From: a virus | Lineage: Duplodnaviria > Caudoviricetes | Direction: 5' to 3' (one strand) | Length of the DNA stretch: 64,000 bases | IMG/VR virus record: IMGVR_UViG_3300037067_019204 | Location: 64,001-128,000 of that record | In this document: positions 1 through 64,000 of the stretch, in pieces | Layout: each line of letters starts with the position of its first letter | Position numbering within the stretch: position 1 is the first letter of the stretch | Made by a program: the position numbers and the translations under genes | Notes under the pieces: model-generated | Database searches by the model: none | What the model was told of the DNA's origin: nothing | What the model saw: only the letters and a program-made list of their open reading frames with translations

Positions 1-2
1 AA

Positions 3-1136
3 TATGGTACATGGTGGGATGCTTTGAATTTTGCTATTTATTTACAAAATCTTGATGCTTTAGATGGTTTAATTTGTTCTAATGTGTTTGATGTTAATCA
101 AAGAGATTCAAATAATCATTCAAAAACAGCTTTAATGTTTGCTATTGAAAATAAAAAATATGAATCAGTTAATCGTTTGATTGAGTTGGGTGCTAACACA
201 GCATCTCGTGATGATTTGGGTAGAACACCACTTTATTTTGCATCAGAATTAGGTGATTTAGAAACAGTATTTATGTTATTGGGGTCCAATGTTTCAATAA
301 TAGATAAACCAGATGTTCTTGGTAAAACACCTCTTATGGTTGCTTCTGAAAAGGGATTTAGTACTATAGTTGATTTTTTAATTAAAAATGGGGCATCAGT
401 GTCTTTAAAAGATATTTCTGGTAAGAATGCTTTAATGTTTGCTTCTAAAAATGGAAATTTAGAGGTTGTTAAACTACTTGTGGAAGCTGGGATTCCTATA
501 GAAGCTAAAGATTTTTCTGGAAACACAGCATTAATTCTTGCAGCACCTATGACTTCTGGTGGCTATAAAGATATTGTTGAATATTTTATTGATAATAATG
601 CTAATATTAATTCTAAAAATAATCAATACCAAACTATTTTAATGTGGGCAGCAAAAAAAGATTATACAGATTTATTGGAAAAATTGCTTGCTAAAGGAGC
701 AAGTTTTGACTTAAAAGATGCAAATACTTGGATGGCTATTGATTGGGCAATAGAGTGGGGTAATACTAAATCTGTTGATATATTAAGAGCTTATTCAAAC
801 CCAAATCCAGAAATAGATATAGATTCTTCAGGATTAGAAATTATTAATGGGAAAACAATTTTTTCTTTTGTTGATAAAGAAAAAGATACTCCTATTAAAT
901 TTACAATAAAAAACAATGGTTATAGGGATTTAGTTATAAAAAGTATAACTTCAGATAATTATTCTTTTGTTATTAATTCAACAAATACAATTAATCTTCT
1001 TGAAAAACACAAAAGTACAACTTTTACTGTTAAATTTGTTCCTACTGAAACAGGAACAGTTGTGGGGAATATTTCTATAATAAATAATGACCCTGATGAA
1101 TCTAATTTTACTTTTGGGTGTGTTGGGATGGCATAA
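3..1136 (+). CDS. Ankyrin-repeat protein with C-terminal Ig-like (ASH/choice-of-anchor-D-like) domain; 5' end lies outside the window
   Basis: About 7 ankyrin repeats (G-x-TPL/TAL-x-x-A). C-terminal PEIDI...FTIKNNG...L.I...F.V.F.P...G...I.NNDPDE pattern. Frame is open upstream of 24 to the window edge. Confidence 0.85.
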   Translation, partial: YGTWWDALNFAIYLQNLDALDGLICSNVFDVNQRDSNNHSKTALMFAIENKKYESVNRLIELGANTASRDDLGRTPLYFASELGDLETVFMLLGSNVSIIDKPDVLGKTPLMVASEKGFSTIVDFLIKNGASVSLKDISGKNALMFASKNGNLEVVKLLVEAGIPIEAKDFSGNTALILAAPMTSGGYKDIVEYFIDNNANINSKNNQYQTILMWAAKKDYTDLLEKLLAKGASFDLKDANTWMAIDWAIEWGNTKSVDILRAYSNPNPEIDIDSSGLEIINGKTIFSFVDKEKDTPIKFTIKNNGYRDLVIKSITSDNYSFVINSTNTINLLEKHKSTTFTVKFVPTETGTVVGNISIINNDPDESNFTFGCVGMA

Positions 1137-3235
1137 TGGGTATTAATATAATTGAATTACAGGGATTTGGATCATATAGATATTATACTAAAATAAATTT
1201 TCCTCCTTCTGGATTAATTGGTATAATAGGCGCATATGATTCTAATCCATTAAAAAGCAATGGGAGTGGTAAAACCACTCTTATTTCATCTATTTTATAT
1301 GCTTTTTTTGGAGAGGGTGAATTTTCTAGAAAAGATGAGCTTGTAAATGATTTTCTTTTTAATGAAGATATGTTTGTTAAAATTCATTCTACTTTTTCTG
1401 GAAATAATTACGTTATAGAACGTGGTATTAAAACTAGTGGTAGTTCTTATTTAGAATTTAAAGAAAATGGAGTTTCAAAAGGAAAAAGCATACAAGAATG
1501 TAATAAAGCTATAATAGATGTTTTGGGACGAGATTATGATATGCTTACAGCTTCTTGTTTTTTTGAACAAGGAAATATAGATAAATTTATAAATATTAGT
1601 CCTGAACCAAGACGACAATATATTGATAAAATTTTGGGTTTAGAAGAATGGAGAAGAATTCTTAAATTAACTATTAAGAAATATAAAAATTCTGAGGTTG
1701 CAGTTACAAACATAAAAAAAATAATTGATGGTCTTCAAACGGAACATTCTTTAGTAGAATCACGGTTATTACTAAAAAATGATGCAGAAAACAAAGTTTT
1801 CTTTTTTAAAAAAGAATTAGAAGATAAAAGAAATGTATTACAGTCTTTGGAGAAATCAATCAATTATATTAATGATTTAACTAGAATTGAGAAAGAAATA
1901 AAAACAAAATCAGAACATATAGAAAATAAAATAAAAGATTTTAATATCTATCAAAATGACATAAGTTCTTTATCTACTGAAATTGATAATGTGACTGAAA
2001 ATATTATTATGTGTTCTGCTAATAAAGAACATATAGATAAATTACAAAATGATGTTCTCTTATTAGAGAATAGTATAAAAGAATTAGAGACAAAAAATGA
2101 TACTATCACAAATAAAATTACTTTCTATAAAGTTGAGGAATCAAGAATAAAACAGATAATACTTAATCATGAGAAAATGAAAAAAAATTTAATAGAAGGT
2201 ATTTGCCCAACTTGTAAACAAAATATAACAAATGTATATGTTTCTGAAAAACATTCAGAATATGATTTAATTATAAAAAATAATAAAATTATTATTGACA
2301 ATAATAACAAAGAGTTAGAAACTCTAATCAAAGAACAGGAAAAGACTAATTTAGATAAAAGTATTAATAAAGATCTTATTAAAGATTTACAAGAAAAAAT
2401 TAGATTAAAAGAATCTAAAAAAGGAATTCTTGAAAATAATAGAATAAAACTTCTTACTGAATTTAATTTAAAAACAGAGGAAATAGATAAATTAAGTAAT
2501 GAAATTAATTTTATTAATACTGAAATAAAAAATTTGATTTTAGAAAAAGAGGATATAAAAAATAAAATACCAGAGGGTGTTCATACACAAATTTTAGAAA
2601 TAAAAAAAGATATCTTTGAAAAAGAAAAATTATTAGAGGATTGTACTATACAATTAGGACAATTTGTTGAATTAGAAAATTCATTTAAATGTTTAAGTAA
2701 CACACTTGATGATACAAAAGAATCCTTAAAAAAGGGAGAAAAATCATTATATATTTATAATACTTTATCTAATATTTTTCAAGAAATTATAAGTTCTATT
2801 TTTGAACAATCAATTGATGATATTAAAACTGTATCTAATAATATAATACATCAGATTATACCAGATGTTTCTGTTAATATATATGAGGATGGTTCTAAAC
2901 AAAATAAACTTATTATTGATTTTGATGTTAATGGAAAATCAAGAAGTTATAAAAGACTTTCTGGTGGTCAACAAACAATAGTAAACATTGGTCTTCGTTT
3001 AGGATTTTCTAAAGTTATAAAAGAATGGGCAAACACTGATGTTGGGTTTGTTGTCTTAGATGAGCCTTTTGGTTCTTTAGATAAAGAAAATAGAGAATTG
3101 GTTAAAAGATTATTAACAAATATGTTAGATTGGTTTGAACAAGTATTTGTAATTTCTCATGTTGAAAGTATAGATGAGTTTCCTAATGTTGTATTAGTGA
3201 GAATGTCACCTGAAGGGTTTAGTTATATTGAATAA
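1136..3235 (+). CDS. SbcC/Rad50/T4 gp46-like SMC-family ATPase
   Basis: Walker A NGSGKTT, Q-loop FEQG, long coiled coil with CPTC zinc hook, LSGGQ signature, Walker B/D-loop VLDEPFGSLD, ISH. ATG at 1136 overlaps the upstream TAA (TAATG). Confidence 0.9.
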   Translation: MGINIIELQGFGSYRYYTKINFPPSGLIGIIGAYDSNPLKSNGSGKTTLISSILYAFFGEGEFSRKDELVNDFLFNEDMFVKIHSTFSGNNYVIERGIKTSGSSYLEFKENGVSKGKSIQECNKAIIDVLGRDYDMLTASCFFEQGNIDKFINISPEPRRQYIDKILGLEEWRRILKLTIKKYKNSEVAVTNIKKIIDGLQTEHSLVESRLLLKNDAENKVFFFKKELEDKRNVLQSLEKSINYINDLTRIEKEIKTKSEHIENKIKDFNIYQNDISSLSTEIDNVTENIIMCSANKEHIDKLQNDVLLLENSIKELETKNDTITNKITFYKVEESRIKQIILNHEKMKKNLIEGICPTCKQNITNVYVSEKHSEYDLIIKNNKIIIDNNNKELETLIKEQEKTNLDKSINKDLIKDLQEKIRLKESKKGILENNRIKLLTEFNLKTEEIDKLSNEINFINTEIKNLILEKEDIKNKIPEGVHTQILEIKKDIFEKEKLLEDCTIQLGQFVELENSFKCLSNTLDDTKESLKKGEKSLYIYNTLSNIFQEIISSIFEQSIDDIKTVSNNIIHQIIPDVSVNIYEDGSKQNKLIIDFDVNGKSRSYKRLSGGQQTIVNIGLRLGFSKVIKEWANTDVGFVVLDEPFGSLDKENRELVKRLLTNMLDWFEQVFVISHVESIDEFPNVVLVRMSPEGFSYIE

Positions 3236-3237
3236 TA

Positions 3238-3259
3238 ACGATTTCGGAGCCATAAACGT
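3238..3259. promoter_or_regulatory. 22-bp palindromic motif, copy 1
   Basis: ACGATTTCGGAGCCATAAACGT, intergenic, about 30 bp upstream of the 3289 start. Variant of the copies at 14492, 34422 and 54338. Confidence 0.6.
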
Positions 3260-3288
3260 TTTTGTTATAAGTAAAAAAGGAGGATTAT

Positions 3289-4767
3289 ATGATATTAACT
3301 AAAATTTATGAAGAATTTGTTGAAACAACATCATTACGAGATGGTTTATATAAAACTGTTTTTTCCAGAATTTGGGAAGTTTTAGATAAAATAAAAGATA
3401 TTAAATGGATAAAATTAAAATATACAATTGATGATAAAGAATATATTACTGATTTTACCACAACAAGAACTGTCCCTCTTTACATTGTAGAGATTATACA
3501 AAATTTAATAGATAAATCATATTCTTTTCCAGAAAATAGTACTGTATTTCTAGATGTAGAATACAAAGGAATTCCTTATATAATAAAATGTATTAATGAT
3601 AAAATACTTATTCCTGAAGAATTAGAATTTATAAGAGAGATGAACATTTTTAGATTTTTTTTGGTTACTAAAAAAGTCTTTGATGTTTTTTCAGAGTTTG
3701 ATGATATTTTTAGCTTTGTTAATAATTTTAAAACAAAAATAAATAGTGTGTATATACCCCTTCAAAAACAATTTGATAAAAAATTGGCAAAGGAACGAAT
3801 AGACTTGGGAGAAATTTCTACAGAGAAGGTTGCATCTACTCAATCATTAGTTGAGAATCTTAAGAACAGTAGGAAAGATGTATTATCTAATATAGAATCT
3901 TTAAGAGAGTCCAAAGAAAGATTAATTTCTGATAAAAATAATATATCTAAAGCTGTTAGATCTAGAAGGGGTTTGGAAGCAGAACGTGATTCTTTAAAAC
4001 TTGAACATGAAAGTCTTAAAGAAATATATACAGATTACAAAACAAAATTTGATAAAACAGTAGATTTAATTTCTGAAGTTGATGTTGAACTTGAGGGACT
4101 TGTTTATTTAAAGACAAACAATTCCAATGAATATAATGAAGAGTTTCATAATTTTCTTTTGGATAGGAAAGAGTTAATTGTAAAAGATAAAAATTTGTTA
4201 ATATCTATGGCTACTGATACTAAAGGATTAATGGATTCTATTTCGGTTAGATTAATCTCTTTAGGAAATATGATAAGAAAAATAGAAAATTATTCTGAGG
4301 CTGATATAATATCTCTTACAGATAAAATAGAGGAGAAAGAAAAAAAATTAAATGATTCTTTTATTGCTCTAACATCAATGGATAATGAAATAAAACATCA
4401 AACAAGTAAATCAATTTCTGAAAGAATAGAAGTTGAATCTACTCGTACTGAAAAAAATATGCACACTTATTCAGTTGGAATAGATGATATAGAAAAGAAA
4501 GATATTACTGATCATTTATTTACTTCGCTTCAACCAACATCAGTTACAGTTGTTATGAATTATTTGAGATATTATTTTGCGTATCATACTACTAAAATTG
4601 CGGCAGGGTTGGTTGATACTTATCCAAAACTTGATTCTTCAATATTGCAAGCTATAGCATGCAAGTTAGTTTTAGCAAAAAATTTTGGGATATCATATAG
4701 TAATATTTTTTCTTATGTAAATTTTGTAGATAGTCGTATTGATAAACTTATTCTCATTAAGGATTAA
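3289..4767 (+). CDS. Hypothetical coiled-coil protein
   Basis: 492-aa ORF with AGGAGG RBS and long heptad-rich central region. Confidence 0.75.
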   Translation: MILTKIYEEFVETTSLRDGLYKTVFSRIWEVLDKIKDIKWIKLKYTIDDKEYITDFTTTRTVPLYIVEIIQNLIDKSYSFPENSTVFLDVEYKGIPYIIKCINDKILIPEELEFIREMNIFRFFLVTKKVFDVFSEFDDIFSFVNNFKTKINSVYIPLQKQFDKKLAKERIDLGEISTEKVASTQSLVENLKNSRKDVLSNIESLRESKERLISDKNNISKAVRSRRGLEAERDSLKLEHESLKEIYTDYKTKFDKTVDLISEVDVELEGLVYLKTNNSNEYNEEFHNFLLDRKELIVKDKNLLISMATDTKGLMDSISVRLISLGNMIRKIENYSEADIISLTDKIEEKEKKLNDSFIALTSMDNEIKHQTSKSISERIEVESTRTEKNMHTYSVGIDDIEKKDITDHLFTSLQPTSVTVVMNYLRYYFAYHTTKIAAGLVDTYPKLDSSILQAIACKLVLAKNFGISYSNIFSYVNFVDSRIDKLILIKD

Positions 4768-4771
4768 TAAT

Positions 4772-5170
4772 ATGATTCCTTTTTTTAGAAAATTATTTAA
4801 TAGGAAAGAACGATCTACAAAAAATTTTGTTAAAAATATTACCAAAATGTCTTCTTTATCAGAAGAAATAAAAATTAGGGCAAATGAATTGAATACTATT
4901 GAATATAATATACTATTGGAAGATAAGGATAATGTTTATATATCGTTATCTGATTTTATTGATATAACTAAAGTATCTAATATTAAAATAGAAGATGTTA
5001 TATTAAAATTTAAACATATTACTGAATTAAAAACAGAAAATTCTTCTACAATAGAAATATATGCTATACCAGAAGATGGTCATATTGTTTTATGTCCAGA
5101 TATAAAAGAATGTGAACGCCATAAAGATTATAAAGGCGAAAAAACAAAAATAACAAGTATACGGAGATAA
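4772..5170 (+). CDS. Hypothetical protein
   Basis: ORF in operon context; ATG at 4772 chosen as the first start after the upstream stop. Confidence 0.65.
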   Translation: MIPFFRKLFNRKERSTKNFVKNITKMSSLSEEIKIRANELNTIEYNILLEDKDNVYISLSDFIDITKVSNIKIEDVILKFKHITELKTENSSTIEIYAIPEDGHIVLCPDIKECERHKDYKGEKTKITSIRR

Positions 5171-5172
5171 TA

Positions 5173-5964
5173 GTGGATTCCAGTACAGGCCCAATTGTAT
5201 TATATGATAACAATAATCAAGTTTCTGTTGGGGAAACAGAGGGTTATGGGCATACACTAAGACATGGCACTCTTTGTCTTATTTGTCAAAGACCTGATCT
5301 AAATGAAGTAAATCTTATGAGGGCAAGAGATTTAATGACTTATAAGCAAATATCTGATATAAAAAAAATTAGTGTAGATACTTTAGATTTACATTTTAGA
5401 AATCATTTTATTGTTAGAGAAAGTCGCCAGAAATTTTTAGATATAAAAGAACATGGTAATCCAAATGCAATTAGTCTAATTGCAAAGATATTTGAAGGTG
5501 AACTTGATATTAATGCTGGGGCAAGAGGAGTCCTTGAATCTAAAGCAGAGCGTCTTACTTATATAAGAAGTAGGATGCATGTTTTAACAGATAGACAAGA
5601 GATATCAGAACCAGATGAAGTTGCTATAGAAGAATTGCGTGATTTAAACAGGTTAGCGGAAGATATAGAAAATTCTATTTTAAAAGCATGGCAAATAGTT
5701 GATAAAAAAATGTTTCCATTTAAAAAAGAAGTATTGCAGGATGCTATTATAGAATATAAGCTAGATGTTGCAGTTAAAACTTTAGAAAAAGTACAATTAG
5801 CACTTATGGGTATTGAAATAGAGGAGCCAGACTCTCGTGATTTAATATTTAAAATTAGAAAGCGTCTTGCATCTTTATTTAATCAAATAGAAGAAGAAAT
5901 ATTAAAAACTGGTGGTGTTATTACACCAAAAGTAGTAAATCATAATGATACTGATTATAAGTAA
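5173..5964 (+). CDS. Zn-finger/HTH phage protein (possible terminase small subunit-like)
   Basis: CLIC...HTH-like TYKQISDIKKISVDTL...HFRNH followed by helical coiled coils. Confidence 0.4.
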   Translation: MDSSTGPIVLYDNNNQVSVGETEGYGHTLRHGTLCLICQRPDLNEVNLMRARDLMTYKQISDIKKISVDTLDLHFRNHFIVRESRQKFLDIKEHGNPNAISLIAKIFEGELDINAGARGVLESKAERLTYIRSRMHVLTDRQEISEPDEVAIEELRDLNRLAEDIENSILKAWQIVDKKMFPFKKEVLQDAIIEYKLDVAVKTLEKVQLALMGIEIEEPDSRDLIFKIRKRLASLFNQIEEEILKTGGVITPKVVNHNDTDYK

Positions 5965-6015
5965 TACAATACTATTCAAATGAAACCAATTTTAGAATAA
6001 AAGGATTCAGGAGTA

Positions 6016-6900
6016 GTGGAAATGTCAAGAAGAAATAATAAATTGTTGTATATAGATGATATGAACGTAACAAATAGAACAAAAAAGAAACGTTCAGGAG
6101 ATATTCTTATGCCACAACCAAAAACAAAATACGTACCTCCACCGGAGATTGCTTATAAGGGCAATAATATAATATTAAAAACCATAGTTCTTATTCTTTA
6201 TAAAATAAGAATTTCCTCTATTTACTATAAAATAAATAAAGTTATTAATTTTCTTTCTTTAAAACAAGTAAGTTGGTTATCTTTTGTTGTTTTTATATTA
6301 ATAACTGCGGGAGCAGCAACTTTTGCTTATAATAACACTGGATTAAACAGAATATATATTAAACCTCATGCATTCTCAGCATCTCAAAAAATTGATAAAT
6401 TATATCAATCTTGGTTTTATTACAATCATTTAATGACAAAAAAAGAGTTTATGGAAGTGTGGATTGATTTATTTGCTGATTCTAAATATATGCATGGTGC
6501 AAATCTTCCAAAAGGAAGATATGATTGTATTGGTGCAGTAGCAACAGCTTTACAATATTTTGGTGCAAATATTCAAAAAATGAGCATACCTTCATTAGTA
6601 TCTTTGTGTGAGAATTATAGACAAAAAAAAGAATTGGATAAAAGAACCAATTACAATAAAGTTAAACTTGGTGATATTATTATTATCCAAACACAACCAA
6701 ATTCTCCTTCGCATGTTGGTTTGGTTTGGGGAACTAATAATGGGTGGGTAGAATATGTAGATGAAAATGTGAGACCTATGGGAATGGGGTTTGAACATGA
6801 ACGATGGGGTAGTGGAAGAATATATGCAATATATGAACTTTCATTTCCTTTATGGGCTGGAAATATTTTAAAAGAATGTGGTGAGAGACCTGTTAGATAA
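6016..6900 (+). CDS. Membrane-anchored NlpC/P60-like cell-wall peptidase
   Basis: TM segment VSWLSFVVFILITAGAA; catalytic-like YDCIG, GDIII, SHVGLV motifs. Confidence 0.7.
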   Translation: MEMSRRNNKLLYIDDMNVTNRTKKKRSGDILMPQPKTKYVPPPEIAYKGNNIILKTIVLILYKIRISSIYYKINKVINFLSLKQVSWLSFVVFILITAGAATFAYNNTGLNRIYIKPHAFSASQKIDKLYQSWFYYNHLMTKKEFMEVWIDLFADSKYMHGANLPKGRYDCIGAVATALQYFGANIQKMSIPSLVSLCENYRQKKELDKRTNYNKVKLGDIIIIQTQPNSPSHVGLVWGTNNGWVEYVDENVRPMGMGFEHERWGSGRIYAIYELSFPLWAGNILKECGERPVR

Positions 6901-6968
6901 TATGATACAGATATGTAAAGGCATATTTATATAATCATATATAAATTAGTAATAAAAAGGAGTTTTTA

Positions 6969-8888
6969 ATGCAAACACAGAGAATAAATAATCTATTTAG
7001 AGAATTTATACGAATTAAAAATTATTCAAAATGGGTTGATGAGAAAAATTGTAGAGAAACTTGGGAAGATACTGTTAATAGGTACTTTTCTTATATACAA
7101 AAAAATATAAAAACTGGAATAACAGAAAAAGAATACAAAGAATGTTATGAGTATGTATTAACTTATAAAGTTATGCCTAGTATGAGGGCTTTATGGAGTT
7201 CTGGACCTGCCGCAGATGCAGATAATTTGGCATTTTATAATTGTTCTTTTACAACAATAGAGTCTTTAAGGGATATGTCTGAAATATTATATATATTGAT
7301 GAATGGTTGTGGGGCAGGGTTTTCTGTAGAAAAAAAATATGTTAATAATATACCTGCTATTTGTGAGACACTAAAGAATACACAAGAAATACAAATAATA
7401 TTTGAAGATAGTAAATTAGGATGGGCAGAAGGATTTGAAAAAGTATTAAATTGTTTGTGGGAAGGAATTCCTTTTAAATGTGATTATAGTAAGCTTAGAC
7501 CTAGAGGTTCTATTTTAAAAACTTTTGGAGGCAGAGCTAGTGGTCCAGAGCCTTTAATAGACTTGGTTAAGTTTACAACAGAAATAGTGCAAAAAAATCG
7601 TGGTTTACAATTACAGCCAATAGATGTACATGATATTATATGTAAAATAGCAGAAATTGTAGTAGTTGGTGGAGTTAGAAGAAGTGCTCTTATTTCCCTT
7701 TCTGATTTGACAGATAAACAATTAGCTACAGCTAAATCAGGAGAATTTGCAAGGTTATATCCGCAACGACAACTTGCAAACAATAGTGTTGCTTATACAA
7801 GAATACCTGATATGGTATCTTTTTTAGAAGAATGGAAACATTTATATCAATCTAAAAGTGGTGAAAGGGGTATATTTAGTAGGGTAGCCGCGCAAACGAA
7901 AGGATTTGAAAATGATAGAAGAGATGGTTCTAAGATAATAGGTACAAATCCTTGCGGGGAAGTTTTATTACGATCAAAGCAATTGTGTAATTTAACAGAA
8001 GTTATAGTTAGACCGGAAGATACATTTGAAACTTTAAAAAGTAAAGTAAAAGTAGCTGCCACTTTAGGAACATGGCAAGCCTCTTTTACTAAATTTAATT
8101 ATGTTAGTACTACATGGGAAAAAAATTGTAAAGAAGAAGCTTTGCTTGGTGTATCTTTAACAGGACTTAGGGATCATCCTATACTTGGGCAGGTTAATGA
8201 TACAGCTAAAAAATGGTTGGCAGATTTAAAGCATATTGCTATACATACAAATAAAAAAGTAGCTACAAAAATAAATATTAATAGAGCTGCTGCAATTACA
8301 TGTGTTAAACCTTCTGGTACAGTTTCTTTATTAGTAGATAGTTCTGCTGGTGCACATGTGAGGCAAACAAAAACTGGATATTATTTACGAAGAGTTAGAC
8401 TATCATCTACTGATCCTATTTTTAAATTATTGAAAGATCAAGGAATGGAATTTAAATGTGAAATTGGGCAATCTCCTGATTCTTGTACCACATGGGTAGT
8501 AGAGTTTCCTTGTAAAGCACCTGTAAATGTAAGAACAAAATCTATTGAAACTGCTAAGGAACAATTGGAGTATTGGCAAATGTTAAGAAATTTTTGGTGT
8601 GAACACAATCCATCAATTACTATTACTGTTAAAGAGGATGAATGGTTGTACTCTGCGGCATGGGTTTATGAAAATTTTCAAGAAATAGGGGGGCTAACAT
8701 TTTTTCCTTCTTCTGAGCACACATATCAATTGGCACCATTTGAGGATATAGATAAAAAAACATATGAAATGCTTGTTTCCAAATTTCCTGATATAAATTT
8801 TTCAAAACTTTCAGAATATGAAAAAGATGATTTAACAGAAGGGTCTAAAGAATATGCCTGTGTAAGTGGAAGTTGTGAATTGAGGTAA
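6969..8888 (+). CDS. nrdJ: Class II (adenosylcobalamin-dependent) ribonucleotide reductase
   Basis: RETW, PSMRAL, NCSF, GGVRRSA, active-site TNPCGE, CNL, VKPSGT, C-terminal CVSGSC Cys pair; no beta subunit gene nearby. Confidence 0.9.
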   Translation: MQTQRINNLFREFIRIKNYSKWVDEKNCRETWEDTVNRYFSYIQKNIKTGITEKEYKECYEYVLTYKVMPSMRALWSSGPAADADNLAFYNCSFTTIESLRDMSEILYILMNGCGAGFSVEKKYVNNIPAICETLKNTQEIQIIFEDSKLGWAEGFEKVLNCLWEGIPFKCDYSKLRPRGSILKTFGGRASGPEPLIDLVKFTTEIVQKNRGLQLQPIDVHDIICKIAEIVVVGGVRRSALISLSDLTDKQLATAKSGEFARLYPQRQLANNSVAYTRIPDMVSFLEEWKHLYQSKSGERGIFSRVAAQTKGFENDRRDGSKIIGTNPCGEVLLRSKQLCNLTEVIVRPEDTFETLKSKVKVAATLGTWQASFTKFNYVSTTWEKNCKEEALLGVSLTGLRDHPILGQVNDTAKKWLADLKHIAIHTNKKVATKININRAAAITCVKPSGTVSLLVDSSAGAHVRQTKTGYYLRRVRLSSTDPIFKLLKDQGMEFKCEIGQSPDSCTTWVVEFPCKAPVNVRTKSIETAKEQLEYWQMLRNFWCEHNPSITITVKEDEWLYSAAWVYENFQEIGGLTFFPSSEHTYQLAPFEDIDKKTYEMLVSKFPDINFSKLSEYEKDDLTEGSKEYACVSGSCELR

Positions 8889-8890
8889 AA

Positions 8891-9952
8891 ATGTATTCTG
8901 ATAAATTAGGTATTATTTATAAAGTAACAAATAGACTTAATAAAAAAGTTTATATTGGACAAACTGTGAAAAGTTTAGAAAAAAGAAAACTTGAGCATAT
9001 AAATACCTCTTATAGAGGAAGGGGGTTTTATTTTCATAGAGCTTTGCGGAAGTATTCATCTTCTGCCTTTATATGGGAAATTTTAGGAGAGGGTTTAACA
9101 AAAGATGAACGAGATTCTTGTGAAAAAACCTGTATAGAATTTTTTGATTCCACAAACCCTATTTATGGATATAATGTACATATAGGTGGGACAGGTGGAG
9201 ACACAATAACAAAAAATATTAACAAAGAAGAAATTAGAAAAAAAATATCCATATCTTGTAAAAATTTATCAAATGATAAAAAATTACATAGAAAAGAGGC
9301 TAGGGAAAAGTCTTATGAAAGAAATAATTCTAAAATTAATGCTGTATTAAAATTAAAAGAAACATTGTTAAATAACCCGGAAATAAAAATTAATGCAGAG
9401 AAAAAAAGACTTTTTACTATAAAAAATAAATATGATGATTTCTATACATACATTACAAAGAAACGTATGCAAACCGAAAAAGCTCATCCAGAGATTCAAG
9501 AAAAGAGAACTTTAAGTTATAAAACAACTTTAAAAAAGAATCCTGAAATAACTATAAAAAAAGTATTTTCTTTTAAAGAAACTCTATCTAAAAATCCTGA
9601 TATTATGAAAAAGTTAATTAAAAAAAGAGAAAAATTTTTAGAGCAAAATCCTAACTTTTTAAAAAAAGTTAATGATAAAAGATTGGAGTATGAAAGGCAA
9701 CATCCAGAGATTCAAAAGAAACGAACAGAATCTTATAAAAGGACACTTATTAATAACCCAGAAATAGCAAAAAATAGAGGAGAGAAGTATAAAAAAGATT
9801 GTGCTTTAAGGAATGATATTAAAAGTAGATGCGAAATGTTAATTAAAAATAATTCTAATATTGTTGTTAGTATTAATCCCCCATCAAATCATAAAGGAAG
9901 TAAAGTATGGGAAGATTTTGAGAAAACACTCATTTTAATGTTAAAATCTTAA
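8891..9952 (+). CDS. Free-standing GIY-YIG homing endonuclease with 18-aa tandem repeats
   Basis: GIIYKVTN...VYIGQT, R..EH, E..I, GYN...GG. The C-terminal half carries NPE/HPE repeats. Confidence 0.85.
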   Translation: MYSDKLGIIYKVTNRLNKKVYIGQTVKSLEKRKLEHINTSYRGRGFYFHRALRKYSSSAFIWEILGEGLTKDERDSCEKTCIEFFDSTNPIYGYNVHIGGTGGDTITKNINKEEIRKKISISCKNLSNDKKLHRKEAREKSYERNNSKINAVLKLKETLLNNPEIKINAEKKRLFTIKNKYDDFYTYITKKRMQTEKAHPEIQEKRTLSYKTTLKKNPEITIKKVFSFKETLSKNPDIMKKLIKKREKFLEQNPNFLKKVNDKRLEYERQHPEIQKKRTESYKRTLINNPEIAKNRGEKYKKDCALRNDIKSRCEMLIKNNSNIVVSINPPSNHKGSKVWEDFEKTLILMLKS

Positions 9953-9966
9953 TAGGTTAAATATAA

Positions 9967-10017
9967 AAATGCTCAAATCCTGAATGTGGTTTTTCTAAAT
10001 GTGGGTATATTATCTAA
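9967..10017 (+). pseudogene. Possible relic of a different NrdJ C-terminus
   Basis: Startless frame reads KCSNPECGFSKCGYII-stop, resembling the C-x(n)-CG[YF]SKC tail of many NrdJ proteins. Confidence 0.4.
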
Positions 10018-10083
10018 ATATAGGTAAAAATACTTAATTATTTGATTAAATTTTCTAGTTTTTATATTAGTTAAAGAGGAAAA

Positions 10084-10350
10084 ATGATAACATATACTGA
10101 AATGCAATTTCATATTAATGAAATATATAGATATTGTAATGAAATTATTGATAATTTAGATGGTGTAAAAAATATCAACAAAAAAAAGGATATATCTGCT
10201 TTTTTAGATAGAATAAGTGAATGCTCAATTAATATTCAAGGATGTGCTGAAATAGTTGGTCTATCTATTCATGAAATCTTTGATATAAATCAAAGAATGG
10301 TTAGTAAGTTTAAGGAAATAGAATCAGACATAGACGATATGGACGAATAG
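10084..10350 (+). CDS. Hypothetical protein
   Basis: 88-aa ORF with GAGGA RBS. Confidence 0.65.
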   Translation: MITYTEMQFHINEIYRYCNEIIDNLDGVKNINKKKDISAFLDRISECSINIQGCAEIVGLSIHEIFDINQRMVSKFKEIESDIDDMDE

Positions 10351-10387
10351 TTGTAATAATACAATATTAAACATGGAGAACAAATAA

Positions 10388-10618
10388 ATGAGAATAGTAG
10401 AAAAGCCAGCTAATGATAGTATTGATTATTCTAAAGTAGTATTTCCTTTTTCATTTGTATCTTACAACCCAAATTTATTATTAAATGAATTTATGGGATT
10501 AATTTGGTTGGAATCAATTTCATCAAAGTCTCAAAAAAGGAATGGATTTAATAATATCCATGATTGTGAAGGAGATTGTAATAATTGCCTCAATTGCGGA
10601 GATGAAGATGGTGAATAA
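10388..10618 (+). CDS. Hypothetical protein, Cys-rich C-terminus
   Basis: 76 aa, GGAG RBS, CEGDCNNCLNC. Confidence 0.6.
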   Translation: MRIVEKPANDSIDYSKVVFPFSFVSYNPNLLLNEFMGLIWLESISSKSQKRNGFNNIHDCEGDCNNCLNCGDEDGE

Positions 10619-10635
10619 CATAGGGGATTTAAAAA

Positions 10636-11319
10636 ATGGATATACTATTTGATATAAGTGAACTAAAATGTAATAGAATTTTAGTTGTTGGTGAATTAAA
10701 TGGGGATTATGATGCTCTTATACGGTTATTATATCAACAAAGATTTACACACGCTGATGTTTTAATTTCCATAGGAAATTTTATTAATTTAGATGATTCT
10801 CCAGAAAAATCAATGGAATTAACTACTTTTTTGAGAAATTCTGTTAATTGTTTTTCTGTACGAGGATATTTGGAAAATAAATTTCTTAAAGATATACAAA
10901 ATCCAGAAAAAGTATTAGAAATAAACAAAAAACTTGGTTCTAAAATAAATGATCAAATTGTGAATTATGTACAGGAATTACCTCTTGTTATAAAATATAG
11001 AGATTATCTTATTATGAATGCTGGTCTTGTCCCATCTAAATCTTTTGATGAGCAAGATCCTGAAGTTTTTTATTCTATAGGAGAATATGATAAAGATAGT
11101 CGTTTTTATAAAGATTCAAAGGATGAATCTTCTTGGTACAACACTGAATATATTATGAAAGGCAAACATACAAAAATATGCTTTGGGAATATATATTTAT
11201 CTAATATTGAGGTTCCTGCTGGGTATAACCTTGGAAGAATAAAAAACCCACCATCTGAATTAAGATCCTTAGTTATTGAAAAAACATTACCACAACCAAT
11301 TATAGTCACAACCCAATAA
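10636..11319 (+). CDS. PPP/calcineurin-like metallophosphoesterase homolog, predicted inactive
   Basis: Motif spacing preserved but residues degenerate: GELNG (GDxHG), GNFIN (GDxVD), RGYLE (RGNHE), NAG (HAG), FGN (FGH). Confidence 0.7.
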   Translation: MDILFDISELKCNRILVVGELNGDYDALIRLLYQQRFTHADVLISIGNFINLDDSPEKSMELTTFLRNSVNCFSVRGYLENKFLKDIQNPEKVLEINKKLGSKINDQIVNYVQELPLVIKYRDYLIMNAGLVPSKSFDEQDPEVFYSIGEYDKDSRFYKDSKDESSWYNTEYIMKGKHTKICFGNIYLSNIEVPAGYNLGRIKNPPSELRSLVIEKTLPQPIIVTTQ

Positions 11320-11333
11320 AAAGGAGATTTTAT

Positions 11334-11525
11334 ATGAGTCAAAAAATAAAAATAACTATCGAAATTGAGAAAGAAAATGATATAATACCTCAAATATTAT
11401 ATGTTCCTCCGTATCCATATTATAATTGGCCATCTCCATATCCATATTGTCCATCTACTGTTCCATATAATACTCTTTATGAATATTATAATACGTGCGG
11501 GCCTTCTTTTTCCTATTTGGTATAA
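11334..11525 (+). CDS. Small Pro/Tyr-rich hypothetical protein
   Basis: 63 aa with AGGAG RBS. Confidence 0.55.
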   Translation: MSQKIKITIEIEKENDIIPQILYVPPYPYYNWPSPYPYCPSTVPYNTLYEYYNTCGPSFSYLV

Positions 11526-11601
11526 AATAGTGTAAAATAACTTAATTTTGTTAATAAAAAGCTTATTATTTTGATAATATTGTTTAGGAGGCTTTATACA
11601 A

Positions 11602-12072
11602 ATGAGTAGAGAACAAAAAAGATGGACAGGTCCAGACGCTGAATATATAGTTCCGTTGTATAGATTGGCTATGTCGCATAATGTTGATAATGAACGTATT
11701 GCTGAATGGATGGCCATAAATGGCCTTAGATATTCTAATCAAATGGTTAAAAGAACTTTGAAAATGGCAAAAAGAGAAGATCTTATTGATTATTTAATTA
11801 AAGAAGAAGATATAAAAATAGGTGATACTGTAAAGTCTAGAATGACAGGTCGAATAGGAGATGTTTCTCAAATACGTCCTGATGGTGATACAATTGTAGT
11901 TAGATGGGATACTGGTGGGTCACAACCTTTATCAAAAGAAAGTGTTTTTAAATTAAAGTCTAAAGAGTCCGAAATAACAGACAATAAAGACTTTAAAAAA
12001 GTGCATAATCATTCTGATGATACTTATAAAGTGATGAATGAAAAAAAGCTTTTTGAAAGAAAACCTGAATAA
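11602..12072 (+). CDS. Hypothetical protein with KOW/SH3-like segment
   Basis: AGGAGG RBS; IKIGDTVK...G.V......IVVRWD pattern. Confidence 0.6.
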   Translation: MSREQKRWTGPDAEYIVPLYRLAMSHNVDNERIAEWMAINGLRYSNQMVKRTLKMAKREDLIDYLIKEEDIKIGDTVKSRMTGRIGDVSQIRPDGDTIVVRWDTGGSQPLSKESVFKLKSKESEITDNKDFKKVHNHSDDTYKVMNEKKLFERKPE

Positions 12073-12092
12073 AAAATATTAGGAGATATAAT

Positions 12093-12251
12093 ATGAAAGA
12101 TAAAAAAGACAATGTTAAAAAACTTATTGAAGATATGATTACACGAGTATTTGGTGGTGCTGTTCCTGAAACAGTAATACGTCCCCTTGTTGACAAAATA
12201 GACGCAGTTTACTCTGTAGTAAAAGAAGAGAAAAAATCAACCAGAAAATAG
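12093..12251 (+). CDS. Small hypothetical protein (52 aa, not in ORF track)
   Basis: AGGAGA RBS, MKDKKDNVKKLIEDMITRVFGG...; fills the operon gap. Confidence 0.6.
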   Translation: MKDKKDNVKKLIEDMITRVFGGAVPETVIRPLVDKIDAVYSVVKEEKKSTRK

Positions 12252-12257
12252 TGATTT

Positions 12258-13187
12258 GTGAGTATACTTGATTATCAAAAAAAAGAACTCGCCCCTGAAA
12301 TATGGCGCGATGGTGGTGAATTAAGACGGGGGGTTAAAGAATTTATAATCTCCTGCGTTCGTGGTTTTTTTGATAGTTATAACATTGCTGGTTATGATTC
12401 TTTTATTAAAAGATTGTTTATTGGGTCTTCTTTAGCAACATTCTTTTATACTGAAATATCTGATTTAGATGTAAAAATTGTTATTGATACTGAAGAATTT
12501 AAAAAATATAATGCCCAATATTCTAATCCATCTGATGACGAGATATTAACATATCTTTTAAAAGAAGGTAGAAAAAGTTTTTGGTTAACAGCCGCTGTTC
12601 CCGGAACAATGCATACATTGGATTTTTATTTTGTTTCTCTAAAAGAAACAAAGCATATTAATCTATTAAAGTATGATAGCCTCTATGATGTTACAAACAA
12701 TAGATGGATTAAAGAACCTCAACAATTACCTGAGGGATATTCCCCTTCTTTAATTTTAAACTACGCAAAAGAGAAATCTCAGTCTTACTTAAGAAATATC
12801 ACACTTGAAATAGCTCAAACTCAATATGACACCATTGATTTAAAAATGTTGTTAGATTTTCTCAAAACAATGGATTCTGAGGATTTAAAGAATTTTGCAA
12901 GTGATATATCTAAATCTTTGCAGGAAATTAATACTGATCTTGAAAAATTAATGGAAAGTTATGAAGTTGTTAAAGAATTGAGGAAAAAAACCTTTAAAAA
13001 AGAAGAGCTTAATTCTCAATTAGAAAAAATAATGGGTTCAATTAATTACTCAGATGAAAATTTAGTATTTAAAATATTGCAAAGATATGGTTATATGAGG
13101 ATATTAAGCGAAATAAAAAACCTATTAGAAAAAGGTCATATATCTATATCAGAAATAGATGATCTTTCTGATGTGCTTGGGATTTAG
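12258..13187 (+). CDS. Pol-beta superfamily nucleotidyltransferase-like protein
   Basis: IGSSL...SDLDV motif, later LDFY; helical C-terminus. Confidence 0.65.
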   Translation: MSILDYQKKELAPEIWRDGGELRRGVKEFIISCVRGFFDSYNIAGYDSFIKRLFIGSSLATFFYTEISDLDVKIVIDTEEFKKYNAQYSNPSDDEILTYLLKEGRKSFWLTAAVPGTMHTLDFYFVSLKETKHINLLKYDSLYDVTNNRWIKEPQQLPEGYSPSLILNYAKEKSQSYLRNITLEIAQTQYDTIDLKMLLDFLKTMDSEDLKNFASDISKSLQEINTDLEKLMESYEVVKELRKKTFKKEELNSQLEKIMGSINYSDENLVFKILQRYGYMRILSEIKNLLEKGHISISEIDDLSDVLGI

Positions 13188-13189
13188 TA

Positions 13190-14473
13190 ATGTCTGATCA
13201 AACAAAAGAAGCCATAAGTTTAAAAGATATAAAATCTCTTTTTACTTTTTCTCCTGAAGATTTTGCTCTTACCTCAAAAGATTTAGGTGATGTTGCTCTA
13301 GATCAACAACCTCCTGTTGAACAAACAGAAGATATTACACCTATTACAAAGCAAGCACCACCACGTCCTAAAAGAGTAAAAAACCAACTATCACCCTTTT
13401 TTGATTATAGTATATCTGATTTGGATTTTCATTTAGATGAATTTGACCAAGCTGGGAATAGAAAAAAAGAATTAGAAGAACAATCTAGAGAACCAAAAAA
13501 AGAACCACCTATTGAAGAGGAAGTAACTGTTTCAGAAGTAAGGGAAGAAACAGGAGAAGCACAAGAGTATCCCTATAAATTACATTTACCCCCAGAATTA
13601 GCAACAAGAATTGGAGAACCTACTGTGGATCATTCATATTCTGCTCTTATGTATCTTCAATCTTTAGGATATAAAAAATTTGACTTTTTTGCAAATCCAG
13701 CGCATACACATAAATATGATGTTTGTGATGCTTTATCACGAATGAGTCCGTGGAGTTTAGATTATGTATTAAGAGATGCAGAAAGTCATTCACAATTAAA
13801 AGGATACCCAGTAGCACCCCTATTTCATTTTGCACATGTTAATTGTCAGGGGTATGTAGTTGTATCTCCTCCTACTACTATAGATGATATTCCTGATGAT
13901 GCTCCCGGTTTGCACATGTGGGAAGATGAATCTGAAATAAGAAGAGAAAAAGAAACTTTATTATCAAAACTTGCCCCTGTTATTGTAAATAGATTTACAT
14001 TAGCTCCTAATATGTTTGAGAAAATTCAAACAATGCAGATTCCTTCTACATCAACTGTTCGTTTACATGAATGGTATGAAACACTCCCCATTAGAAAGAA
14101 AAAAGGAAGTCAATGGAATCATAATGTAAAACCAGTGAAAGTCAAAACAACTCTTTTTATTAGAGATAAGTTGGGTTTGGTTCAACTTTTAAATAAAGAT
14201 ATGGTTGGGTTAGAAACTGAATCATACAATCAAATTTCAAAAGTATTTTTTCCATCATTGGAAATAAATGTAACTGTTCCTATTAGTGGAATAGAATCAT
14301 TACCTTTAAAAATAGCTTTAAGTGGAGATGCAAAAGAAGGTTCTTTTGTTTTGATTGAAGATGAAGATCTTGGTATTTCTTTAGGACAAGTTGGTGAAAA
14401 TTTGTATGTCTATGATCCTTCTTTTGATATGATTGTAGAGACAGATGATTGGCAATTATTAGAAACTGCTTAG
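13190..14473 (+). CDS. Hypothetical protein with MuF/head-morphogenesis-like Cys/His motif
   Basis: Acidic N-terminus; DVCD...PLFHFAHVNCQG resembles the C...HPNCRC motif. Confidence 0.4.
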   Translation: MSDQTKEAISLKDIKSLFTFSPEDFALTSKDLGDVALDQQPPVEQTEDITPITKQAPPRPKRVKNQLSPFFDYSISDLDFHLDEFDQAGNRKKELEEQSREPKKEPPIEEEVTVSEVREETGEAQEYPYKLHLPPELATRIGEPTVDHSYSALMYLQSLGYKKFDFFANPAHTHKYDVCDALSRMSPWSLDYVLRDAESHSQLKGYPVAPLFHFAHVNCQGYVVVSPPTTIDDIPDDAPGLHMWEDESEIRREKETLLSKLAPVIVNRFTLAPNMFEKIQTMQIPSTSTVRLHEWYETLPIRKKKGSQWNHNVKPVKVKTTLFIRDKLGLVQLLNKDMVGLETESYNQISKVFFPSLEINVTVPISGIESLPLKIALSGDAKEGSFVLIEDEDLGISLGQVGENLYVYDPSFDMIVETDDWQLLETA

Positions 14474-14491
14474 TTCATTCAAATTTGAATA

Positions 14492-14513
14492 ACGATTATG
14501 GAGCCATAATCGT
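14492..14513. promoter_or_regulatory. 22-bp palindromic motif, copy 2
   Basis: ACGATTATGG-AG-CCATAATCGT perfect 10-bp arms, followed by ATTAATTTT. Confidence 0.65.
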
Positions 14514-14585
14514 ATTAATTTTATTAGGAAGATTCATCTACCATGTGTAGAATGAGTTCTTGAATTGTTACACAATTCGTGCAGG

Positions 14586-14621
14586 AAAAACAAAGCCTAC
14601 TGAAAAGTAGGCTTTGTTTTT
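14586..14621. terminator. Bidirectional rho-independent terminator
   Basis: AAAAACAAAGCCTACT-GAAA-AGTAGGCTTTGTTTTT between convergent genes. Confidence 0.85.
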
Positions 14622-16269
14622 ATAGCTTCCATTTATTTTTAATGGAGACCACTAATTGTTTTTTTCCATTGGGGTATAATATTGCCGATGCTGGTAGCCA
14701 TGTTGATGAACCACCTAAATTATAATCTAATTTTAGAAATGTAGATGTTCCTACAATTATTGTATTTCTAAAAATTCCCGGTGTGTGGGCATGAGCAACA
14801 ATGCTATTGTTAAAAGCTTTCTCTAAAGAAGTAACACCTTTACTCTTTAAACTATTAGTTGATTTATGACCATGATACCCAATATGAACATTGTGTATCT
14901 TATAATCAATTCCCTCCTTTAGCCACTTTGCTTTTACAGAAGGAAATGTTTCTTTTATATATTCTTCTATTGGATTTTTTTCATCAAGTATCCACAATGC
15001 TAATTTTAAAGATAACCTATGGTTTGTTCTATCATTAATATACTCTCCCCCAACAAGGTATCTTTTTAAGAAATCATCATGATTAGAATAAACAACAAGT
15101 AACTCCTGATCAGGAAACTCAGAATTCCATAATTTAAGAGTTGACCCAATTAAATTTAATTCTTTTTCTAAAGTGGATACATTTTCTTGTCTATTTACTT
15201 GTCTTTCCATATTTCTTTTATGAAAAGGATTAATACTATGACCATCAAATAAGTCATGAAATACAATATACTTTGGATTTGTTTCTTTCACACATTCTTT
15301 CCAATTTTGTATTACAGAAGGATCTTCAAATCCCGTATGATAATCACCTAGTACAATAGCAGATGCTCTTTTCTGAACAATTTTATCTTTTATGTAATAT
15401 TTTCCTAAATCAAAAAAACCTCCCTGATCATCACTAACAGCTTGCCTTATATGGAACATTTTATTATCACGTATTTCAACAATTAATCCACCACAACAAT
15501 GATCTTGATCTGCCAAACGGCCAATTCTTGTTGTAGCATATTTTGGTGATGACACACACCCTGTACTATGTATAATATGTGGGAGTGATTCACTACTTAC
15601 AGGAGCAATACACATAAATTGTTTTGGTGAAGCTATAATTAAGGAGTATTGTCGTTGTCCAAAACGTTGCAATCCTTCCAATGGATTAATTTGTTGTGGA
15701 CTAATCATGAAATCTTTAGCAACAAGATTTGAATTAAATCTGAATTCAGTTGCAAAGTGGTCTGAATACTCTAATAATTCTTCTGGATAGTACTCATCTT
15801 CTACATTTATACCTTTCATGGGAAGTATTACTAATTCTGCCTTATTATTTTTGCAATATGTAAGTATACTATTAAAAAATGATTGATTTAATTTTGCCCC
15901 TGCTATTGCACTTGTAACAAAATAACGTCTGGGTTCTATTTTTGTTTCATCATTTTTTACTATATCAATATTAATTCTTTCTGTGTAAATAATGCTTTCT
16001 GGTTGTTGCGCATTATAATTTTTGAGGGAGGAAAAGGCGGCTTTTTTGAAATTTGAAAATGTACCAAAGAGGGAAGTCCATTCATTTTCTTTACGTATGC
16101 TCTTTGTTCTATAATAATCTCTAGTTATTGCGCCGGAAAGACCTTCTTTTTTATGTTGTTCATTTATTTTTAATAAATCTTTAATAAGTTCTTGTTTTAG
16201 TTCATTTTTTTCTTTTTGTTCATTTTCATTTTTATCTTTTTTACTCTTACTCTCTGAGGATATCAACAT
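14620..16269 (-). CDS. T5 A1-like metallophosphoesterase/nuclease
   Basis: N-terminal YFVTSA...LVILP, PLEGL, STG..S.P.Y. C-terminal intact metallophos motifs GDYH, HDLFDG, SNHD, HGH, AHAHTP. Family assignment from recall. Confidence 0.6.
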   Translation of the reverse strand: MLISSESKSKKDKNENEQKEKNELKQELIKDLLKINEQHKKEGLSGAITRDYYRTKSIRKENEWTSLFGTFSNFKKAAFSSLKNYNAQQPESIIYTERINIDIVKNDETKIEPRRYFVTSAIAGAKLNQSFFNSILTYCKNNKAELVILPMKGINVEDEYYPEELLEYSDHFATEFRFNSNLVAKDFMISPQQINPLEGLQRFGQRQYSLIIASPKQFMCIAPVSSESLPHIIHSTGCVSSPKYATTRIGRLADQDHCCGGLIVEIRDNKMFHIRQAVSDDQGGFFDLGKYYIKDKIVQKRASAIVLGDYHTGFEDPSVIQNWKECVKETNPKYIVFHDLFDGHSINPFHKRNMERQVNRQENVSTLEKELNLIGSTLKLWNSEFPDQELLVVYSNHDDFLKRYLVGGEYINDRTNHRLSLKLALWILDEKNPIEEYIKETFPSVKAKWLKEGIDYKIHNVHIGYHGHKSTNSLKSKGVTSLEKAFNNSIVAHAHTPGIFRNTIIVGTSTFLKLDYNLGGSSTWLPASAILYPNGKKQLVVSIKNKWKL

Positions 16270-16358
16270 ATTGTTTTTCTCCTGTATTTGTTGTATAAAT
16301 AATATAATACAGAAATAGAATCTGAGGTTTGTTTTACAATAAAATTATGTTTCATATG

Positions 16359-16886
16359 TTATTCATCTAACAATGTGTGGTCGATCTCATAATTTGTTGT
16401 TCCTGTATTTATAATTTTTTTTATTCTTGACATATAGTCTAGTCTCATTTTAGGATTATTACATCTTTTATATAAAGAGACTAATTTATTTAATTCTTTT
16501 CTTCTTAACAATTTTATAATTGTGTTTATAAAAGTAGAATCAGGGAAAGGGGGAGTATAAATATAATATGCTTTATTTGGTAACAATTTTATTAATTTAT
16601 ATTTTTCGAGTTTTTTTAAACGATAAATCTGAGTTGACTCATTTGTCCCTAAAGCTATAGCTAAATAATCTAAACTTGGGTTACATATAGGATCTTTGTG
16701 TTTTTTATAATTAATATCACTTAAATCCTTTAAAAGATAATATGTCTCTTTTTCTTGGGTGGATAAGACTTTATACCCCAATCTAACATAAATTAGGGGA
16801 TTGATTGGTTTTGAGATATTAAGCTCTTGTAGTAGTTCTTCTACTCGGCGTTTCCCAAAAGGAGATGTTATAATAAACCAGTTCAT
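16359..16886 (-). CDS. Hypothetical protein with winged-HTH-like segment
   Basis: PSLDYLAIALGTNESTQIYRLKKLEKYKLIK. Confidence 0.55.
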   Translation of the reverse strand: MNWFIITSPFGKRRVEELLQELNISKPINPLIYVRLGYKVLSTQEKETYYLLKDLSDINYKKHKDPICNPSLDYLAIALGTNESTQIYRLKKLEKYKLIKLLPNKAYYIYTPPFPDSTFINTIIKLLRRKELNKLVSLYKRCNNPKMRLDYMSRIKKIINTGTTNYEIDHTLLDE

Positions 16887-16915
16887 ATTTACAACTATAA
16901 AAAATTATTTTTTAT

Positions 16916-16943
16916 TTGACAAGAAAAAAATAAAAATTATTAT
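16916..16943 (+). promoter_or_regulatory. sigma70-type promoter of the replication operon
   Basis: TTGACA-N16-TATTAT in the divergent AT-rich gap. Confidence 0.5.
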
Positions 16944-17001
16944 GGATTTATCAAAAAAAATATAGTATATTGAATACATATAAAAAGGAGATTATAAGAC
17001 A

Positions 17002-17190
17002 ATGGGAAGACGAAAAATACATCCAGAAAACAAGGCTAGTGGTACATCTATTTCATTAAGCCCGAAGCATAAAAAAATGTTAGAAGAAATGTCTAAAGAA
17101 ACTGATAAAAAGAGGTCGGATATAATACAAGAACTCATTGAAAGAGAATTTGAGGCTATTTATTCTAATATAGTAGCAAAGAAGGGGTAG
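17002..17190 (+). CDS. Ribbon-helix-helix (CopG-like) DNA-binding protein
   Basis: TSISLSPKHKKMLEEMSKETDKKRSDIIQELIE; AGGAG RBS. Confidence 0.7.
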   Translation: MGRRKIHPENKASGTSISLSPKHKKMLEEMSKETDKKRSDIIQELIEREFEAIYSNIVAKKG

Positions 17191-17191
17191 A

Positions 17192-17764
17192 ATGCAACAA
17201 ATACGACGAGTTCCGGTTCAAAGTTATGCAAATAACACTATGGAAGAAGTGTTTGGGAAATTTGAGGAGCTTTTTAAAAGATATGATGAAACAAAATCTT
17301 ATGAAGAATGGTCTGAGGTCAAAATACTATTTGACACACATATGCTTCAAATTGAGGATACTTCTGATATAGAGTCTATAATAGATGAAATCAATAAGGT
17401 ATCATCTAGAATTTTTATGTATGGGGCTTTATGTGAGTCACAGCAACGAGTTGTACAGCAATTAGAAGATGGATTTGAAAAATGGATTGCGGAAAGGTAT
17501 GTTGTGATAGATTCTTCTCCTACTGAAGAAGAAACTGAAGGTGGAGTTGTTAAAAAAAGAAAAGTTAAACAAACTGAAACAGCAAAAGAAAATTTGTTAA
17601 AAGTTGCCTATGGTGATGAGTATTCTAAATATCAAGAAAAACTACGAAATGAAAAATATAAGCTTGGTTTGGTTAAAAGAGTAGTTGCTGGTTTGGATAG
17701 TTACTCATACAAATTACATAGTATTTTAAACTATAGACAAATAGCAATTCAAAAAGGTCTTTAA
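17192..17764 (+). CDS. Helical protein, possibly a UvsY-like recombination mediator
   Basis: All-alpha acidic/basic pattern and location in the SSB/RecA cluster; weak. Confidence 0.35.
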   Translation: MQQIRRVPVQSYANNTMEEVFGKFEELFKRYDETKSYEEWSEVKILFDTHMLQIEDTSDIESIIDEINKVSSRIFMYGALCESQQRVVQQLEDGFEKWIAERYVVIDSSPTEEETEGGVVKKRKVKQTETAKENLLKVAYGDEYSKYQEKLRNEKYKLGLVKRVVAGLDSYSYKLHSILNYRQIAIQKGL

Positions 17765-17794
17765 TATTTAATATAATAAGGAGTATCTAATTAA

Positions 17795-18040
17795 ATGATT
17801 CAAAAAGTAGTAGATTTTTTTAATAACACATTTGGAAGTGCTGGTAAATGGGTACTTTTGGGTGTGGTGGGTGTAGCATTAATTATAGGTATAATATTGG
17901 TGGTGTTTGTTATGAAAAATCTTTGGGTAGTATTGGGCGTGGGTGCAGGTGTAGTTGCTCTAGTTGGTGCAGGTTTTGTTGTATATAATAAATTTATTAA
18001 AAAAGGTACAACAACAACTGATTCTAGCGCAGCTAATTAA
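17795..18040 (+). CDS. Small two-TM membrane protein
   Basis: Two Gly/Val-rich hydrophobic helices; AGGAG RBS. Confidence 0.7.
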   Translation: MIQKVVDFFNNTFGSAGKWVLLGVVGVALIIGIILVVFVMKNLWVVLGVGAGVVALVGAGFVVYNKFIKKGTTTTDSSAAN

Positions 18041-18048
18041 TTTTTCTT

Positions 18049-18078
18049 AAAAGGTCTTTTTTAAAAAAAGACCTTTTT
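18049..18078 (+). terminator. Rho-independent terminator
   Basis: AAAAGGTCTTTTTT/AAAAAAGACCTTTT inverted repeat plus T run. Confidence 0.65.
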
Positions 18079-18125
18079 CTTAAAAAATTATTTGAAATTT
18101 ATTAAAAATTACTATATATTAAAAT

Positions 18126-18395
18126 ATGAATAAAGAAATAACAGAAGAATCTATTTATAAAACAATTATAGAACTATTTACAGAATATCTTAAAGAATTA
18201 ACCGAAAACAAAATTGAATATAAACTTACAGGCCGAGAGAATCTTAAAGAAGATTTAGAATTTGATGATTTAGCACTTATAGAAATTACCTTAATTCTTG
18301 AGCATCTGTTTAAAATAGAAATTGATGATAATATGATGGAAGAATTTATAACTATAGATTCTATCTCTAATATTATTTGTAAAAAAATACTGTAA
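18126..18395 (+). CDS. Acyl-carrier-protein-like protein lacking the phosphopantetheine Ser
   Basis: Acidic 89 aa; NLKEDLEFDDLALIEITLILEHLFKIEIDD...FITIDSI matches the ACP pattern with DSL replaced by DDL. Confidence 0.7.
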   Translation: MNKEITEESIYKTIIELFTEYLKELTENKIEYKLTGRENLKEDLEFDDLALIEITLILEHLFKIEIDDNMMEEFITIDSISNIICKKIL

Positions 18396-18469
18396 TTTAC
18401 CCCTTGTGGGTATGGATTGAAGTAACTAGCCCTTAAAAAAGTTCAATATAATTTAATTAATAAACCAAA

Positions 18470-19660
18470 ATGGAGGCGTTGAAAATGGAAGACTATTTAG
18501 ATCAGTATTATGAAGAAGTTGAAGAGGAAGAAGGTGGTTTTACTAAGGAGTATGCTGTTGAAAAAGTAATTGGTTCTGACAATAATATACTCCGACTTGT
18601 TGATCCAAAATCTGTATTTAAATATTATCGTTGTTGGCCAGTGTGCGATGATGGTAAAAAAAGACCTTTCGTTATCGCAAATGATTTAGAAGGAGATGGT
18701 ATTTTTGCTAAAATTATTGGAGACTATCATCCATATAAATGGTATGTTGGTGGTATTCTTGAAACAGAAAAAGATGAGTTTGGTGGGAAAAAGTATGTTT
18801 ATGAAACCACTGACCCAGAATTAATGCTTCAAGTTGCGTATAATAACGATAGATCCAATAATAATGGAAGTTGGAAACCAAGACGAGAGTTTGCTTTTAA
18901 TTGCATTGATCGTGATCTTGAAACAAAAGGAGATTTTATGGGGCAAAATTGGTGTAAAGTAAATAAACACACCAAAATGATACGAATGCCAGCCACTGCT
19001 TTACAAAGTTTAAAGCTAGTTCATGAACAAAATGGATCTCCTGATGAGTATGATATTGCTTATACTAAACAAGGAAGTGGTAGAAATACAAAGCACAATA
19101 TCCAAAAAGCGGGTGATAAAAAACCGGGAGTTGTTATTGGTTTTATAACCGATGAAGAATTGGCTTATGAAAGATATGATTTAAAAGAAGAGTGCAAACT
19201 TTCCCCAGCTTTGTATATTCTGAAATATCTTGAAAAGACAATTGAAAGGATAGATAAGATAATGGGAACAAACTATCTTGATCAATTTAAGGAACAAGCT
19301 GAAAAGGAAAAGAAAGCATATGAGGCTCAAAAAGGTACAGTAGCTGCACCAGCACCTGAATCTAAGCCAAAAGTAGCTACTCCAGAATCTGCTCCTCAAA
19401 GAAACGAATCTGTATCAGGAAATGGTTCCCCACAAACTGCAACAGTTCGTACAAGCTTTGTTAAAAGTAGAGTTCCACAAAATAAACCAAAAGAAGAAGT
19501 AATTCTATGCCCGTATTGCGGGACAGAAATTCCTAAATCTTCTGAAAAATGTCCACAATGTAGTGCTGATCTTTTTGCACCATGTTCAGAATGCGGCGAA
19601 AGATTTAGCATTCTTGAAACGGTATGCCCAAAATGTCATGCAGTTTATACATTGGGTTAA
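18470..19660 (+). CDS. Putative single-stranded DNA-binding protein (gp32-like) with C-terminal double zinc ribbon
   Basis: Aromatic OB-like core (WKPRREFAFN, YDIAYTKQGSG), Pro/Ala linker, four CxxC pairs; replication context. Confidence 0.55.
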   Translation: MEALKMEDYLDQYYEEVEEEEGGFTKEYAVEKVIGSDNNILRLVDPKSVFKYYRCWPVCDDGKKRPFVIANDLEGDGIFAKIIGDYHPYKWYVGGILETEKDEFGGKKYVYETTDPELMLQVAYNNDRSNNNGSWKPRREFAFNCIDRDLETKGDFMGQNWCKVNKHTKMIRMPATALQSLKLVHEQNGSPDEYDIAYTKQGSGRNTKHNIQKAGDKKPGVVIGFITDEELAYERYDLKEECKLSPALYILKYLEKTIERIDKIMGTNYLDQFKEQAEKEKKAYEAQKGTVAAPAPESKPKVATPESAPQRNESVSGNGSPQTATVRTSFVKSRVPQNKPKEEVILCPYCGTEIPKSSEKCPQCSADLFAPCSECGERFSILETVCPKCHAVYTLG

Positions 19661-20224
19661 TTGGGGATGTTATTCCTTGGTTTAGACCTATCTCCCACAG
19701 CAAGTGGCGTAATTTTAATTAATGAAAATTACGAAAGAGTTAAGGAAACTGTTCTTTCCACTCCTAAAATAGGGGTGGAAAGACTTTATTTTTTAGAAAA
19801 TCAATTTAAAAACTTTATTAAAGACTATATAAAAGATATAAAACTTGTATGCGTTGAATCCCCCGCTTATGGTGTAAGTGAGGGAAATTTGGTGCTTATA
19901 GGGCAATGGTTAGGTATAGTGGAATTAAATTTATTTAAATCAAATCTTGATTTTATACCCGCTGCTCCCTCTCAAGTAAAAAAATACCTTTTAGGTATTG
20001 GAAGAGGAGAAAAAAATTTAATGCTTTTAAAAGCATATAAAACTTATGGGGAAGAGTTTGACAGTGATGATATTTGTGATGCTTATGTATTAGCTAGAAT
20101 TGCCCGTGATTATTACTTTTCTTTTATATTAAAAGATGATACTCAATATAAAAAATTTGAAAAAGAAGTTCTTGATAAAATACGTAAATCAATACTTTTA
20201 AGTATGTCTGGAACTACAATATGA
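19661..20224 (+). CDS. RuvC-like Holliday junction resolvase
   Basis: LGLDLSPTASG, CVES, PSQVKKY...G.G.K, DDICDAY. Confidence 0.8.
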   Translation: MGMLFLGLDLSPTASGVILINENYERVKETVLSTPKIGVERLYFLENQFKNFIKDYIKDIKLVCVESPAYGVSEGNLVLIGQWLGIVELNLFKSNLDFIPAAPSQVKKYLLGIGRGEKNLMLLKAYKTYGEEFDSDDICDAYVLARIARDYYFSFILKDDTQYKKFEKEVLDKIRKSILLSMSGTTI

Positions 20225-22773
20225 ATATAGAAAAAATAAGAAGCATACCAAGAAATATTCGAGTAGATATTAGAAAAAAGCTACTTGATGAACAATTTAG
20301 TAATAAATATTGCAAAAAATGTGGATTGTATAATAAAGTTATAAATCCATATTTAGAGGGCAGAGGAAATAAAAATTCAAAATTATTAATTCTTGGGGAG
20401 GCTCCAGCAGAAAATGAAGATATACAAGGACAACCCTTTGTTGGAAGATCTGGCCAAATTCTGCAAGATAGAATAAATAAATTTAGTATAGATTGTTATA
20501 TAAGTAATGCTGTACGATGTCGTCCGACAGACACACAAGGTAAAAATAGAAAACCGACTCCGACAGAGATAAAATGTTGCTATCCGTTTACTATAAAATT
20601 AATTAAAGAAATAAAACCTAAAGTTATTTTAACTTTAGGTAATATTCCAACAAATCAAATTCTTAATAATAATCTTGGGATAACAGTTTGTCGTGGGAAG
20701 AAATTTTATCATTCAGAATTGGGGGCTTATGTAATACCAACATATCACCCATCTTATTTGGCACGAACTAATGATCATATATTATATTCCCAATTTGAAG
20801 AAGATTTAAATTTAGCAAATTCTTTAATTTATTCTACTCCTGTAAGAACAGTACAAGCAAAACCAAAATCTTTGGTAGATCCTATTGAGATAAAAGATTA
20901 TTTAACTTCTATTCTTTCTAAGACAGCAGTGGCTGTTGACTTAGAAACAACAGGGCTTGATTCTAAAGTTGATAGAATAACAGATATTTCTTTTTGTTAT
21001 GAAATAGGTAAGGGTATTCATATAAAATGGGAAAATGTTATTCCTCATATGGAGTTATTAAAAGAAGTTATGGCTTCGTCTGTTGATAAAGTAGGTCATA
21101 ATTTTACTTTTGATAAAGAATTTTTAGAATCTGTTGGGATTAAAGTTAATGGATTTAAATTTGATACTATGTTAGCAGAACATACTCTAACAATGAGTAT
21201 GGAAGGAAAAGAAATAAATGGTTTATACAAGCTTAAAACAATGGCATGGTACTATACTAATTGTGGTGGTTACGAGTCTGTTTTAGGTGAGGGTGGTATA
21301 AAAGCTATCATAAAACCAAAAGCAGCGAAAAAATCAAAAAAAGAATTAATGGAAGATGTGGAAAGTTTTATTAATCCAGAAGAAGCTGAATTGGATGATT
21401 GTTTTTCTTATATAGATTCTGAAAAAGTTAAACGTTTGAATTCTTTAGGCATAGAACCTTTGCCATATTATTCTGCTATGGATGCTGATACAACATATAA
21501 AATTTATTTAAAACAAAAACCTTTAATAGATAAAGATTATTCTTTTATTTATAATGAGATTATAATTCCATTAGCTCCTGTTTTGAATAAAATGAAAATG
21601 AATGGAATTAAGCTTGATTTAGATTATATGAATAAAGTTTTTGATGAAAATGTAAAAGAAGCATCGGAATTAGAAGCTGATATTTATAAAAAAGCAAAAA
21701 GAAAGTTTGATATAGACTCTCCTCAACAATTATCAGAGATTATTTTTAAAGTTTTTAAAGTAAAACCAAATGATGATTACAAGACACCAAAAGGTGCATA
21801 TTCTGTAGATGTAGAAGCAATTAAATTTTATAGCAAAAAAAATAAAAATCTTGAAAGAATTGTAGAGTATAGAAAACTTAATAAACAAAATTCTACTTAT
21901 ATAACGGGATTTAAGAAATTTATGGATGAGAGCACTCATAGAGTGCATGCAAGCTATCTCCAGCATTCTACAGCTACAGGTAGGCTTAGTTGTATAAATC
22001 CTCCTGTGCAAACTATTCCCAAAGATAACAAGATAAGGAATATGATTATTCCTAGTGAGGGAAATAAACTTTTAGTTTCTGACCTTTCCCAGATAGAATT
22101 AAGAATTTTAGCTATGTTGAGTAAAGATTCAAATATGATAGAAGCTTTTAACTCAGGTATGGACTTTCATTCAACAACAGCATGCAAAATGTTTAATATA
22201 GATCCAAATATATTTGATAAAAAAAATAATCCAAAACATGCTTCTGCAAGAGATGCAAGTAAAACTATAAATTTTGGGATAGTTTATGGTCAATCTGCAT
22301 ATGCATTGGCTGATTCCTTAAAAATTGATGTTAAAGAAGCTCAAGGGTTTATAGATACTTGGTTTAGAACATATCCAAATATACAAAGATGGATGAATGG
22401 TGTTATTGCATTTACAAGACGCAATGGTTATATAGAAACTTTATATGGGAGAAGACGTTGGTTGCCAATGATTCATTCTTCTGATAAGAAGATACAATCT
22501 GCGGCTGAAAGAAGGGCAATAAATACAGTTGTACAGTCTTCGGCAGGAGATATTAATAATATAGCTTTAATAAGAGCACAGAAATGGATAGACGATACAA
22601 ATAAAAAATCTATGCTTGTGGCGGCTGTTCATGATAGTATATTAATTGATGCTGTTCCTGAAGAAGTTGAAGAAATATCCATTAAAATTATGGAATTCCA
22701 AACCAAAGATATTCCTAGAATTACAGTTCCTTTGGTTTCAGATGTGCAAATATTAGACAGATGGGAAAAATAA
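20221..22773 (+). CDS. polA: Family-4 uracil-DNA-glycosylase domain fused to family A DNA polymerase (3'-5' exo + pol)
   Basis: UDG: CxxC, GEAP, PFVGRSG, CRP, YHPSY. Exo: DLETTG, HNFTFD, YSAMDAD. Pol: TGRLS, DLSQIELR, KTINFGIVYG, VHDS. Confidence 0.92.
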   Translation: MNIEKIRSIPRNIRVDIRKKLLDEQFSNKYCKKCGLYNKVINPYLEGRGNKNSKLLILGEAPAENEDIQGQPFVGRSGQILQDRINKFSIDCYISNAVRCRPTDTQGKNRKPTPTEIKCCYPFTIKLIKEIKPKVILTLGNIPTNQILNNNLGITVCRGKKFYHSELGAYVIPTYHPSYLARTNDHILYSQFEEDLNLANSLIYSTPVRTVQAKPKSLVDPIEIKDYLTSILSKTAVAVDLETTGLDSKVDRITDISFCYEIGKGIHIKWENVIPHMELLKEVMASSVDKVGHNFTFDKEFLESVGIKVNGFKFDTMLAEHTLTMSMEGKEINGLYKLKTMAWYYTNCGGYESVLGEGGIKAIIKPKAAKKSKKELMEDVESFINPEEAELDDCFSYIDSEKVKRLNSLGIEPLPYYSAMDADTTYKIYLKQKPLIDKDYSFIYNEIIIPLAPVLNKMKMNGIKLDLDYMNKVFDENVKEASELEADIYKKAKRKFDIDSPQQLSEIIFKVFKVKPNDDYKTPKGAYSVDVEAIKFYSKKNKNLERIVEYRKLNKQNSTYITGFKKFMDESTHRVHASYLQHSTATGRLSCINPPVQTIPKDNKIRNMIIPSEGNKLLVSDLSQIELRILAMLSKDSNMIEAFNSGMDFHSTTACKMFNIDPNIFDKKNNPKHASARDASKTINFGIVYGQSAYALADSLKIDVKEAQGFIDTWFRTYPNIQRWMNGVIAFTRRNGYIETLYGRRRWLPMIHSSDKKIQSAAERRAINTVVQSSAGDINNIALIRAQKWIDDTNKKSMLVAAVHDSILIDAVPEEVEEISIKIMEFQTKDIPRITVPLVSDVQILDRWEK

Positions 22774-22790
22774 AAAATAGGAGAAACATA

Positions 22791-24161
22791 ATGAAGAACA
22801 ATGAATTGCCAGATATTGCAAAAGAGATTAATAAAAAAGCAAAAACTACAAAAATAACAACCTTGGATAGGGCTGTTTCTTTCAAGTTAAAAAGATTTTT
22901 TAGTGGGAGTTTAACTGTTGATGATTTAACCGGGGGAGGATATGCATATCGTCGTATTCATTTACTCTTTGGGCAAAAAAGTAGTGGAAAGAATGCTGAG
23001 TTAAATCAAATGATTGCATACAATCAAAGGATATGTAGGCATTGCCATAAAATTCTTCCTGAGTTTTGGGATAGTGATGAGAGACATGCAATTTTTTTGA
23101 GGCATGTGTTACAAATACCTAAGTGTAATTGTAGGGAGTCTGTTGGAAAAATATTTTTAATTGAAGATTATGAAAAGTCATTGGAGATTACTGATCCAAG
23201 AGTTGTTGTAATACGTGATTATTTTCTTAAAGAGACCAAACAAGAAATTGACGAAGAAGAATATTTTAATTTAGTTAGAGAACGTGATCGTTTAACAAAA
23301 TTGGAAAATTTAAATGATGCTGAAAAAGCTGGAATAGAAAAGATAGAAAAACAAATAGAAAATATAGAAATTTCAGAAAATGAGGTATTACAAAAACCTG
23401 TTACTGATTATTTGGTTGATTGTGGTGTTCTTATTGATAGATTGTTGGTGGCCGACCCAGAAGACACAGAGGAGGGAATTGAAATCACAAGAGATATGAT
23501 AAAAGATAAGGGGGCTGATGGTATTATTTGGGATTCAATCCAAGCTGCAATTCCGAAATATGTAAAAGCTAAGGAAGCAGACGAAGATACAATGGGAAAG
23601 GAGGCCAAGCAAAACGCTCTTTTGCTTCGTCATATTTGTAGTGCTTTTGCAGCAAAAGATCTTGAAGATGAATCAGAAGCATATAGACCTGCTGTTTTTA
23701 TTACAAGTCAAATGAGATCTAATTTGGGGTCATTTCATGCACAGGATTCATATAGTGGTGGGAATGCACTTAAACATCATACCAGTCTTGCTTTAGAGTT
23801 AAAAAGGGAACAGTTTTTAACCAGTGAAGGAGAAAAAGCTAAAACTAGTGGTAATGATAAAGATGTATTCTATGGGCAAGAAATACGCATTAGGGCAGAA
23901 AAAAATAAATTGGCTGCTCCGGGGGATTTATATACATATGATTATTATTTTAGAAAAGGAGATAAGTTTTCTATTGGTGAAATAGATCATGTAAAAGAAC
24001 TTTTCACTTTGGGAACCACCTATAATATAATAGAAAAAGCAGGAGCACACTATAAAACACTTGGTCAAGACTTTCATGGAAAAGATGCTTTATTTGAGTT
24101 TTTTAGGGCTAATCCAGAATTTATGGGAAGAGTTTATTCAAAAATAAGAGCGAGGTTCTAA
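22791..24161 (+). CDS. recA: RecA/UvsX-like recombinase with large insertions
   Basis: SGSL..D...GGG, P-loop GQKSSGKN, IIWDS, SQMR, SGGNALKH, KNK, GAHY; AGGAGA RBS before ATG 22791. Confidence 0.8.
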   Translation: MKNNELPDIAKEINKKAKTTKITTLDRAVSFKLKRFFSGSLTVDDLTGGGYAYRRIHLLFGQKSSGKNAELNQMIAYNQRICRHCHKILPEFWDSDERHAIFLRHVLQIPKCNCRESVGKIFLIEDYEKSLEITDPRVVVIRDYFLKETKQEIDEEEYFNLVRERDRLTKLENLNDAEKAGIEKIEKQIENIEISENEVLQKPVTDYLVDCGVLIDRLLVADPEDTEEGIEITRDMIKDKGADGIIWDSIQAAIPKYVKAKEADEDTMGKEAKQNALLLRHICSAFAAKDLEDESEAYRPAVFITSQMRSNLGSFHAQDSYSGGNALKHHTSLALELKREQFLTSEGEKAKTSGNDKDVFYGQEIRIRAEKNKLAAPGDLYTYDYYFRKGDKFSIGEIDHVKELFTLGTTYNIIEKAGAHYKTLGQDFHGKDALFEFFRANPEFMGRVYSKIRARF

Positions 24162-24164
24162 AAA

Positions 24165-24386
24165 ATGATTTGTGATTGGTTTAAAGTTGAATGCGATTCA
24201 AGTTTTTGTGGTTGCAATAGAACAAGAGAAATAGAATCTCTTTTGAAGGAAGTATTTCATGAATTAAAAATAATTGCTTCATATAAAAATGATAGTAGAA
24301 TGAATTTTGGTTTAAAAACAACTGCTATTGCATATGATAAACTATGTGATAGAATAAAAGAGGTTATTAAAGTAGATGAACAATAA
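24165..24386 (+). CDS. Hypothetical protein
   Basis: 73-aa ORF in operon. Confidence 0.55.
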   Translation: MICDWFKVECDSSFCGCNRTREIESLLKEVFHELKIIASYKNDSRMNFGLKTTAIAYDKLCDRIKEVIKVDEQ

Positions 24387-24873
24387 AAAGGTATCAAAAA
24401 GAAGAGAACAATCGGCGGCTAAAGATGTGAAAGGTAGATCCCATGTGGGATCAGGAAATACATGGTTTCGAAAAGCTGATTTTTCTGATGACGATGATAT
24501 CTTATATGAGGATAAATTTGTTAATGATAAGTCATATAGACTAGCCCTTCCAATTTTAACTAAGCTTGAGTCACAGGCAAAAAAGATTGGCAAAATACCT
24601 GTACTCAGGTTTGGTTTTATGCCTTGGAATATAAATTATGCTGTTTTGAGAGAATGTGATTGTTCTCATGTTGCTGAAAAAGATTTGACACACAGGCACA
24701 TATTATTGTTAGATACAGATAAAAAAAGTATGATGTTAAAATTAGATTTTCTTAGAGAACTTTATTTATCTCCTGATTCTGGAATTTTATTATTATGTGT
24801 TTCCTTTGGTGAAAAGGGATATTATGTTTTACAATGGGAGTCTTTTGTAGAACATAAAAAAGAATTTTGTTGA
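24376..24873 (+). CDS. PD-(D/E)xK nuclease (Hjc-like resolvase family)
   Basis: RREQ..AK...G....GSG......D......YEDK. Confidence 0.6.
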   Translation: MNNKKVSKRREQSAAKDVKGRSHVGSGNTWFRKADFSDDDDILYEDKFVNDKSYRLALPILTKLESQAKKIGKIPVLRFGFMPWNINYAVLRECDCSHVAEKDLTHRHILLLDTDKKSMMLKLDFLRELYLSPDSGILLLCVSFGEKGYYVLQWESFVEHKKEFC

Positions 24874-24906
24874 TAAAAAAGTAAAAAACAAAAAAGGATT
24901 ACTGTT

Positions 24907-25626
24907 ATGCCAAAATGTACAATTTGCAATGATTCTACATTTATTAGAAAAGTAGTGGATGGAGAAGAAATTTGGGTTCCCTGTGAATGTCGTAGGAAAA
25001 AAGATGCAGAAATGATTATGGAATCACGGCTTACTCATGCAAATATAAGAAAAAGTTTGCGTGGGTACACTTTTGATGATTATTTAAAACTTGCTAATAA
25101 TTTTTCCCCAACAGTTAAAGCTTTTAATGAGCCAAGAATTAATATTCTTAAATCTTTTATTAATAATCCAAAAGAATTTTTAGAAAAGAAACAAGTTATT
25201 TTGTTGTATGGAAATGAAGAAAATAGTGGTCATACAACACTTGCGGTTATTTTAGGCATTGAACTTCTTAAAATAGGTTACAAAGTTCGTTATATTGAAA
25301 TGCAACAACTAATAGATGCTTTTGTTCAATTTGACGGTAAAAATACTTATTTTGATGAACTAGCAAAATTTAATGTTTATATTATTGATGATGCATTCGA
25401 TGACACTAGAACTATAGCAAAAGGAAAATATACTCAGGTTCATTTATACCAATTTATTAATACTGCATTAAATGATGGTAAACATTTTATAATGACTTCT
25501 AATGTTCCAGTAAATCAAATTTCTTCAGAATATGAACAATGTAAACTAATATTACAACGTTCTTTATCACAAATTGAACTACATGGTTCTTTGACTACTT
25601 TATTAGAAAAGGGTGATCTAGTATAG
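24907..25626 (+). CDS. DnaC/IstB-like helicase loader with degenerate Walker A
   Basis: CTIC...PCEC Zn site, YTFDDY, LLYGNEENSGHTT, IIDD Walker B, MTSN; upstream of DnaB. Confidence 0.7.
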   Translation: MPKCTICNDSTFIRKVVDGEEIWVPCECRRKKDAEMIMESRLTHANIRKSLRGYTFDDYLKLANNFSPTVKAFNEPRINILKSFINNPKEFLEKKQVILLYGNEENSGHTTLAVILGIELLKIGYKVRYIEMQQLIDAFVQFDGKNTYFDELAKFNVYIIDDAFDDTRTIAKGKYTQVHLYQFINTALNDGKHFIMTSNVPVNQISSEYEQCKLILQRSLSQIELHGSLTTLLEKGDLV

Positions 25627-25679
25627 ATTATTATTATGGTTTTTAAAATTGTTGTATTAATTTTAAATTAAAAAAATAT

Positions 25680-26819
25680 ATGGCAAGAAAGACAACTCAA
25701 CAATTTATTATTGATGCTAATAAAATACACAATAATTTTTATAATTATGAGAGGGTTGTGTATATAAATAGTAAAACAAAAGTTTTAATAAAGTGTCCTA
25801 AACATGGATTATTTTCTCAAGAACCCCAATCTCATTTAGATGGAAAAGGGTGCCGACAATGTTCTATAGAAAGAACGAAGGTTAGGTGTAGACTTACTTT
25901 AGGTAAAGTAAAAGAACGTTGTAAATCCATAAATTTGGAATTTTTAGATACTCATTATATTAATAATACAACTTTATTTAAGGTGAAATGTAATATTTGT
26001 GGATGGGAAGGATTTATTGCACTTAATAGTATTTCTCGTAGGTTAGGATGTCCTAAATGTTCTCAAGGATTGGGGGAACGTATATGTCGAGAATATTTTG
26101 AGCAAATATTCAAAAAATCTTTTCCTTCATGTTTTCCAAAATGGTTAGGGGGTCTTCAATTAGATGGATACAATGAAGAATTGGGGATTGCCTTTGAGCA
26201 TCAAGGAAGACAGCATTATAAAATAGGATCTATTTTTAGCAAAAATAAAAGAATATTTAAGAATATACAAAAAAGAGACAATATAAAAAAAGATTTGTGT
26301 ATAAAAAATAATATAAAGCTTTTTATAATTCCAGAAATTCCTTTATTTACTAAAATAAATGATATTAAAGATGAAATAAAAAATCAATCAATAAATTTAG
26401 GTATTATACTTCCTTTAGATTTTAATGATATTATTATTGATACTTCAAAAGTATATAACCCCAATGATATTAGTAGATTAAATGAACAAAAAATAATAGC
26501 TCAATCTAAAAATGGAGTATGCTTGTCAAATGAATGGCTTGGTTGGTCAACTAAATTATTATATAAATGTGATAAAAACCACGAATTCTGGGCTACACCT
26601 TTTAATATAAAATTTAATAGAAAATGGTGCAGAAAATGTAGTATTAGCAAATATAGAAGAAAATCTGTTCTACAATATGATCTTCAAGGAAATTTTATAA
26701 AAAAGTACGAGTCTATTTTAGAAGCTGAAAAAAAAGTGGGTGTTGGGGGAATTACTTACTGTTGTAAAGGAGAGAGGAGAAGTGTTGGTGGATTTATTTG
26801 GAAATATTGTGTGGAATAA
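25680..26819 (+). CDS. Free-standing homing endonuclease (Zn ribbons + PD-(D/E)xK/Vsr-like + NUMOD1)
   Basis: CPKHG...GCRQC, GCPKC, GE..CR, LDGYN...AFEHQG.QH, C-terminal VLQYDLQG...GGFIWKY. Confidence 0.75.
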   Translation: MARKTTQQFIIDANKIHNNFYNYERVVYINSKTKVLIKCPKHGLFSQEPQSHLDGKGCRQCSIERTKVRCRLTLGKVKERCKSINLEFLDTHYINNTTLFKVKCNICGWEGFIALNSISRRLGCPKCSQGLGERICREYFEQIFKKSFPSCFPKWLGGLQLDGYNEELGIAFEHQGRQHYKIGSIFSKNKRIFKNIQKRDNIKKDLCIKNNIKLFIIPEIPLFTKINDIKDEIKNQSINLGIILPLDFNDIIIDTSKVYNPNDISRLNEQKIIAQSKNGVCLSNEWLGWSTKLLYKCDKNHEFWATPFNIKFNRKWCRKCSISKYRRKSVLQYDLQGNFIKKYESILEAEKKVGVGGITYCCKGERRSVGGFIWKYCVE

Positions 26820-26838
26820 AATTTAATAGGGGTAGTGT

Positions 26839-28308
26839 ATGCCAAATCCTTTAGCACAAATTGGGGAATTAAGTATTGATAATGATAACGAAGCTTTATT
26901 AATATCTAATGCAATAAAAGATTTAAATAATAGAGAACTATTTTCTAGAAAAATTGATTATAGAGAATTTCGTTTGGATGAATTTAAAACAATAGCTTTT
27001 GCTATAAAAAATATCCATGATCAAAAACTTGATATGAACACGGATATGATTCTTTTGCAAGCAAAAAGATGCCCTGTTCGTAAAATTCCTGATTTTAAAT
27101 TTATAGAAGATATTATTAGTAATTTTAGTGTTGTTCCTCAAAATAACTTTGAAGTTCATATACAAAAATTAAAAACAGATTCTATTAGATCTTTATTAGT
27201 TGATAGAATTTTTAATTCATTATATAGGTCATTAATGGACCCAAAATGTGAGCTACGAGATATAGAATTACGTATTAATTCTTTAAAAGAAATTGTTGAT
27301 ACTGGTAAATCAGCAACTTATTGTAATTTTAAATCTATGGAAGAAGTAATGCAGGATTATATTGAAATGAGAAATAAAGGTATAAGTAAACGACTTAGTG
27401 GTTTTAATATTCTTGATAAAAAATTAACACAGGGTTTATTTGATCAACAAATATCTGTTTTAGCTGCATATCAATCTATGGGAAAGTCAAGTTTTGCATT
27501 ATCTCAAATGAATAACCTATCTCATTTAGGAATTTTTACTGCTATGTTTGCATTAGAAATGAATAATATGTCTTTGGCTCAAAAATTATTGTCTTTTAAT
27601 ACTTATTTGCCTTTAAAACAAATTACTTCTGAGTGGAATAATTTTACACCTGTAGAAAAACGAACTTATGAGTTTGAGATTGAGCGTTTAATTCGTAATA
27701 GGAATATTTATCTTAGTGATAAACCCGCAGTATCTTTAAATGAAGCCCGTGAGCAAATAATGATTCTTCAAGATAGATTACAAGAACAATATATTGTAGT
27801 ATATTTTGATTTATTTGGTAAAATAAGAGATTTTCAAAACTCTGATAATTTTGCCCGTGATTATGAAAATAGATTAAATACTGTACAAATTATGGCTAGG
27901 GAATTGGGTGTGCATATTTGTTTAGTAGCTCAAATTTTACGTTCTGTGATGAATAGAAAATTTAAACGACCAACTCTTTCTGACCTTAAAAATACTTCTG
28001 CTTTAGCCGAAGTAGCAGATTTAGTTATTGGTATACACAGACCTTTTTTTGATTTAGAAGTGGCATTAAAGGAGCAATATACTCATCAATCTTCTTCAAA
28101 TGGAGAAAATCTTATTCATGAAGATCCTGATAGAAACTTAGGAGAAATAATTATTTTAAAACAACGAATGGGAGAAGTAAACTGTGTTTTAAACTTTTTA
28201 TTTGATCCTCATACTACTCGTTTTAGTGCAATAGAAGAAAGTTATCAAAATGAACTTAATGCCACTAAGTTTATATCTGAAGATGAAGATTTTGCTGTAG
28301 AAGCATGA
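26839..28308 (+). CDS. dnaB: DnaB-like replicative helicase
   Basis: SGF..LD, AYQSMGKS Walker A, ALEM, VAQI.R, RPTLSDLK....LAEVAD, KQRMGE. Confidence 0.88.
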   Translation: MPNPLAQIGELSIDNDNEALLISNAIKDLNNRELFSRKIDYREFRLDEFKTIAFAIKNIHDQKLDMNTDMILLQAKRCPVRKIPDFKFIEDIISNFSVVPQNNFEVHIQKLKTDSIRSLLVDRIFNSLYRSLMDPKCELRDIELRINSLKEIVDTGKSATYCNFKSMEEVMQDYIEMRNKGISKRLSGFNILDKKLTQGLFDQQISVLAAYQSMGKSSFALSQMNNLSHLGIFTAMFALEMNNMSLAQKLLSFNTYLPLKQITSEWNNFTPVEKRTYEFEIERLIRNRNIYLSDKPAVSLNEAREQIMILQDRLQEQYIVVYFDLFGKIRDFQNSDNFARDYENRLNTVQIMARELGVHICLVAQILRSVMNRKFKRPTLSDLKNTSALAEVADLVIGIHRPFFDLEVALKEQYTHQSSSNGENLIHEDPDRNLGEIIILKQRMGEVNCVLNFLFDPHTTRFSAIEESYQNELNATKFISEDEDFAVEA

Positions 28309-29264
28309 TAAAAGTATCAGACATATTAAATGATATAGGGATTCCTTATAAAGAAGCTGGGAATAGCTATAAAGTAAAATGTTGGTTTCATGATGAAACT
28401 AAACCTTCTATGAGTATTCATAGAGAAATTGGTATGTATCATTGTTTTTCTTGCCATGAAAGTGGTAATATATTTAAACTTATAGATCATCATTTGAATT
28501 TAACAGGTATTGAGGCATTAAAATACTTAAGTAAACTTTCATCTGGAGGTAATTCAGATGAAGATAAATTCGAAGTAGCAAAACAAAGTTTATTAAAAAG
28601 AACATTAGTGAAAAGAGAAGAAACACCAATTGTAGAAATTCCTGCTTATTCTAAATTAGAATCTCATCCTTATTTAAGGAATAGGGGATTTTCATCAAAA
28701 GAAGTGCAAGAATGGGAAATGGGACAAGTGACTGTTTCTCCACACAAAGGATGGATTATAATACCAATATATCAAAATGGGATTTTAAGAAATTTCTTTT
28801 TAAGAAATCCTTCTGGAAGTAATAAGTTATATGGTAAATACCCAAGAAAAGATATTCTTTTTGGTATTGAATCTGCTGACGATTCTGAACAACCTATCTA
28901 CATAGTAGAAGGTATTTTTGATATGATTGCTTTGCGAAGGACTGGGGTGCAAGCAATAGCCGCACTATCTAATCGTTTATATGAATCTAAAGGAAATGAT
29001 GTATTACAAATAGAAAAATTAAAAATATATAAAAAAGTGATCATTGTTCCAGATAACGATCCTAGCCCTAATAAACCGGGATTTCAGTTAGTTAAAGATG
29101 CATTAGCTCTTATTAATTCAACAGAAGTTGGGGTTTGTCAAGTTCCTAATCATCGTAAAGACACAGCAGATTGTACATTAGATGAATTGAAACAAACAAT
29201 AGGTAATGAAATGAATATTATTGATTTTATAATAAAAGAAAGAGGTAAGTGTAATGGAACTTAG
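28305..29264 (+). CDS. dnaG: DnaG-like primase
   Basis: CHC2 finger (CWFH...PS...HCFSC), TOPRIM VEGIFD and PDND. Confidence 0.88.
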   Translation: MIKVSDILNDIGIPYKEAGNSYKVKCWFHDETKPSMSIHREIGMYHCFSCHESGNIFKLIDHHLNLTGIEALKYLSKLSSGGNSDEDKFEVAKQSLLKRTLVKREETPIVEIPAYSKLESHPYLRNRGFSSKEVQEWEMGQVTVSPHKGWIIIPIYQNGILRNFFLRNPSGSNKLYGKYPRKDILFGIESADDSEQPIYIVEGIFDMIALRRTGVQAIAALSNRLYESKGNDVLQIEKLKIYKKVIIVPDNDPSPNKPGFQLVKDALALINSTEVGVCQVPNHRKDTADCTLDELKQTIGNEMNIIDFIIKERGKCNGT

Positions 29265-29466
29265 AGCCATGAAGTCAACAAATATTGCCCAAGTTGGGTA
29301 TGATGAAAGTACAAAAGTTCTTAGAGTTATATTTAATAGCGGTTCTATGTATGATTATTTTGATGTAGACCCACAAACATATAGGTTTTTACTTCAATCA
29401 CCTTCAAAAGGTGGGTTTTTTCATAAATATATTAAAAATAACTTTAGATGCGAAAAAGTTGAATAA
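29254..29466 (+). CDS. KTSC-domain protein
   Basis: STNIAQVGYD...LRVIF..G..YDY..V........SPSKG.FF. Confidence 0.88.
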   Translation: MELRAMKSTNIAQVGYDESTKVLRVIFNSGSMYDYFDVDPQTYRFLLQSPSKGGFFHKYIKNNFRCEKVE

Positions 29467-29480
29467 TATATAAAATATTA

Positions 29481-29508
29481 TTGACAATTATATTACATAT
29501 ATTAATAT
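29481..29508 (+). promoter_or_regulatory. sigma70-type promoter
   Basis: TTGACA-N16-TAATAT upstream of 29536. Confidence 0.45.
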
Positions 29509-29535
29509 ATCCTTAGATTGTAATGGGATACAAAA

Positions 29536-29961
29536 ATGAAGATAAAAATAAAAGTAGATGAGTTAGAACCAACATTAGATTCCTTAATTAAAGAAGAACT
29601 GGCAAGAATGGGATTGCCCACTTGTTTTGGTAATATGGTTCCTCCAATTTTAAAACGTATTATTGATGTTGATATAGAAAGTGTTTTTGAGGAAAGAGAA
29701 CTCACACCGCAAGAACAAATAAAACAGAATGATGTTTTATCATTTGTTGCGGGGGATTCATTTGTTGCAAGAGAAAAAGTCTTGACTCAAAAAGGAATAG
29801 ATTTCATAAATGCATACAAAAAAGAAAGAATGAATACATATGTGCAACAACTGGCAAAGTGTGCATCTTGTGAATTTCAAAATGTATGTTATAGGCTAAC
29901 AGATAACTATTTAAAAGTTATATCAAGATTAGATGATAGTGATAAAAAGAAAAGGGGGTAA
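29536..29961 (+). CDS. Hypothetical protein
   Basis: 141 aa; CFG...CASC....C possible metal site. Confidence 0.65.
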   Translation: MKIKIKVDELEPTLDSLIKEELARMGLPTCFGNMVPPILKRIIDVDIESVFEERELTPQEQIKQNDVLSFVAGDSFVAREKVLTQKGIDFINAYKKERMNTYVQQLAKCASCEFQNVCYRLTDNYLKVISRLDDSDKKKRG

Positions 29962-29963
29962 CT

Positions 29964-31085
29964 ATGATGTTATTTAGACCAAAAGAGGAGTTGCATTCTG
30001 CAATGAAAGATGCTATTCAGATTATTAGTATTGGGCAATGTGGTTGCAGAATTGGCAAGGGGTTTGAAAGTTTAGGAATTCCAGTAATGTATATAAACTC
30101 TGATGAAGTTGACTTTAGAAACTTCGGAGTTTCTTCTGATAAAATGTTGCTTATTGAGGGATCTGGAACAGGTGGTTCTCCTACGAAAGGAGCCAAAATC
30201 TTTAAAAGATATAAAGAGCAAATTCTAGAATTTGTTCTTACCCGTTTGGATGATGATAAGATGGTGTGGGTAATCTTTGGGGGAGGTGGTGGTACAGGTA
30301 ATTCTATTGGTCCACTTCTTATAGACTATCTACTATCACATAAATATCCAACAGGATGTATATCTACTCTTCCTTCTTCTAGATATAATATTTTGGCAGC
30401 AGACAATGCCCTTAAAACTCTACGTATTTTAAAAGATATGCCATTAAATATGTTTGTACTGGCTGATAATGATCTTCTTGAAGAAAAAATTGGATTAGGC
30501 CAAAGCAATTGGTGGCAAAAAGTAAACCAGCATATTATATTGCACATTTCTTCTATATTTGATATTTTGCGTGAAGGAAAAATGACACAAACAGGATTGG
30601 GGTCTGTGGATAGGGGAGAAATAATGCGTATTCTCCAATATGGTAATGGAATGGCAGATGTTCGTACTACTTATTTGACACTTGATGAATTTAATCAGGA
30701 TGATACAACTATAACCAATAAATTGTTTTCTCCTTCTTTAATTGAGGGATACTCATATAAAACTACTAAAGCATACCTTGTCAGTGTTGATGTTCCTATA
30801 ATGGGTGGTTACACCGACCATGCTAAAAAGATTTTTGATTTAACAAAAGAAGTAGCTGGGACTGCTGTATCAAGACTTGGAATGTTTGTTGATCCACTTC
30901 TTACTAATTCAATAAAGGTAACATTAATTAATGCAGGTCTTTCTTTTCCAAAAACAATTCAACTTAGGATTAATAATCTTCAAAGGGATGAAGGAAGATT
31001 TATAGAGAAAAAAAATAGAAAAGATTCAATGGATTTTTCAAATATAGAAAATAAGTTCATTGATGATGATAATTTTACAATATAA
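29964..31085 (+). CDS. Tubulin/FtsZ-family GTPase (TubZ/PhuZ/CetZ-like)
   Basis: IGQCGCRIG, INS...D, GTGG, tubulin signature GGGGGTG, DN, T7-like VDRGE. Confidence 0.85.
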   Translation: MMLFRPKEELHSAMKDAIQIISIGQCGCRIGKGFESLGIPVMYINSDEVDFRNFGVSSDKMLLIEGSGTGGSPTKGAKIFKRYKEQILEFVLTRLDDDKMVWVIFGGGGGTGNSIGPLLIDYLLSHKYPTGCISTLPSSRYNILAADNALKTLRILKDMPLNMFVLADNDLLEEKIGLGQSNWWQKVNQHIILHISSIFDILREGKMTQTGLGSVDRGEIMRILQYGNGMADVRTTYLTLDEFNQDDTTITNKLFSPSLIEGYSYKTTKAYLVSVDVPIMGGYTDHAKKIFDLTKEVAGTAVSRLGMFVDPLLTNSIKVTLINAGLSFPKTIQLRINNLQRDEGRFIEKKNRKDSMDFSNIENKFIDDDNFTI

Positions 31086-31142
31086 AAAGTCTAATAATAA
31101 GGACAGTCGAAGATAAAAACACAGAACTGTGGGGAGTTATGC

Positions 31143-31493
31143 ATGGAACACAAAAGCATATTTAATGATGAAATTGCTCTTTTCAAGGAAAAAGATACCG
31201 AAGAGTTTACTCAATTTTTTGGTATGGAATTGAGTACACTTTTGGGTGTTGAATCATTTTTTGTAGATGAACTCGATAAACATTTTGAAACAGCAGAAAC
31301 CATATCTGCGAAGGATTCTATAAAAATTATTTTTGATAAGATAAAAACAATTTCTGATAATGATGATTTAGACCGCATATATAAAATATTTGCTTTTGAA
31401 CTACTTGGTAAAGTAATACGAGGGGTGGAAGAGATTAATGAAGAACAAGACGGTTCAGATAAAGAAGAAGGGATAACTCGTGTCATTAACTAA
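31143..31493 (+). CDS. Acidic hypothetical protein
   Basis: 116 aa, GGGGAG RBS. Confidence 0.65.
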   Translation: MEHKSIFNDEIALFKEKDTEEFTQFFGMELSTLLGVESFFVDELDKHFETAETISAKDSIKIIFDKIKTISDNDDLDRIYKIFAFELLGKVIRGVEEINEEQDGSDKEEGITRVIN

Positions 31494-31719
31494 TAATAGA
31501 AAAATAACATTATATGTTAAAGATCCAAAAGAGTTTCATCAAATAAGCTATAAAATCAAAGAATTATGGTATCGTAAATTTGGTGTTTCCCTTAGTAAAG
31601 GGAACATTCTTAGTACAGCATTACAATTTACAGTTGACAAATTAGAGGATGATACATCTAATGTTTTACAAGAAGAACGAGATTCTATTTTAGATAGATA
31701 TGCAAGAGTAAGTTCATAA
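31480..31719 (+). CDS. Small hypothetical protein, possible RHH-like DNA binder
   Basis: RKITLYV strand followed by two helices. Confidence 0.45.
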   Translation: MSLTNNRKITLYVKDPKEFHQISYKIKELWYRKFGVSLSKGNILSTALQFTVDKLEDDTSNVLQEERDSILDRYARVSS

Positions 31720-31728
31720 TGGTAAAAC

Positions 31729-33180
31729 ATGATCATTTCTGATAAAATATACATTAATGTTTCTGAAATAGAGAATTATGTCGCAGAAATATGCAGACTT
31801 TTTACATATAAGAACCCTGATTATTATAGAAAGAAAAGATTAAAGCTTTCTGTTAAGAATATCAGTCCCTCTCTTTATAATTATAAGCTTGAAAATATGA
31901 ATGGTATTAAATATTTAATACTACCCCGTGGATGTTTATCTAGATTAAAAGAATATTTTACTCGTAATAATGTTAGAATACGAACTCTTGATAAACGATT
32001 AACATTACCTCCCATAGATTGTCATTTAGTAAACACCATTCTTGAACCACAACAAGAATTATTGATAAAGACCTTAGTTGATAACGAGGGTGGATTGTTT
32101 GAAATGCCACCAGCTAGTGGCAAGACGAAATCTTCAATGGGTTTAATTTCGGTTATTAAACAGCCTACCCTAGTTGTTGTTCATGAAACAAACTTACAAA
32201 AACAATGGGTTGAGGAAATTAAAAAAAGTTTATCAGGAGACTTTAAAATAGGTTTGTGGGGAGAGGGAAAAAGAGAGGGGGGTGATGTAGATGTAGGCTT
32301 AATTCAAACACTACATCTTCAGGTTGATTTAGATAGAACATTTTTAGATAGATATGGAATGATTATTGTAGACGAATGCCATAGGTCTGCCTGTGTTACC
32401 TTTCTTAAAGTATTAAATAATTCAAAGGCAAAGTATAGAATAGGTATAACAGGAACTGTAGAGAGAAAGGATGGGTTAGATATTCTAACAAAAGATATAA
32501 TAGGCCCTGTTTTAATGTCTATTCCAGAGGGGCAAATAAAGCATAGAATTACTAATTTTGAATTTAAAATTATTAATACTGATGTGTCAATAAAATTACC
32601 TTCTCGTAAGAGATGGACTGGGAATAAAAAAGAAAGTATGCTAGATATATCAGAATCAATAAATTTGTTGACAAAAAATGAAAAACGTAATATATTGATT
32701 TTAGATGAAATAATTAAAGATATAGAGGATGGTTATTTGCCTCTTGTCCTTTCTGATAGAAAGGAGCATGTTCTTTATTTAGATAAAAGATTAAGGGAAT
32801 TAGGGTATAATAGTAAAACTTTAATTGGAGGAAGAAACAAGAATGAGAATTGGGAAGAAACACGGTCTGATTCTACCATTCAAGTATTTGTGGCTTCAAC
32901 CAAAAAAGCTGAAGAAGGATTAGATATTCCCCCCCTTTCATCTATTCATTTAACATGTCCATCTTCTAATTATCCAAAGATTAAACAAAGAATAGGGAGG
33001 ATAAGAAGAGAGGTGGAAGGTAAAAATTTACCAAAAGTTACAGATTATGTGGATAATTTAGTTTATTTTGAAGACCAAAATGGAGAAAAACAACATATTC
33101 TCATGTATGGTGCTAAAAACAGGATTAAATTTTATAGGAAATTACAACAAGATTATGTATTAGAAAGTTCCTCTTTGTAG
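31729..33180 (+). CDS. SF2 DExH helicase (UvsW/XPB-like)
   Basis: PASGKT, VDECH, TGT..R.DG, EGLDIP, QRIGRIRR. Confidence 0.88.
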   Translation: MIISDKIYINVSEIENYVAEICRLFTYKNPDYYRKKRLKLSVKNISPSLYNYKLENMNGIKYLILPRGCLSRLKEYFTRNNVRIRTLDKRLTLPPIDCHLVNTILEPQQELLIKTLVDNEGGLFEMPPASGKTKSSMGLISVIKQPTLVVVHETNLQKQWVEEIKKSLSGDFKIGLWGEGKREGGDVDVGLIQTLHLQVDLDRTFLDRYGMIIVDECHRSACVTFLKVLNNSKAKYRIGITGTVERKDGLDILTKDIIGPVLMSIPEGQIKHRITNFEFKIINTDVSIKLPSRKRWTGNKKESMLDISESINLLTKNEKRNILILDEIIKDIEDGYLPLVLSDRKEHVLYLDKRLRELGYNSKTLIGGRNKNENWEETRSDSTIQVFVASTKKAEEGLDIPPLSSIHLTCPSSNYPKIKQRIGRIRREVEGKNLPKVTDYVDNLVYFEDQNGEKQHILMYGAKNRIKFYRKLQQDYVLESSSL

Positions 33181-33214
33181 GTAAGAGACAAAATATAATA
33201 AAGGATGGAACATA

Positions 33215-33964
33215 ATGAATAAGACGGATTATAAAGAAGCAATCCGTCTTAGCAGGGCTTTTAACAATAGGAGTGTTGAGGACACTAAAAAGTTATATTC
33301 TACAATTCAAAAAGCAGTACATTTAGCTCAAAAAAAGGAAGGTGTTGAATCTGAAAATGCATTAAGTTTTCTTATTGAAGTATATGAGCCTTATATTAAG
33401 AAAATTTCTGGTAAATATTTTACATATGTAAGCAATCCATTAGAGTATGAAGATGTTTTGCAAGAAGTATATGTAATATTTTTAGTATTAACTTATAAAT
33501 ATGATAAGCTAATATCCTCTTTTTCATATTATATAAATTTGATGCTTCCACAGTATATGAATGTTTGGTTACAAAAAATAACACAATCATACTCTGTTCC
33601 TGTAGACATCAAAATTATAGAATCAACAATAAGCCATCCAGCTTTAGATACAGAAGATAAAGTTTATGATTATTTAAATGGAACTATTCTTGAGCGAGAG
33701 TATATCCATTTTATAGAAGAACGGGCTAAGAAAAATTCAAGAAGTAATACGGTCAAAGAAGTTTGTGATAAAATATTCTTAGGTAATACAACATGTTCTG
33801 AACTAGCCCAAGAACTGGGGATTAGTTATCATGCTGTATACGAAATAATTAATAAGATTAAAAAAGAATTGAGGTACTTTTTTAATTCAAATTGTTTTGC
33901 TGAATATTATATTACAAGTACTGGTGATTACAGTTTATTTCGTGGGGAGTTTAGATCAAAGTGA
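33215..33964 (+). CDS. Phage-encoded sigma70-family sigma factor
   Basis: Region-2-like YEDVLQEVY..FL....KYD....FSYY and region-4 HTH SELAQELGISYHAVYEIINKIKKEL. Confidence 0.7.
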   Translation: MNKTDYKEAIRLSRAFNNRSVEDTKKLYSTIQKAVHLAQKKEGVESENALSFLIEVYEPYIKKISGKYFTYVSNPLEYEDVLQEVYVIFLVLTYKYDKLISSFSYYINLMLPQYMNVWLQKITQSYSVPVDIKIIESTISHPALDTEDKVYDYLNGTILEREYIHFIEERAKKNSRSNTVKEVCDKIFLGNTTCSELAQELGISYHAVYEIINKIKKELRYFFNSNCFAEYYITSTGDYSLFRGEFRSK

Positions 33965-34149
33965 TGGGAAACAATTATTCATTAATAAAACCATTGGTTG
34001 TTTATTTGCCATCCCACATTAAAAAAAGATTAATGTATAAAATAGATTTTTTTGAACTAAATGTTCAAGATGTGGTAGGTATTTTAATACAAAGATTTAT
34101 CAATGGTGATTTTGATGAAGATTTTTCTATACCAAAATTCAAAAAATAA
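33961..34149 (+). CDS. Small hypothetical protein (RHH-like)
   Basis: 62 aa overlapping the sigma stop; strand-helix-helix pattern. Confidence 0.45.
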   Translation: MMGNNYSLIKPLVVYLPSHIKKRLMYKIDFFELNVQDVVGILIQRFINGDFDEDFSIPKFKK

Positions 34150-34163
34150 ATGAAGGAGATGCG

Positions 34164-34400
34164 ATGATGCCAATAATTTTATGGCTTGGTTTGGGTTTAG
34201 CAGGTAGTACCCTTGTTGTTCTTCATAAGTGGTATGAGGGAGAAGATGTGACAGTAAATACTATAATTTTATTTACTTTAGCATTAATGGCAGGATTTGT
34301 TATACTTGTAGGGGCTTGTGTTGTTTGGGCAATAGATCTGATTGATTACTTACAAAAAAAAGGTGTTTTTAGTAAGATTGTAATTAAAGGAAAAAAGTAA
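34164..34400 (+). CDS. Small two-TM membrane protein
   Basis: Two hydrophobic helices, AGGAG RBS. Confidence 0.65.
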   Translation: MMPIILWLGLGLAGSTLVVLHKWYEGEDVTVNTIILFTLALMAGFVILVGACVVWAIDLIDYLQKKGVFSKIVIKGKK

Positions 34401-34411
34401 AAACACACAAT

Positions 34412-34453
34412 TAAAATTAATACGATTATGGCTCCATAATCGTATTAATTTTA
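34412..34453. promoter_or_regulatory. Palindromic motif copy 3, extended to perfect 20-bp arms
   Basis: TAAAATTAATACGATTATGG-CT-CCATAATCGTATTAATTTTA; core in the opposite orientation to copies 1, 2 and 4. Confidence 0.7.
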
Positions 34454-34469
34454 TAATAGGAGAGTATAA

Positions 34470-34844
34470 TTGGAATATTTATTTGTTTATGGAACATTAC
34501 GACAAGGATGTAGTCGTCATAATGTATTAATGAGTCATAGAGCAGAACTTGTTAGTGAAGCTATATGCAAGAATATGAAACTTCTTAATATAGGTTCATT
34601 TCCCGGAATGATTGCTTCTGATAAAGAAGAAGATATGGTAAAAGGAGAACTGTATTTATTACCTGATCCTGAATCAATTATAAATATTTTAGATAGGATA
34701 GAAGGTGTGCCTTTTCTCTTTAGAAGAGAAGAAGTTGAGGTTATATGTAATGGTGAACCATGTACAGCATGGGCATATACTTATAATAGTAGTAAGAATA
34801 AAAGTTATGATGTTATAGAATCGGGGGATTTTTTGGATATTTAG
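34470..34844 (+). CDS. Gamma-glutamylcyclotransferase (AIG2/GGACT-like)
   Basis: LFVYGTL, FPGM, VKGELY, LDRIEG, AWAY, I.SGD. Confidence 0.88.
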   Translation: MEYLFVYGTLRQGCSRHNVLMSHRAELVSEAICKNMKLLNIGSFPGMIASDKEEDMVKGELYLLPDPESIINILDRIEGVPFLFRREEVEVICNGEPCTAWAYTYNSSKNKSYDVIESGDFLDI

Positions 34845-34910
34845 CTTAAAATTATTAATAATTTATATATTATTTTAAGCATATAGTATTAGCAAGGAGA
34901 AGATTTAAAA

Positions 34911-36113
34911 ATGAAAAAAATAAAAAACAATAAAAAAGATTTAGATAAAAAATCTTCTAAAACGAAAAATGAAATTAAAAAGGAAATTGGGGAAAAAATA
35001 GATGTTCTTATTAAGGATTCTAAATCTTCAAAAAAAAGATTTGAAAAAATTAAAAAAGATTTAGAAAGTAAGAAAATTAAAACTACAAACAAAGCAGAAA
35101 AAAATGAAATTGATTCAAAAATAAATAGTGTGGATGATGTGTTAGGGGATCTTAAATCTCATGTAAAAAGATTAAAAGATAAAAAACCAAAGAAAGAAAA
35201 ATCTAAAAGTAAAAAATCTAAGCCAAAGAAAATACGCCCACCAAAAAAGAAAACACCTGAACAAGAATTTATTGCCCTTATAAAAGAAGGAAAACCTAGT
35301 TTAGAAGCATTCAAAGTTATATTTGATAATATCCAGACAGGTATATTTGATAGTATTCTTGAGTTATCACCTATTTTTGAATTTTATATAACTGAAAATA
35401 ATGCTATGGTATGGACCAAGGAAGAAAATCAAATATTAGCACATTCAAACTGTGAGGGAGAATTGGAGCTTGTAGAGGATGAAAAAGAAAAACAGATTGC
35501 AGTACCTTATGCTACTATTGGTGGTGATTGTGTCTTTCCTTTATCAAAAATTAAAAATAAAAAATCTATTTCTTATATTAAGGAAATGGAAAATTCAATT
35601 ATAACTAAAATAAGTGCTGATATAAAAGAAAAACTGATTAGTGCTATAGTAGAATTAGGAGATTTTGCAGACAAAAAGCATATTTTTCGCTACAAAAATA
35701 AAAAAAATAAAAATTCATTTTTTAATTTTATAATTAATGCTTTTGCTAAAACACCTATAAACATATATGGGACATTTCTTCTTTCCCAAGAAACAAAAGA
35801 TATACTTATAAAATATAAAGAAGACATGAAACAACAAACCTCAGAAGAAGATGGGGAATATATTATTGTTCAAAATAGTATAGATATTATTATAGAGAAT
35901 AGTGTTTTGTATAAAAATTTAGCATTAGGTGAAATTTATTGTTTGGTTTATTCACCACATGGTAAACCTTTTGGTTATGCTGCTTTAAGAGAACTAATGG
36001 GGGTTTCTTCTGATAAATTTGTACTTGGTCAGCCTTGTTATGGGTATAGTGTTTTTTGTATGTTATCTTATGTAATCCCAAATATTCAGCAAGTATATAA
36101 AATTATATTATAA
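34911..36113 (+). CDS. Lys-rich N-terminus fused to a divergent HK97-fold major-capsid-like domain
   Basis: First ~115 aa very basic. C-terminal part has IAVP.ATI....FPL..I and GEIY...FG...LRE......YGYSVF.......N patterns recalled from encapsulin-like phage capsids. Adjacent to terminase. Confidence 0.4.
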   Translation: MKKIKNNKKDLDKKSSKTKNEIKKEIGEKIDVLIKDSKSSKKRFEKIKKDLESKKIKTTNKAEKNEIDSKINSVDDVLGDLKSHVKRLKDKKPKKEKSKSKKSKPKKIRPPKKKTPEQEFIALIKEGKPSLEAFKVIFDNIQTGIFDSILELSPIFEFYITENNAMVWTKEENQILAHSNCEGELELVEDEKEKQIAVPYATIGGDCVFPLSKIKNKKSISYIKEMENSIITKISADIKEKLISAIVELGDFADKKHIFRYKNKKNKNSFFNFIINAFAKTPINIYGTFLLSQETKDILIKYKEDMKQQTSEEDGEYIIVQNSIDIIIENSVLYKNLALGEIYCLVYSPHGKPFGYAALRELMGVSSDKFVLGQPCYGYSVFCMLSYVIPNIQQVYKIIL

Positions 36114-36122
36114 GCGGTTCAT

Positions 36123-39100
36123 ATGGCATTAGGTGATAAATTATTAGATCCCGGTTTTAACCCAACTGATCCATCACGATCAAAAATTGATGGCTTTCCT
36201 TATTTTAAAAGTGTAATAAAATGTCCTGTTACTTTTACCAATGATATTATTGAATACGCAGAGAGCAAGGATTTCATCGGGGGTAAACTTCGCCCTTTAC
36301 AAAAATTATTTCTGGAAGAACTTTTTTCAAGAGATACTTTGGGCAATTACAGATATACTGAAGGTGTGCTGTGTTCAGGAATGCGCGGAGGTAAGACGCT
36401 TATAAAAGGCACACCTTTGCTTATGTATAATGGCACAATAAAAAAAGTTGAAGAGCTTCATCTTGGTGATTTAGTAATGGGTCCAGATTCAACACCTCGT
36501 ACTGTATTAGAAATACATAGTGGTGTGTCGGAGCTTTTTGAAATACAACAATCTTGTGCAATGACATATACTGTTAATGAATACCACATACTTTCTCTTA
36601 AAAAAGCCCAATCAGCTAAAAATGCAGATTTAAAATCACGTAATAGCAGGGGACGTTTTCCCAACGAACCAGAAATTGTTAATATACCAATTAAAGATTA
36701 TTTAAAAAAATCTAAGAAATGGAAATATTTCTTTAGGGGGTACAAAGCAGGACTAATAAATTTTCCAATTAAGGAAGTTTTATTAGATCCTTACTTTCTA
36801 GCTTGTTGGCTTGCCGATGGTACATCTATAGCCCCAGAGATAACATCTCCTGATATAGAAATAAAAAGTTATTTACAAGATTTTGCAAATAAGAACAATT
36901 TAAGATTATCTGTTGGTAAGAAAAAAGGAACAACAGCAGAAACACTTCGTTTATGCCGCATAACGGGAATGGCAAATCCAATTTTAGATAAATTAAAATC
37001 TTTAAATGTCTACAATAATAAACATATACCATTAGAATATATTGCAAATAGTAAAGAAATAAGATTACAAATATTAGCTGGGATGCTTGATTGTGATGGT
37101 TATTATACAAAAAAGCATGGATATGAAATAACATTAGCTAATAAAACATTGGCATATGATGTTAAACGTATTGCTGATACTTTAGGATACAGGACACACA
37201 TAAGACATAAAAGAACAACATGTAATTATAATAATTTTGTTGGGGATGGTTGGAGATTATCTATTTATGGAAATGTTTGGGAAATACCATGTAAAGTAGA
37301 AAGAAAAAAGTATGTTTACAATGGAAAGTTTTCAAATAAGGAGCAAGGTTTATCTTCTCTTAAAGTAACTTCGATTGGACAAGGAGAATATTATGGAATC
37401 GGTGTTGACAAAGATAACCTATATTGCCTAGCCGATGGTACTGTAACACACAATTCTTGGTTAGCTGCTTTAATTAGTACATATATGACTCAATTCATGC
37501 TTCAGTTTAATGACCCTGCTGTCCAATTTGGGCAATCACCCGGAACTCGTCTTACTGCACAATGTATTGCCACAACAGAGATCCAAGCAAAAGAAACAGT
37601 TTTTGCCCATGTAGAAAGTTTGATTTCAAAAACAGATTGGTGGAAAAAATATATTTCTTATTTGGTGGAAAGGGAAACTGCTGAAAATAAAAAAGGTCAA
37701 TTATTTACACAGTTTAAATTAGCATTTGAATTTCCTGAAAAAAGTTTAGCCATACTTTCTTTGCACTCAAACTCTGGTGCTTTAGCTGGTAAAACAAGTT
37801 ATTGTGTTGTTCTTGATGAGCTTAGTCGATTTGATGTGGCAGAAGGGAGCGTACAAACAAGAGAGGAAAAAAGAACAGCCGATGCTGTATACTCTACTGT
37901 AACACGTTCTTGCTCAACACTGGGTGCAATAAGTAAAGTTGTAACCATATCTTCTCCTATGTTTGAAGACGATTACACCATGCAATTGGTTGGAATGGCT
38001 GGGGCGTGTTATGTTAATCAAATGGCATCTATTATAAATCCTTTACGAACAAAGTATGATAGTAAAAGAGCACCTAGCTTATATGCTATGCATGCTACAA
38101 GTTTTGAATTAAATCCAAAAACAGAAGATAATCCAACAGGGCTATCAGAAGATGACCCACGATTTATTAATGAAAAACAAAAGAATCCTGAGACATATAG
38201 ACGTGACTATTTAGCTATACCACCTGCAACTATTAATCCATTTTTTGAATATCCAGAACGGATTGATAGGGTTATCCATAAAAGAGATAAAATGGTATTA
38301 TTTTCTGATAAAATAATAGAAGAAATGATTCAGAGTGATCATGGTGCTATTCAACGTTTATACATAGGAAAAAAAGTATTGCCTTTGATTCAAGATAGAA
38401 TGAAGAAATATTATGTTTGTGTTGACCAAGGAGAAAAGAAAGACCATTTTACATTAGCAATGGGACATGTTGAAGAGATCCCTATAGAGACTCAAAAAGA
38501 AAGTGGGGAAAAAGAAGAAAGAATAAGACTTAAAATAATTATAGATTTTGTTGAGGGCTGGGTTCCTGATAAAGAAAACCGTGTTACAGTTTCATTTCAA
38601 AATGTGGAAGAATCTATTAAGCTTCTTTGCACATGGTTTAATGTTGGTTCGGTAGCGTATGACCAATGGGCATCTATTGAATCAATCCAAAGATTGTTTT
38701 CAGAAGGTATTTATACTCAACAACTTGGTGCAACAATTGAAATGTATGATATTTTTAAACAACTTATTTATCAAGGACAAATTGAACTTCCAGATCATGA
38801 AATTCTTTTACGTGAACTTAAACAATTAACAAATATAAAATCTAAAAAAATTGAACACCCTGTTTCTGGAAGTAAAGACTACTCAGATGCTTGTTGCCGT
38901 GTTATTTGGTTGTGTTATGAAGAATATATCCTTAATACAATAGAGGGTAAACATATTTTACCCATGCGCCAGAGTCTTCCAACCATACGATCAGTTGCCA
39001 CTTTTTATGAGTTAGCAAGAATGAATCAGAACAATCCCCATGCCGCTATATGGGGGCAGAGTCGAGCCGGAGAAGGGGTGTTTGGAGACGGGATGGTCGT

Positions 39101-39137
39101 GCGGCAAAATGTGATGCCAAATTTAAAAAATAATTAA
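36123..39137 (+). CDS. terL: Terminase large subunit interrupted by an intein
   Basis: Walker A GMRGGK|S split by intein, Walker B VVLDE, ISSP, nuclease CVDQG...DHF, YDQW, SKDYSDA. Confidence 0.88.
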   Translation: MALGDKLLDPGFNPTDPSRSKIDGFPYFKSVIKCPVTFTNDIIEYAESKDFIGGKLRPLQKLFLEELFSRDTLGNYRYTEGVLCSGMRGGKTLIKGTPLLMYNGTIKKVEELHLGDLVMGPDSTPRTVLEIHSGVSELFEIQQSCAMTYTVNEYHILSLKKAQSAKNADLKSRNSRGRFPNEPEIVNIPIKDYLKKSKKWKYFFRGYKAGLINFPIKEVLLDPYFLACWLADGTSIAPEITSPDIEIKSYLQDFANKNNLRLSVGKKKGTTAETLRLCRITGMANPILDKLKSLNVYNNKHIPLEYIANSKEIRLQILAGMLDCDGYYTKKHGYEITLANKTLAYDVKRIADTLGYRTHIRHKRTTCNYNNFVGDGWRLSIYGNVWEIPCKVERKKYVYNGKFSNKEQGLSSLKVTSIGQGEYYGIGVDKDNLYCLADGTVTHNSWLAALISTYMTQFMLQFNDPAVQFGQSPGTRLTAQCIATTEIQAKETVFAHVESLISKTDWWKKYISYLVERETAENKKGQLFTQFKLAFEFPEKSLAILSLHSNSGALAGKTSYCVVLDELSRFDVAEGSVQTREEKRTADAVYSTVTRSCSTLGAISKVVTISSPMFEDDYTMQLVGMAGACYVNQMASIINPLRTKYDSKRAPSLYAMHATSFELNPKTEDNPTGLSEDDPRFINEKQKNPETYRRDYLAIPPATINPFFEYPERIDRVIHKRDKMVLFSDKIIEEMIQSDHGAIQRLYIGKKVLPLIQDRMKKYYVCVDQGEKKDHFTLAMGHVEEIPIETQKESGEKEERIRLKIIIDFVEGWVPDKENRVTVSFQNVEESIKLLCTWFNVGSVAYDQWASIESIQRLFSEGIYTQQLGATIEMYDIFKQLIYQGQIELPDHEILLRELKQLTNIKSKKIEHPVSGSKDYSDACCRVIWLCYEEYILNTIEGKHILPMRQSLPTIRSVATFYELARMNQNNPHAAIWGQSRAGEGVFGDGMVVRQNVMPNLKNN
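36396..37454 (+). mobile_element. Intein with LAGLIDADG homing endonuclease (353 aa), first residue Thr
   Basis: Begins TLIKGTP...V.EL..GD.VMGPD; block B VNEYHIL; WLADG and LAGMLDCDG; ends LADGTVTHN followed by Ser+1. Confidence 0.9.
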
Positions 39138-39176
39138 TAAAAAAACGGGTAAAGACCTTTCGATCTTTACCCGTTT
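39138..39176 (-). terminator. Rho-independent terminator, strongest on the - strand, probably bidirectional
   Basis: AAACGGGTAAAGA/TCTTTACCCGTTT stem; T7 tract on the - strand. Confidence 0.8.
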
Positions 39177-39320
39177 ATCAGAAGTAAACGCACAGGATTG
39201 TGAGTGGTAGCAAAAAAATGTGTGATCTATTTTGCCCCTTCTCAAAAAGAAATTGTCTGATACAATTTCTCCTTTAAGGCCAGTCTTCTTAATGCAAGAA
39301 GAAACTAAACGGTTGGCCTA
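39138..39320 (-). ncRNA. Candidate tracrRNA-like structured RNA
   Basis: Three hairpins, then an anti-repeat (39180-39197) complementary to the CRISPR repeat, then the terminator. Possible TTGAAT.../TAATAT promoter at 39325-39351. Confidence 0.55.
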
Positions 39321-39360
39321 ATTTATATTATATTTTTTCTTATATATTCAAGGTGCCTAT

Positions 39361-39571
39361 CCAGTCTTCCTGTGCGTAAGGGCTTCTAGTCTGCTGTTGT
39401 CTCTTAAAGTATACTAAACATCCCGTCTTCCTGTGCGTAAGGGCTTCTATCAGAAAGAAACATGTAATGTATTCCTTTTGAACCCGTCTTCCTGTGCGTA
39501 AGGGCTTCTAAGAAACATTAATAGATTGTAGCTATTAGAATACCCCGTCTTCCTGTGCGTAAGGGCTTCTA
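39361..39571 (-). CRISPR. Mini CRISPR-like array: 4 repeats (28 nt), 3 spacers (33 nt), no cas genes in window
   Basis: + strand repeat CCCGTCTTCCTGTGCGTAAGGGCTTCTA at 39361 (CCA variant), 39422, 39483, 39544; 61-bp period, unique spacers. Orientation inferred from the degenerate left repeat and the - strand operon. Confidence 0.85.
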
Positions 39572-39673
39572 AGGCCCACAGCTTGTGACAAACATTGAGT
39601 ATATAAGCATTAAAATAAGTGTAATCATTGCTGATATAATAACAGAACAATATATCCACAAAAACATATCCAT
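39569..39673 (-). CDS. 34-aa single-TM peptide whose TAG stop is the first 3 nt of the CRISPR repeat
   Basis: GAGGTG RBS; MDMFLWIYCSVIISAMITLILMLIYSMFVTSCGP-stop; not in ORF track. Confidence 0.55.
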   Translation of the reverse strand: MDMFLWIYCSVIISAMITLILMLIYSMFVTSCGP

Positions 39674-39688
39674 ATAATCACCTCTTAT

Positions 39689-40036
39689 CTAATTTTCATA
39701 TTCTTTTACTACTATTGGTTTTGTAGAGTTTATATATTCTTTTTCTTCCTCTATAACCTTTTCTGCTGATTGAATAGTATCACAATAAGTAATCTTTTTT
39801 AATGCAATATTTTTAAAACCGCACCAAACACCAGAAGGTGTTTGCCATTGTGGATAATATTTATCTTTAATTTTAACAATTCTATATGCTATAGGATCAG
39901 GTATAGAATTAGTAGATGGTAATTTTTTTCTTGATTGACGATAATAGCAACCCATAAGAACAATTAATATAAATAAAAAAATGCAAATTACAATCCCCCA
40001 AGTACCTAATACTGTATATGAATTCAATATACTCAT
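39689..40036 (-). CDS. Hypothetical membrane-anchored protein
   Basis: N-terminal TM, AGGAGG RBS. Confidence 0.7.
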   Translation of the reverse strand: MSILNSYTVLGTWGIVICIFLFILIVLMGCYYRQSRKKLPSTNSIPDPIAYRIVKIKDKYYPQWQTPSGVWCGFKNIALKKITYCDTIQSAEKVIEEEKEYINSTKPIVVKEYEN

Positions 40037-40051
40037 ATCTAAACCTCCTAC

Positions 40052-40264
40052 TTATTTATTATTTTTAATAAAATAATTTTTGTCATTATCTTTTCTAATC
40101 CAAATTCCATACCAACCATTATCTTTTGATATAAAAAGATAGCCGGGTTGGTTATCAAAGCAAATAGTTTGTTTTCTAAAACAATAAAAAGACCATGTTT
40201 TATTTCCCAATATATCTTTTGCTTTATTTGTTAATGGTTCAATATTCATAGTTATCACCACCAC
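40052..40264 (-). CDS. Hypothetical protein
   Basis: ORF in - strand operon. Confidence 0.55.
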   Translation of the reverse strand: MVVITMNIEPLTNKAKDILGNKTWSFYCFRKQTICFDNQPGYLFISKDNGWYGIWIRKDNDKNYFIKNNK

Positions 40265-40368
40265 CCATAAAACGGATGATAACTTTCAACTTTTTTGCAT
40301 TTGACACAAATACGAGTATTAAAATCATAATAGTGCCATTTGTGTAATCCTATGTTGCATAATTTCAT
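40255..40368 (-). CDS. Small Cys/His protein (DUF1660-like)
   Basis: MKLCNIGLHKWHYY...RICVKCK; not in ORF track. Confidence 0.45.
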   Translation of the reverse strand: MKLCNIGLHKWHYYDFNTRICVKCKKVESYHPFYGWW

Positions 40369-40402
40369 TTTGATTACCCCAAGATTATTAAGTGTTAATT
40401 AA

Positions 40403-40885
40403 CTATGTCCATAAAAAGTTTCTTATTTTAATCAAACAAACCAAACTCTCTTCTTCTTTTTTCCTAAATTCTTCCTCACATTGTTTTAGCAAATCAAATA
40501 AATATTCCCCATATTTAGAACAAATTGATTTATATTCGTAAAAATCATCCCCTTGATAAGGTTCAGACCATAATATATTATGTTCAGACCATTCACTTAG
40601 TAAGTAATCAATTTCATCTTGTTTTTCCTGTCTTTCTTTTTTCCAGTAATTATAAAGATAGTCCATATCTTTCTTTGCTTGTTCATGATATTCATCACTA
40701 TCCCAACAGATTGTATCTATTCCACCATTCTCATAAAAATCACAGAGAAGTTCAAAATTAAAAGTAACCAACATGTCCAAGCATTCCCACGGTGCATAGA
40801 ATGCTTTGCTGGATTTCCAAAACAATTTTATCTTATAGTATCTTCTTCTTATAAACCAAGTATGTTTATATATAAATTTATTCAT
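40403..40885 (-). CDS. Hypothetical phage protein
   Basis: 160 aa, Trp/Glu rich. Confidence 0.7.
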   Translation of the reverse strand: MNKFIYKHTWFIRRRYYKIKLFWKSSKAFYAPWECLDMLVTFNFELLCDFYENGGIDTICWDSDEYHEQAKKDMDYLYNYWKKERQEKQDEIDYLLSEWSEHNILWSEPYQGDDFYEYKSICSKYGEYLFDLLKQCEEEFRKKEEESLVCLIKIRNFLWT

Positions 40886-41058
40886 GGTTTTTTCTTCTCT
40901 TTAGATAGACTAACGGTATCAATATACAGCATTGCAAATAACACAGCCTCAAGTATGTGAGCCGAAAGTTCACCATGATTCATATTTTGGTTTGCCCCAA
41001 TATATGTAATTACTGCATTATAAATATCATTTTGAAACTCATCCCCAAATGCACTCAT
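40882..41058 (-). CDS. Small hypothetical protein (58 aa)
   Basis: AGGAGG RBS, MSAFGDEFQ...; TTGACA promoter at 41110-41115 upstream. Confidence 0.55.
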   Translation of the reverse strand: MSAFGDEFQNDIYNAVITYIGANQNMNHGELSAHILEAVLFAMLYIDTVSLSKEKKKP

Positions 41059-41133
41059 AGCGGACCTCCTTATATGTTATAAAAACAAAATACTATATGC
41101 TTATTTAAATGTCAATAAAAAATTATTAATTAT

Positions 41134-41172
41134 AATAATAAAGGAAAAGTGTTTAGCTTTTCCTTTATTATT
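41134..41172 (-). terminator. Rho-independent terminator-like hairpin
   Basis: AATAATAAAGGAAAAG/CTTTTCCTTTATTATT 16-bp inverted repeat after the 41185 stop. Confidence 0.65.
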
Positions 41173-41184
41173 TCTTTATATAAA

Positions 41185-41676
41185 TTATTTAAGCGGAAAC
41201 GGTGAACAAATAACTCGTGGTTCAAAGTAAACTGGGCGAGGATTTCCTTTAGGATCAATAAGCATTACCCAAGTCCCCTCAGCATCAGCAGGAGAAAACA
41301 ATCCATTGGGATCTGCTTGAGGAGTTGTAGTTCCATTATAATCATATTTCATAGGATTAGTAAACTGTGTGGCATAGGGAATGGGGTATCCTATTGCTTT
41401 ACCACGAAAATGAAGTCCACCACTCATATCTTCAGTATAGACATAAGTAATAAAATTTTCTTTATCTCGAAGTTCTATAATCATTTTAAGAAGCTTACGT
41501 TCCCTAAAATTTTTAACTGCTGGCATTCCTATTTGAGATGTTCCTTCTGCAAGAATTTTTTCTTGTTGCTCCCTTTGGACATCATCTGAATTACGTTGCA
41601 TACAACCATCGTTCCCCTTTGCACCCATCAAAAAAACTGTAAACAAAACCACTAAAAAAGCAAAATATTTTCTCAT
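41185..41676 (-). CDS. Phage exported/lipoprotein-like protein
   Basis: Signal peptide then Cys; IGYPIPYATQFTNP, QADPNGLFSP, GTWV, YFEP. Confidence 0.7.
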   Translation of the reverse strand: MRKYFAFLVVLFTVFLMGAKGNDGCMQRNSDDVQREQQEKILAEGTSQIGMPAVKNFRERKLLKMIIELRDKENFITYVYTEDMSGGLHFRGKAIGYPIPYATQFTNPMKYDYNGTTTPQADPNGLFSPADAEGTWVMLIDPKGNPRPVYFEPRVICSPFPLK

Positions 41677-41726
41677 AATTATCTCCTTTTATTTTATTAA
41701 TTTTTTTCTAGAACATAAAAAGTATT

Positions 41727-42074
41727 TTATTGCACATTGTTTTCTTCATAAGAATCATACTTACATTTTTTTAGAAAATCACGAAGTTCTGATGATAAAC
41801 GATCTTCATTATAATCTGAAAACTTGATGCGAACTGTATTCATAATAGCTTTTTTATCTTGTTTATCTTTAGCCATATTGTATTGATGCATAAGATCAAT
41901 AAGCTCTTGTTGCATACCTTGATTATAAGACTTAGTTTCTTCAAATATTTGTCGTCTAATATTCTCCCGTTTAGGACCAATAAAACTTTCCCATATTAGA
42001 CTAGAATAATCAAGACCAAGTATTAAAGCAAAAAACAAAACAAAACCACCAACCCACATAGAAATAAGTTTCAT
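41727..42074 (-). CDS. Membrane-anchored hypothetical protein
   Basis: N-terminal TM, RRQIFEETKSYNQG. Confidence 0.7.
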   Translation of the reverse strand: MKLISMWVGGFVLFFALILGLDYSSLIWESFIGPKRENIRRQIFEETKSYNQGMQQELIDLMHQYNMAKDKQDKKAIMNTVRIKFSDYNEDRLSSELRDFLKKCKYDSYEENNVQ

Positions 42075-42097
42075 AAAGCATCCTCCTTTTTTGATTT

Positions 42098-42646
42098 TTA
42101 ATCATTCCACAAAAAATCTAATAGTGTATAGATATAATCTATTTGAGCATCTGTAAACTTCCATCTTTTACCTATGTTCTTATCTGCCCAATCAAAAGGA
42201 CCATCACTACCTTTTTCTTTGCTCATTGCACACCAATCACAACACATTTCAGCTATATCTATATCAGACATGATTGTTGCGTCTGTGATAGATTGGGGTG
42301 ATTTATCTTTATCTTCTTTATTTATTTTTGAATTTTTATCAAAAAACTCAGGATGATGACTATTATTATGAATATGATGCTCAGTGGCTTTATGCATAGC
42401 ATCCCTTGTTGCCGCATCTACTTCAAAAGGAATATTGTTATCCTTACAATAATATTCCCAAGTAACATATACATAAGGAGCTACTTCAGGCCCATAAAAT
42501 TTACTTTCATCATGGATAGCTCCCCTTTCTAATAGTTCTTTATATACATCAGGATCAAAATCATATAACTTTTTACAATAACTATTTACTAGACTTATGT
42601 GATTCTCTGTTCTTTTATAAAACCAATTAATCATTTCTTTATTCAT
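42098..42646 (-). CDS. HD-like phosphohydrolase (DUF5662-like)
   Basis: H...V, HDESK, HH..N.HHPE, EM.CDW.A. Confidence 0.7.
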   Translation of the reverse strand: MNKEMINWFYKRTENHISLVNSYCKKLYDFDPDVYKELLERGAIHDESKFYGPEVAPYVYVTWEYYCKDNNIPFEVDAATRDAMHKATEHHIHNNSHHPEFFDKNSKINKEDKDKSPQSITDATIMSDIDIAEMCCDWCAMSKEKGSDGPFDWADKNIGKRWKFTDAQIDYIYTLLDFLWND

Positions 42647-42660
42647 GTCTATTTCTCCTA

Positions 42661-43047
42661 TTAACAATTGGAATATGTTTTAAACATACAAGTTTCTCTC
42701 TTTATTTCCTTCTCTAGGTCTTGTATTTCTTGTTTTTTTTCCTCAATTTTCTTTTTAAGATGTTCCTCTTTTATTTGAGGGGAGGTATATTGAAGTTCAA
42801 AATTTCCTCTTATTCTTATTTTAATCCCATGTTCCAATTCAAGTTCTACATCATTAAATTCATAGGATTCATAGGATGGGTGAATAGAATTATTTTTTAT
42901 ACGTGTATAATAAGTAAGTTCAGCAATACTTTTCTCCAATCCACCAAAAGAAACAAATGGTGTTCCTATTTTTAATATCTTTTTATTATATAAAATACTA
43001 TTTAGTGTATCAGGATTATTATTTATTTGAGATTTTTTCTTCTTCAT
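42661..43047 (-). CDS. Hypothetical protein
   Basis: 128-aa ORF in operon. Confidence 0.55.
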   Translation of the reverse strand: MKKKKSQINNNPDTLNSILYNKKILKIGTPFVSFGGLEKSIAELTYYTRIKNNSIHPSYESYEFNDVELELEHGIKIRIRGNFELQYTSPQIKEEHLKKKIEEKKQEIQDLEKEIKRETCMFKTYSNC

Positions 43048-43201
43048 ATACTTTTTCCTCCATTTTATTTAACTCAGTTTTGGAACTTCTCTCTTTGAGG
43101 ATAACTTCAATCAAATTTTTTGCTGTAATAAGATTATCAGTACTAATGTATTCATTATTCATTAAGATAGAGAATAATGATTTTTCATAGTAGTTCTTCA
43201 T
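43019..43201 (-). CDS. Hypothetical protein
   Basis: 60 aa, AGGAG RBS. Confidence 0.55.
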   Translation of the reverse strand: MKNYYEKSLFSILMNNEYISTDNLITAKNLIEVILKERSSKTELNKMEEKVYEEEKISNK

Positions 43202-43350
43202 CTTTTTTCTCCTTTTTTACTTTTAAATCCTCTCTTTCCATACGCATTCTTTTTATAGAATCGTCTGCTAATTTTTGAAGTTTAGGATTTGTCAGTGACC
43301 ATTCTTGATACCTTCCTTTGAAACCAGAAATAGAACAAAAGTAAACTTTT

Positions 43351-43557
43351 TTATCTATCATTTTTTGTATCCTTTGTCATATTTTCCCACTCATTATATA
43401 AATCATCACGAAGAAAGTAATGTATCTTTTTCCAATTATTAATAATTGTTTCTGCAAGTTCCAGCCTTTTTAGAAGATATTTATTTTTTGTTTTGTATGC
43501 ACGTAACATTCTGATATGAGCAAAAAATAATTTATGAGTTGTTTTATAATTTAACAT
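43351..43557 (-). CDS. Hypothetical protein
   Basis: 68 aa; C-terminal pattern similar to 43579..43782. Confidence 0.55.
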   Translation of the reverse strand: MLNYKTTHKLFFAHIRMLRAYKTKNKYLLKRLELAETIINNWKKIHYFLRDDLYNEWENMTKDTKNDR

Positions 43558-43578
43558 TTTATTTATCTTCCTCTTTTT

Positions 43579-43782
43579 TTATTTTTCCATTTCTTTAACA
43601 CTTGATTGCCATTCTTTAAAAGCACGATCTTCTTCTTCTCCATACATAGTATGAATAACTCTTTCCGCTGCCTCACATCGACGTTTAAGCATTGAAATAT
43701 ATGTACATTGATCACATAAATGCCCACTTACACATGATTCTCCATGTCCTAATGTTCTCCCACAAGGTATTTTATAATTCAT
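43579..43782 (-). CDS. Hypothetical protein
   Basis: 67 aa, GGAGG RBS, Cys/His-rich N-terminus. Confidence 0.6.
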   Translation of the reverse strand: MNYKIPCGRTLGHGESCVSGHLCDQCTYISMLKRRCEAAERVIHTMYGEEEDRAFKEWQSSVKEMEK

Positions 43783-43850
43783 TTCTTGCCTCCCACCTTT
43801 TTAATATCCAAAACAATCATCTAGCACATCTTCCATCATACTTTGTTGTA

Positions 43851-44144
43851 TTACTTTCCTGTTATTATCCATATAATTCCCTTTACTAAAAGGAATCCAA
43901 AGAATAAAACAATAATAAGTACCTGAAACCCAAAAGTAACAGGACCACCAACTTTCACAATACATCCAACACTATTGCCACAAATATTTGGAAATATGGT
44001 TGTGGTTATAAAACCAAATATTCCTATAAAAACAAAAGCAACAGTATATAAGCAAATAGGAACGATGATACAAAGAATACCAACGAGTTTTAAAAATTCC
44101 CATATTCCCTCTAATGTATATTTAAGTCTTTCTAATATTTCCAT
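43851..44144 (-). CDS. Hypothetical membrane protein
   Basis: Two long hydrophobic segments. Confidence 0.65.
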   Translation of the reverse strand: MEILERLKYTLEGIWEFLKLVGILCIIVPICLYTVAFVFIGIFGFITTTIFPNICGNSVGCIVKVGGPVTFGFQVLIIVLFFGFLLVKGIIWIITGK

Positions 44145-44147
44145 ATA

Positions 44148-44621
44148 TTAAACCTCTTTCTTTGCATAGGTGAAATAAGAGAGAGACCCCCATACAATAA
44201 ATTCAGGCCATGCTGCAAAATATGGCATCCCATTCTTATTTTTTTCGGTTTCTGTTTCTATTATTTTGCTTAAAAGTTCTTCTGTTGCATCATGGCATTC
44301 TTTTTCTTGTTCATATAGAGTTTTCCAGCGTTCACTTTCAAGTTTTAGTTGTCTTATAACTTTTGCTACAGCGAAATCATTTACCCATTTTTTATCCTCT
44401 ATTTGAGTTAAAGTAACTTCTTCTATCCTATTTAAATCATAGAGAACACCATCAATTGGTTGTTGTATAAAAGTTTGTATAGGAGCAATAATAGGCCCTT
44501 CTGTGGACATAAAAACAATATTTCCCTTTTTATCTTCTTTAAGAATTAAATCACGAAAAGACTTGTATTTATTATCAATTTCTTCTTGTGGAACTTCTTT
44601 GCATACGTTTTCTTTTTCCAT
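44148..44621 (-). CDS. Hypothetical protein
   Basis: 157 aa, GAGG RBS; TTGACA-N17-TATTAT promoter upstream (44639-44667). Confidence 0.7.
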   Translation of the reverse strand: MEKENVCKEVPQEEIDNKYKSFRDLILKEDKKGNIVFMSTEGPIIAPIQTFIQQPIDGVLYDLNRIEEVTLTQIEDKKWVNDFAVAKVIRQLKLESERWKTLYEQEKECHDATEELLSKIIETETEKNKNGMPYFAAWPEFIVWGSLSYFTYAKKEV

Positions 44622-44693
44622 TTTTCCTCACTATAATTAATAATATTATAAGCACTGTTTATTGTCAACAATAAATTATTAATTTTATATAAA

Positions 44694-45044
44694 TTATCTT
44701 TTGTGATTATTTATTTTGTTTTGGTATTTTTTATAATATTTTGGCCAGTTTTTTTTATAAAAGTCTGGGTATTTTTTAATTGCTTCTTCTGGCCATTCAA
44801 CATTGTATCCTTTCATATGAAAAAAGAAGTCTTCTGTTTTTTGTATTATTTTTCTGTAAGGAGTTACAGAATCCATGTGACAGTTATTTACATTAAGAGT
44901 CTTAGAGATAATAAATATTGGCCATAAAAATAATAATCTTAAAAATCTCATTGGGACACTTCCCGGTGAGATAAAAGTAAGAAAAAGCATAAGCCCATTA
45001 AATAGCCAAAATAAAATTATAATTACCATAACATTAATATTCAT
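44694..45044 (-). CDS. Hypothetical membrane protein
   Basis: Hydrophobic N-terminus; start overlaps the upstream stop. Confidence 0.55.
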   Translation of the reverse strand: MNINVMVIIILFWLFNGLMLFLTFISPGSVPMRFLRLLFLWPIFIISKTLNVNNCHMDSVTPYRKIIQKTEDFFFHMKGYNVEWPEEAIKKYPDFYKKNWPKYYKKYQNKINNHKR

Positions 45045-45352
45045 TTTTTGTAGTTTCCCTCCACCTTCTTTTTCGCCGCGAGCCATGCAGCAACTATATC
45101 ATAATCACATTGTTTATCCCCATATTTATTTTCACAACCAACATCGTAAGGGTGTGAAAAATTATGACATAGTTCACATATTATATTTATTAACTTTTCT
45201 TTATCCGCGTCCGCCGCCGTCAGTGCATCGCGGAGGGCGGTGTTCTGTATTTCAAGATAAAATCCGTATGCTTCAGAGTAATTGCCGTGCGAAGTATGCG
45301 TCATTTTATCAGGATTATCCGTGCAGAATATTTTTCGTATTTTTTCACTCAT
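45041..45352 (-). CDS. Hypothetical protein
   Basis: AGGAGG RBS; ALRDALT motif shared with the next gene. Confidence 0.65.
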   Translation of the reverse strand: MSEKIRKIFCTDNPDKMTHTSHGNYSEAYGFYLEIQNTALRDALTAADADKEKLINIICELCHNFSHPYDVGCENKYGDKQCDYDIVAAWLAAKKKVEGNYKK

Positions 45353-45369
45353 TTCGGTTCCTCCTGTAA

Positions 45370-45621
45370 TTAAATATGCCGTCTTAATTCTATATGAATT
45401 GATGAGCCATATTCAATTTGGTTAAATCGGTTTCTGTTTAAATAATCACATGCTTCTTGTATTGATTGTTTCATACATTCATTTTCTCTTTCTACTAACG
45501 TTAGTGCTTCACGGAGGGCGGCGATTTCATTATTTTTACCATTGCATTTACAAACAGATACTAATTCTTGTGGATTATCAAAACCTTTTACTTCTAAATA
45601 GTATTTGCATTTATCACTCAT
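45370..45621 (-). CDS. Hypothetical protein
   Basis: Same 23-nt RBS/start block as 45352; ALREALT motif. Confidence 0.65.
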   Translation of the reverse strand: MSDKCKYYLEVKGFDNPQELVSVCKCNGKNNEIAALREALTLVERENECMKQSIQEACDYLNRNRFNQIEYGSSIHIELRRHI

Positions 45622-45769
45622 TTCGGTTCCTCCTGTTATAACCAAAATTTAAACATTCTTCTTTTCTTAGTTTTGTAACACCGGGAACAAGTTTTATATT
45701 CATTCCCCCAAATATCTGAAAGATACAACCAATCGTGGCCTAAAAAGAAACATTTTATTTTATCAAGCA

Positions 45770-45979
45770 TTATTCCTCCTTTGAGGGAATATAATATTTC
45801 AAATATTCACTCGTGATGAAATCAACATTGTTTAGCCCGATATTTTGAAACTTTTCTTTAACTTCTTTTGGAACTTTGACATTAAAGTAGTTTTCGTATT
45901 CTGCTATAAATTCATCAAATGGCATAGCATTATATTTTTTTCTTATTTCCAATGCTTTTAATAACTGTTTCATATTCAT
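45770..45979 (-). CDS. Hypothetical protein
   Basis: 69-aa ORF, coupled start. Confidence 0.6.
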   Translation of the reverse strand: MNMKQLLKALEIRKKYNAMPFDEFIAEYENYFNVKVPKEVKEKFQNIGLNNVDFITSEYLKYYIPSKEE

Positions 45980-46353
45980 TTCGGTTCCTCTTTTGGTAGG
46001 AGTGAATATTCTTGAGCTGTTTTTATTGCCATATCTGACGTCTCCTTCCTGCTCTCACACAATGACATAATTATATCAAGTATCACATCTGATTCATTAT
46101 TACCACACTCAAGAAGTTTCTTATATGCTGCATGAAAAAATGGATCATTGTAAAACAACCGACGCGTTCTCTCGTCGCCATTGCACATTTTTTTTGAAAT
46201 TAGTATGGCTATGCTGCTCTTCACTTCTCCCTCCCGCACATCGCGCCAGCCGGAGGGGGTGGCGGGAATGTTGCCTTTGCAATTACAACTATCGGTATGA
46301 TTTACTTTTATTTCATAATGTGGACACTTCATTCTTTTCATTCTCTCCCTCAC
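45976..46353 (-). CDS. Hypothetical protein
   Basis: 125-aa ORF with a GC-rich patch. Confidence 0.55.
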   Translation of the reverse strand: MRERMKRMKCPHYEIKVNHTDSCNCKGNIPATPSGWRDVREGEVKSSIAILISKKMCNGDERTRRLFYNDPFFHAAYKKLLECGNNESDVILDIIMSLCESRKETSDMAIKTAQEYSLLPKEEPK

Positions 46354-46364
46354 TTTAAATAATA

Positions 46365-46556
46365 TTAACTCTCTGGTTTCTCTGCATCCTTATGGAACAA
46401 TTTTAACTTCTCACATAATCTACAGATGTTTCGACACTCACTTCTGGGGTCAGACCAATCACTTCTTATACTCGCCGCAAGACTGTCTATCTTGTCAATA
46501 ATCTGTATTGCCGTTTCCTCTGGCATATCAAAACAATTTTGTTCTTCACTCATCAC
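46365..46556 (-). CDS. Hypothetical protein preceded by a G10 tract
   Basis: 63 aa; the RBS region is a poly-G run. Confidence 0.55.
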   Translation of the reverse strand: MMSEEQNCFDMPEETAIQIIDKIDSLAASIRSDWSDPRSECRNICRLCEKLKLFHKDAEKPES

Positions 46557-46898
46557 TCCCCCCCCCCGCCGTGGCGGTTGTTATTTATTAACAATGTTTA
46601 ATTATCAGCATAATAACGGTCAATACTGCAACCAGTTGCCATAGTTCAGACCCAATTGTTTCTTTGATGTATTTTTTATCATTATCATCCAGCATCTTTC
46701 ATCTTTCCTCACTATATAATTTTTATTTATTCATACTTCCCATCATTATATTATTGGCCCATCCAAACAACATAAGTATTACCAATAGTCGCCAGTCATA
46801 CCAATAAAGGATAAGTGTTATTGATATCCCACCTATTACCAATTGAAATATTTTATTTATCATTTTTTTCTTCATTATCTTTATAGTGTAATTATAAA

Positions 46899-47093
46899 TT
46901 AATTGGATTCTTTTGGCACAGTAATAATAAGTTTTCCTGTACAATCAATATCTTTAGCCCATTTTATTATTTCAAAAATGGCCTGTCCTTTATCAAATAT
47001 TTTGGTTTCAACCCACATGTCCCCAATTGTTTCATTCCCACAAGATTTTTCAGCTATTGCAACCACTTGGTTATAGTTATCAGGTATTTTCAT
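46899..47093 (-). CDS. Hypothetical protein
   Basis: AGGAG RBS; SCGNETIGDMWVET. Confidence 0.55.
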   Translation of the reverse strand: MKIPDNYNQVVAIAEKSCGNETIGDMWVETKIFDKGQAIFEIIKWAKDIDCTGKLIITVPKESN

Positions 47094-47131
47094 TTCTTTT
47101 ACTCCTTTTTTAGAACGAATATCTGCAATCA

Positions 47132-47341
47132 TTAATCCCCACAATAATCATTTCCTTGTAGATTATAGGTTAACGAAACAGGAACACACTTATATCCTTC
47201 CTTTTTTGATTTAATAATTGGCATTTGGTAATTCATATAGTCCTCAAAATTAGACCATGCTTGGTTTTCAGTATTACCAATAGTAGCATATATTGGGAAG
47301 TCATAACCAAGTATTATCATATACATTTTTTTTGTTTTCAT
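47132..47341 (-). CDS. Hypothetical protein
   Basis: 69 aa, GGGAG RBS. Confidence 0.55.
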   Translation of the reverse strand: MKTKKMYMIILGYDFPIYATIGNTENQAWSNFEDYMNYQMPIIKSKKEGYKCVPVSLTYNLQGNDYCGD

Positions 47342-47398
47342 TAATCATCTCCCTATTAATGCTATAAATATGTGTTTTATCCTAATTCTCTACCCGCA

Positions 47399-47641
47399 TT
47401 ATTTACGCTTGCCCCTTTTCCAATCATTAAAACTTATATTTTTTCTTATTTGTTGTGAAAAGTGATAAGCACCACATCCTTGATCATCTATACCAATCAT
47501 TCTAATTTTTGTTTCACGCCCTATAAAACGCTCATATTCTTCTTTCTGTTGATCTTTTGATGCTTCATTTCTTATTGATTTACTACCACTACCAAAAGAA
47601 TATGGGTTTTGTCTTTTATGTAATTCTTCTTCATAGCTCAT
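47399..47641 (-). CDS. Hypothetical protein
   Basis: 80 aa, GGAGG RBS. Confidence 0.6.
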   Translation of the reverse strand: MSYEEELHKRQNPYSFGSGSKSIRNEASKDQQKEEYERFIGRETKIRMIGIDDQGCGAYHFSQQIRKNISFNDWKRGKRK

Positions 47642-47667
47642 TTTATTTTTCCTCCATTATATGGTTA

Positions 47668-48429
47668 TTACTTTTTTTTCATTGTTATTAATATAATAGT
47701 AGAGGGATCATAAATTATATTTTTGCTGTATTCAATGTATATCTTTTTCATCTTTTTTGCAACTTTTTTGTACTTAAAATGAAAATGAACTTTCCCAGCT
47801 TTAAGTTGACTAAAGAATCCTAACAAGCTTCTCCCATAAAAAAACCCTTTATCCCCCAACCCCAAATCAATAAGAAAGGCATGTAATTCATCATACCAAA
47901 CAGTTTTATCGTATTCTTTATATAGTAATATATCAAATATATTTCTAAAATAGGATTTTTTTGCGCACATGTTTACATTATAAAAATTAATCAGTGCGTT
48001 TACCTCTCTTCTATAATTTTTGTCAAAATCATATATAGCATGGGCTATTTCATGATTAAGTGCCGTAAAATGTTTACACGTTGCTATAATATAAAACTCT
48101 TTTGCTTTTTTTAGCTTAATAAGTTTTTCTAGTTCACTTATAACAAATAATTCTCTTTCAGAAAGACGATCTTTTTTAATTACTTTTATAAACTCTTTAA
48201 ATACTTCCCCAGAAATGTTATGCCCCAATACTACAGATAAATATTTTGGGTAGTATGCAAGCACCTGACCAATTTCAAAATAGGTTCCTTTATATTTAGG
48301 AGATTCACTAAATTCGCTCATACGCAAAAAGCTTAAATTCATATCTCTTTGAGAATCAAAATTAAAATGAAATATGCACTTTTTTTCTTTATTGTATTGC
48401 ATTGTGTTTATTGTTACATTCATAGGCAT
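47668..48429 (-). CDS. Zincin-like (HExxH) hypothetical protein
   Basis: HEIAHAIY...DELHAF. Confidence 0.6.
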   Translation of the reverse strand: MPMNVTINTMQYNKEKKCIFHFNFDSQRDMNLSFLRMSEFSESPKYKGTYFEIGQVLAYYPKYLSVVLGHNISGEVFKEFIKVIKKDRLSERELFVISELEKLIKLKKAKEFYIIATCKHFTALNHEIAHAIYDFDKNYRREVNALINFYNVNMCAKKSYFRNIFDILLYKEYDKTVWYDELHAFLIDLGLGDKGFFYGRSLLGFFSQLKAGKVHFHFKYKKVAKKMKKIYIEYSKNIIYDPSTIILITMKKK

Positions 48430-48566
48430 CTCCTTGTTATATTGATTCTTTTTTAGAATCTAAATCTCTGGAAAGGCATTTTGGACAATATATAAATTCT
48501 TGCTCAGACTTCCAAACATATAAGCATGATCTGCAAAGATATCTGATTATATATCTCATAGTTTAC

Positions 48567-48818
48567 CTACTCATACCCCAATATTACAGGAGTATACAAA
48601 GTTACAATAGTGCCAATTAAAGCACCTAATATATAGGCTACCCTATCATAATTATTAGCCAATGCAAGGTCTTTTATATTCAAAGTCCACATCAGTGATA
48701 TAGCCATACTTAACGATATTGCACATTTACGGTAATGATTGGCTATCAACCATATATTAGCAGTAGTAAGAGATACTATCGAAAACGCTCTTAAAGCAAT
48801 ATAGAATTTTTTTTTCAT
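48567..48818 (-). CDS. Small multi-TM membrane protein
   Basis: Three hydrophobic helices; YILGALIGT. Confidence 0.6.
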   Translation of the reverse strand: MKKKFYIALRAFSIVSLTTANIWLIANHYRKCAISLSMAISLMWTLNIKDLALANNYDRVAYILGALIGTIVTLYTPVILGYE

Positions 48819-50506
48819 TATTTCATCCTTATAGAAAACAGCTTATTATCCTTAGCAAAATATGTTTGGTTGCCCTTATTAAACAATTTTGTTCCAGATA
48901 AGGTAGTATCTTGTATAAGCTTTACTGTATTATTATCTTTCCTATTAAAGAACAATTCAGTAAACCCATCTTCATTTACATATATACAAATTCCATTATC
49001 CAATACAGTAAAGTTAATTTCAGTATAAGACACATCCTTTGTTTCTATGATAGAATACTCATACTTATCATTAAATTTAAATATAAATCTATTATAGATA
49101 CCACCGTGTTCTCCAATAACAATTAAAATATTGTTATGATATTTAGCATTGACAATACGGAATCCTTCTAATTCTTTTATTTTTATTTGTTGGTGTACTC
49201 CGCTTTCAGGAAATATTGAAATATAATATAATCCCAATAGATTTTGAATTGCAACCCCATCAAATATTTGGGTAGCATTTAATAGAATATTACAGACAGG
49301 GCGAATATAAACAAAAAGTCTACCCTTTGTTTCAGTAAACATAATTTCACTTATATTTTCTCCATGAACTATATATAAACGATTATTATAAGAGAACAAA
49401 CTAACCCCTATAAAGTCAAAAGGAATGTCTTGCCCTGCTGTAACATTATACAATTGTAGTCTATTATTTTTTATAATAGCTGATACAACATGTCCATATA
49501 TTGGAGATATTCCAATATGAGAATAGGAAGCAACTTTTTTATCCAATCTTTTGTCTATAATTAATCCATCACTTGTTAATATTATTTCATGACCGCCCCA
49601 AGACTGAAAATTTATTATATCAAAGTCATACTCGCCCACTTCTTTTATATCAAAATTATCTGTTCCTGTGATAACACGAACTCTCATAGGCTTGGTAATT
49701 ATAACAGCATCCAAACTTGGAGGAAAGGGAAATCGAACCCCATCTTCAAATATAGATTTATACCAAGTCCGATATGTTTCTGGTATTGTATTATTAAAAT
49801 TATCTACAATAGGGGGAAGACTAACATCCGTATTAAACACGGATATATTATTATCCATCCGTTGCTCTAAGTTTTTAAATGTAGGATGCTTTCCTTTATA
49901 AGGATGTATCCCGGTTAACATTTGAAATGTTAGTATACCAAATGAAAACCAATCAGTGTTTGCATTAAATTTATTCTTGCAATGCCTATCACGAATAGAA
50001 TCCATTATAGCAGTTGCAGGATATGATCGTGTTTGATAACTATCAACATCAATAAAATAAATTTTATTAAAGTTAGACCCATCTAATAAAAAATTCATTT
50101 CATTCAAATCAACAATAAGAATGTTATTATCATGGCAATGTTGGACATTATTTCTAAATTGTTGTATTAAAGATAATAATTCCTTTGTTCTTAAATTATT
50201 CCTATTCTTAAATGCTTTAGTAAAAACCTGACACAATGCTGTTGTTCTCTCAATATACTTCATAGTATATCCAATAGGGGTGCTACGTTCATCAAGAAGA
50301 ACGTGTTCCGGTTTTATTATCTCGGGAGAAGTTAAAGAAGATAATTCCGCTATCTTTGCTTCAGGAATCATATGTGATGGTTTAATATATATTTTATATG
50401 CTATGTTTCCTTTAACATATATACTTCCCTCACCACCACTGGCAATAAAGTTTCTTTGAGTTAAACTTTCTGGGCCTTTACCTTTAACTATTACTTTCAA
50501 CATCAT
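48818..50506 (-). CDS. Ser/Thr protein kinase (TerY-P-associated type) with beta-rich C-terminal domain
   Basis: SGGEG.IY, AYKIY, IVDLNEMNFL, IDVDS, TDWFSFG, GIHPYKG. Confidence 0.85.
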   Translation of the reverse strand: MMLKVIVKGKGPESLTQRNFIASGGEGSIYVKGNIAYKIYIKPSHMIPEAKIAELSSLTSPEIIKPEHVLLDERSTPIGYTMKYIERTTALCQVFTKAFKNRNNLRTKELLSLIQQFRNNVQHCHDNNILIVDLNEMNFLLDGSNFNKIYFIDVDSYQTRSYPATAIMDSIRDRHCKNKFNANTDWFSFGILTFQMLTGIHPYKGKHPTFKNLEQRMDNNISVFNTDVSLPPIVDNFNNTIPETYRTWYKSIFEDGVRFPFPPSLDAVIITKPMRVRVITGTDNFDIKEVGEYDFDIINFQSWGGHEIILTSDGLIIDKRLDKKVASYSHIGISPIYGHVVSAIIKNNRLQLYNVTAGQDIPFDFIGVSLFSYNNRLYIVHGENISEIMFTETKGRLFVYIRPVCNILLNATQIFDGVAIQNLLGLYYISIFPESGVHQQIKIKELEGFRIVNAKYHNNILIVIGEHGGIYNRFIFKFNDKYEYSIIETKDVSYTEINFTVLDNGICIYVNEDGFTELFFNRKDNNTVKLIQDTTLSGTKLFNKGNQTYFAKDNKLFSIRMK

Positions 50507-50702
50507 CCTCTTCTATTTCAATGAAATGGTTATTTGAATTAAATATAAAAAAGAAAGTTTTAATAGAATCATATATTTTTAGTATATGTTCATTATCTGA
50601 CTTTTTAAATACATCCCACCCAATACCAGTATACATTTTCCAAAGTATTGGTTCTGCTCCATCCCTTGTATTTCTGTAACGATATACTTTTATTTCTACC
50701 AT
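50484..50702 (-). CDS. Hypothetical protein
   Basis: 72-aa ORF in operon. Confidence 0.5.
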   Translation of the reverse strand: MVEIKVYRYRNTRDGAEPILWKMYTGIGWDVFKKSDNEHILKIYDSIKTFFFIFNSNNHFIEIEEDDVESNS

Positions 50703-50715
50703 ATATTTTTCCTTA

Positions 50716-51189
50716 TTATTTATCTATTAATTCAATACTATTTTCAAATATTCTTTCTAGATCATCTGAATAACCAAATCGTTCTTTATTTATTACGATA
50801 CTTTTTCGTATATTACCGTCGTCATGTCTCTTAGATGCACAATACCAATCAATAAACATTTCCATTATATCAACTAAATTCATATCTTTGATGCCGTTTG
50901 CAAAATGTTCCGTATGATGACGAGAATTTGCATAATGATGTATTAGTGCTGGTTTTAAGTCTTCTAGAGCCTGTTTATACTCTGGAGAACCATATGTTAA
51001 TTTAGCCAGTCTTGGAGTATGTTTTGAAAACAAAGAAAATTCTGGTTCTTCTAGCTTTGTATTATCATGTTTTTCACCACGTTCTTTAATCATACTTGCT
51101 ATTTCAAACATTAACTTTTTAACATATTGTTTATGTTCCATTGTTTGTTCCATGCAAAAAACATCTTCTTTTGTTTTAATTTGTGGCAT
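50716..51189 (-). CDS. HD-like phosphohydrolase (DUF5662-like), second copy
   Basis: HK..V, HDNTK, HHY..SRHH.EH, MNLVD..EM..DW. Confidence 0.75.
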   Translation of the reverse strand: MPQIKTKEDVFCMEQTMEHKQYVKKLMFEIASMIKERGEKHDNTKLEEPEFSLFSKHTPRLAKLTYGSPEYKQALEDLKPALIHHYANSRHHTEHFANGIKDMNLVDIMEMFIDWYCASKRHDDGNIRKSIVINKERFGYSDDLERIFENSIELIDK

Positions 51190-51198
51190 AGTAATCTC

Positions 51199-51447
51199 CT
51201 ACTTTAATATTAAATTTCCTTTTCTTTTTTGTTTCTTTTTAAAACCACTACATTCAAGAATTTCTTGGCATGGCATATTAAACAACCCAAATCCAACCAA
51301 TGGGCAATTTAGAACTTTGTATGCCACATCTTCAATAAATTTTTCAGGATTTCCATCAAGAATATCATAAGTTTTTCGTGTTCGTATTTTTGTTATTAAT
51401 GCGTTTTCACATTTATTACAAATTGAGTTTTTTGGTATTTTTTTCAT
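51199..51447 (-). CDS. Small Cys-containing hypothetical protein
   Basis: CNKC...C...CSGF. Confidence 0.55.
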   Translation of the reverse strand: MKKIPKNSICNKCENALITKIRTRKTYDILDGNPEKFIEDVAYKVLNCPLVGFGLFNMPCQEILECSGFKKKQKRKGNLILK

Positions 51448-52616
51448 TTTATCCCAAACTCCCTTTTAACTAAATTTAAATATTCCGCATCTTGACATTG
51501 TGCCTTTTCAGGTTCGTCACTGATTTTAGCTACAGGTTTATCATTAACTCTTTGAATCTTCATCACAATAGATATAGGCTTAGAATTAGGAATATCATTG
51601 GTTAGATTAGTTCCTATGCCAAAAGATACGTTTATACTTTTATCAAACGTTCTTTTTAGTTTGATGGCTTTAGTAAAATTAAGATTATCAGAAAATATAA
51701 TTGTTTTTGTTTTTGGGTCAATACCCAATTTTATATAATGATTAACTACTTTAGTTCCAATACTAAATGGGTCTCCACTATCTTGTCGAACCCCATCATA
51801 CAGATTGGCAAAATATTTATCAAAATCATTCAAAAAAGCATCAATCCCAATAGTATCAGTTAATGCAATCCCAAGACTTCCACGGTATACATCTGCCCAT
51901 TTCTGTAACATAAATCTTTGGCTTTCTTTTAAAGATGGTGCAAGAACCTCACCTGCCATAAGCCATTCATGTGCCATAGTTCCCACAGGTTTAAGATTAA
52001 ATCTTTTTGCCATAGCCACATTAGATGTTCCCATAAACAAATTCCGGTCAGAGTAATAATTAAAATAATTAACAACATCTTCTTGCCAAGATTTAGAGAA
52101 CCTTCTCCGTGTACCAAAATCTGCAAACTTTATCTCGTTTGAATTTGCTATTAATATTTTACGAAAGGTTCTGTCTATTCTTCCTTTTATAAAGAAATAG
52201 TATTCTTCCATATCAATAGCAGAAGGAATGGTGTGCCTAAAAAAAACTTCACTGATAATAGCTAACACAGGAACTTCAAACAAAATGGTTTCATACCAAG
52301 ACCCTTTCACTTTAAAAGAAAAAGGTTTTTCATTCATTTCAATACAATTAAAATTAGGAGTATAGTCTTTAAGACTATCTATATAATCTTTATTGAAATA
52401 AGGAAGAGTACTAAGATAACCCAATTCCTCATTAGTGAATTTAAGACTGCACCAATGTTTTAGCTCTTCTTTTATTTCATCATAATAAGGAGAAAGATCT
52501 TCCCCACTTCGGCATTTGAATTCATATTCCACCATTGTATCAGGAAATTGATGAAACACCGCATTTTGCATCGTTAATTTGTATAAATCTGTATCTAATA
52601 GACTATTTATAATCAT
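51444..52616 (-). CDS. pncB: Nicotinate phosphoribosyltransferase
   Basis: LLDTDLYKLTM, DFGTRRR, GTSN, GTMAHE, GVRQDSGDP, FSD.L, FGIGT, KISD. Confidence 0.92.
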   Translation of the reverse strand: MIINSLLDTDLYKLTMQNAVFHQFPDTMVEYEFKCRSGEDLSPYYDEIKEELKHWCSLKFTNEELGYLSTLPYFNKDYIDSLKDYTPNFNCIEMNEKPFSFKVKGSWYETILFEVPVLAIISEVFFRHTIPSAIDMEEYYFFIKGRIDRTFRKILIANSNEIKFADFGTRRRFSKSWQEDVVNYFNYYSDRNLFMGTSNVAMAKRFNLKPVGTMAHEWLMAGEVLAPSLKESQRFMLQKWADVYRGSLGIALTDTIGIDAFLNDFDKYFANLYDGVRQDSGDPFSIGTKVVNHYIKLGIDPKTKTIIFSDNLNFTKAIKLKRTFDKSINVSFGIGTNLTNDIPNSKPISIVMKIQRVNDKPVAKISDEPEKAQCQDAEYLNLVKREFGIK

Positions 52617-53442
52617 GGTCATACTCCCAATCACAGAATCTTCTCAATGAAAAACTTTCTGGGATTTTGTTTTTATGGTTATTCTTGTCATGCATTTGTT
52701 CCACAAACTGAAAACATTTTGAATCGGTGTTTACATGTGAAGTTATATATGAATTGTAGTAAGTCTTTATTGATTCTTCTATTTCATTATATGTAAACCC
52801 AAGTTCTCCTTCATCAGTTTGTCCTTCCCACAAACCCGCTGACGGAATTTTGTTTATAAGGTTTTCTGGGAGATACTTTGTATCAACAAAATATTGAAGT
52901 ACTTGGTAAACCTCACTTTTAAAAAGTTCACCTATAGGATTACAATCAACACCACCATCCCCATACTTTGTAAAGTATCCAATAAAGTTCTCACTCAGAT
53001 TATCTGTTCCCATAACCCGCACTTTATCATCAAAGAATGAATTAGATAATTCCTCCACAATAGAATACAGAATAGTCATTCTTAATCTGGCCTTCATATT
53101 TCCTTTTGTCAGTTTTGTGGTGGGATGGGAAGACGGATTTTTCCAAATCTTTGTTATAATTTCCTCTTGGAGCATTTCAGCTATTCCACCAACAGGAACT
53201 GTTATTGAATTTATACCTAAATGTTTAGCCAGTTTTGTGGAATCTGAATTAAATGTAGACAAGTCAAACCTATCTGCTGGCATATGAACACCAAATACTT
53301 TATTATTTCCCAGTGCCTGTACACAAAGAGTTGCCACAAGAGTAGAATCTGCTCCACCACTTAAACCAATGACAGCTATATCCGTGAATTCTTTAATTTG
53401 TTTGGTTATGCTTTTTATAAGACCCTGAATATCTGTTATCAT
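52603..53442 (-). CDS. nadE: NH3-dependent NAD+ synthetase
   Basis: GLSGGADS, GNMKARLRM, GYFTKYGDG, PSAGLWEGQTDE.ELG; no glutaminase domain. Confidence 0.92.
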   Translation of the reverse strand: MITDIQGLIKSITKQIKEFTDIAVIGLSGGADSTLVATLCVQALGNNKVFGVHMPADRFDLSTFNSDSTKLAKHLGINSITVPVGGIAEMLQEEIITKIWKNPSSHPTTKLTKGNMKARLRMTILYSIVEELSNSFFDDKVRVMGTDNLSENFIGYFTKYGDGGVDCNPIGELFKSEVYQVLQYFVDTKYLPENLINKIPSAGLWEGQTDEGELGFTYNEIEESIKTYYNSYITSHVNTDSKCFQFVEQMHDKNNHKNKIPESFSLRRFCDWEYDHDYK

Positions 53443-54266
53443 TAATTATCTCCTAGATAAATTGTTCCCATAGATAAATCATCATAGTATTTCCAACCTA
53501 AAATATTGCAATCCTTTTTGAATCTATTTAATCTCCGTTGAACAAATCTTCCAGTGAACAATTTAAAATTTGTTAATTCAGTTATCACTTCTATAAAACT
53601 TACAGGTTCTCCTGTTTTTATGTCAACAAAAGAATGGACTCCATCTGAAAACAAAGTAATCCATTCATAATCTTCTACAAGGAAAATAGATTTAAAAGAA
53701 ATTCCTTTTTTTAAAGTAGTGATTTCATACTTTTTTTCATATATATTATAGTGTGTATGAACAAACCCCTCTGGTTCAATTTTCAAATACCCACTTTTTC
53801 TATATTTATCAAGGCTATAAGATAAATATGCAGGATACCCATTGGGGTATACAACATTATATGCCTGTATAATTCCACTTTTTCTTTTTGTTACTAATAC
53901 TCCATCCCCCATCATATCAATAGATACATATTTTATTCTACTAATTATATTTTTAGTAGGGTCAAAAGGATATTTTGCAATTAATAATGTTGAATCAAAC
54001 ATGTATGGGTTTGTTTTTAGTTCATACTCATATTTTGTTTCCAACATTTTTAATATGGCTGGTGTAATTCCCCCAATTCCGGTTTCATCAATTAATTGGT
54101 CAGCACTTAGTGCAAGCAATCGTGCGCCCACATCTGTCATTTTAGATGAAGAGCACCCATCACATATAATCATGTGTGTACCCTCTGCCCCCGGAGTACG
54201 ACTGAGGGTATAGTCCTGACAAATCTCGTGAGAGCTACCTATAGTAAAAGCTGTATCTGTATTCAT
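53442..54266 (-). CDS. PP2C-family phosphatase (TerY-P-associated type)
   Basis: G.SH..CQD, CDGCSS, GDG, FSDG, DD. Confidence 0.82.
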   Translation of the reverse strand: MNTDTAFTIGSSHEICQDYTLSRTPGAEGTHMIICDGCSSSKMTDVGARLLALSADQLIDETGIGGITPAILKMLETKYEYELKTNPYMFDSTLLIAKYPFDPTKNIISRIKYVSIDMMGDGVLVTKRKSGIIQAYNVVYPNGYPAYLSYSLDKYRKSGYLKIEPEGFVHTHYNIYEKKYEITTLKKGISFKSIFLVEDYEWITLFSDGVHSFVDIKTGEPVSFIEVITELTNFKLFTGRFVQRRLNRFKKDCNILGWKYYDDLSMGTIYLGDN

Positions 54267-54298
54267 ATAACTTTTATATTCCTTTGTATTTGTTTAAA

Positions 54299-54326
54299 TT
54301 ATCGGCATTAAACTCAAAAAACTTTA
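54299..54326 (-). promoter_or_regulatory. sigma28 (FliA/SigD)-like promoter
   Basis: TAAAGTTTTTTGAGTTTAATGCCGATAA (TAAA-N16-GCCGATAA) upstream of the PP2C-nadE-pncB genes. Confidence 0.6.
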
Positions 54327-54337
54327 GTAAAATTATT

Positions 54338-54359
54338 ACGTTTATGGAGCCAAAATCGT
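54338..54359. promoter_or_regulatory. 22-bp palindromic motif, copy 4
   Basis: ACGTTTATGGAGCCAAAATCGT flanked by TAAAATTATT and ATTAATTTTA. Confidence 0.6.
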
Positions 54360-54366
54360 ATTAATT

Positions 54367-54519
54367 TTATTTCTTTTTAAACATATTGCATATAATCAAT
54401 GTAATTATGATAGTTAATAATATACTAACCACTATTCCTTCTGGTGTTGAAAGGAAAGGTTGACTTTCTGGGTATTTACTTGCATACCATGCATACATAG
54501 TGTCTCTCCATACTCCCAT
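54367..54519 (-). CDS. Small membrane protein
   Basis: AGGAGG RBS before ATG 54519; C-terminal TM. Confidence 0.55.
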   Translation of the reverse strand: MGVWRDTMYAWYASKYPESQPFLSTPEGIVVSILLTIIITLIICNMFKKK

Positions 54520-54532
54520 ATTGAACCTCCTA

Positions 54533-54573
54533 TTAAAAAATAAAGCTGGCCCACCCAAAGATGGGCCAGCTTT
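54533..54573 (-). terminator. Rho-independent terminator after the vWA gene
   Basis: AAAGCTGGCCCA/TGGGCCAGCTTT stem followed by a T-rich tail on the - strand. Confidence 0.8.
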
Positions 54574-54577
54574 CATA

Positions 54578-55327
54578 TTAAATGGTAAGAGAAAGAGGCT
54601 GACTTGGCGTTTTTTGGTTAAGAGATTGACTTTGTGAACTAATTGATTTGCTCACAAATTCTGCTAACCTTGCCAGTTTCTTATCTGTTGCTTCATCAAT
54701 ATTTATAAATTGAGTAAATCCTGCCTCTTGTTTGAATTTATCCAGATAATCTATAACAACAGGATTACTGACATTCATTCCAATTAGCACAGAAACAAGA
54801 GATTGAACAACCTCATCTTTCACTGCTTTTTGTAGAGATTCTCCAACCTTGTCCCTTCCATATGTTGAATCATTATTTACTCCATCTGTTAAAACAAATA
54901 GGATTGCATTAACATCAAAATCCTTATCTGTCAATGTTTTTCCATATGCAAGAGTTGCTTCTATGGCATTATATGAAGCATCATATAAGGCTGTATTACC
55001 ACCACAGTGCAGTATCCCTTTGTAATCATTTGGATTACAATTGGCCAATAGCTTATACCCATGTACTTCTTCTTCTTTGCTATTGAAGGTAAGAAGTCTT
55101 ATAAGAAGGTTATCTGGGCGTGGGCTATGCTTGCAAGCCCCTATAATTTCTTGAATACATTTTTCAAGATTGTCTTTGTACCCAGCTACACTACCACTTA
55201 CATCTGTTACAATAGTAACAAGGGTATATTCTGTAGCCTCCAAGTTTTCAAGTCGTACTGCTGAGTACTGAAAACTTGTTCCTTGAATTTTATTAACCTC
55301 TAAAGAATCATCATTTAGTTGTGGCAT
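54578..55327 (-). CDS. vWA (TerY-like) domain protein
   Basis: MIDAS DVSGS, GGNTALYDA, LTDG. Confidence 0.85.
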   Translation of the reverse strand: MPQLNDDSLEVNKIQGTSFQYSAVRLENLEATEYTLVTIVTDVSGSVAGYKDNLEKCIQEIIGACKHSPRPDNLLIRLLTFNSKEEEVHGYKLLANCNPNDYKGILHCGGNTALYDASYNAIEATLAYGKTLTDKDFDVNAILFVLTDGVNNDSTYGRDKVGESLQKAVKDEVVQSLVSVLIGMNVSNPVVIDYLDKFKQEAGFTQFINIDEATDKKLARLAEFVSKSISSQSQSLNQKTPSQPLSLTI

Positions 55328-55345
55328 ATTTTTCTCCTTAATTTT

Positions 55346-56158
55346 TTATTTCAGAAAATCAACTGTGGTTGAAACAGTCATTCCTTTTGAAACCATGCTT
55401 TTATAAAATTCTTCCGATTCCGGTTTTGAAGGAAGAACACAACTCATAGCATCTTCCAAAAGCACAATTTTTTTAACATAGCTGTCGTCTTTAAATTCAG
55501 ACACAAGGTCTCTCAGTGTGTTAAACACACAGAAATCCTTTGCTTCCCCAGCAACAGCAATCACATCTGCTTTTTCCAGTGTTTCAATCAATCTTGTGTT
55601 AACCTGTGTGCATGGGTCTGTTGGGTCAACAACATCTGCTCGAATGACACTGTAGTGTTCAGTGTAAGGATTACTGCCTTTTGTAACATAGTCCACCATT
55701 TTAAATGATGCTTCCCAATCCAGAAGCGCATCATATACTGCCGGATAAATACCATGACCTTGACTTCCTATAAGGCAATGGGGTGGCCAGATGCAAAGGG
55801 GGTATCGTCCGTTTTTATCAAGTGTCCTCACATATTCAAGACTTCTCTTGTAAAGAGAGGGAAGAGAGCTTGTCCATACCCCATTTTCCACATCCTTTAC
55901 TGTAATGGTGGTAAAAGGTGTTGGGTGAGCACCAGATGAATCTTTCCAAAAGATTGGATGTGCAATATCCACAAAATGATGGGTATCAAGTGTTGCATGA
56001 ATATCATTTATCTTTGGATAAATTCTCCTGATCATTTTTGATAACCTTTCCATATCTGACTCAGCCCCAGTTACATAAAGGCTACCGGGGTATTTAGAGT
56101 TTGGGGGATTACAAAAATCCTGTTGGCAATCAATCAAAAGCAAATCAACTTTAATCAT
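55346..56158 (-). CDS. pncA: Nicotinamidase/isochorismatase-family cysteine hydrolase
   Basis: IDCQQDFC, GSLYV.GA, DTH, WPPHC, KG, AGEAKDFCV. Confidence 0.8.
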   Translation of the reverse strand: MIKVDLLLIDCQQDFCNPPNSKYPGSLYVTGAESDMERLSKMIRRIYPKINDIHATLDTHHFVDIAHPIFWKDSSGAHPTPFTTITVKDVENGVWTSSLPSLYKRSLEYVRTLDKNGRYPLCIWPPHCLIGSQGHGIYPAVYDALLDWEASFKMVDYVTKGSNPYTEHYSVIRADVVDPTDPCTQVNTRLIETLEKADVIAVAGEAKDFCVFNTLRDLVSEFKDDSYVKKIVLLEDAMSCVLPSKPESEEFYKSMVSKGMTVSTTVDFLK

Positions 56159-56174
56159 ATACGTTTCCTCCGTT

Positions 56175-56393
56175 TTATTTTATTTCTGGTAAATAACAAG
56201 AACATTTATCTAAGTCTAATCGAGTTAAACTTCTTATATGACCTTTTAAAATATGATTAGGATCATTAACACTAGTAATAATACATGCTATGCGACTATT
56301 TGGGTGGTGTCTTCCAAAGAAGGATGAATCTGAAGTATGCCTTGTACTATAGGGACACCACGGTGTGCAACTAACAAATTGTATTATCTTCAT
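56175..56393 (-). CDS. Small Cys-rich paralog, family A (divergent)
   Basis: MKIIQ...CTPWCP...H...C...C. Confidence 0.55.
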   Translation of the reverse strand: MKIIQFVSCTPWCPYSTRHTSDSSFFGRHHPNSRIACIITSVNDPNHILKGHIRSLTRLDLDKCSCYLPEIK

Positions 56394-56690
56394 TTAAAAT
56401 TCCTTATAATCATAATATACACCACAATTGGGACAAACTGGTTCACATGGAACATAAGTATGACAAAACTTACACCATCGTCCGTGTTCAGGAGAAGCAT
56501 AATAAGTCATAGTCTGTCTAACTAATTTTTCTTTTTCAGCATCACTTATTGCATTTGGATTAGGCACTAATACTTTCTTTCTTTTGCTCTTTGAAAATAT
56601 AGATTTAACCCAGACTGTGATAGCAGATACTATGATAATTATTGTTGTAAAGTTTATTAATTTTTTTAAAAGACCATCTTCTTTTTGCAT
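56394..56690 (-). CDS. Membrane-anchored Zn-ribbon protein
   Basis: TM plus CKFC...CPNCG. Confidence 0.6.
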   Translation of the reverse strand: MQKEDGLLKKLINFTTIIIIVSAITVWVKSIFSKSKRKKVLVPNPNAISDAEKEKLVRQTMTYYASPEHGRWCKFCHTYVPCEPVCPNCGVYYDYKEF

Positions 56691-56706
56691 ATTTTACCTT
56701 TAAAGA

Positions 56707-56913
56707 TTAATCATATTTTAAAACTTTTAAATGACATTTTTTAGTAAACATTGTGTGTTTCCAGTAATCATTATGGGGATATAAATTACACACATCACAA
56801 TTAGAAATAGAAAAAGCTACACCGTGTGCATATAGTTGTATATCTGATGTAGCAACACTTAAAAAAGGACACCAAGAAGGACACTTATCTTCTATTTTTA
56901 TTATTTTACTCAT
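56707..56913 (-). CDS. Small Cys-rich paralog, family A
   Basis: MSKIIKI...CPSWC...C...LY....W...F...C. Confidence 0.65.
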   Translation of the reverse strand: MSKIIKIEDKCPSWCPFLSVATSDIQLYAHGVAFSISNCDVCNLYPHNDYWKHTMFTKKCHLKVLKYD

Positions 56914-56933
56914 TTATTTATACTATTTTGGAT

Positions 56934-57146
56934 TTAAAAATCCTCTAACTTTTTTAATACACATTTACGACTATATAAACAAATTTCAAACCAATCATAT
57001 TGGTCTTTTGTATAAAGAAAATTACCAACAGAATGACAATGTAGTGAACCCCCACTTCCATTAAGCATACTATATCTATGCAGATTATGATGCATTTCTT
57101 GACACCACGGAGGACATCTATTTTCTATTCTTATTATCTTGCTCAT
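56934..57146 (-). CDS. Small Cys-rich paralog, family A
   Basis: MSKIIRI...CPPWC...H...GGSLHC...LY...WF...C. Confidence 0.7.
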   Translation of the reverse strand: MSKIIRIENRCPPWCQEMHHNLHRYSMLNGSGGSLHCHSVGNFLYTKDQYDWFEICLYSRKCVLKKLEDF

Positions 57147-57149
57147 TTG

Positions 57150-57350
57150 TTATTTAAATATACAACCTCTTGTTGCAAATGCCCTATCAAACCAATTATA
57201 ACCATCATCTATATAGAGAAGCCAGTTAATCTTATTACAGCATAGTGTTCCTCCTGCTGGATTATTTATTGTATTCTCAGAATGATCTAAATGACCTTTA
57301 AGTATACACCAAGGAGGACACTTTTCTTTTATTTTTATTATTTTACTCAT
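57150..57350 (-). CDS. Small Cys-rich paralog, family A
   Basis: CPPWC...H...NPAGGTLCC...LYIDD...WF...C.F. Confidence 0.7.
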   Translation of the reverse strand: MSKIIKIKEKCPPWCILKGHLDHSENTINNPAGGTLCCNKINWLLYIDDGYNWFDRAFATRGCIFK

Positions 57351-57568
57351 TTGTTTTTTTTGGTTTGTTGTTTAAATACACACTCTTTGTCTGAAAATGA
57401 TCTTATAAACCAATCCTCATAATCATCTATATAAAGATTAATTCCGGTTAAGTCACAACACAATGATCCTCCTGCTGGGTTATCTCTTATTTCTCTAAAA
57501 TGATTTCGATGGCCTCTGAATTTACACCACGCAGGACAAATAATATCCGTCTTTATTATCTTACTCAT
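57347..57568 (-). CDS. Small Cys-rich paralog, family A
   Basis: CPAWC...H...NPAGGSLCC...LYIDD...WF..SF...CVF. Confidence 0.7.
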   Translation of the reverse strand: MSKIIKTDIICPAWCKFRGHRNHFREIRDNPAGGSLCCDLTGINLYIDDYEDWFIRSFSDKECVFKQQTKKNK

Positions 57569-57776
57569 TTATATACCCAAAGACACAATTGGGGCGAGTA
57601 AATGAAGTTTCAAACCAATCACCCTCTTGACAATTTTTATATAAATATAAACTTGTTTTATTACATATCAATGAACCTTCAACAGGGTTTTCTGGTATAC
57701 GTAAATCATGCCCCTCATGACTTTTATATACACACCATGCTGGGCAGATAGTGGTTGCTTTTATTATTTTACCCAT
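57561..57776 (-). CDS. Small Cys-rich paralog, family A
   Basis: CPAWC...H...GSLICNKT...LY...WF..SF...CVF. Confidence 0.7.
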   Translation of the reverse strand: MGKIIKATTICPAWCVYKSHEGHDLRIPENPVEGSLICNKTSLYLYKNCQEGDWFETSFTRPNCVFGYINE

Positions 57777-57784
57777 GCTTTATT

Positions 57785-58024
57785 TCACACTTCATATATT
57801 CTACAAGTCCTATCTGTATCACTTACATTATGTTGTATTTTATAACACTCCTTGTAAGAATCCTTTAACCAAAAAGGACTAAATAATATTAAACCTGTTT
57901 TCTCACAACACATATTCACATTATCAACATGGTTCTCACATGAATATCGTTGTGCTCTATAATGGCCCACACGTCTGTATGGGCATAATGGAGTACATTC
58001 TGTCAAAACTATTATTTTACTCAT
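57785..58024 (-). CDS. Small Cys-rich paralog, family A (divergent)
   Basis: MSKII...CTPLCP...H...CCEKTG...C. Confidence 0.65.
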   Translation of the reverse strand: MSKIIVLTECTPLCPYRRVGHYRAQRYSCENHVDNVNMCCEKTGLILFSPFWLKDSYKECYKIQHNVSDTDRTCRIYEV

Positions 58025-58242
58025 TTTTTTATATAAATATTCCTCTCACTAAAAATACAGGACTCATCTTTAAATGAAATTGTAAACCAATTACTTCTTC
58101 CTTCTACATATAAATAATAACCTGTTTTATTACAATGAATAGAACCCCCCACCACACTTTCTATAATATTATTATTATGACTATTATGGCTTCTTCTTTT
58201 GCACCATGCGGGGCATTCTTGTACTTGTATTATCTTTGACAT
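58021..58242 (-). CDS. Small Cys-rich paralog, family A
   Basis: CPAWC...H...GGSIHCNKTG..LY...WF..SF...CIF. Confidence 0.7.
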   Translation of the reverse strand: MSKIIQVQECPAWCKRRSHNSHNNNIIESVVGGSIHCNKTGYYLYVEGRSNWFTISFKDESCIFSERNIYIKK

Positions 58243-58476
58243 TTAGCATCCAATAATCTCAGCAATGAACCATATTGCAAGAGCAGTACATAAAAGCTTA
58301 CCTATTATTAGACCAATCCAATATGCTCCCACAAAGGTGGTAGTATTACGTGAAAATTTGTATATTGTATCATTAACTTGTTTATCGTGTTCTTGTTTAG
58401 CTTGTTTGTATGATCCAGCAACTCCATATTTGCAGACTACATTGGCATAATAAGAATTAATTTTATTCTTATCCAT
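58243..58476 (-). CDS. Hypothetical membrane protein
   Basis: C-terminal TM. Confidence 0.55.
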   Translation of the reverse strand: MDKNKINSYYANVVCKYGVAGSYKQAKQEHDKQVNDTIYKFSRNTTTFVGAYWIGLIIGKLLCTALAIWFIAEIIGC

Positions 58477-58720
58477 TTTTTTTGCCTTTATCTTTGGAAA
58501 TAGAAATATCTTGTACTCGTTCGTTTAAATAACGTGTTATTCTTTTTTGTAGAACTTTTTTATAAAAGTTAGTTATTATTAAAGCTCTTGCCTCTCCTCT
58601 AAAATATAACCCAGAATTTGTATGTCCTTCATATGTTATAAGATAACCAATATCAATTATTGATATTGTATCACGTAAATAGTAAAATAGCTGTCTTATT
58701 AATGTTTTCATACGATTCAT
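58469..58720 (-). CDS. Hypothetical protein
   Basis: 83-aa ORF; true start may be the second ATG (58711). Confidence 0.55.
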   Translation of the reverse strand: MNRMKTLIRQLFYYLRDTISIIDIGYLITYEGHTNSGLYFRGEARALIITNFYKKVLQKRITRYLNERVQDISISKDKGKKNG

Positions 58721-58746
58721 ATCGGCATATCCTTTGTTAATCTTTA
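58719..58746 (-). promoter_or_regulatory. sigma28-like promoter
   Basis: TAAAGATTAACAAAGGATATGCCGATAT (TAAA-N16-GCCGATAT). Confidence 0.5.
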
Positions 58747-58839
58747 GTAATTTTTTTAAAAAAATGAAAAATTTATTATAATAAAATTTATATTAAAATT
58801 TTACTTGACACTTTTATACCTATATGATTATATTACTTT

Positions 58840-58922
58840 TGTAGAGTATATAACCGTATATAATAACCTCCTATTTAAAAGCTTAGGCTAAGACCGGACC
58901 CCCTTGAAAAAGGGGGTTTCTC
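58840..58922 (+). ncRNA. Candidate small RNA with anti-Shine-Dalgarno motif
   Basis: + strand TTGACA (58805) promoter, no ORF, AACCTCCT, ACCCCCTT-GAAA-AAGGGGGT hairpin. Confidence 0.3.
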
Positions 58923-59334
58923 ATTCTAAATTCCCCCTTTTTGGAAATCCTTTTTTGATCATGTCTTTAAGAGCATCAAAAGTATACCATTCCGTATAAT
59001 GTATAGTTTTATTTTTATTGGTAAATTGAATTCCAATATACAAAATTTCATGCTTTAACTTCCAAGTAAAAAAAACATCACCTGTGGTACTCATATCAGG
59101 ATATTCGCCATAGAGTATAGTTTTATCATTATTATTTCTAAAAGTATAACCCACCATACCATAAAGATCATGTACAAGTTTATTTTCATAGAACACAAAT
59201 CCAAAATCACTGTAAACAACATAGTGTTCACATGAAGCTAAATAGTATTTCCCGTTTTCATATTTTATCTTTTGTGGAGTTGAACACTGACAAAATATAA
59301 CTAAAAATGCTAATATAAATATTAATTTTTTCAT
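58921..59334 (-). CDS. Putative lipoprotein
   Basis: MKKLIFILAFLVIFCQC signal peptide/lipobox-like. Confidence 0.6.
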   Translation of the reverse strand: MKKLIFILAFLVIFCQCSTPQKIKYENGKYYLASCEHYVVYSDFGFVFYENKLVHDLYGMVGYTFRNNNDKTILYGEYPDMSTTGDVFFTWKLKHEILYIGIQFTNKNKTIHYTEWYTFDALKDMIKKGFPKRGNLE

Positions 59335-59543
59335 ACTACCTCCGCTTCATCAAACGAAACATTATCTTTTATTTGTTCCACCACAAAAGGTTCGCCACCT
59401 CCCTCTGTTTTGCTTTTTTTTCTCTTCATTATTTTACCACATAATGAACAAATAACTTCATCTGGTCTTTCCCCATCTGTTTCCACTGTGGTTACAAAAC
59501 CGCACACACAATGAAATTCATACCCCATCCTTGTTGATTTCAA
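59331..59543 (-). CDS. Zn-ribbon protein
   Basis: YEFHCVCG...CSLCG..MKR. Confidence 0.65.
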   Translation of the reverse strand: MKSTRMGYEFHCVCGFVTTVETDGERPDEVICSLCGKIMKRKKSKTEGGGEPFVVEQIKDNVSFDEAEVV

Positions 59544-59557
59544 TTGAATCTCCTTTT

Positions 59558-59905
59558 TTATGAAGTACTACAACGTCTTTCTCTCAGTTTAGTAAGAGAA
59601 ATATAATAAGAATATGTTTTATTTTTTTCTTTTCCGCAAACAGGACAGTCGTATACAGCAAATACTGTGTGAACAATAATTCTAGGTAAGATACCGTGAC
59701 GGCTATCGTTTGTGCAAAAATTAGTACGACCCCAAGTATTAGCAGAAGTTAGTCTATCTGGATTAAATCTATTAATATCACCCTGAGTTTCTCCTGATGC
59801 AAATCCACAATTTCTGCATACCATTACACCCTTTTTTGGGATATAAAAAGTACTTTTTATTCTTAATATAATTTTTTGTATTAATGATAATTCATAATAG
59901 TTCAT
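59558..59905 (-). CDS. Zn-ribbon hypothetical protein
   Basis: CRNCG...CPVCG. Confidence 0.6.
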   Translation of the reverse strand: MNYYELSLIQKIILRIKSTFYIPKKGVMVCRNCGFASGETQGDINRFNPDRLTSANTWGRTNFCTNDSRHGILPRIIVHTVFAVYDCPVCGKEKNKTYSYYISLTKLRERRCSTS

Positions 59906-59912
59906 ATGTTTA

Positions 59913-60143
59913 TTATTCCCATCCCTTTATTTCCCAATGCTCTGGTCCAATACAATATGTTCCCCACCTACGTCCATATGATCTTCCTTTATTGGTTGAA
60001 ATAAACATACGCAAATCTATTACGGATTCTATATCTTTTCTATATTCTTTTGTCTGAATATTATAGCATTCTGTATATAATAAAGTACCTTCTCGGAAAA
60101 AATGGTCGCTCGCTGAGAAATTATATCCTATATTTATAGGCAT
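59913..60143 (-). CDS. Hypothetical protein
   Basis: 76-aa ORF in operon. Confidence 0.5.
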   Translation of the reverse strand: MPINIGYNFSASDHFFREGTLLYTECYNIQTKEYRKDIESVIDLRMFISTNKGRSYGRRWGTYCIGPEHWEIKGWE

Positions 60144-60147
60144 TTAT

Positions 60148-60582
60148 TTATACCAGCATAACAACATATTTAAAGATAAGATATAACGTAACAAGATGTA
60201 TTGTGTTGTCTGCAACAGTATGAACTATAGCAGTATAACAAATATATGCAATACTATATATATCTTTTGATTCATCATAATCGGTCATTGCTTTTGACCA
60301 GTTTCTTCCGTTTATAAAGTAAAACCAATTTTCTACTACTGTTGTGCCATCAATTATAAAATGGGTCAGGAGTATAAGACTTAGTACTATCCACTTTTGC
60401 CCTGTCCCAAGATTATTTAATTCAGGCATTGTGCTGATATAAACTGCAAGTGTATAAATAAAGCAATGAATAAAACACCGGAAACCTTTTTCTTTTTTGT
60501 TTAATGCCATCCAATCATTTTGGAGAAAATAATCCCCAATCAAATGGCCCATAAGAAGCCTAAAAAAGAATTCTGTTGTCAT
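60148..60582 (-). CDS. DUF3307-like membrane protein
   Basis: HLIGDYFLQ..WMA..K, H...Y, THFIID, DNTIH. Confidence 0.75.
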   Translation of the reverse strand: MTTEFFFRLLMGHLIGDYFLQNDWMALNKKEKGFRCFIHCFIYTLAVYISTMPELNNLGTGQKWIVLSLILLTHFIIDGTTVVENWFYFINGRNWSKAMTDYDESKDIYSIAYICYTAIVHTVADNTIHLVTLYLIFKYVVMLV

Positions 60583-60703
60583 ATTATCTCCCCTTTATTA
60601 AAAGAAATATACAAATTATTGTACCTATTATGGAACCTACAATTAATATTGCAAACCCCACTGAACCTATTATGTTTAATATTGAATATATCATAATACC
60701 TTT

Positions 60704-61015
60704 TTATGATGGCATATGGAATAAATGCACTACTACAATAGCAAAAAAAATTGAGAATAGTATTGAACAAATTATTCCAATACAAGGATAAAGAGCATCA
60801 CTTTCTTTTAACCTAATATAATTTCTCTTTATCTTTTCTTTAACTGTTTCCTTAATTATTTTTAAAGGACAATCTATTGGAAAATTACCAATTTTAGTAC
60901 CAAACATACCTGAATGTCTTCTACAAAAAATACTATATCCTTCGATTGTGTGGTAGACACCACAACAGTGGGGACAAAATATTTCACATTGATGTAGTCT
61001 ATATATTTTCGTCAT
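60704..61015 (-). CDS. Cys-rich paralog, family B, with C-terminal TM
   Basis: KIYRL..C...CP...C...FPIDCPL. Confidence 0.6.
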   Translation of the reverse strand: MTKIYRLHQCEIFCPHCCGVYHTIEGYSIFCRRHSGMFGTKIGNFPIDCPLKIIKETVKEKIKRNYIRLKESDALYPCIGIICSILFSIFFAIVVVHLFHMPS

Positions 61016-61208
61016 ACTTACTTTTCTTTGTGCTTTCATCTTTTAATGGACAAAATCTGGGAAACACGCCTGCTTTTGTAGTAAGATGAATATGAATAAG
61101 CTCATATGTTGCCCGACAACCTTTTTCTTCATTTCTTTGAGTACCCCACGCTTTTTCAAAATATGGGCAATGTGGTCCACAATTTTTTATTTTTAAAATT
61201 TTTGACAT
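60999..61208 (-). CDS. Cys-rich paralog, family B
   Basis: MSKILKI..C...CPYF...C...FPRFCPL. Confidence 0.65.
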   Translation of the reverse strand: MSKILKIKNCGPHCPYFEKAWGTQRNEEKGCRATYELIHIHLTTKAGVFPRFCPLKDESTKKSKYDENI

Positions 61209-61212
61209 TATA

Positions 61213-61494
61213 CTAATCCATTACTTTCAAAGGGCAATCGTTTGGAAAAACACTACCACTGCCCGTAATATGTATATAATCACGCATAAGCCTACATGAG
61301 TATGGTGGGAAAGTTATTAATCCCATAGAACGATAGTGGGATGAATACGATCTTTTAAAATTAGGGCAAGAAGGATCACACTTGTTAATTCTTAATATTT
61401 TTGTATAAGGTTTAGCTTCTGTTACTCTAATAGATGTATATTCATCCCACGTATAACCATATTTTTCATTCGTAGCATACCAAGACATAGCCAA
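61213..61494 (-). CDS. Cys-rich paralog, family B
   Basis: KILRI..C...CPNF...C...FPNDCPL. Confidence 0.65.
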   Translation of the reverse strand: MAMSWYATNEKYGYTWDEYTSIRVTEAKPYTKILRINKCDPSCPNFKRSYSSHYRSMGLITFPPYSCRLMRDYIHITGSGSVFPNDCPLKVMD

Positions 61495-61506
61495 TATGTT
61501 ACTTAC

Positions 61507-61746
61507 TTATATCCCGCGCTCTGTCACAGGACGTTCAGTTGGTTTATCTTTTTCCTTTTTAAGGCTTTCACTGTCTTCCAGTGGACACCAATTGGGGAAA
61601 TTTTTAACCATAGTTGCGGTTGCTATAACCTTATTTTCTTCGGGGGCAGAAGGATGGTCACAATAAGCACCTTCGTCTACACAGCAACCTTCCTGAAAGA
61701 AGGGGCAATTATTATCACAACGAGAAAGTTCAAGTATTCTTACCAT
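61507..61746 (-). CDS. Cys-rich paralog, family B
   Basis: RILEL..C...CPFF...C...FPNWCPL; AGGAG RBS. Confidence 0.65.
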   Translation of the reverse strand: MVRILELSRCDNNCPFFQEGCCVDEGAYCDHPSAPEENKVIATATMVKNFPNWCPLEDSESLKKEKDKPTERPVTERGI

Positions 61747-61777
61747 AGTAGTTCTCCTTTTACTTTATTTGTTATAT

Positions 61778-61805
61778 TTATCGACATTTTTTCCTAAAAA
61801 CTTTA
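61778..61805 (-). promoter_or_regulatory. sigma28-like promoter
   Basis: TAAAGTTTTTAGGAAAAAATGTCGATAA (TAAA-N16-GTCGATAA), intergenic upstream of 61746. Confidence 0.55.
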
Positions 61806-61816
61806 ATACTTTTTAT

Positions 61817-62554
61817 TTATATATTCTTTTTTCTTACTTTATAGTTTTTAACTATATAGTCAGATATTGCGTTTTCATACTTTTTACGAGTTAAGGTTCT
61901 CATGCCGGGAGCCGAATTGACCTCAAATATGCACAATGCCCCATTTGCACAAACACCCACATCTACTGCCCCAAAAACAAGACCCAGACATTGAACTGAT
62001 TTGACAATGGTTCTGCATTGAGCCGCAGTAAATGTTTTTTTGACAGGCATTTCCATATATTTGTAATTGGAAAGATTTTTTATCCAGCTTTCTCTGTGGC
62101 CGGGACGAAGTGTTTTTTTATCTACATGAAATATACTGTCACCAATTACATGACACCTGTATTCGTCTTCGCATTCCACAAATTCTTCAAAGTATTGCTC
62201 TTTATTAGGAGCAATTCGGCATTCTTTTTCAAGAAGTTGCATTCCCTCTCCTCTTGAATGTCTTACACGTTTAACTACTTGTGGGTAAGACGGAAAAAGT
62301 TCCATTGAAAAATCAGGTGACGGTATTTTGCTTTTTTTAAATATTGTTTTCATTGTCAGTTTGTTATGACAATTTGATATTCCTTTATTGGTATTAAAGG
62401 ATATGTCTGTTGTTTTTTCAGGAGCTTCACCAAAATACACATTCACTCTTTTAGAAAAAGAAGAGAAGTGAAAATTTTGGTGAGACTCATGGTGACTATG
62501 TACCATAAGGCGGTGGAATGTTATCGGGGTTTTGGGTTTCGCTTTTTTTTCCAT
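61817..62554 (-). CDS. ATP-grasp (RimK-like) ligase
   Basis: NKL, HSRGEG, EYRCHV, FGAVD, FEVNSAPG. Confidence 0.8.
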   Translation of the reverse strand: MEKKAKPKTPITFHRLMVHSHHESHQNFHFSSFSKRVNVYFGEAPEKTTDISFNTNKGISNCHNKLTMKTIFKKSKIPSPDFSMELFPSYPQVVKRVRHSRGEGMQLLEKECRIAPNKEQYFEEFVECEDEYRCHVIGDSIFHVDKKTLRPGHRESWIKNLSNYKYMEMPVKKTFTAAQCRTIVKSVQCLGLVFGAVDVGVCANGALCIFEVNSAPGMRTLTRKKYENAISDYIVKNYKVRKKNI

Positions 62555-62558
62555 TTGT

Positions 62559-62744
62559 TTATCCTTTACATATAAAATAAATACAGACTGCCCAAATTAT
62601 TATTAGTAATAAAGCTCTGGGTAGAGTGTGTATAAGATTTATTACTCCATCTACTATCCCAGAAAACACAGCATCTTTTTTTGATATTAAAAGCAGAGTA
62701 CTATCTTCATTCGTCTTTTTTAAAGATGTTCTTTTGTATTTCAT
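62559..62744 (-). CDS. Small membrane protein
   Basis: C-terminal TM. Confidence 0.45.
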   Translation of the reverse strand: MKYKRTSLKKTNEDSTLLLISKKDAVFSGIVDGVINLIHTLPRALLLIIIWAVCIYFICKG

Positions 62745-63003
62745 TTAATTTTTCCTGCACAAGAATCCTTACTGGTGTAGTATACTTTCTAAAAACTCCC
62801 TTTACCTTTTCTGATTCTGTGCCTTGCCAACTTTGCATATTTTTATATGCAATAAGTAATTGTTTTTTTATTTCTTTATCGCCCCCTATAATATCAGCAA
62901 GGAGAAGAGTCGAACCATCCAGAGCAAGCTGTACTGCAAGATGATCACACTCTTTTCTGGCAATAGATATTGCCCATTTCAAGTCCTTTTCGTTTAGTAT
63001 CAT
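62707..63003 (-). CDS. Hypothetical protein
   Basis: 98-aa ORF in operon. Confidence 0.6.
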   Translation of the reverse strand: MILNEKDLKWAISIARKECDHLAVQLALDGSTLLLADIIGGDKEIKKQLLIAYKNMQSWQGTESEKVKGVFRKYTTPVRILVQEKLNEIQKNIFKKDE

Positions 63004-63018
63004 ATGTACCTTCCTGTA

Positions 63019-63381
63019 TCATACAGCCCCTCTTGTTTGTTTTTGTTGATATTCTTTTTTTATTATAGTTAATACCTCTTTCCATTTTTTGTTAAATTCT
63101 TCATCGTGCTTCCCCGGATATACCTTATGTTTCAATAATATATGAGCCGTCTCATGTGCTAAAGCGTTTTGAACCATGAAAAGAGATTTAATTTCATACG
63201 CATTCAAAAGAAAGTTTGCACTTTTTTTATTGTAAACACAAGCTGACATGCTTACTTCATCAGGAGAAGTGCTAGTAAAAGAATGTGTAGTAAGAGTAAT
63301 ATCTATTTTTCTTTTACATAGTCTTTCCAGAATGATTTGGAGTCTATGCCATTTTATTTTAATAGGTGCTTGTTCATTCAT
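63019..63381 (-). CDS. Zincin (SprT/YgjP-like) metallopeptidase-like protein
   Basis: LAHETAH.......HDEEF. Confidence 0.65.
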   Translation of the reverse strand: MNEQAPIKIKWHRLQIILERLCKRKIDITLTTHSFTSTSPDEVSMSACVYNKKSANFLLNAYEIKSLFMVQNALAHETAHILLKHKVYPGKHDEEFNKKWKEVLTIIKKEYQQKQTRGAV

Positions 63382-63998
63382 ATCAAGCTATCCTTTGATC
63401 TTCCCCCCCAGCGATTGGTTATAGGAATAACCGCAGAACCACCCCCGCTACTTCCTCTTGCTGTTACAGGTAGGTCTGCTTTTTCTGATTCTTCCTTTTT
63501 GTAATCACTTCCATAATTGCACCCATAATCAGAATCATAGTCATAATATTTGTATGATCTGCCATACCCATATTTTTTATAACTGTTATTTGAAAAGAGG
63601 ATGCCGTCACATACTTCAAAGTCCTTCGGAGACCTTACCCAGACTTTATCAGGAGAAAAAATTATGAACTTTCCTGAAAGCTTTGTGAGAACCTTTAGCC
63701 CCAGTTGTGACACAAGCATTGCCGCCATTCGGGAATCACTCATTTCTCCTTCAGGGAAAAACTTGTTGGCTATAAAGAAGGGCATTTCATAGTCTTCCCA
63801 ACGTGTAATACATCCATTATGGAATAGAACTGAAGACCTCCCACTATAAGAAAGTTTAAGGGGGCTTTTGGTTGAAACAAGAAATGGGTGTGTAAGTTCC
63901 TGAGTTTTCCCACCCGCTGTTCCTATACGGAAGTGAACAACATGCAGATGACCTTCCAACTTAAGCTTTTGATATGTATCCCATGCTGTCTCAACTTT
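63378..63998 (-). CDS. Class II (Ntn) glutamine amidotransferase-like protein; 5' end outside window
   Basis: HFRIGT.G.......HPF, FHNG, SDS, FSN; frame open to the window edge. Confidence 0.78.
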   Translation of the reverse strand, partial: KVETAWDTYQKLKLEGHLHVVHFRIGTAGGKTQELTHPFLVSTKSPLKLSYSGRSSVLFHNGCITRWEDYEMPFFIANKFFPEGEMSDSRMAAMLVSQLGLKVLTKLSGKFIIFSPDKVWVRSPKDFEVCDGILFSNNSYKKYGYGRSYKYYDYDSDYGCNYGSDYKKEESEKADLPVTARGSSGGGSAVIPITNRWGGRSKDSLI

Positions 63999-64000
63999 CA

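Follow-up and report, generated by a model that had tools for sequence, protein, structure and literature searches.

The locus described here raises the question of which effector could be served by a short CRISPR-like array that has no cas gene beside it and is followed by an RNA resembling a tracrRNA. The initial annotation of the window, made from its sequence, regarded the locus as Cas-less and as a candidate for an undescribed RNA-guided module. In this work the array and the RNA were analysed together with the whole contig, and they were compared with the guide architecture of a compact nuclease family.

Genomic context of the locus

The window, i.e. the whole stretch of DNA that was analysed (64,000 nt), comprises bases 64,001–128,000 of a 161,311-nt IMG/VR viral contig with a G+C content of ~30% and a completeness of ~65%, as estimated by CheckV. 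Positions are given in the window unless the contig is named. The features of the locus, with their strand, are the following:

36123–39137 (+), gene of the large terminase subunit with a Hint/LAGLIDADG intein; 1004-aa ORF, convergent neighbour
39569–39673 (-), 34-codon ORF encoding a small hydrophobic protein; last gene of the minus-strand operon
39361–39571 (-), CRISPR mini-array A; four repeats of 28 nt and three spacers of 33 nt
39571–39544 (-), repeat R1; 28-mer
39510–39483 (-), repeat R2; 28-mer
39449–39422 (-), repeat R3; 28-mer
39388–39361 (-), repeat R4; one mismatch in the 3' tag (..GACTGG)
39321–39360 (-), AT-rich gap; TTGAAT at 39351–39346 and TATAAT at 39332–39327
39277–39319 (-), stem-loop 1; its 3' arm repeats the 9-mer GAAGACTGG from the end of R4
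39244–39274 (-), stem-loop 2; perfect 13-bp hairpin, then a U-run
39200–39243 (-), bulged long stem; GAG.AA.GGGGCAAAA ... UUUUUGC.U.ACC.A.CUC, ending in CCACTCAC (39207–39200)
39179–39197 (-), two-part anti-repeat; UCCUGUGCGU against repeat nt 12–21 (10 bp) and CUUCUG against repeat nt 1–6 (6 bp)
39136–39176 (-), intrinsic terminator; 15-bp stem (39176–39143), GAAA loop and U7, also found by the terminator scan

Array A has neither adjacent cas genes nor a leader and starts at the stop codon of the small ORF, so that repeat 1 opens with this TAG. Inside the ORF, ~25 nt ahead of the array, there is a promoter-like site (ATTACA-16-TATACT, 39625–39598). The neighbouring 1004-aa ORF was considered as a Cas effector and rejected; it is the intein-containing terminase and lies outside the system. 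No cas gene was found among the scanned large ORFs of the 64-kb window, in agreement with what had been annotated. These ORFs correspond to replication, recombination and packaging functions and to homing endonucleases, and they include, apart from the terminase, SbcC-like, ribonucleotide reductase, PolA, RecA, DnaB, helicase, protein kinase, PhuZ-like tubulin and DNA-transfer proteins. Cas1 and Cas2 were absent from the contig (161 kb searched), and cas4 likewise left no trace in it. Such an absence of Cas1 and Cas2 is usual for phage systems composed of a nuclease and mini-arrays.

Neither a terminase-based search of IMG/VR nor a comparison of the DNA with GenBank phages revealed relatives of this phage. 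Contigs from a groundwater run, which may be the source of the present contig, and from a landfill run, which belong to two studies of different habitats and different years, were 100% identical over the locus and are therefore uninformative on spacer turnover. In related-phage contigs of both runs the match is lost at ~39122–39154, just past the terminase stop codon, and is regained at ~40052–40064. Since these contigs match the flanks and diverge between them, the array and its structured RNA (hereafter named cassette A) sit in a strain-variable island of ~900 bp.

Repeats and spacers of array A

Repeats R1 to R3 are identical 28-mers (TAGAAGCCCTTACGCACAGGAAGACGGG), the period is exactly 61 nt across all four copies, and the three 33-nt spacers show no mutual similarity in register. 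The four repeats with three 33-nt spacers first annotated on the minus strand were thereby confirmed, and the array corresponds to the generic definition of CRISPR, namely at least three near-identical direct repeats of 23–50 nt separated by unrelated spacers of similar length. Tandem Repeats Finder reported nothing in the locus, as expected, since unrelated spacers separate the repeats. The repeat has a G+C content of 57%, in a genome of 30% G+C, and it forms no stable hairpin in either orientation, just as the first reading of the sequence had stated.

The core of the repeat was searched in 185,579 species genomes, 241 million metagenome records and IMG/VR, and no array containing it was found in any of these collections. 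An exact 20-mer of the repeat had zero matches in IMG/VR. With an 18-mer, five single matches in GTDB genomes and 10 in JGI metagenomes were obtained, all of which were attributed to chance (unrelated G+C-rich sequence or positions inside genes). Hence, the repeat search in IMG/VR and metagenomes that the initial annotation had proposed yielded single chance matches and no array. The proposed search for protospacers also gave a negative result: none was detected for the spacers of array A in GenBank phages, in PLSDB plasmids or in the contig itself, nor in IMG/VR when the exact central 21-mer of each spacer was used. The lack of protospacers is weak evidence, the habitat being thinly sampled.

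The structured RNA downstream of the array

The RNA of ~185 nt encoded at 39136–39320 (-) folds with −58.9 kcal/mol, compared with −35.0 ± 3.9 kcal/mol for shuffled sequences (z = −6.15). This value, together with the 10 + 6 bp of the anti-repeat and the 15-bp stem followed by a U-run, bears out the structured element of ~180 nt with an anti-repeat and a terminator that had been described at this place. The AT-rich gap between the array and this RNA had been called promoter-like. Its boxes are indeed present, but their spacing is non-canonical (only 13 nt, or 18 nt to TATAAA) and they were not called by the promoter consensus scan; judged from these motifs, the gap is a possible non-canonical promoter for the tracr-like RNA. 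The internal loop of stem-loop 1 (CCGUUU) can pair with the repeat tag AGACGG through 6 bp, a match that is not significant and for which the chance expectation is 0.48. The bulged long stem appears in the minimum-energy fold when the anti-repeat is held free. The terminator closes the minus-strand transcript just beyond the stop codon of the convergent terminase gene. When the locus was compared with Rfam, nothing was retrieved at the gathering thresholds, there was no tracrRNA match, and at E ≤ 1 only a spurious microRNA match appeared.

The anti-repeat is separated from CCACUCAC by a 2-nt linker (AA, 39199–39198). The two paired segments flank an internal loop, to which the anti-repeat contributes 3 nt and the repeat 5 nt. 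Seven nucleotides of the repeat (AGACGGG) stay unpaired ahead of the spacer, which lies 3' of the duplex. This is the pairing geometry of type V, and the analogy drawn at first with type V tracrRNAs carrying 3' anti-repeats was apt. In a cofold of one repeat-spacer unit with the structured RNA, the predicted duplex was present in the minimum-energy structure (−86 kcal/mol). The energy of the duplex was −24.4 kcal/mol in the scan of the contig and −23.6 kcal/mol in the comparison with family cassettes. Among the 32,104 windows scanned (mean −8.8, sd 3.6), the site takes about the sixth place by locus and its energy is no outlier; by this measure the anti-repeat is notable mainly for adjoining array A (p ~0.01). 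Near-complements of repeat A at contig positions ~49,250 and ~130,350 fall within coding genes and were attributed to chance.

A type II reading was also considered, since the pairing resembles a lower stem, a bulge and an upper stem; the resemblance is only formal. In type II systems the repeat has 36 nt, and the tracrRNA carries its anti-repeat on the 5' side, ahead of the nexus and hairpins. No ORF of the contig has Cas9 features, and both ORFs over 1000 aa carry inteins. This reading was rejected because there is no Cas9, because the repeat has 28 nt and because of the family evidence presented below.

The nuclease of the contig and its own array

The rest of the genome was searched for RuvC/HNH effectors, as the initial annotation had advised, and exactly one TnpB/Cas12-type gene was found in the contig:

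contig 12,411–13,775 (-), TnpB/Cas12f1-type nuclease of 455 aa; 90 kb from cassette A

The protein contains PF07282 (Cas12f1-like TNB domain) at 5.9e-25, and both its RuvC D-E-D triad and its CxxC..CxxC zinc finger are intact. With 179 bits it passes the cut-off of NCBIfam guided_TnpB, from which it takes its name, and for Cas12f2 it reaches 133 of the 450 bits that NCBIfam requires. Among solved structures the nearest are AsCas12f1 and CnCas12f1 (E 1e-54 to 1e-56), of the V-U3 group of type V-F Cas12f1. Array B starts 83 nt past the stop codon of the nuclease gene and consists of six repeats of 32 nt with spacers of 33–35 nt, a length shared by the 33-nt spacers of array A. Repeat A is unrelated in sequence to repeat B. 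The anti-repeat of array B was no outlier in the energy scan; it is weak, consists of two parts and could be recognised only by comparing it with those of the family.

The nuclease and array B are a phage-borne Cas12f/TranC-like system, that is, one of a known kind. The description of the locus as Cas-less holds for the 64-kb window only, because the contig encodes this nuclease with its own array 90 kb away, and the proposal of an undescribed RNA-guided module could not be sustained: cassette A is most likely not a new class of RNA-guided system. Both elements of a tracrRNA-dependent type V guide are present in this genome, i.e. a TnpB/Cas12-type nuclease and a structured RNA with a 3' anti-repeat.

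Guide architecture of the nuclease family

The homologues of the nuclease were found mostly on phage contigs, and many of them have mini-arrays beside the gene. Between gene and array lies a family scaffold formed by hairpin 1, an AAAA/A-rich linker, a GUGAGG..CC-A-CUCAC stem (stem 2) with a variable loop, a linker of 2–4 nt and a two-part anti-repeat to the neighbouring repeat, which keeps a tag of 6–7 nt. A covariance model made from ten family scaffolds found 30 scaffolds in the fetched loci. In the scaffold helices 97.8% of the cells are paired, 7 of the 12 pairs show compensatory changes, and the covariation score was reached by none of 500 shuffles; these figures come from an alignment fitted to the model, a procedure biased towards the structure.

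There are often two or three scaffolds per nuclease gene, serving arrays with different repeats. Two cassettes with different repeats are present in one locus (L037), one cassette lies on each side of the nuclease gene in two others (L033 and L035), a second scaffold is found 2.3 kb away in L048, and L034 has three cassettes. In all nine family cassettes compared, hairpin 1 has a loop complementary to the final 5–7 nt of the repeat, and from locus to locus the two sequences change in concert. Judged from this complementarity, the predicted pairing of loop and repeat tag is the pseudoknot described as characteristic of Cas12 tracrRNAs, which is made by the 3' end of the repeat (bioRxiv 10.1101/2025.01.20.633832; PMC11246509).

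Cassette A and the family architecture

Both strands of the 161 kb together contain only two copies of the 8-mer CCACTCAC: one in the scaffold of the nuclease, where it forms the 3' strand of the stem, and one 2 nt before the anti-repeat of cassette A. As the contig contains 22 copies of ACTCAC, the chance of one of them ending within 7 nt of a given site is ~5e-4.

The pairing geometry was measured in nine family cassettes and in cassette A. In all ten, the anti-repeat starts 2–4 nt after ACUCAC, and the paired part of the repeat stops 6–7 nt before the 3' end of the repeat, where the spacer begins. The second segment of the anti-repeat pairs with the 5' extremity of the repeat in cassette A, as it does in most family cassettes, and the duplex of cassette A is the most stable of the ten. 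With its anti-repeat free, RNA A adopts the topology of the scaffold of the nuclease: a hairpin, then a U-run, then a long bulged stem with CUC(AC) at its end. Stem-loop 2 occupies the place of the family hairpin 1, directly 5' of stem 2, and the bulged long stem is the counterpart of the family stem 2 (GUGAGG...CC-A-CUCAC). The 3' half of the family guide architecture is present in RNA A.

Other parts of the comparison speak against this assignment. The family covariance models (10 and 24 scaffolds; labels R1 and R2) missed scaffold A: the window gave nothing at E ≤ 10, and cassette A reached 1.3 bits in its best local match, compared with 48 bits for the nuclease's own scaffold. No significant sequence similarity was detected between scaffold A and the flanks of array B. 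The loop AUCAG of the hairpin equivalent to hairpin 1 has no match to the repeat tag, and the one 6-bp partner of the tag, in stem-loop 1, is no more than a candidate for the pseudoknot at a chance expectation of 48%. Moreover, the order in cassette A is array, scaffold and then terminator, the latter placed right after the anti-repeat, whereas in all the family cassettes inspected the scaffold precedes the array. Cassette A thus differs from the family cassettes by a strongly diverged scaffold, an unrelated repeat and a reversed order.

Preferred reading and alternative explanations

The reading we prefer, with moderate confidence, is that array A and its structured RNA are a true crRNA array with a tracrRNA matched to it, of the Cas12f/TnpB lineage (type V, TranC-like), and that they form a second guide cassette for the Cas12f/TranC-like nuclease of this phage, unlinked to the nuclease gene. 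The use of host Cas proteins by mini-arrays on viruses is established, reportedly since the work of Faure in 2019 and Medvedeva in 2019, and array A might be one more orphan phage array borrowing a host CRISPR-Cas system (I-E, I-F or IV). The anti-repeat and CCACTCAC would then be coincidental, and the structured stretch would represent mere terminator or stability hairpins in a convergent intergenic region. The lengths of the repeat (28 nt) and the spacers (33 nt) suit class 1 arrays, stem-loop 2 with its U-run could itself terminate, and both the rank of the anti-repeat energy and the failure of the family covariance models to find scaffold A fit this explanation. We nevertheless consider it unlikely, given that the genomes, metagenomes and IMG/VR records searched contain single chance matches inside genes and no array with this repeat core, that repeat A has no hairpin of the kind used in Cas6-type processing, and that CCACTCAC at 2 nt from the anti-repeat, in a geometry identical to that of the family, would hardly arise by chance. 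A similarly low probability is assigned to cassette A being the decaying relic of a TnpB/Cas12f-type locus whose nuclease gene was lost or replaced, perhaps transcribed and no longer used. No nuclease gene is adjacent, the scaffold has diverged past detection by the covariance models, no targets were found, the cassette lies within the strain-variable island, and the last repeat is degenerate, while its 9-mer, present again in stem-loop 1, would suit a decayed fifth repeat. Decay would be expected first in the repeats, the anti-repeat, the stems and the terminator, and the state of these elements counts against a relic: three of the G+C-rich repeats agree at all 28 positions, in a genome of 30% G+C, and the 10 + 6-bp anti-repeat is intact, as are the long stems and the terminator. 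The 100% identity of the segment in the two studies argues in the same direction.

The initial annotation had left three options for the cassette, of which the reprogramming of a distant phage effector is the one now favoured; an RNA anti-CRISPR and an unknown effector class received no positive support. The effector might also lie outside the known genes of the contig, in which case cassette A would not serve the Cas12f-like nuclease. Such an effector would be either a hijacked TnpB/Cas12-type enzyme of the host or of a co-infecting element, or an undescribed one encoded in the missing third of the genome; both versions taken together seem to us quite improbable. If this were true, cassette A would be a portable guide-only weapon that reprograms the nuclease of another. 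Phage RNA anti-CRISPRs built from repeat mimics are known, reportedly from Camara-Wilpert in 2023, and in the same way cassette A, which has no effector adjacent to it, could produce a decoy or counter-defence RNA, a mimic that sequesters or redirects the Cas12f/TnpB-type nuclease of a competitor or of the host (RNA anti-CRISPR or hijack). The known RNA anti-CRISPRs are solitary repeat units that mimic a host repeat. Cassette A, in contrast, is a full array with three distinct spacers and a matching tracr-like RNA, which looks like a supply of guides and not like a single mimic, and no host repeat of such a sequence was found in the genome and metagenome search; a decoy is therefore very unlikely. 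Just as improbable is an origin outside CRISPR, with the repeats acting as sites that bind a protein at regular intervals (iterons, or a site beside the terminase related to packaging or to a centromere). The adjoining terminase gene, a 61-bp period near six helical turns and the lack of an adjacent cas gene would agree with this idea, but it leaves unexplained the unrelated spacers of equal length (33 nt) between 28-nt repeats, the degenerate terminal repeat, the complementary anti-repeat, with its junction signature of type V, and the fact that this genome also encodes a TnpB-type nuclease.

Comparison with known systems

The contig's nuclease and array B fit the description of TranC, a transposon-CRISPR intermediate (Jin et al., Cell 2025), as given in PMC13565253 and bioRxiv 10.64898/2026.03.27.714800; the match is one of description. 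According to these sources, TranC has a compact TnpB-sized nuclease, with its guide split into tracrRNA and crRNA, and short arrays (median ~5 repeats) lacking adaptation genes, and some members are on Caudoviricetes genomes (PMC13565253; bioRxiv 10.64898/2026.03.27.714800). In the TranC loci described there, the tracrRNA and the array adjoin the effector and the repeats have 32–38 nt, whereas cassette A lies 90 kb off and has a 28-nt repeat. Cassette A also departs from those loci in that its repeat is unrelated to that of the linked array, its order is array and then tracrRNA, and it has a terminator of its own.

With the tracrRNA of V-U3 Cas12f1, RNA A shares a long anti-repeat towards the 3' end, a two-part pairing of repeat and anti-repeat, and a spacer located 3' of the repeat. 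The paired repeat equivalent of AsCas12f1 is 28 nt (PMC11246509). Unlike the V-U3 Cas12f1 systems, the nuclease is below the Cas12f2 cut-off and cassette A has no adjacent cas gene. As in virus mini-arrays and phage compact CRISPR systems, a short array is carried by a large phage, without adaptation genes, and is presumably aimed at competitors; compact systems of this kind encoded by phages have reportedly been described by Al-Shayeb in 2020 and 2022. Classic orphan mini-arrays copy the repeat of the host and have no tracrRNA of their own, whereas repeat A has no counterpart in any sequenced host and cassette A includes a tracr-like RNA.

Proposed mechanism and significance

Under the preferred reading, i.e. 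a second cassette for the phage's own nuclease, array A would be transcribed either from the upstream operon or from the promoter-like site within the small ORF. The tracr-like RNA would be contained in the array transcript, or would have its own start in the AT-rich gap, and would end at the terminator (39176–39136). Its 3'-proximal anti-repeat is predicted to pair with every repeat through 10 bp + 6 bp, and the duplex, once processed, would leave the 7-nt repeat tag and the 33-nt spacer on its 3' side, as in a type V tracrRNA:crRNA. Duplex and scaffold would be bound by the 455-aa nuclease of the contig, or by a paralogue encoded in the unassembled ~35% of the genome, and the nuclease would thus be steered to three more targets, most likely the DNA of competing mobile elements. 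The two repeat:anti-repeat helices of AsCas12f1 are fully reprogrammable, the nuclease of this lineage reading the shape of the scaffold and not the sequence of these helices (PMC11246509). Because of this property, a repeat and an anti-repeat unlike those of array B would be tolerable in the lineage.

If cassette A indeed serves this nuclease, the phage would widen the target range of one miniature nuclease by means of a second tracrRNA/crRNA pair with an orthogonal repeat, placed elsewhere in its genome. The repeat:anti-repeat helices of Cas12f/TnpB-type guides would then be freely exchangeable in nature, as engineering had suggested, and guide cassettes would evolve and move independently of the effector gene. 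In that case, the "orphan" arrays of phages would need to be checked against distant TnpB-type genes before being labelled as effector-less. The two cassettes would also provide a natural orthogonal scaffold pair for one 455-aa nuclease, which may be of practical interest for multiplexed compact editors.

A strain-variable island around the mini-array

The region containing cassette A (the minus-strand mini-array and its tracr-like RNA) was compared with contigs of related phages from the groundwater and landfill runs. These contigs match our phage up to window ~39122-39154 on one side and ~40052-40066 on the other, beyond which they are unlike. A 15-nt AT-rich inverted repeat is present at both edges (window 39126-39140 and 40052-40066). 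The divergence of the related contigs between these limits thus marks out a strain-variable island of ~900 bp, made up of two small ORFs together with the array and its tracr-like RNA.

Additional copies of sequences shared with the repeat

The degenerate last repeat of the array contains the 9-mer GAAGACTGG (window 39361-39369), which includes the variant T of this repeat and reappears in stem-loop 1, the first hairpin of the tracr-like RNA (39277-39319), as part of its 3' arm. This second copy is either a decayed fifth repeat, placed at a spacing of 81 versus 61, or a tag mimic that would pair inside the hairpin.

Outside the array and the anti-repeat, CCTGTGCGT has only one other copy, located at contig ~130,340-130,365 (minus strand; L009:2340-2365), where it lies together with ..TTCTA within a 221-aa coding gene. 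The duplex predicted between this site and the repeat of cassette A has an energy of -27 kcal/mol. The site was treated here as a chance occurrence, although regulation of this target through the crRNA repeat is conceivable in principle.

The nuclease locus and guide forms of its homologues

One complete compact system is encoded elsewhere on the contig, beyond the window:

contig 11,960-13,985 (L005:11960-13985), minus strand, nuclease, guide scaffold and array

The nuclease (455 aa) is of the Cas12f1/TnpB type and its stop codon is overlapped by the guide scaffold; the array comprises six repeats of 32 nt. Immediately upstream of the nuclease gene there is a ~170-nt structured non-coding stretch (contig 13,800-13,985), separate from the guide scaffold and provided with a strong terminator.

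Loci of nuclease homologues on other contigs were also inspected. At L034 (4305-4480), downstream of the TnpB homologue, the 18-nt unit ATATAAGAAGGACTGAAC occurs three times with gaps of only 12-16 nt; the L034 locus as a whole holds three scaffold copies. These units look like the duplicated 3' end of an omega-RNA scaffold with very short guides, which would represent a primitive array. At L048 (6144-6260), the guide scaffold occurs once more, 2.3 kb away from the nuclease gene. An anti-repeat, a partial repeat and one guide-like stretch come after this second scaffold, which would be a natural stand-alone single-guide form.

Other phage genes

Inteins were noted in two genes, and several free-standing homing endonucleases were also found:

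window 36123-39137, plus strand, terminase large subunit with intein (Hint and LAGLIDADG)
contig 53,120-57,475, minus strand, 1452-aa ORF with intein splicing domain and LAGLIDADG
window 8891-9952 and 25680-26819, free-standing HNH and GIY-YIG homing endonucleases

Three further genes were recorded, the first of which adjoins a PcfJ-like gene:

contig 34,947-36,581 (beyond the window), minus strand, Ro60/TROVE protein with vWA domain (1.8e-65)
window 29964-31085, plus strand, PhuZ-like tubulin (weak match)
window 48818-50506, minus strand, eukaryotic-type Ser/Thr protein kinase domain

Both the tubulin match and the kinase domain are consistent with a jumbo-phage lifestyle.

Follow-up and report, generated by a model that had tools for sequence, protein, structure and literature searches.

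The window analysed here is a stretch of 64,000 nucleotides that corresponds to bases 64001-128000 of a 161,311-bp phage record in IMG/VR (approximately 65% complete, 31% G+C). The gene content of the record includes a PhuZ-type tubulin, a sigma factor, a DNA polymerase A and an intein-bearing large terminase. The terminase gene lies on the plus strand of the window (36123-39137), and its intein combines Hint and LAGLIDADG domains; a second intein with a LAGLIDADG domain is present elsewhere in the genome, in a 1452-aa protein encoded on the minus strand (L084:13117-17475). Directly past the terminase stop codon we find a structured region (39138-39351) followed by a mini CRISPR array (39361-39571, minus strand). 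The genes upstream of the array, from 39689 onward, are all located on the minus strand, and the ORFs flanking the array and the RNA encode the terminase and small proteins without a nuclease signature.

The insert is absent from the phages with the nearest terminases (61-64% identity), which show the same gene order. One of these insert-less terminase relatives is a complete genome of 253 kb, and it is also devoid of any PF07282 gene. The two phages with the closest terminases carry an SLT gene and an AcrVA2-like gene downstream of the terminase (L096:6076-7188 and L097:5754-6875); in the present phage this slot is occupied by the array and its accompanying RNA.

The array is made up of four 28-nt repeats, which begin at 39361, 39422, 39483 and 39544 and thus recur every 61 nt without deviation, and of three unique 33-nt spacers between them. 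It hence shows the direct repeats and unique spacers of near-constant length that characterize a CRISPR array. Because the period is no multiple of 3, the pattern does not represent a protein repeat. Three repeats are identical and the one nearest to the RNA (39361-39388) differs at a single position; on neither strand does the 28-nt repeat have a fold of its own. A promoter-like site (ATTACA-N16-TATACT, 39598-39625, minus strand) is situated upstream of the array; some 27 nt separate its end at 39598 from the first repeat. We also observed an ORF of 34 codons for a hydrophobic peptide (39569-39673, minus strand) with a good ribosome-binding site. The leader-proximal repeat opens with the TAG stop codon of this ORF, and the 'leader' of the array may therefore be translated.

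An exact 22-mer of the repeat has 0 matches in IMG/VR, and a 15-mer returns single chance matches only. A two-copy pattern of the repeat core, run against 185,579 GTDB species genomes and the JGI metagenomes, yielded 48 loci of which none is a relative (at most 20 of 28 positions resemble the repeat, with nothing beyond the forced core). Overall, no homolog of the 28-nt repeat or of its RNA was found in IMG/VR, the GTDB genomes or the JGI metagenomes. The spacers have no match among INPHARED phages and PLSDB plasmids (BLAST), and a search of IMG/VR with their central 18-mers gave no convincing protospacer. The best-looking candidate, between the spacer at 39389-39421 and L098:7746-7771 (IMGVR_UViG_3300015607_000169), agrees at 24 of 33 positions (18 contiguous) and was judged to be due to chance.

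The structured RNA is read from the minus strand and spans 39319-39143, roughly 175 bases. Folding of 39330-39138 on this strand gives a minimum free energy (MFE) of -58.9 kcal/mol (z = -6.0, with 0 of 200 shuffles as stable), against z = -4.1 for the plus strand of the same region. The MFE structure contains all of the stems that a preliminary description had proposed from the bare sequence, each at its minus-strand position. Stem 1 (6 bp, 39319-39314 with 39282-39277) encloses an inner hairpin of 7-8 bp (39302-39296/39290-39284) as well as an unpaired stretch of 11 nt that contains CCGUUU. It is followed by hairpin 2 (39246-39272, 11-13 bp with an AUCAG loop), which ends 1-3 nt before the UGAG strand of a long imperfect hairpin (39200-39244). 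The latter is built from UGAG:CUCA, GG:CC and GGCAAAA:UUUUGCU pairings, with UGAG (39244-39241) and CUCA (39204-39201) closing around the inner 7-bp stem (39236-39230 with 39215-39209). A motif scan places CACUCAC at 39200-39206, after which come the long anti-repeat (39179-39197) and an intrinsic terminator (39136-39176). The tracr-like structured element is thereby confirmed. An Rfam search of 38000-41000 returned neither a family match nor a tracrRNA match.

The terminator proposed for the RNA end was recovered as a 15-bp hairpin (39176-39143) with seven U. It sits where the minus-strand unit meets the oncoming terminase gene (plus strand, end at 39137). In the terminator scan a 15-bp stem with a U-run occurs on the minus strand only, the plus-strand side of the hairpin having a poor U-run; a plus-strand reading has no canonical terminator and a weaker fold. 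At the other end a promoter-like TTGAAT-N18-TATAAA (39322-39351) was picked up by a relaxed scan and missed by a stricter one; it would place the start of the RNA near 39316. Given that the terminator, the promoter-like sites, the degenerate repeat at the leader-distal end and the strand of the upstream genes all agree, transcription from the minus strand is favoured.

The repeat pairs with the RNA in a long, bulged duplex much as anticipated. Bases 39197-39188 pair with repeat positions 12-21 (10 bp) and bases 39184-39179 with positions 1-6 (6 bp), separated by an internal loop of 5 nt in the repeat versus 3 nt in the RNA (39187-39185). The duplex has an energy of -24.4 kcal/mol, a value reached by 0 of 300 shuffled repeats, and the exact reverse-complement 10-mer of the repeat is unique in the 64-kb window. 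About 0.4% of the 200-nt windows in the genome pair with the repeat equally well, which puts the chance of such a pairing adjoining the array at approximately 1-2%. A stronger-looking complement to the array repeat (around G000 130342) was dismissed since it lies inside a coding region.

Past the long anti-repeat a repeat tail of 7 nt is left. The possible second contact, between the tail sequence AGACGG and the unpaired CCGUUU of stem 1 (39312-39307), could be reproduced: this is the sole unpaired stretch that gives 6 contiguous pairs with the tail. Taken alone it is a weak signal, with about 10% of shuffled or random tails matching it (p ~0.10).

The phage also encodes a Cas12f1 protein of 455 residues (G000 12408-13775), which lies outside the window at a distance of 90 kb from the array and is the only PF07282 protein of the record. 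Type V-F1 CRISPR-Cas12f1 was formerly named V-U3, and the PADLOC profiles for Cas12f and Cas12u3 both match the protein along its entire length, with E-values of 9e-104 and 1e-102, respectively. Among solved structures it comes closest to AsCas12f (8J12, 8J3R) and CnCas12f1 (8HR5). The RuvC acidic residues are matched in the alignment by D221, E317 and D394, a triad that is invariant among 12 relatives, together with two CxxC pairs. The RuvC triad is intact and the enzyme is predicted to be catalytically competent.

The locus of this gene (G000:C1:11960-13775; L005:1253-2703, minus strand) looks like a complete type V-F1 system. A tracrRNA overlaps the 3' end of the gene (90 bits with covariance model R1, described below), and an array of six repeats starts about 80 nt downstream of the gene. 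The repeat is 32 nt long and unlike that of the window; its tail UGAGAG pairs with the loop of its own tracrRNA hairpin. Pairing of this repeat with the window RNA is no better than that of shuffles. A tblastn search with seven family proteins found no Cas12f/TnpB paralog or remnant elsewhere in the 161 kb, and Pfam, PHROGs and PADLOC scans of most larger ORFs of the record gave no second effector candidate. A six-frame search of the record for Cas9 RuvC_III, IscB RRXRR and Cas1 was negative as well.

To describe the family to which this locus belongs, Cas12f1 relatives (40-83% identity) were combined with 24 further IMG/VR loci, giving a set of about 30 that all carry the gene, the scaffold and an array. 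The scaffold consensus starts with a 7-bp hairpin that shows compensatory changes at four pairs, followed by a linker of 3-4 nt, then GGUGAG, a variable insert and CACUCAC, a motif invariant in the family that pairs back with GGUGAG. Two covariance models (R1 and R2), built from the scaffold alignments (A1/A3), find one or two tracrRNA copies per family locus. An anti-repeat beginning 3-5 nt past CUCA can pair with the local repeat over its middle or 3' half, and 5-11 nt of the repeat remain as a tail. In 13 of 15 loci the local repeat ranks first or second among 16 repeats as a partner for the anti-repeat. A second pairing joins the hairpin loop to the final 5-6 nt of the repeat: the two are complementary in 16 of 17 loci, compared with 27% when loop and repeat are taken from different loci, and the single exception is an artefact of the repeat boundary.

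These comparisons show that both pairings co-vary with the local repeat. They match the published plan of Cas12f1, in which a long bulged stem is accompanied by a short stem of 5-7 bp in a pseudoknot (PMC11246509). The tracrRNA always precedes its array on the same strand, and in five related phage records, searched in full, all tracrRNA matches fall within approximately 2 kb of the effector. Five family loci contain two tracrRNA-plus-array modules with differing repeats and one effector.

Several features of the window element agree with this family rule. Its CACUCAC (39206-39200) ends 2 nt before the anti-repeat, which puts the first base of the latter 3 nt behind CUCA. There are two copies of the motif on the two strands of the 64-kb window together (128 kb), so that the chance of finding it in register is about 1e-4, a value to be read with the caveat that the match was noticed after the fact. 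The UGAG strand takes the place of GGUGAG as the partner of CACUCAC, hairpins are found at the 5' side, the candidate site for the tail lies in an unpaired region of a hairpin, and the tail length of 7 nt falls within the family range. When folded without the anti-repeat, the element adopts two 5' hairpins and the long imperfect hairpin ending in CACUCAC, which is the same three-part shape as seen for the phage's own Cas12f1 tracrRNA. On this basis the long imperfect hairpin is best regarded as the counterpart of the family's GGUGAG...CACUCAC helix. The anti-repeat is specific for its own repeat (-23.6 kcal/mol, against -11.1 for the best of 15 other family repeats).

There are also clear misfits. 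The first G of GUGAG is replaced by U, an extra hairpin is inserted between the tail-pairing hairpin and the helix, and the candidate tail-pairing site is part of stem 1, farther from the helix, instead of the loop of the GGUGAG-adjacent hairpin. One relative (L110:654-746) likewise has its tail-pairing site in an unpaired stretch, with inserted hairpins after it. The family order of tracrRNA and array is reversed here (array, tracrRNA, terminator), and the repeat is 28 nt long and unrelated to the family repeats, which have approximately 30-38 nt. The covariance models reflect these differences: the element is absent from the window-wide R1 and R2 results at E <= 10, and in the whole phage record the models recover solely the tracrRNA at the cas12f gene. 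In a search restricted to 231 nt, R1 aligns with the full length of the element and in the register anticipated from the family, scoring 6.6 bits (E 0.077, valid for these 231 nt alone); with R2 no alignment in this register is obtained. The best window-wide R1 match (63343-63434, minus strand, 18.4 bits, E 0.054) is without GUGAG/CUCAC and probably arose by chance.

Among characterized systems the element most resembles the tracrRNAs of AsCas12f1 (8J12/8J3R) and CnCas12f1 (8HR5), which share the long structured 5' scaffold, the anti-repeat near the 3' end and the combination of a long bulged stem with a short stem (a candidate of 6 bp here; PMC11246509). AsCas12f1 binds 28 nt of its repeat (PMC11246509), which equals the repeat length in the window, and a member of this clade is encoded in the same genome. 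In contrast to V-F1 tracrRNAs, the element lies 90 kb from cas12f, is positioned downstream of its array with a terminator of its own, and shows no sequence homology detectable by covariance model. Mini-arrays in virus genomes without adjacent cas genes have been described (PMC11656645) and are similarly short. Those arrays have repeats identical to the host's and no tracrRNA, whereas the module in the window has its own tracrRNA and an effector candidate in its own phage, and no host array with its repeat was found. The TranC systems, which are transposon-CRISPR intermediates (Jin et al. 2025, cited in PMC13565253), likewise combine TnpB-sized effectors with a guide scaffold split into a tracrRNA-like part and array-derived crRNAs; by its profile and solved-structure matches, the phage effector belongs within established Cas12f1 and not in an intermediate clade.

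Taken together, we consider it probable (roughly 60%) that the minus-strand element at 39319-39143 encodes a tracrRNA of type V-F1 (Cas12f1) that serves the neighbouring array of four repeats. The two-part pairing of Cas12f type that had been suggested for this RNA gains support from its context, namely the Cas12f1 of the same phage, the covariation seen in the relatives and the CACUCAC motif, and not from direct homologs. Under this reading, minus-strand transcription of the array would begin near 39591, and the tracrRNA would be made from about 39316 or by read-through out of the array. Repeat positions 1-21 would then form the long stem with the tracrRNA, and the tail AGACGG would probably form the short stem, a pseudoknot, with CCGUUU of stem 1. 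The resulting guides, with the repeat at the 5' and the spacer at the 3' side, would load a Cas12f dimer for targeting of DNA.

As to the nuclease, the phage's own Cas12f1, acting in trans over 90 kb, seems the likeliest single candidate, at a little less than even odds. Such use in trans is plausible since both anti-repeats of AsCas12f1 can be freely reprogrammed, with 28 nt of the repeat engaged (PMC11246509), and since relatives keep two modules per enzyme. A point against it is that there is no cas12f gene at the window locus, the only one being 90 kb away. Otherwise the effector may come from outside, or from a further Cas12f-type gene in the third of the genome, about 90 kb, that the record lacks.

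This alternative, a Cas12f-type module that uses another effector (from a gene in the unsequenced 35% or so, or a Cas12f-type protein that the host or a co-infecting phage provides), is a minor possibility. The record is only about 65% complete, and the tracrRNA of the local Cas12f1 has other hairpin sequences and goes with a repeat of another length and tail. There are documented cases of viral mini-arrays that make use of an effector from a different source (PMC11656645), and related large phages commonly carry Cas12f1 systems (24 IMG/VR loci). However, the repeat core occurs in no array of the 185,579 species genomes, the JGI metagenomes or IMG/VR, and the 161 kb hold no TnpB/Cas12f paralog or remnant; moreover, a tracrRNA of its own would be needless for an array that relies on a complete foreign system.

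It might also be argued that the cassette is a decaying or non-functional remnant (for instance one captured from another phage), or that chance matches happen to lie beside a tracrRNA-independent array. The lack of an adjacent effector, of homologs and of protospacer matches would fit this, as would the failure of the covariance models, the related phages of the same gene order that are without the whole insert, and the lack of a cas1 gene in the record. We regard it as improbable, because the signals are intact and because an adjacent anti-repeat (about 1-2%) jointly with an in-register CACUCAC (about 1e-4) is very unlikely to arise by coincidence. Three repeats are identical with the fourth only one base off, the pairing of 10 + 6 bp is perfect, the fold has a z of -6.0, and the promoter-like sites and canonical terminator are all in place; the repeat also has no hairpin of its own that would allow tracrRNA-independent processing.

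A more far-reaching variant, to which we give only a slim chance, holds that the tracrRNA and array form a free-standing guide cassette without a linked nuclease that programs any Cas12f1 present in the cell, or, in a milder version, that one phage Cas12f1 serves two orthogonal pairs. If true, a free-standing cassette could turn the Cas12f1 of a co-infecting rival phage against that rival, and borrowing of a foreign nuclease in this manner would constitute a new form of phage-phage conflict. A single Cas12f1 with two unlinked orthogonal tracrRNA:crRNA pairs, if real, would be the natural counterpart of engineered anti-repeat reprogramming.

A type II or IscB-like reading, in which, on the minus strand, the 6-bp stem sits immediately 3' of the preceding spacer (or a plus-strand version of this), is very unlikely. 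In Cas9 crRNA:tracrRNA guides a lower stem, a bulge and an upper stem are followed by a terminator hairpin 3' of the anti-repeat, and the element does offer a lower stem of 6 bp, a bulge, an upper stem of 10 bp and a terminator in that position. Yet the 161 kb hold no match to Cas9 RuvC_III or IscB RRXRR, the structured RNA lies nearly entirely 5' of the anti-repeat with just the terminator after it (no nexus or hairpin set), 28 nt would be a short repeat for type II, the motif of the Cas12f family is in register, and the plus strand has no canonical terminator and a poorer fold.

Returning to a V-F1 tracrRNA with its cognate array, guide RNAs of Cas12f1 are already known, and it is a cassette unlinked from the only nuclease gene that is less usual. 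The unusual points are that 90 kb separate the two, that the scaffold is divergent, and that repeat and anti-repeat bear no relation to those of the nuclease's own cassette. If the phage Cas12f1 uses both cassettes, the enzyme would read the shape of the RNA and not the sequence of the repeat, and there would be two orthogonal natural scaffolds for one nuclease of 455 residues. Apart from the window element, the family comparison provides a simple finder for phage Cas12f1 tracrRNAs, namely a hairpin loop that pairs with the repeat tail and an anti-repeat that follows CACUCAC. Within the family set, the cas12f gene of the MAG contig L101 is flanked on both sides by tracrRNA copies (306-384 and 1942-2041), and the first two spacers after the downstream copy are duplicated.
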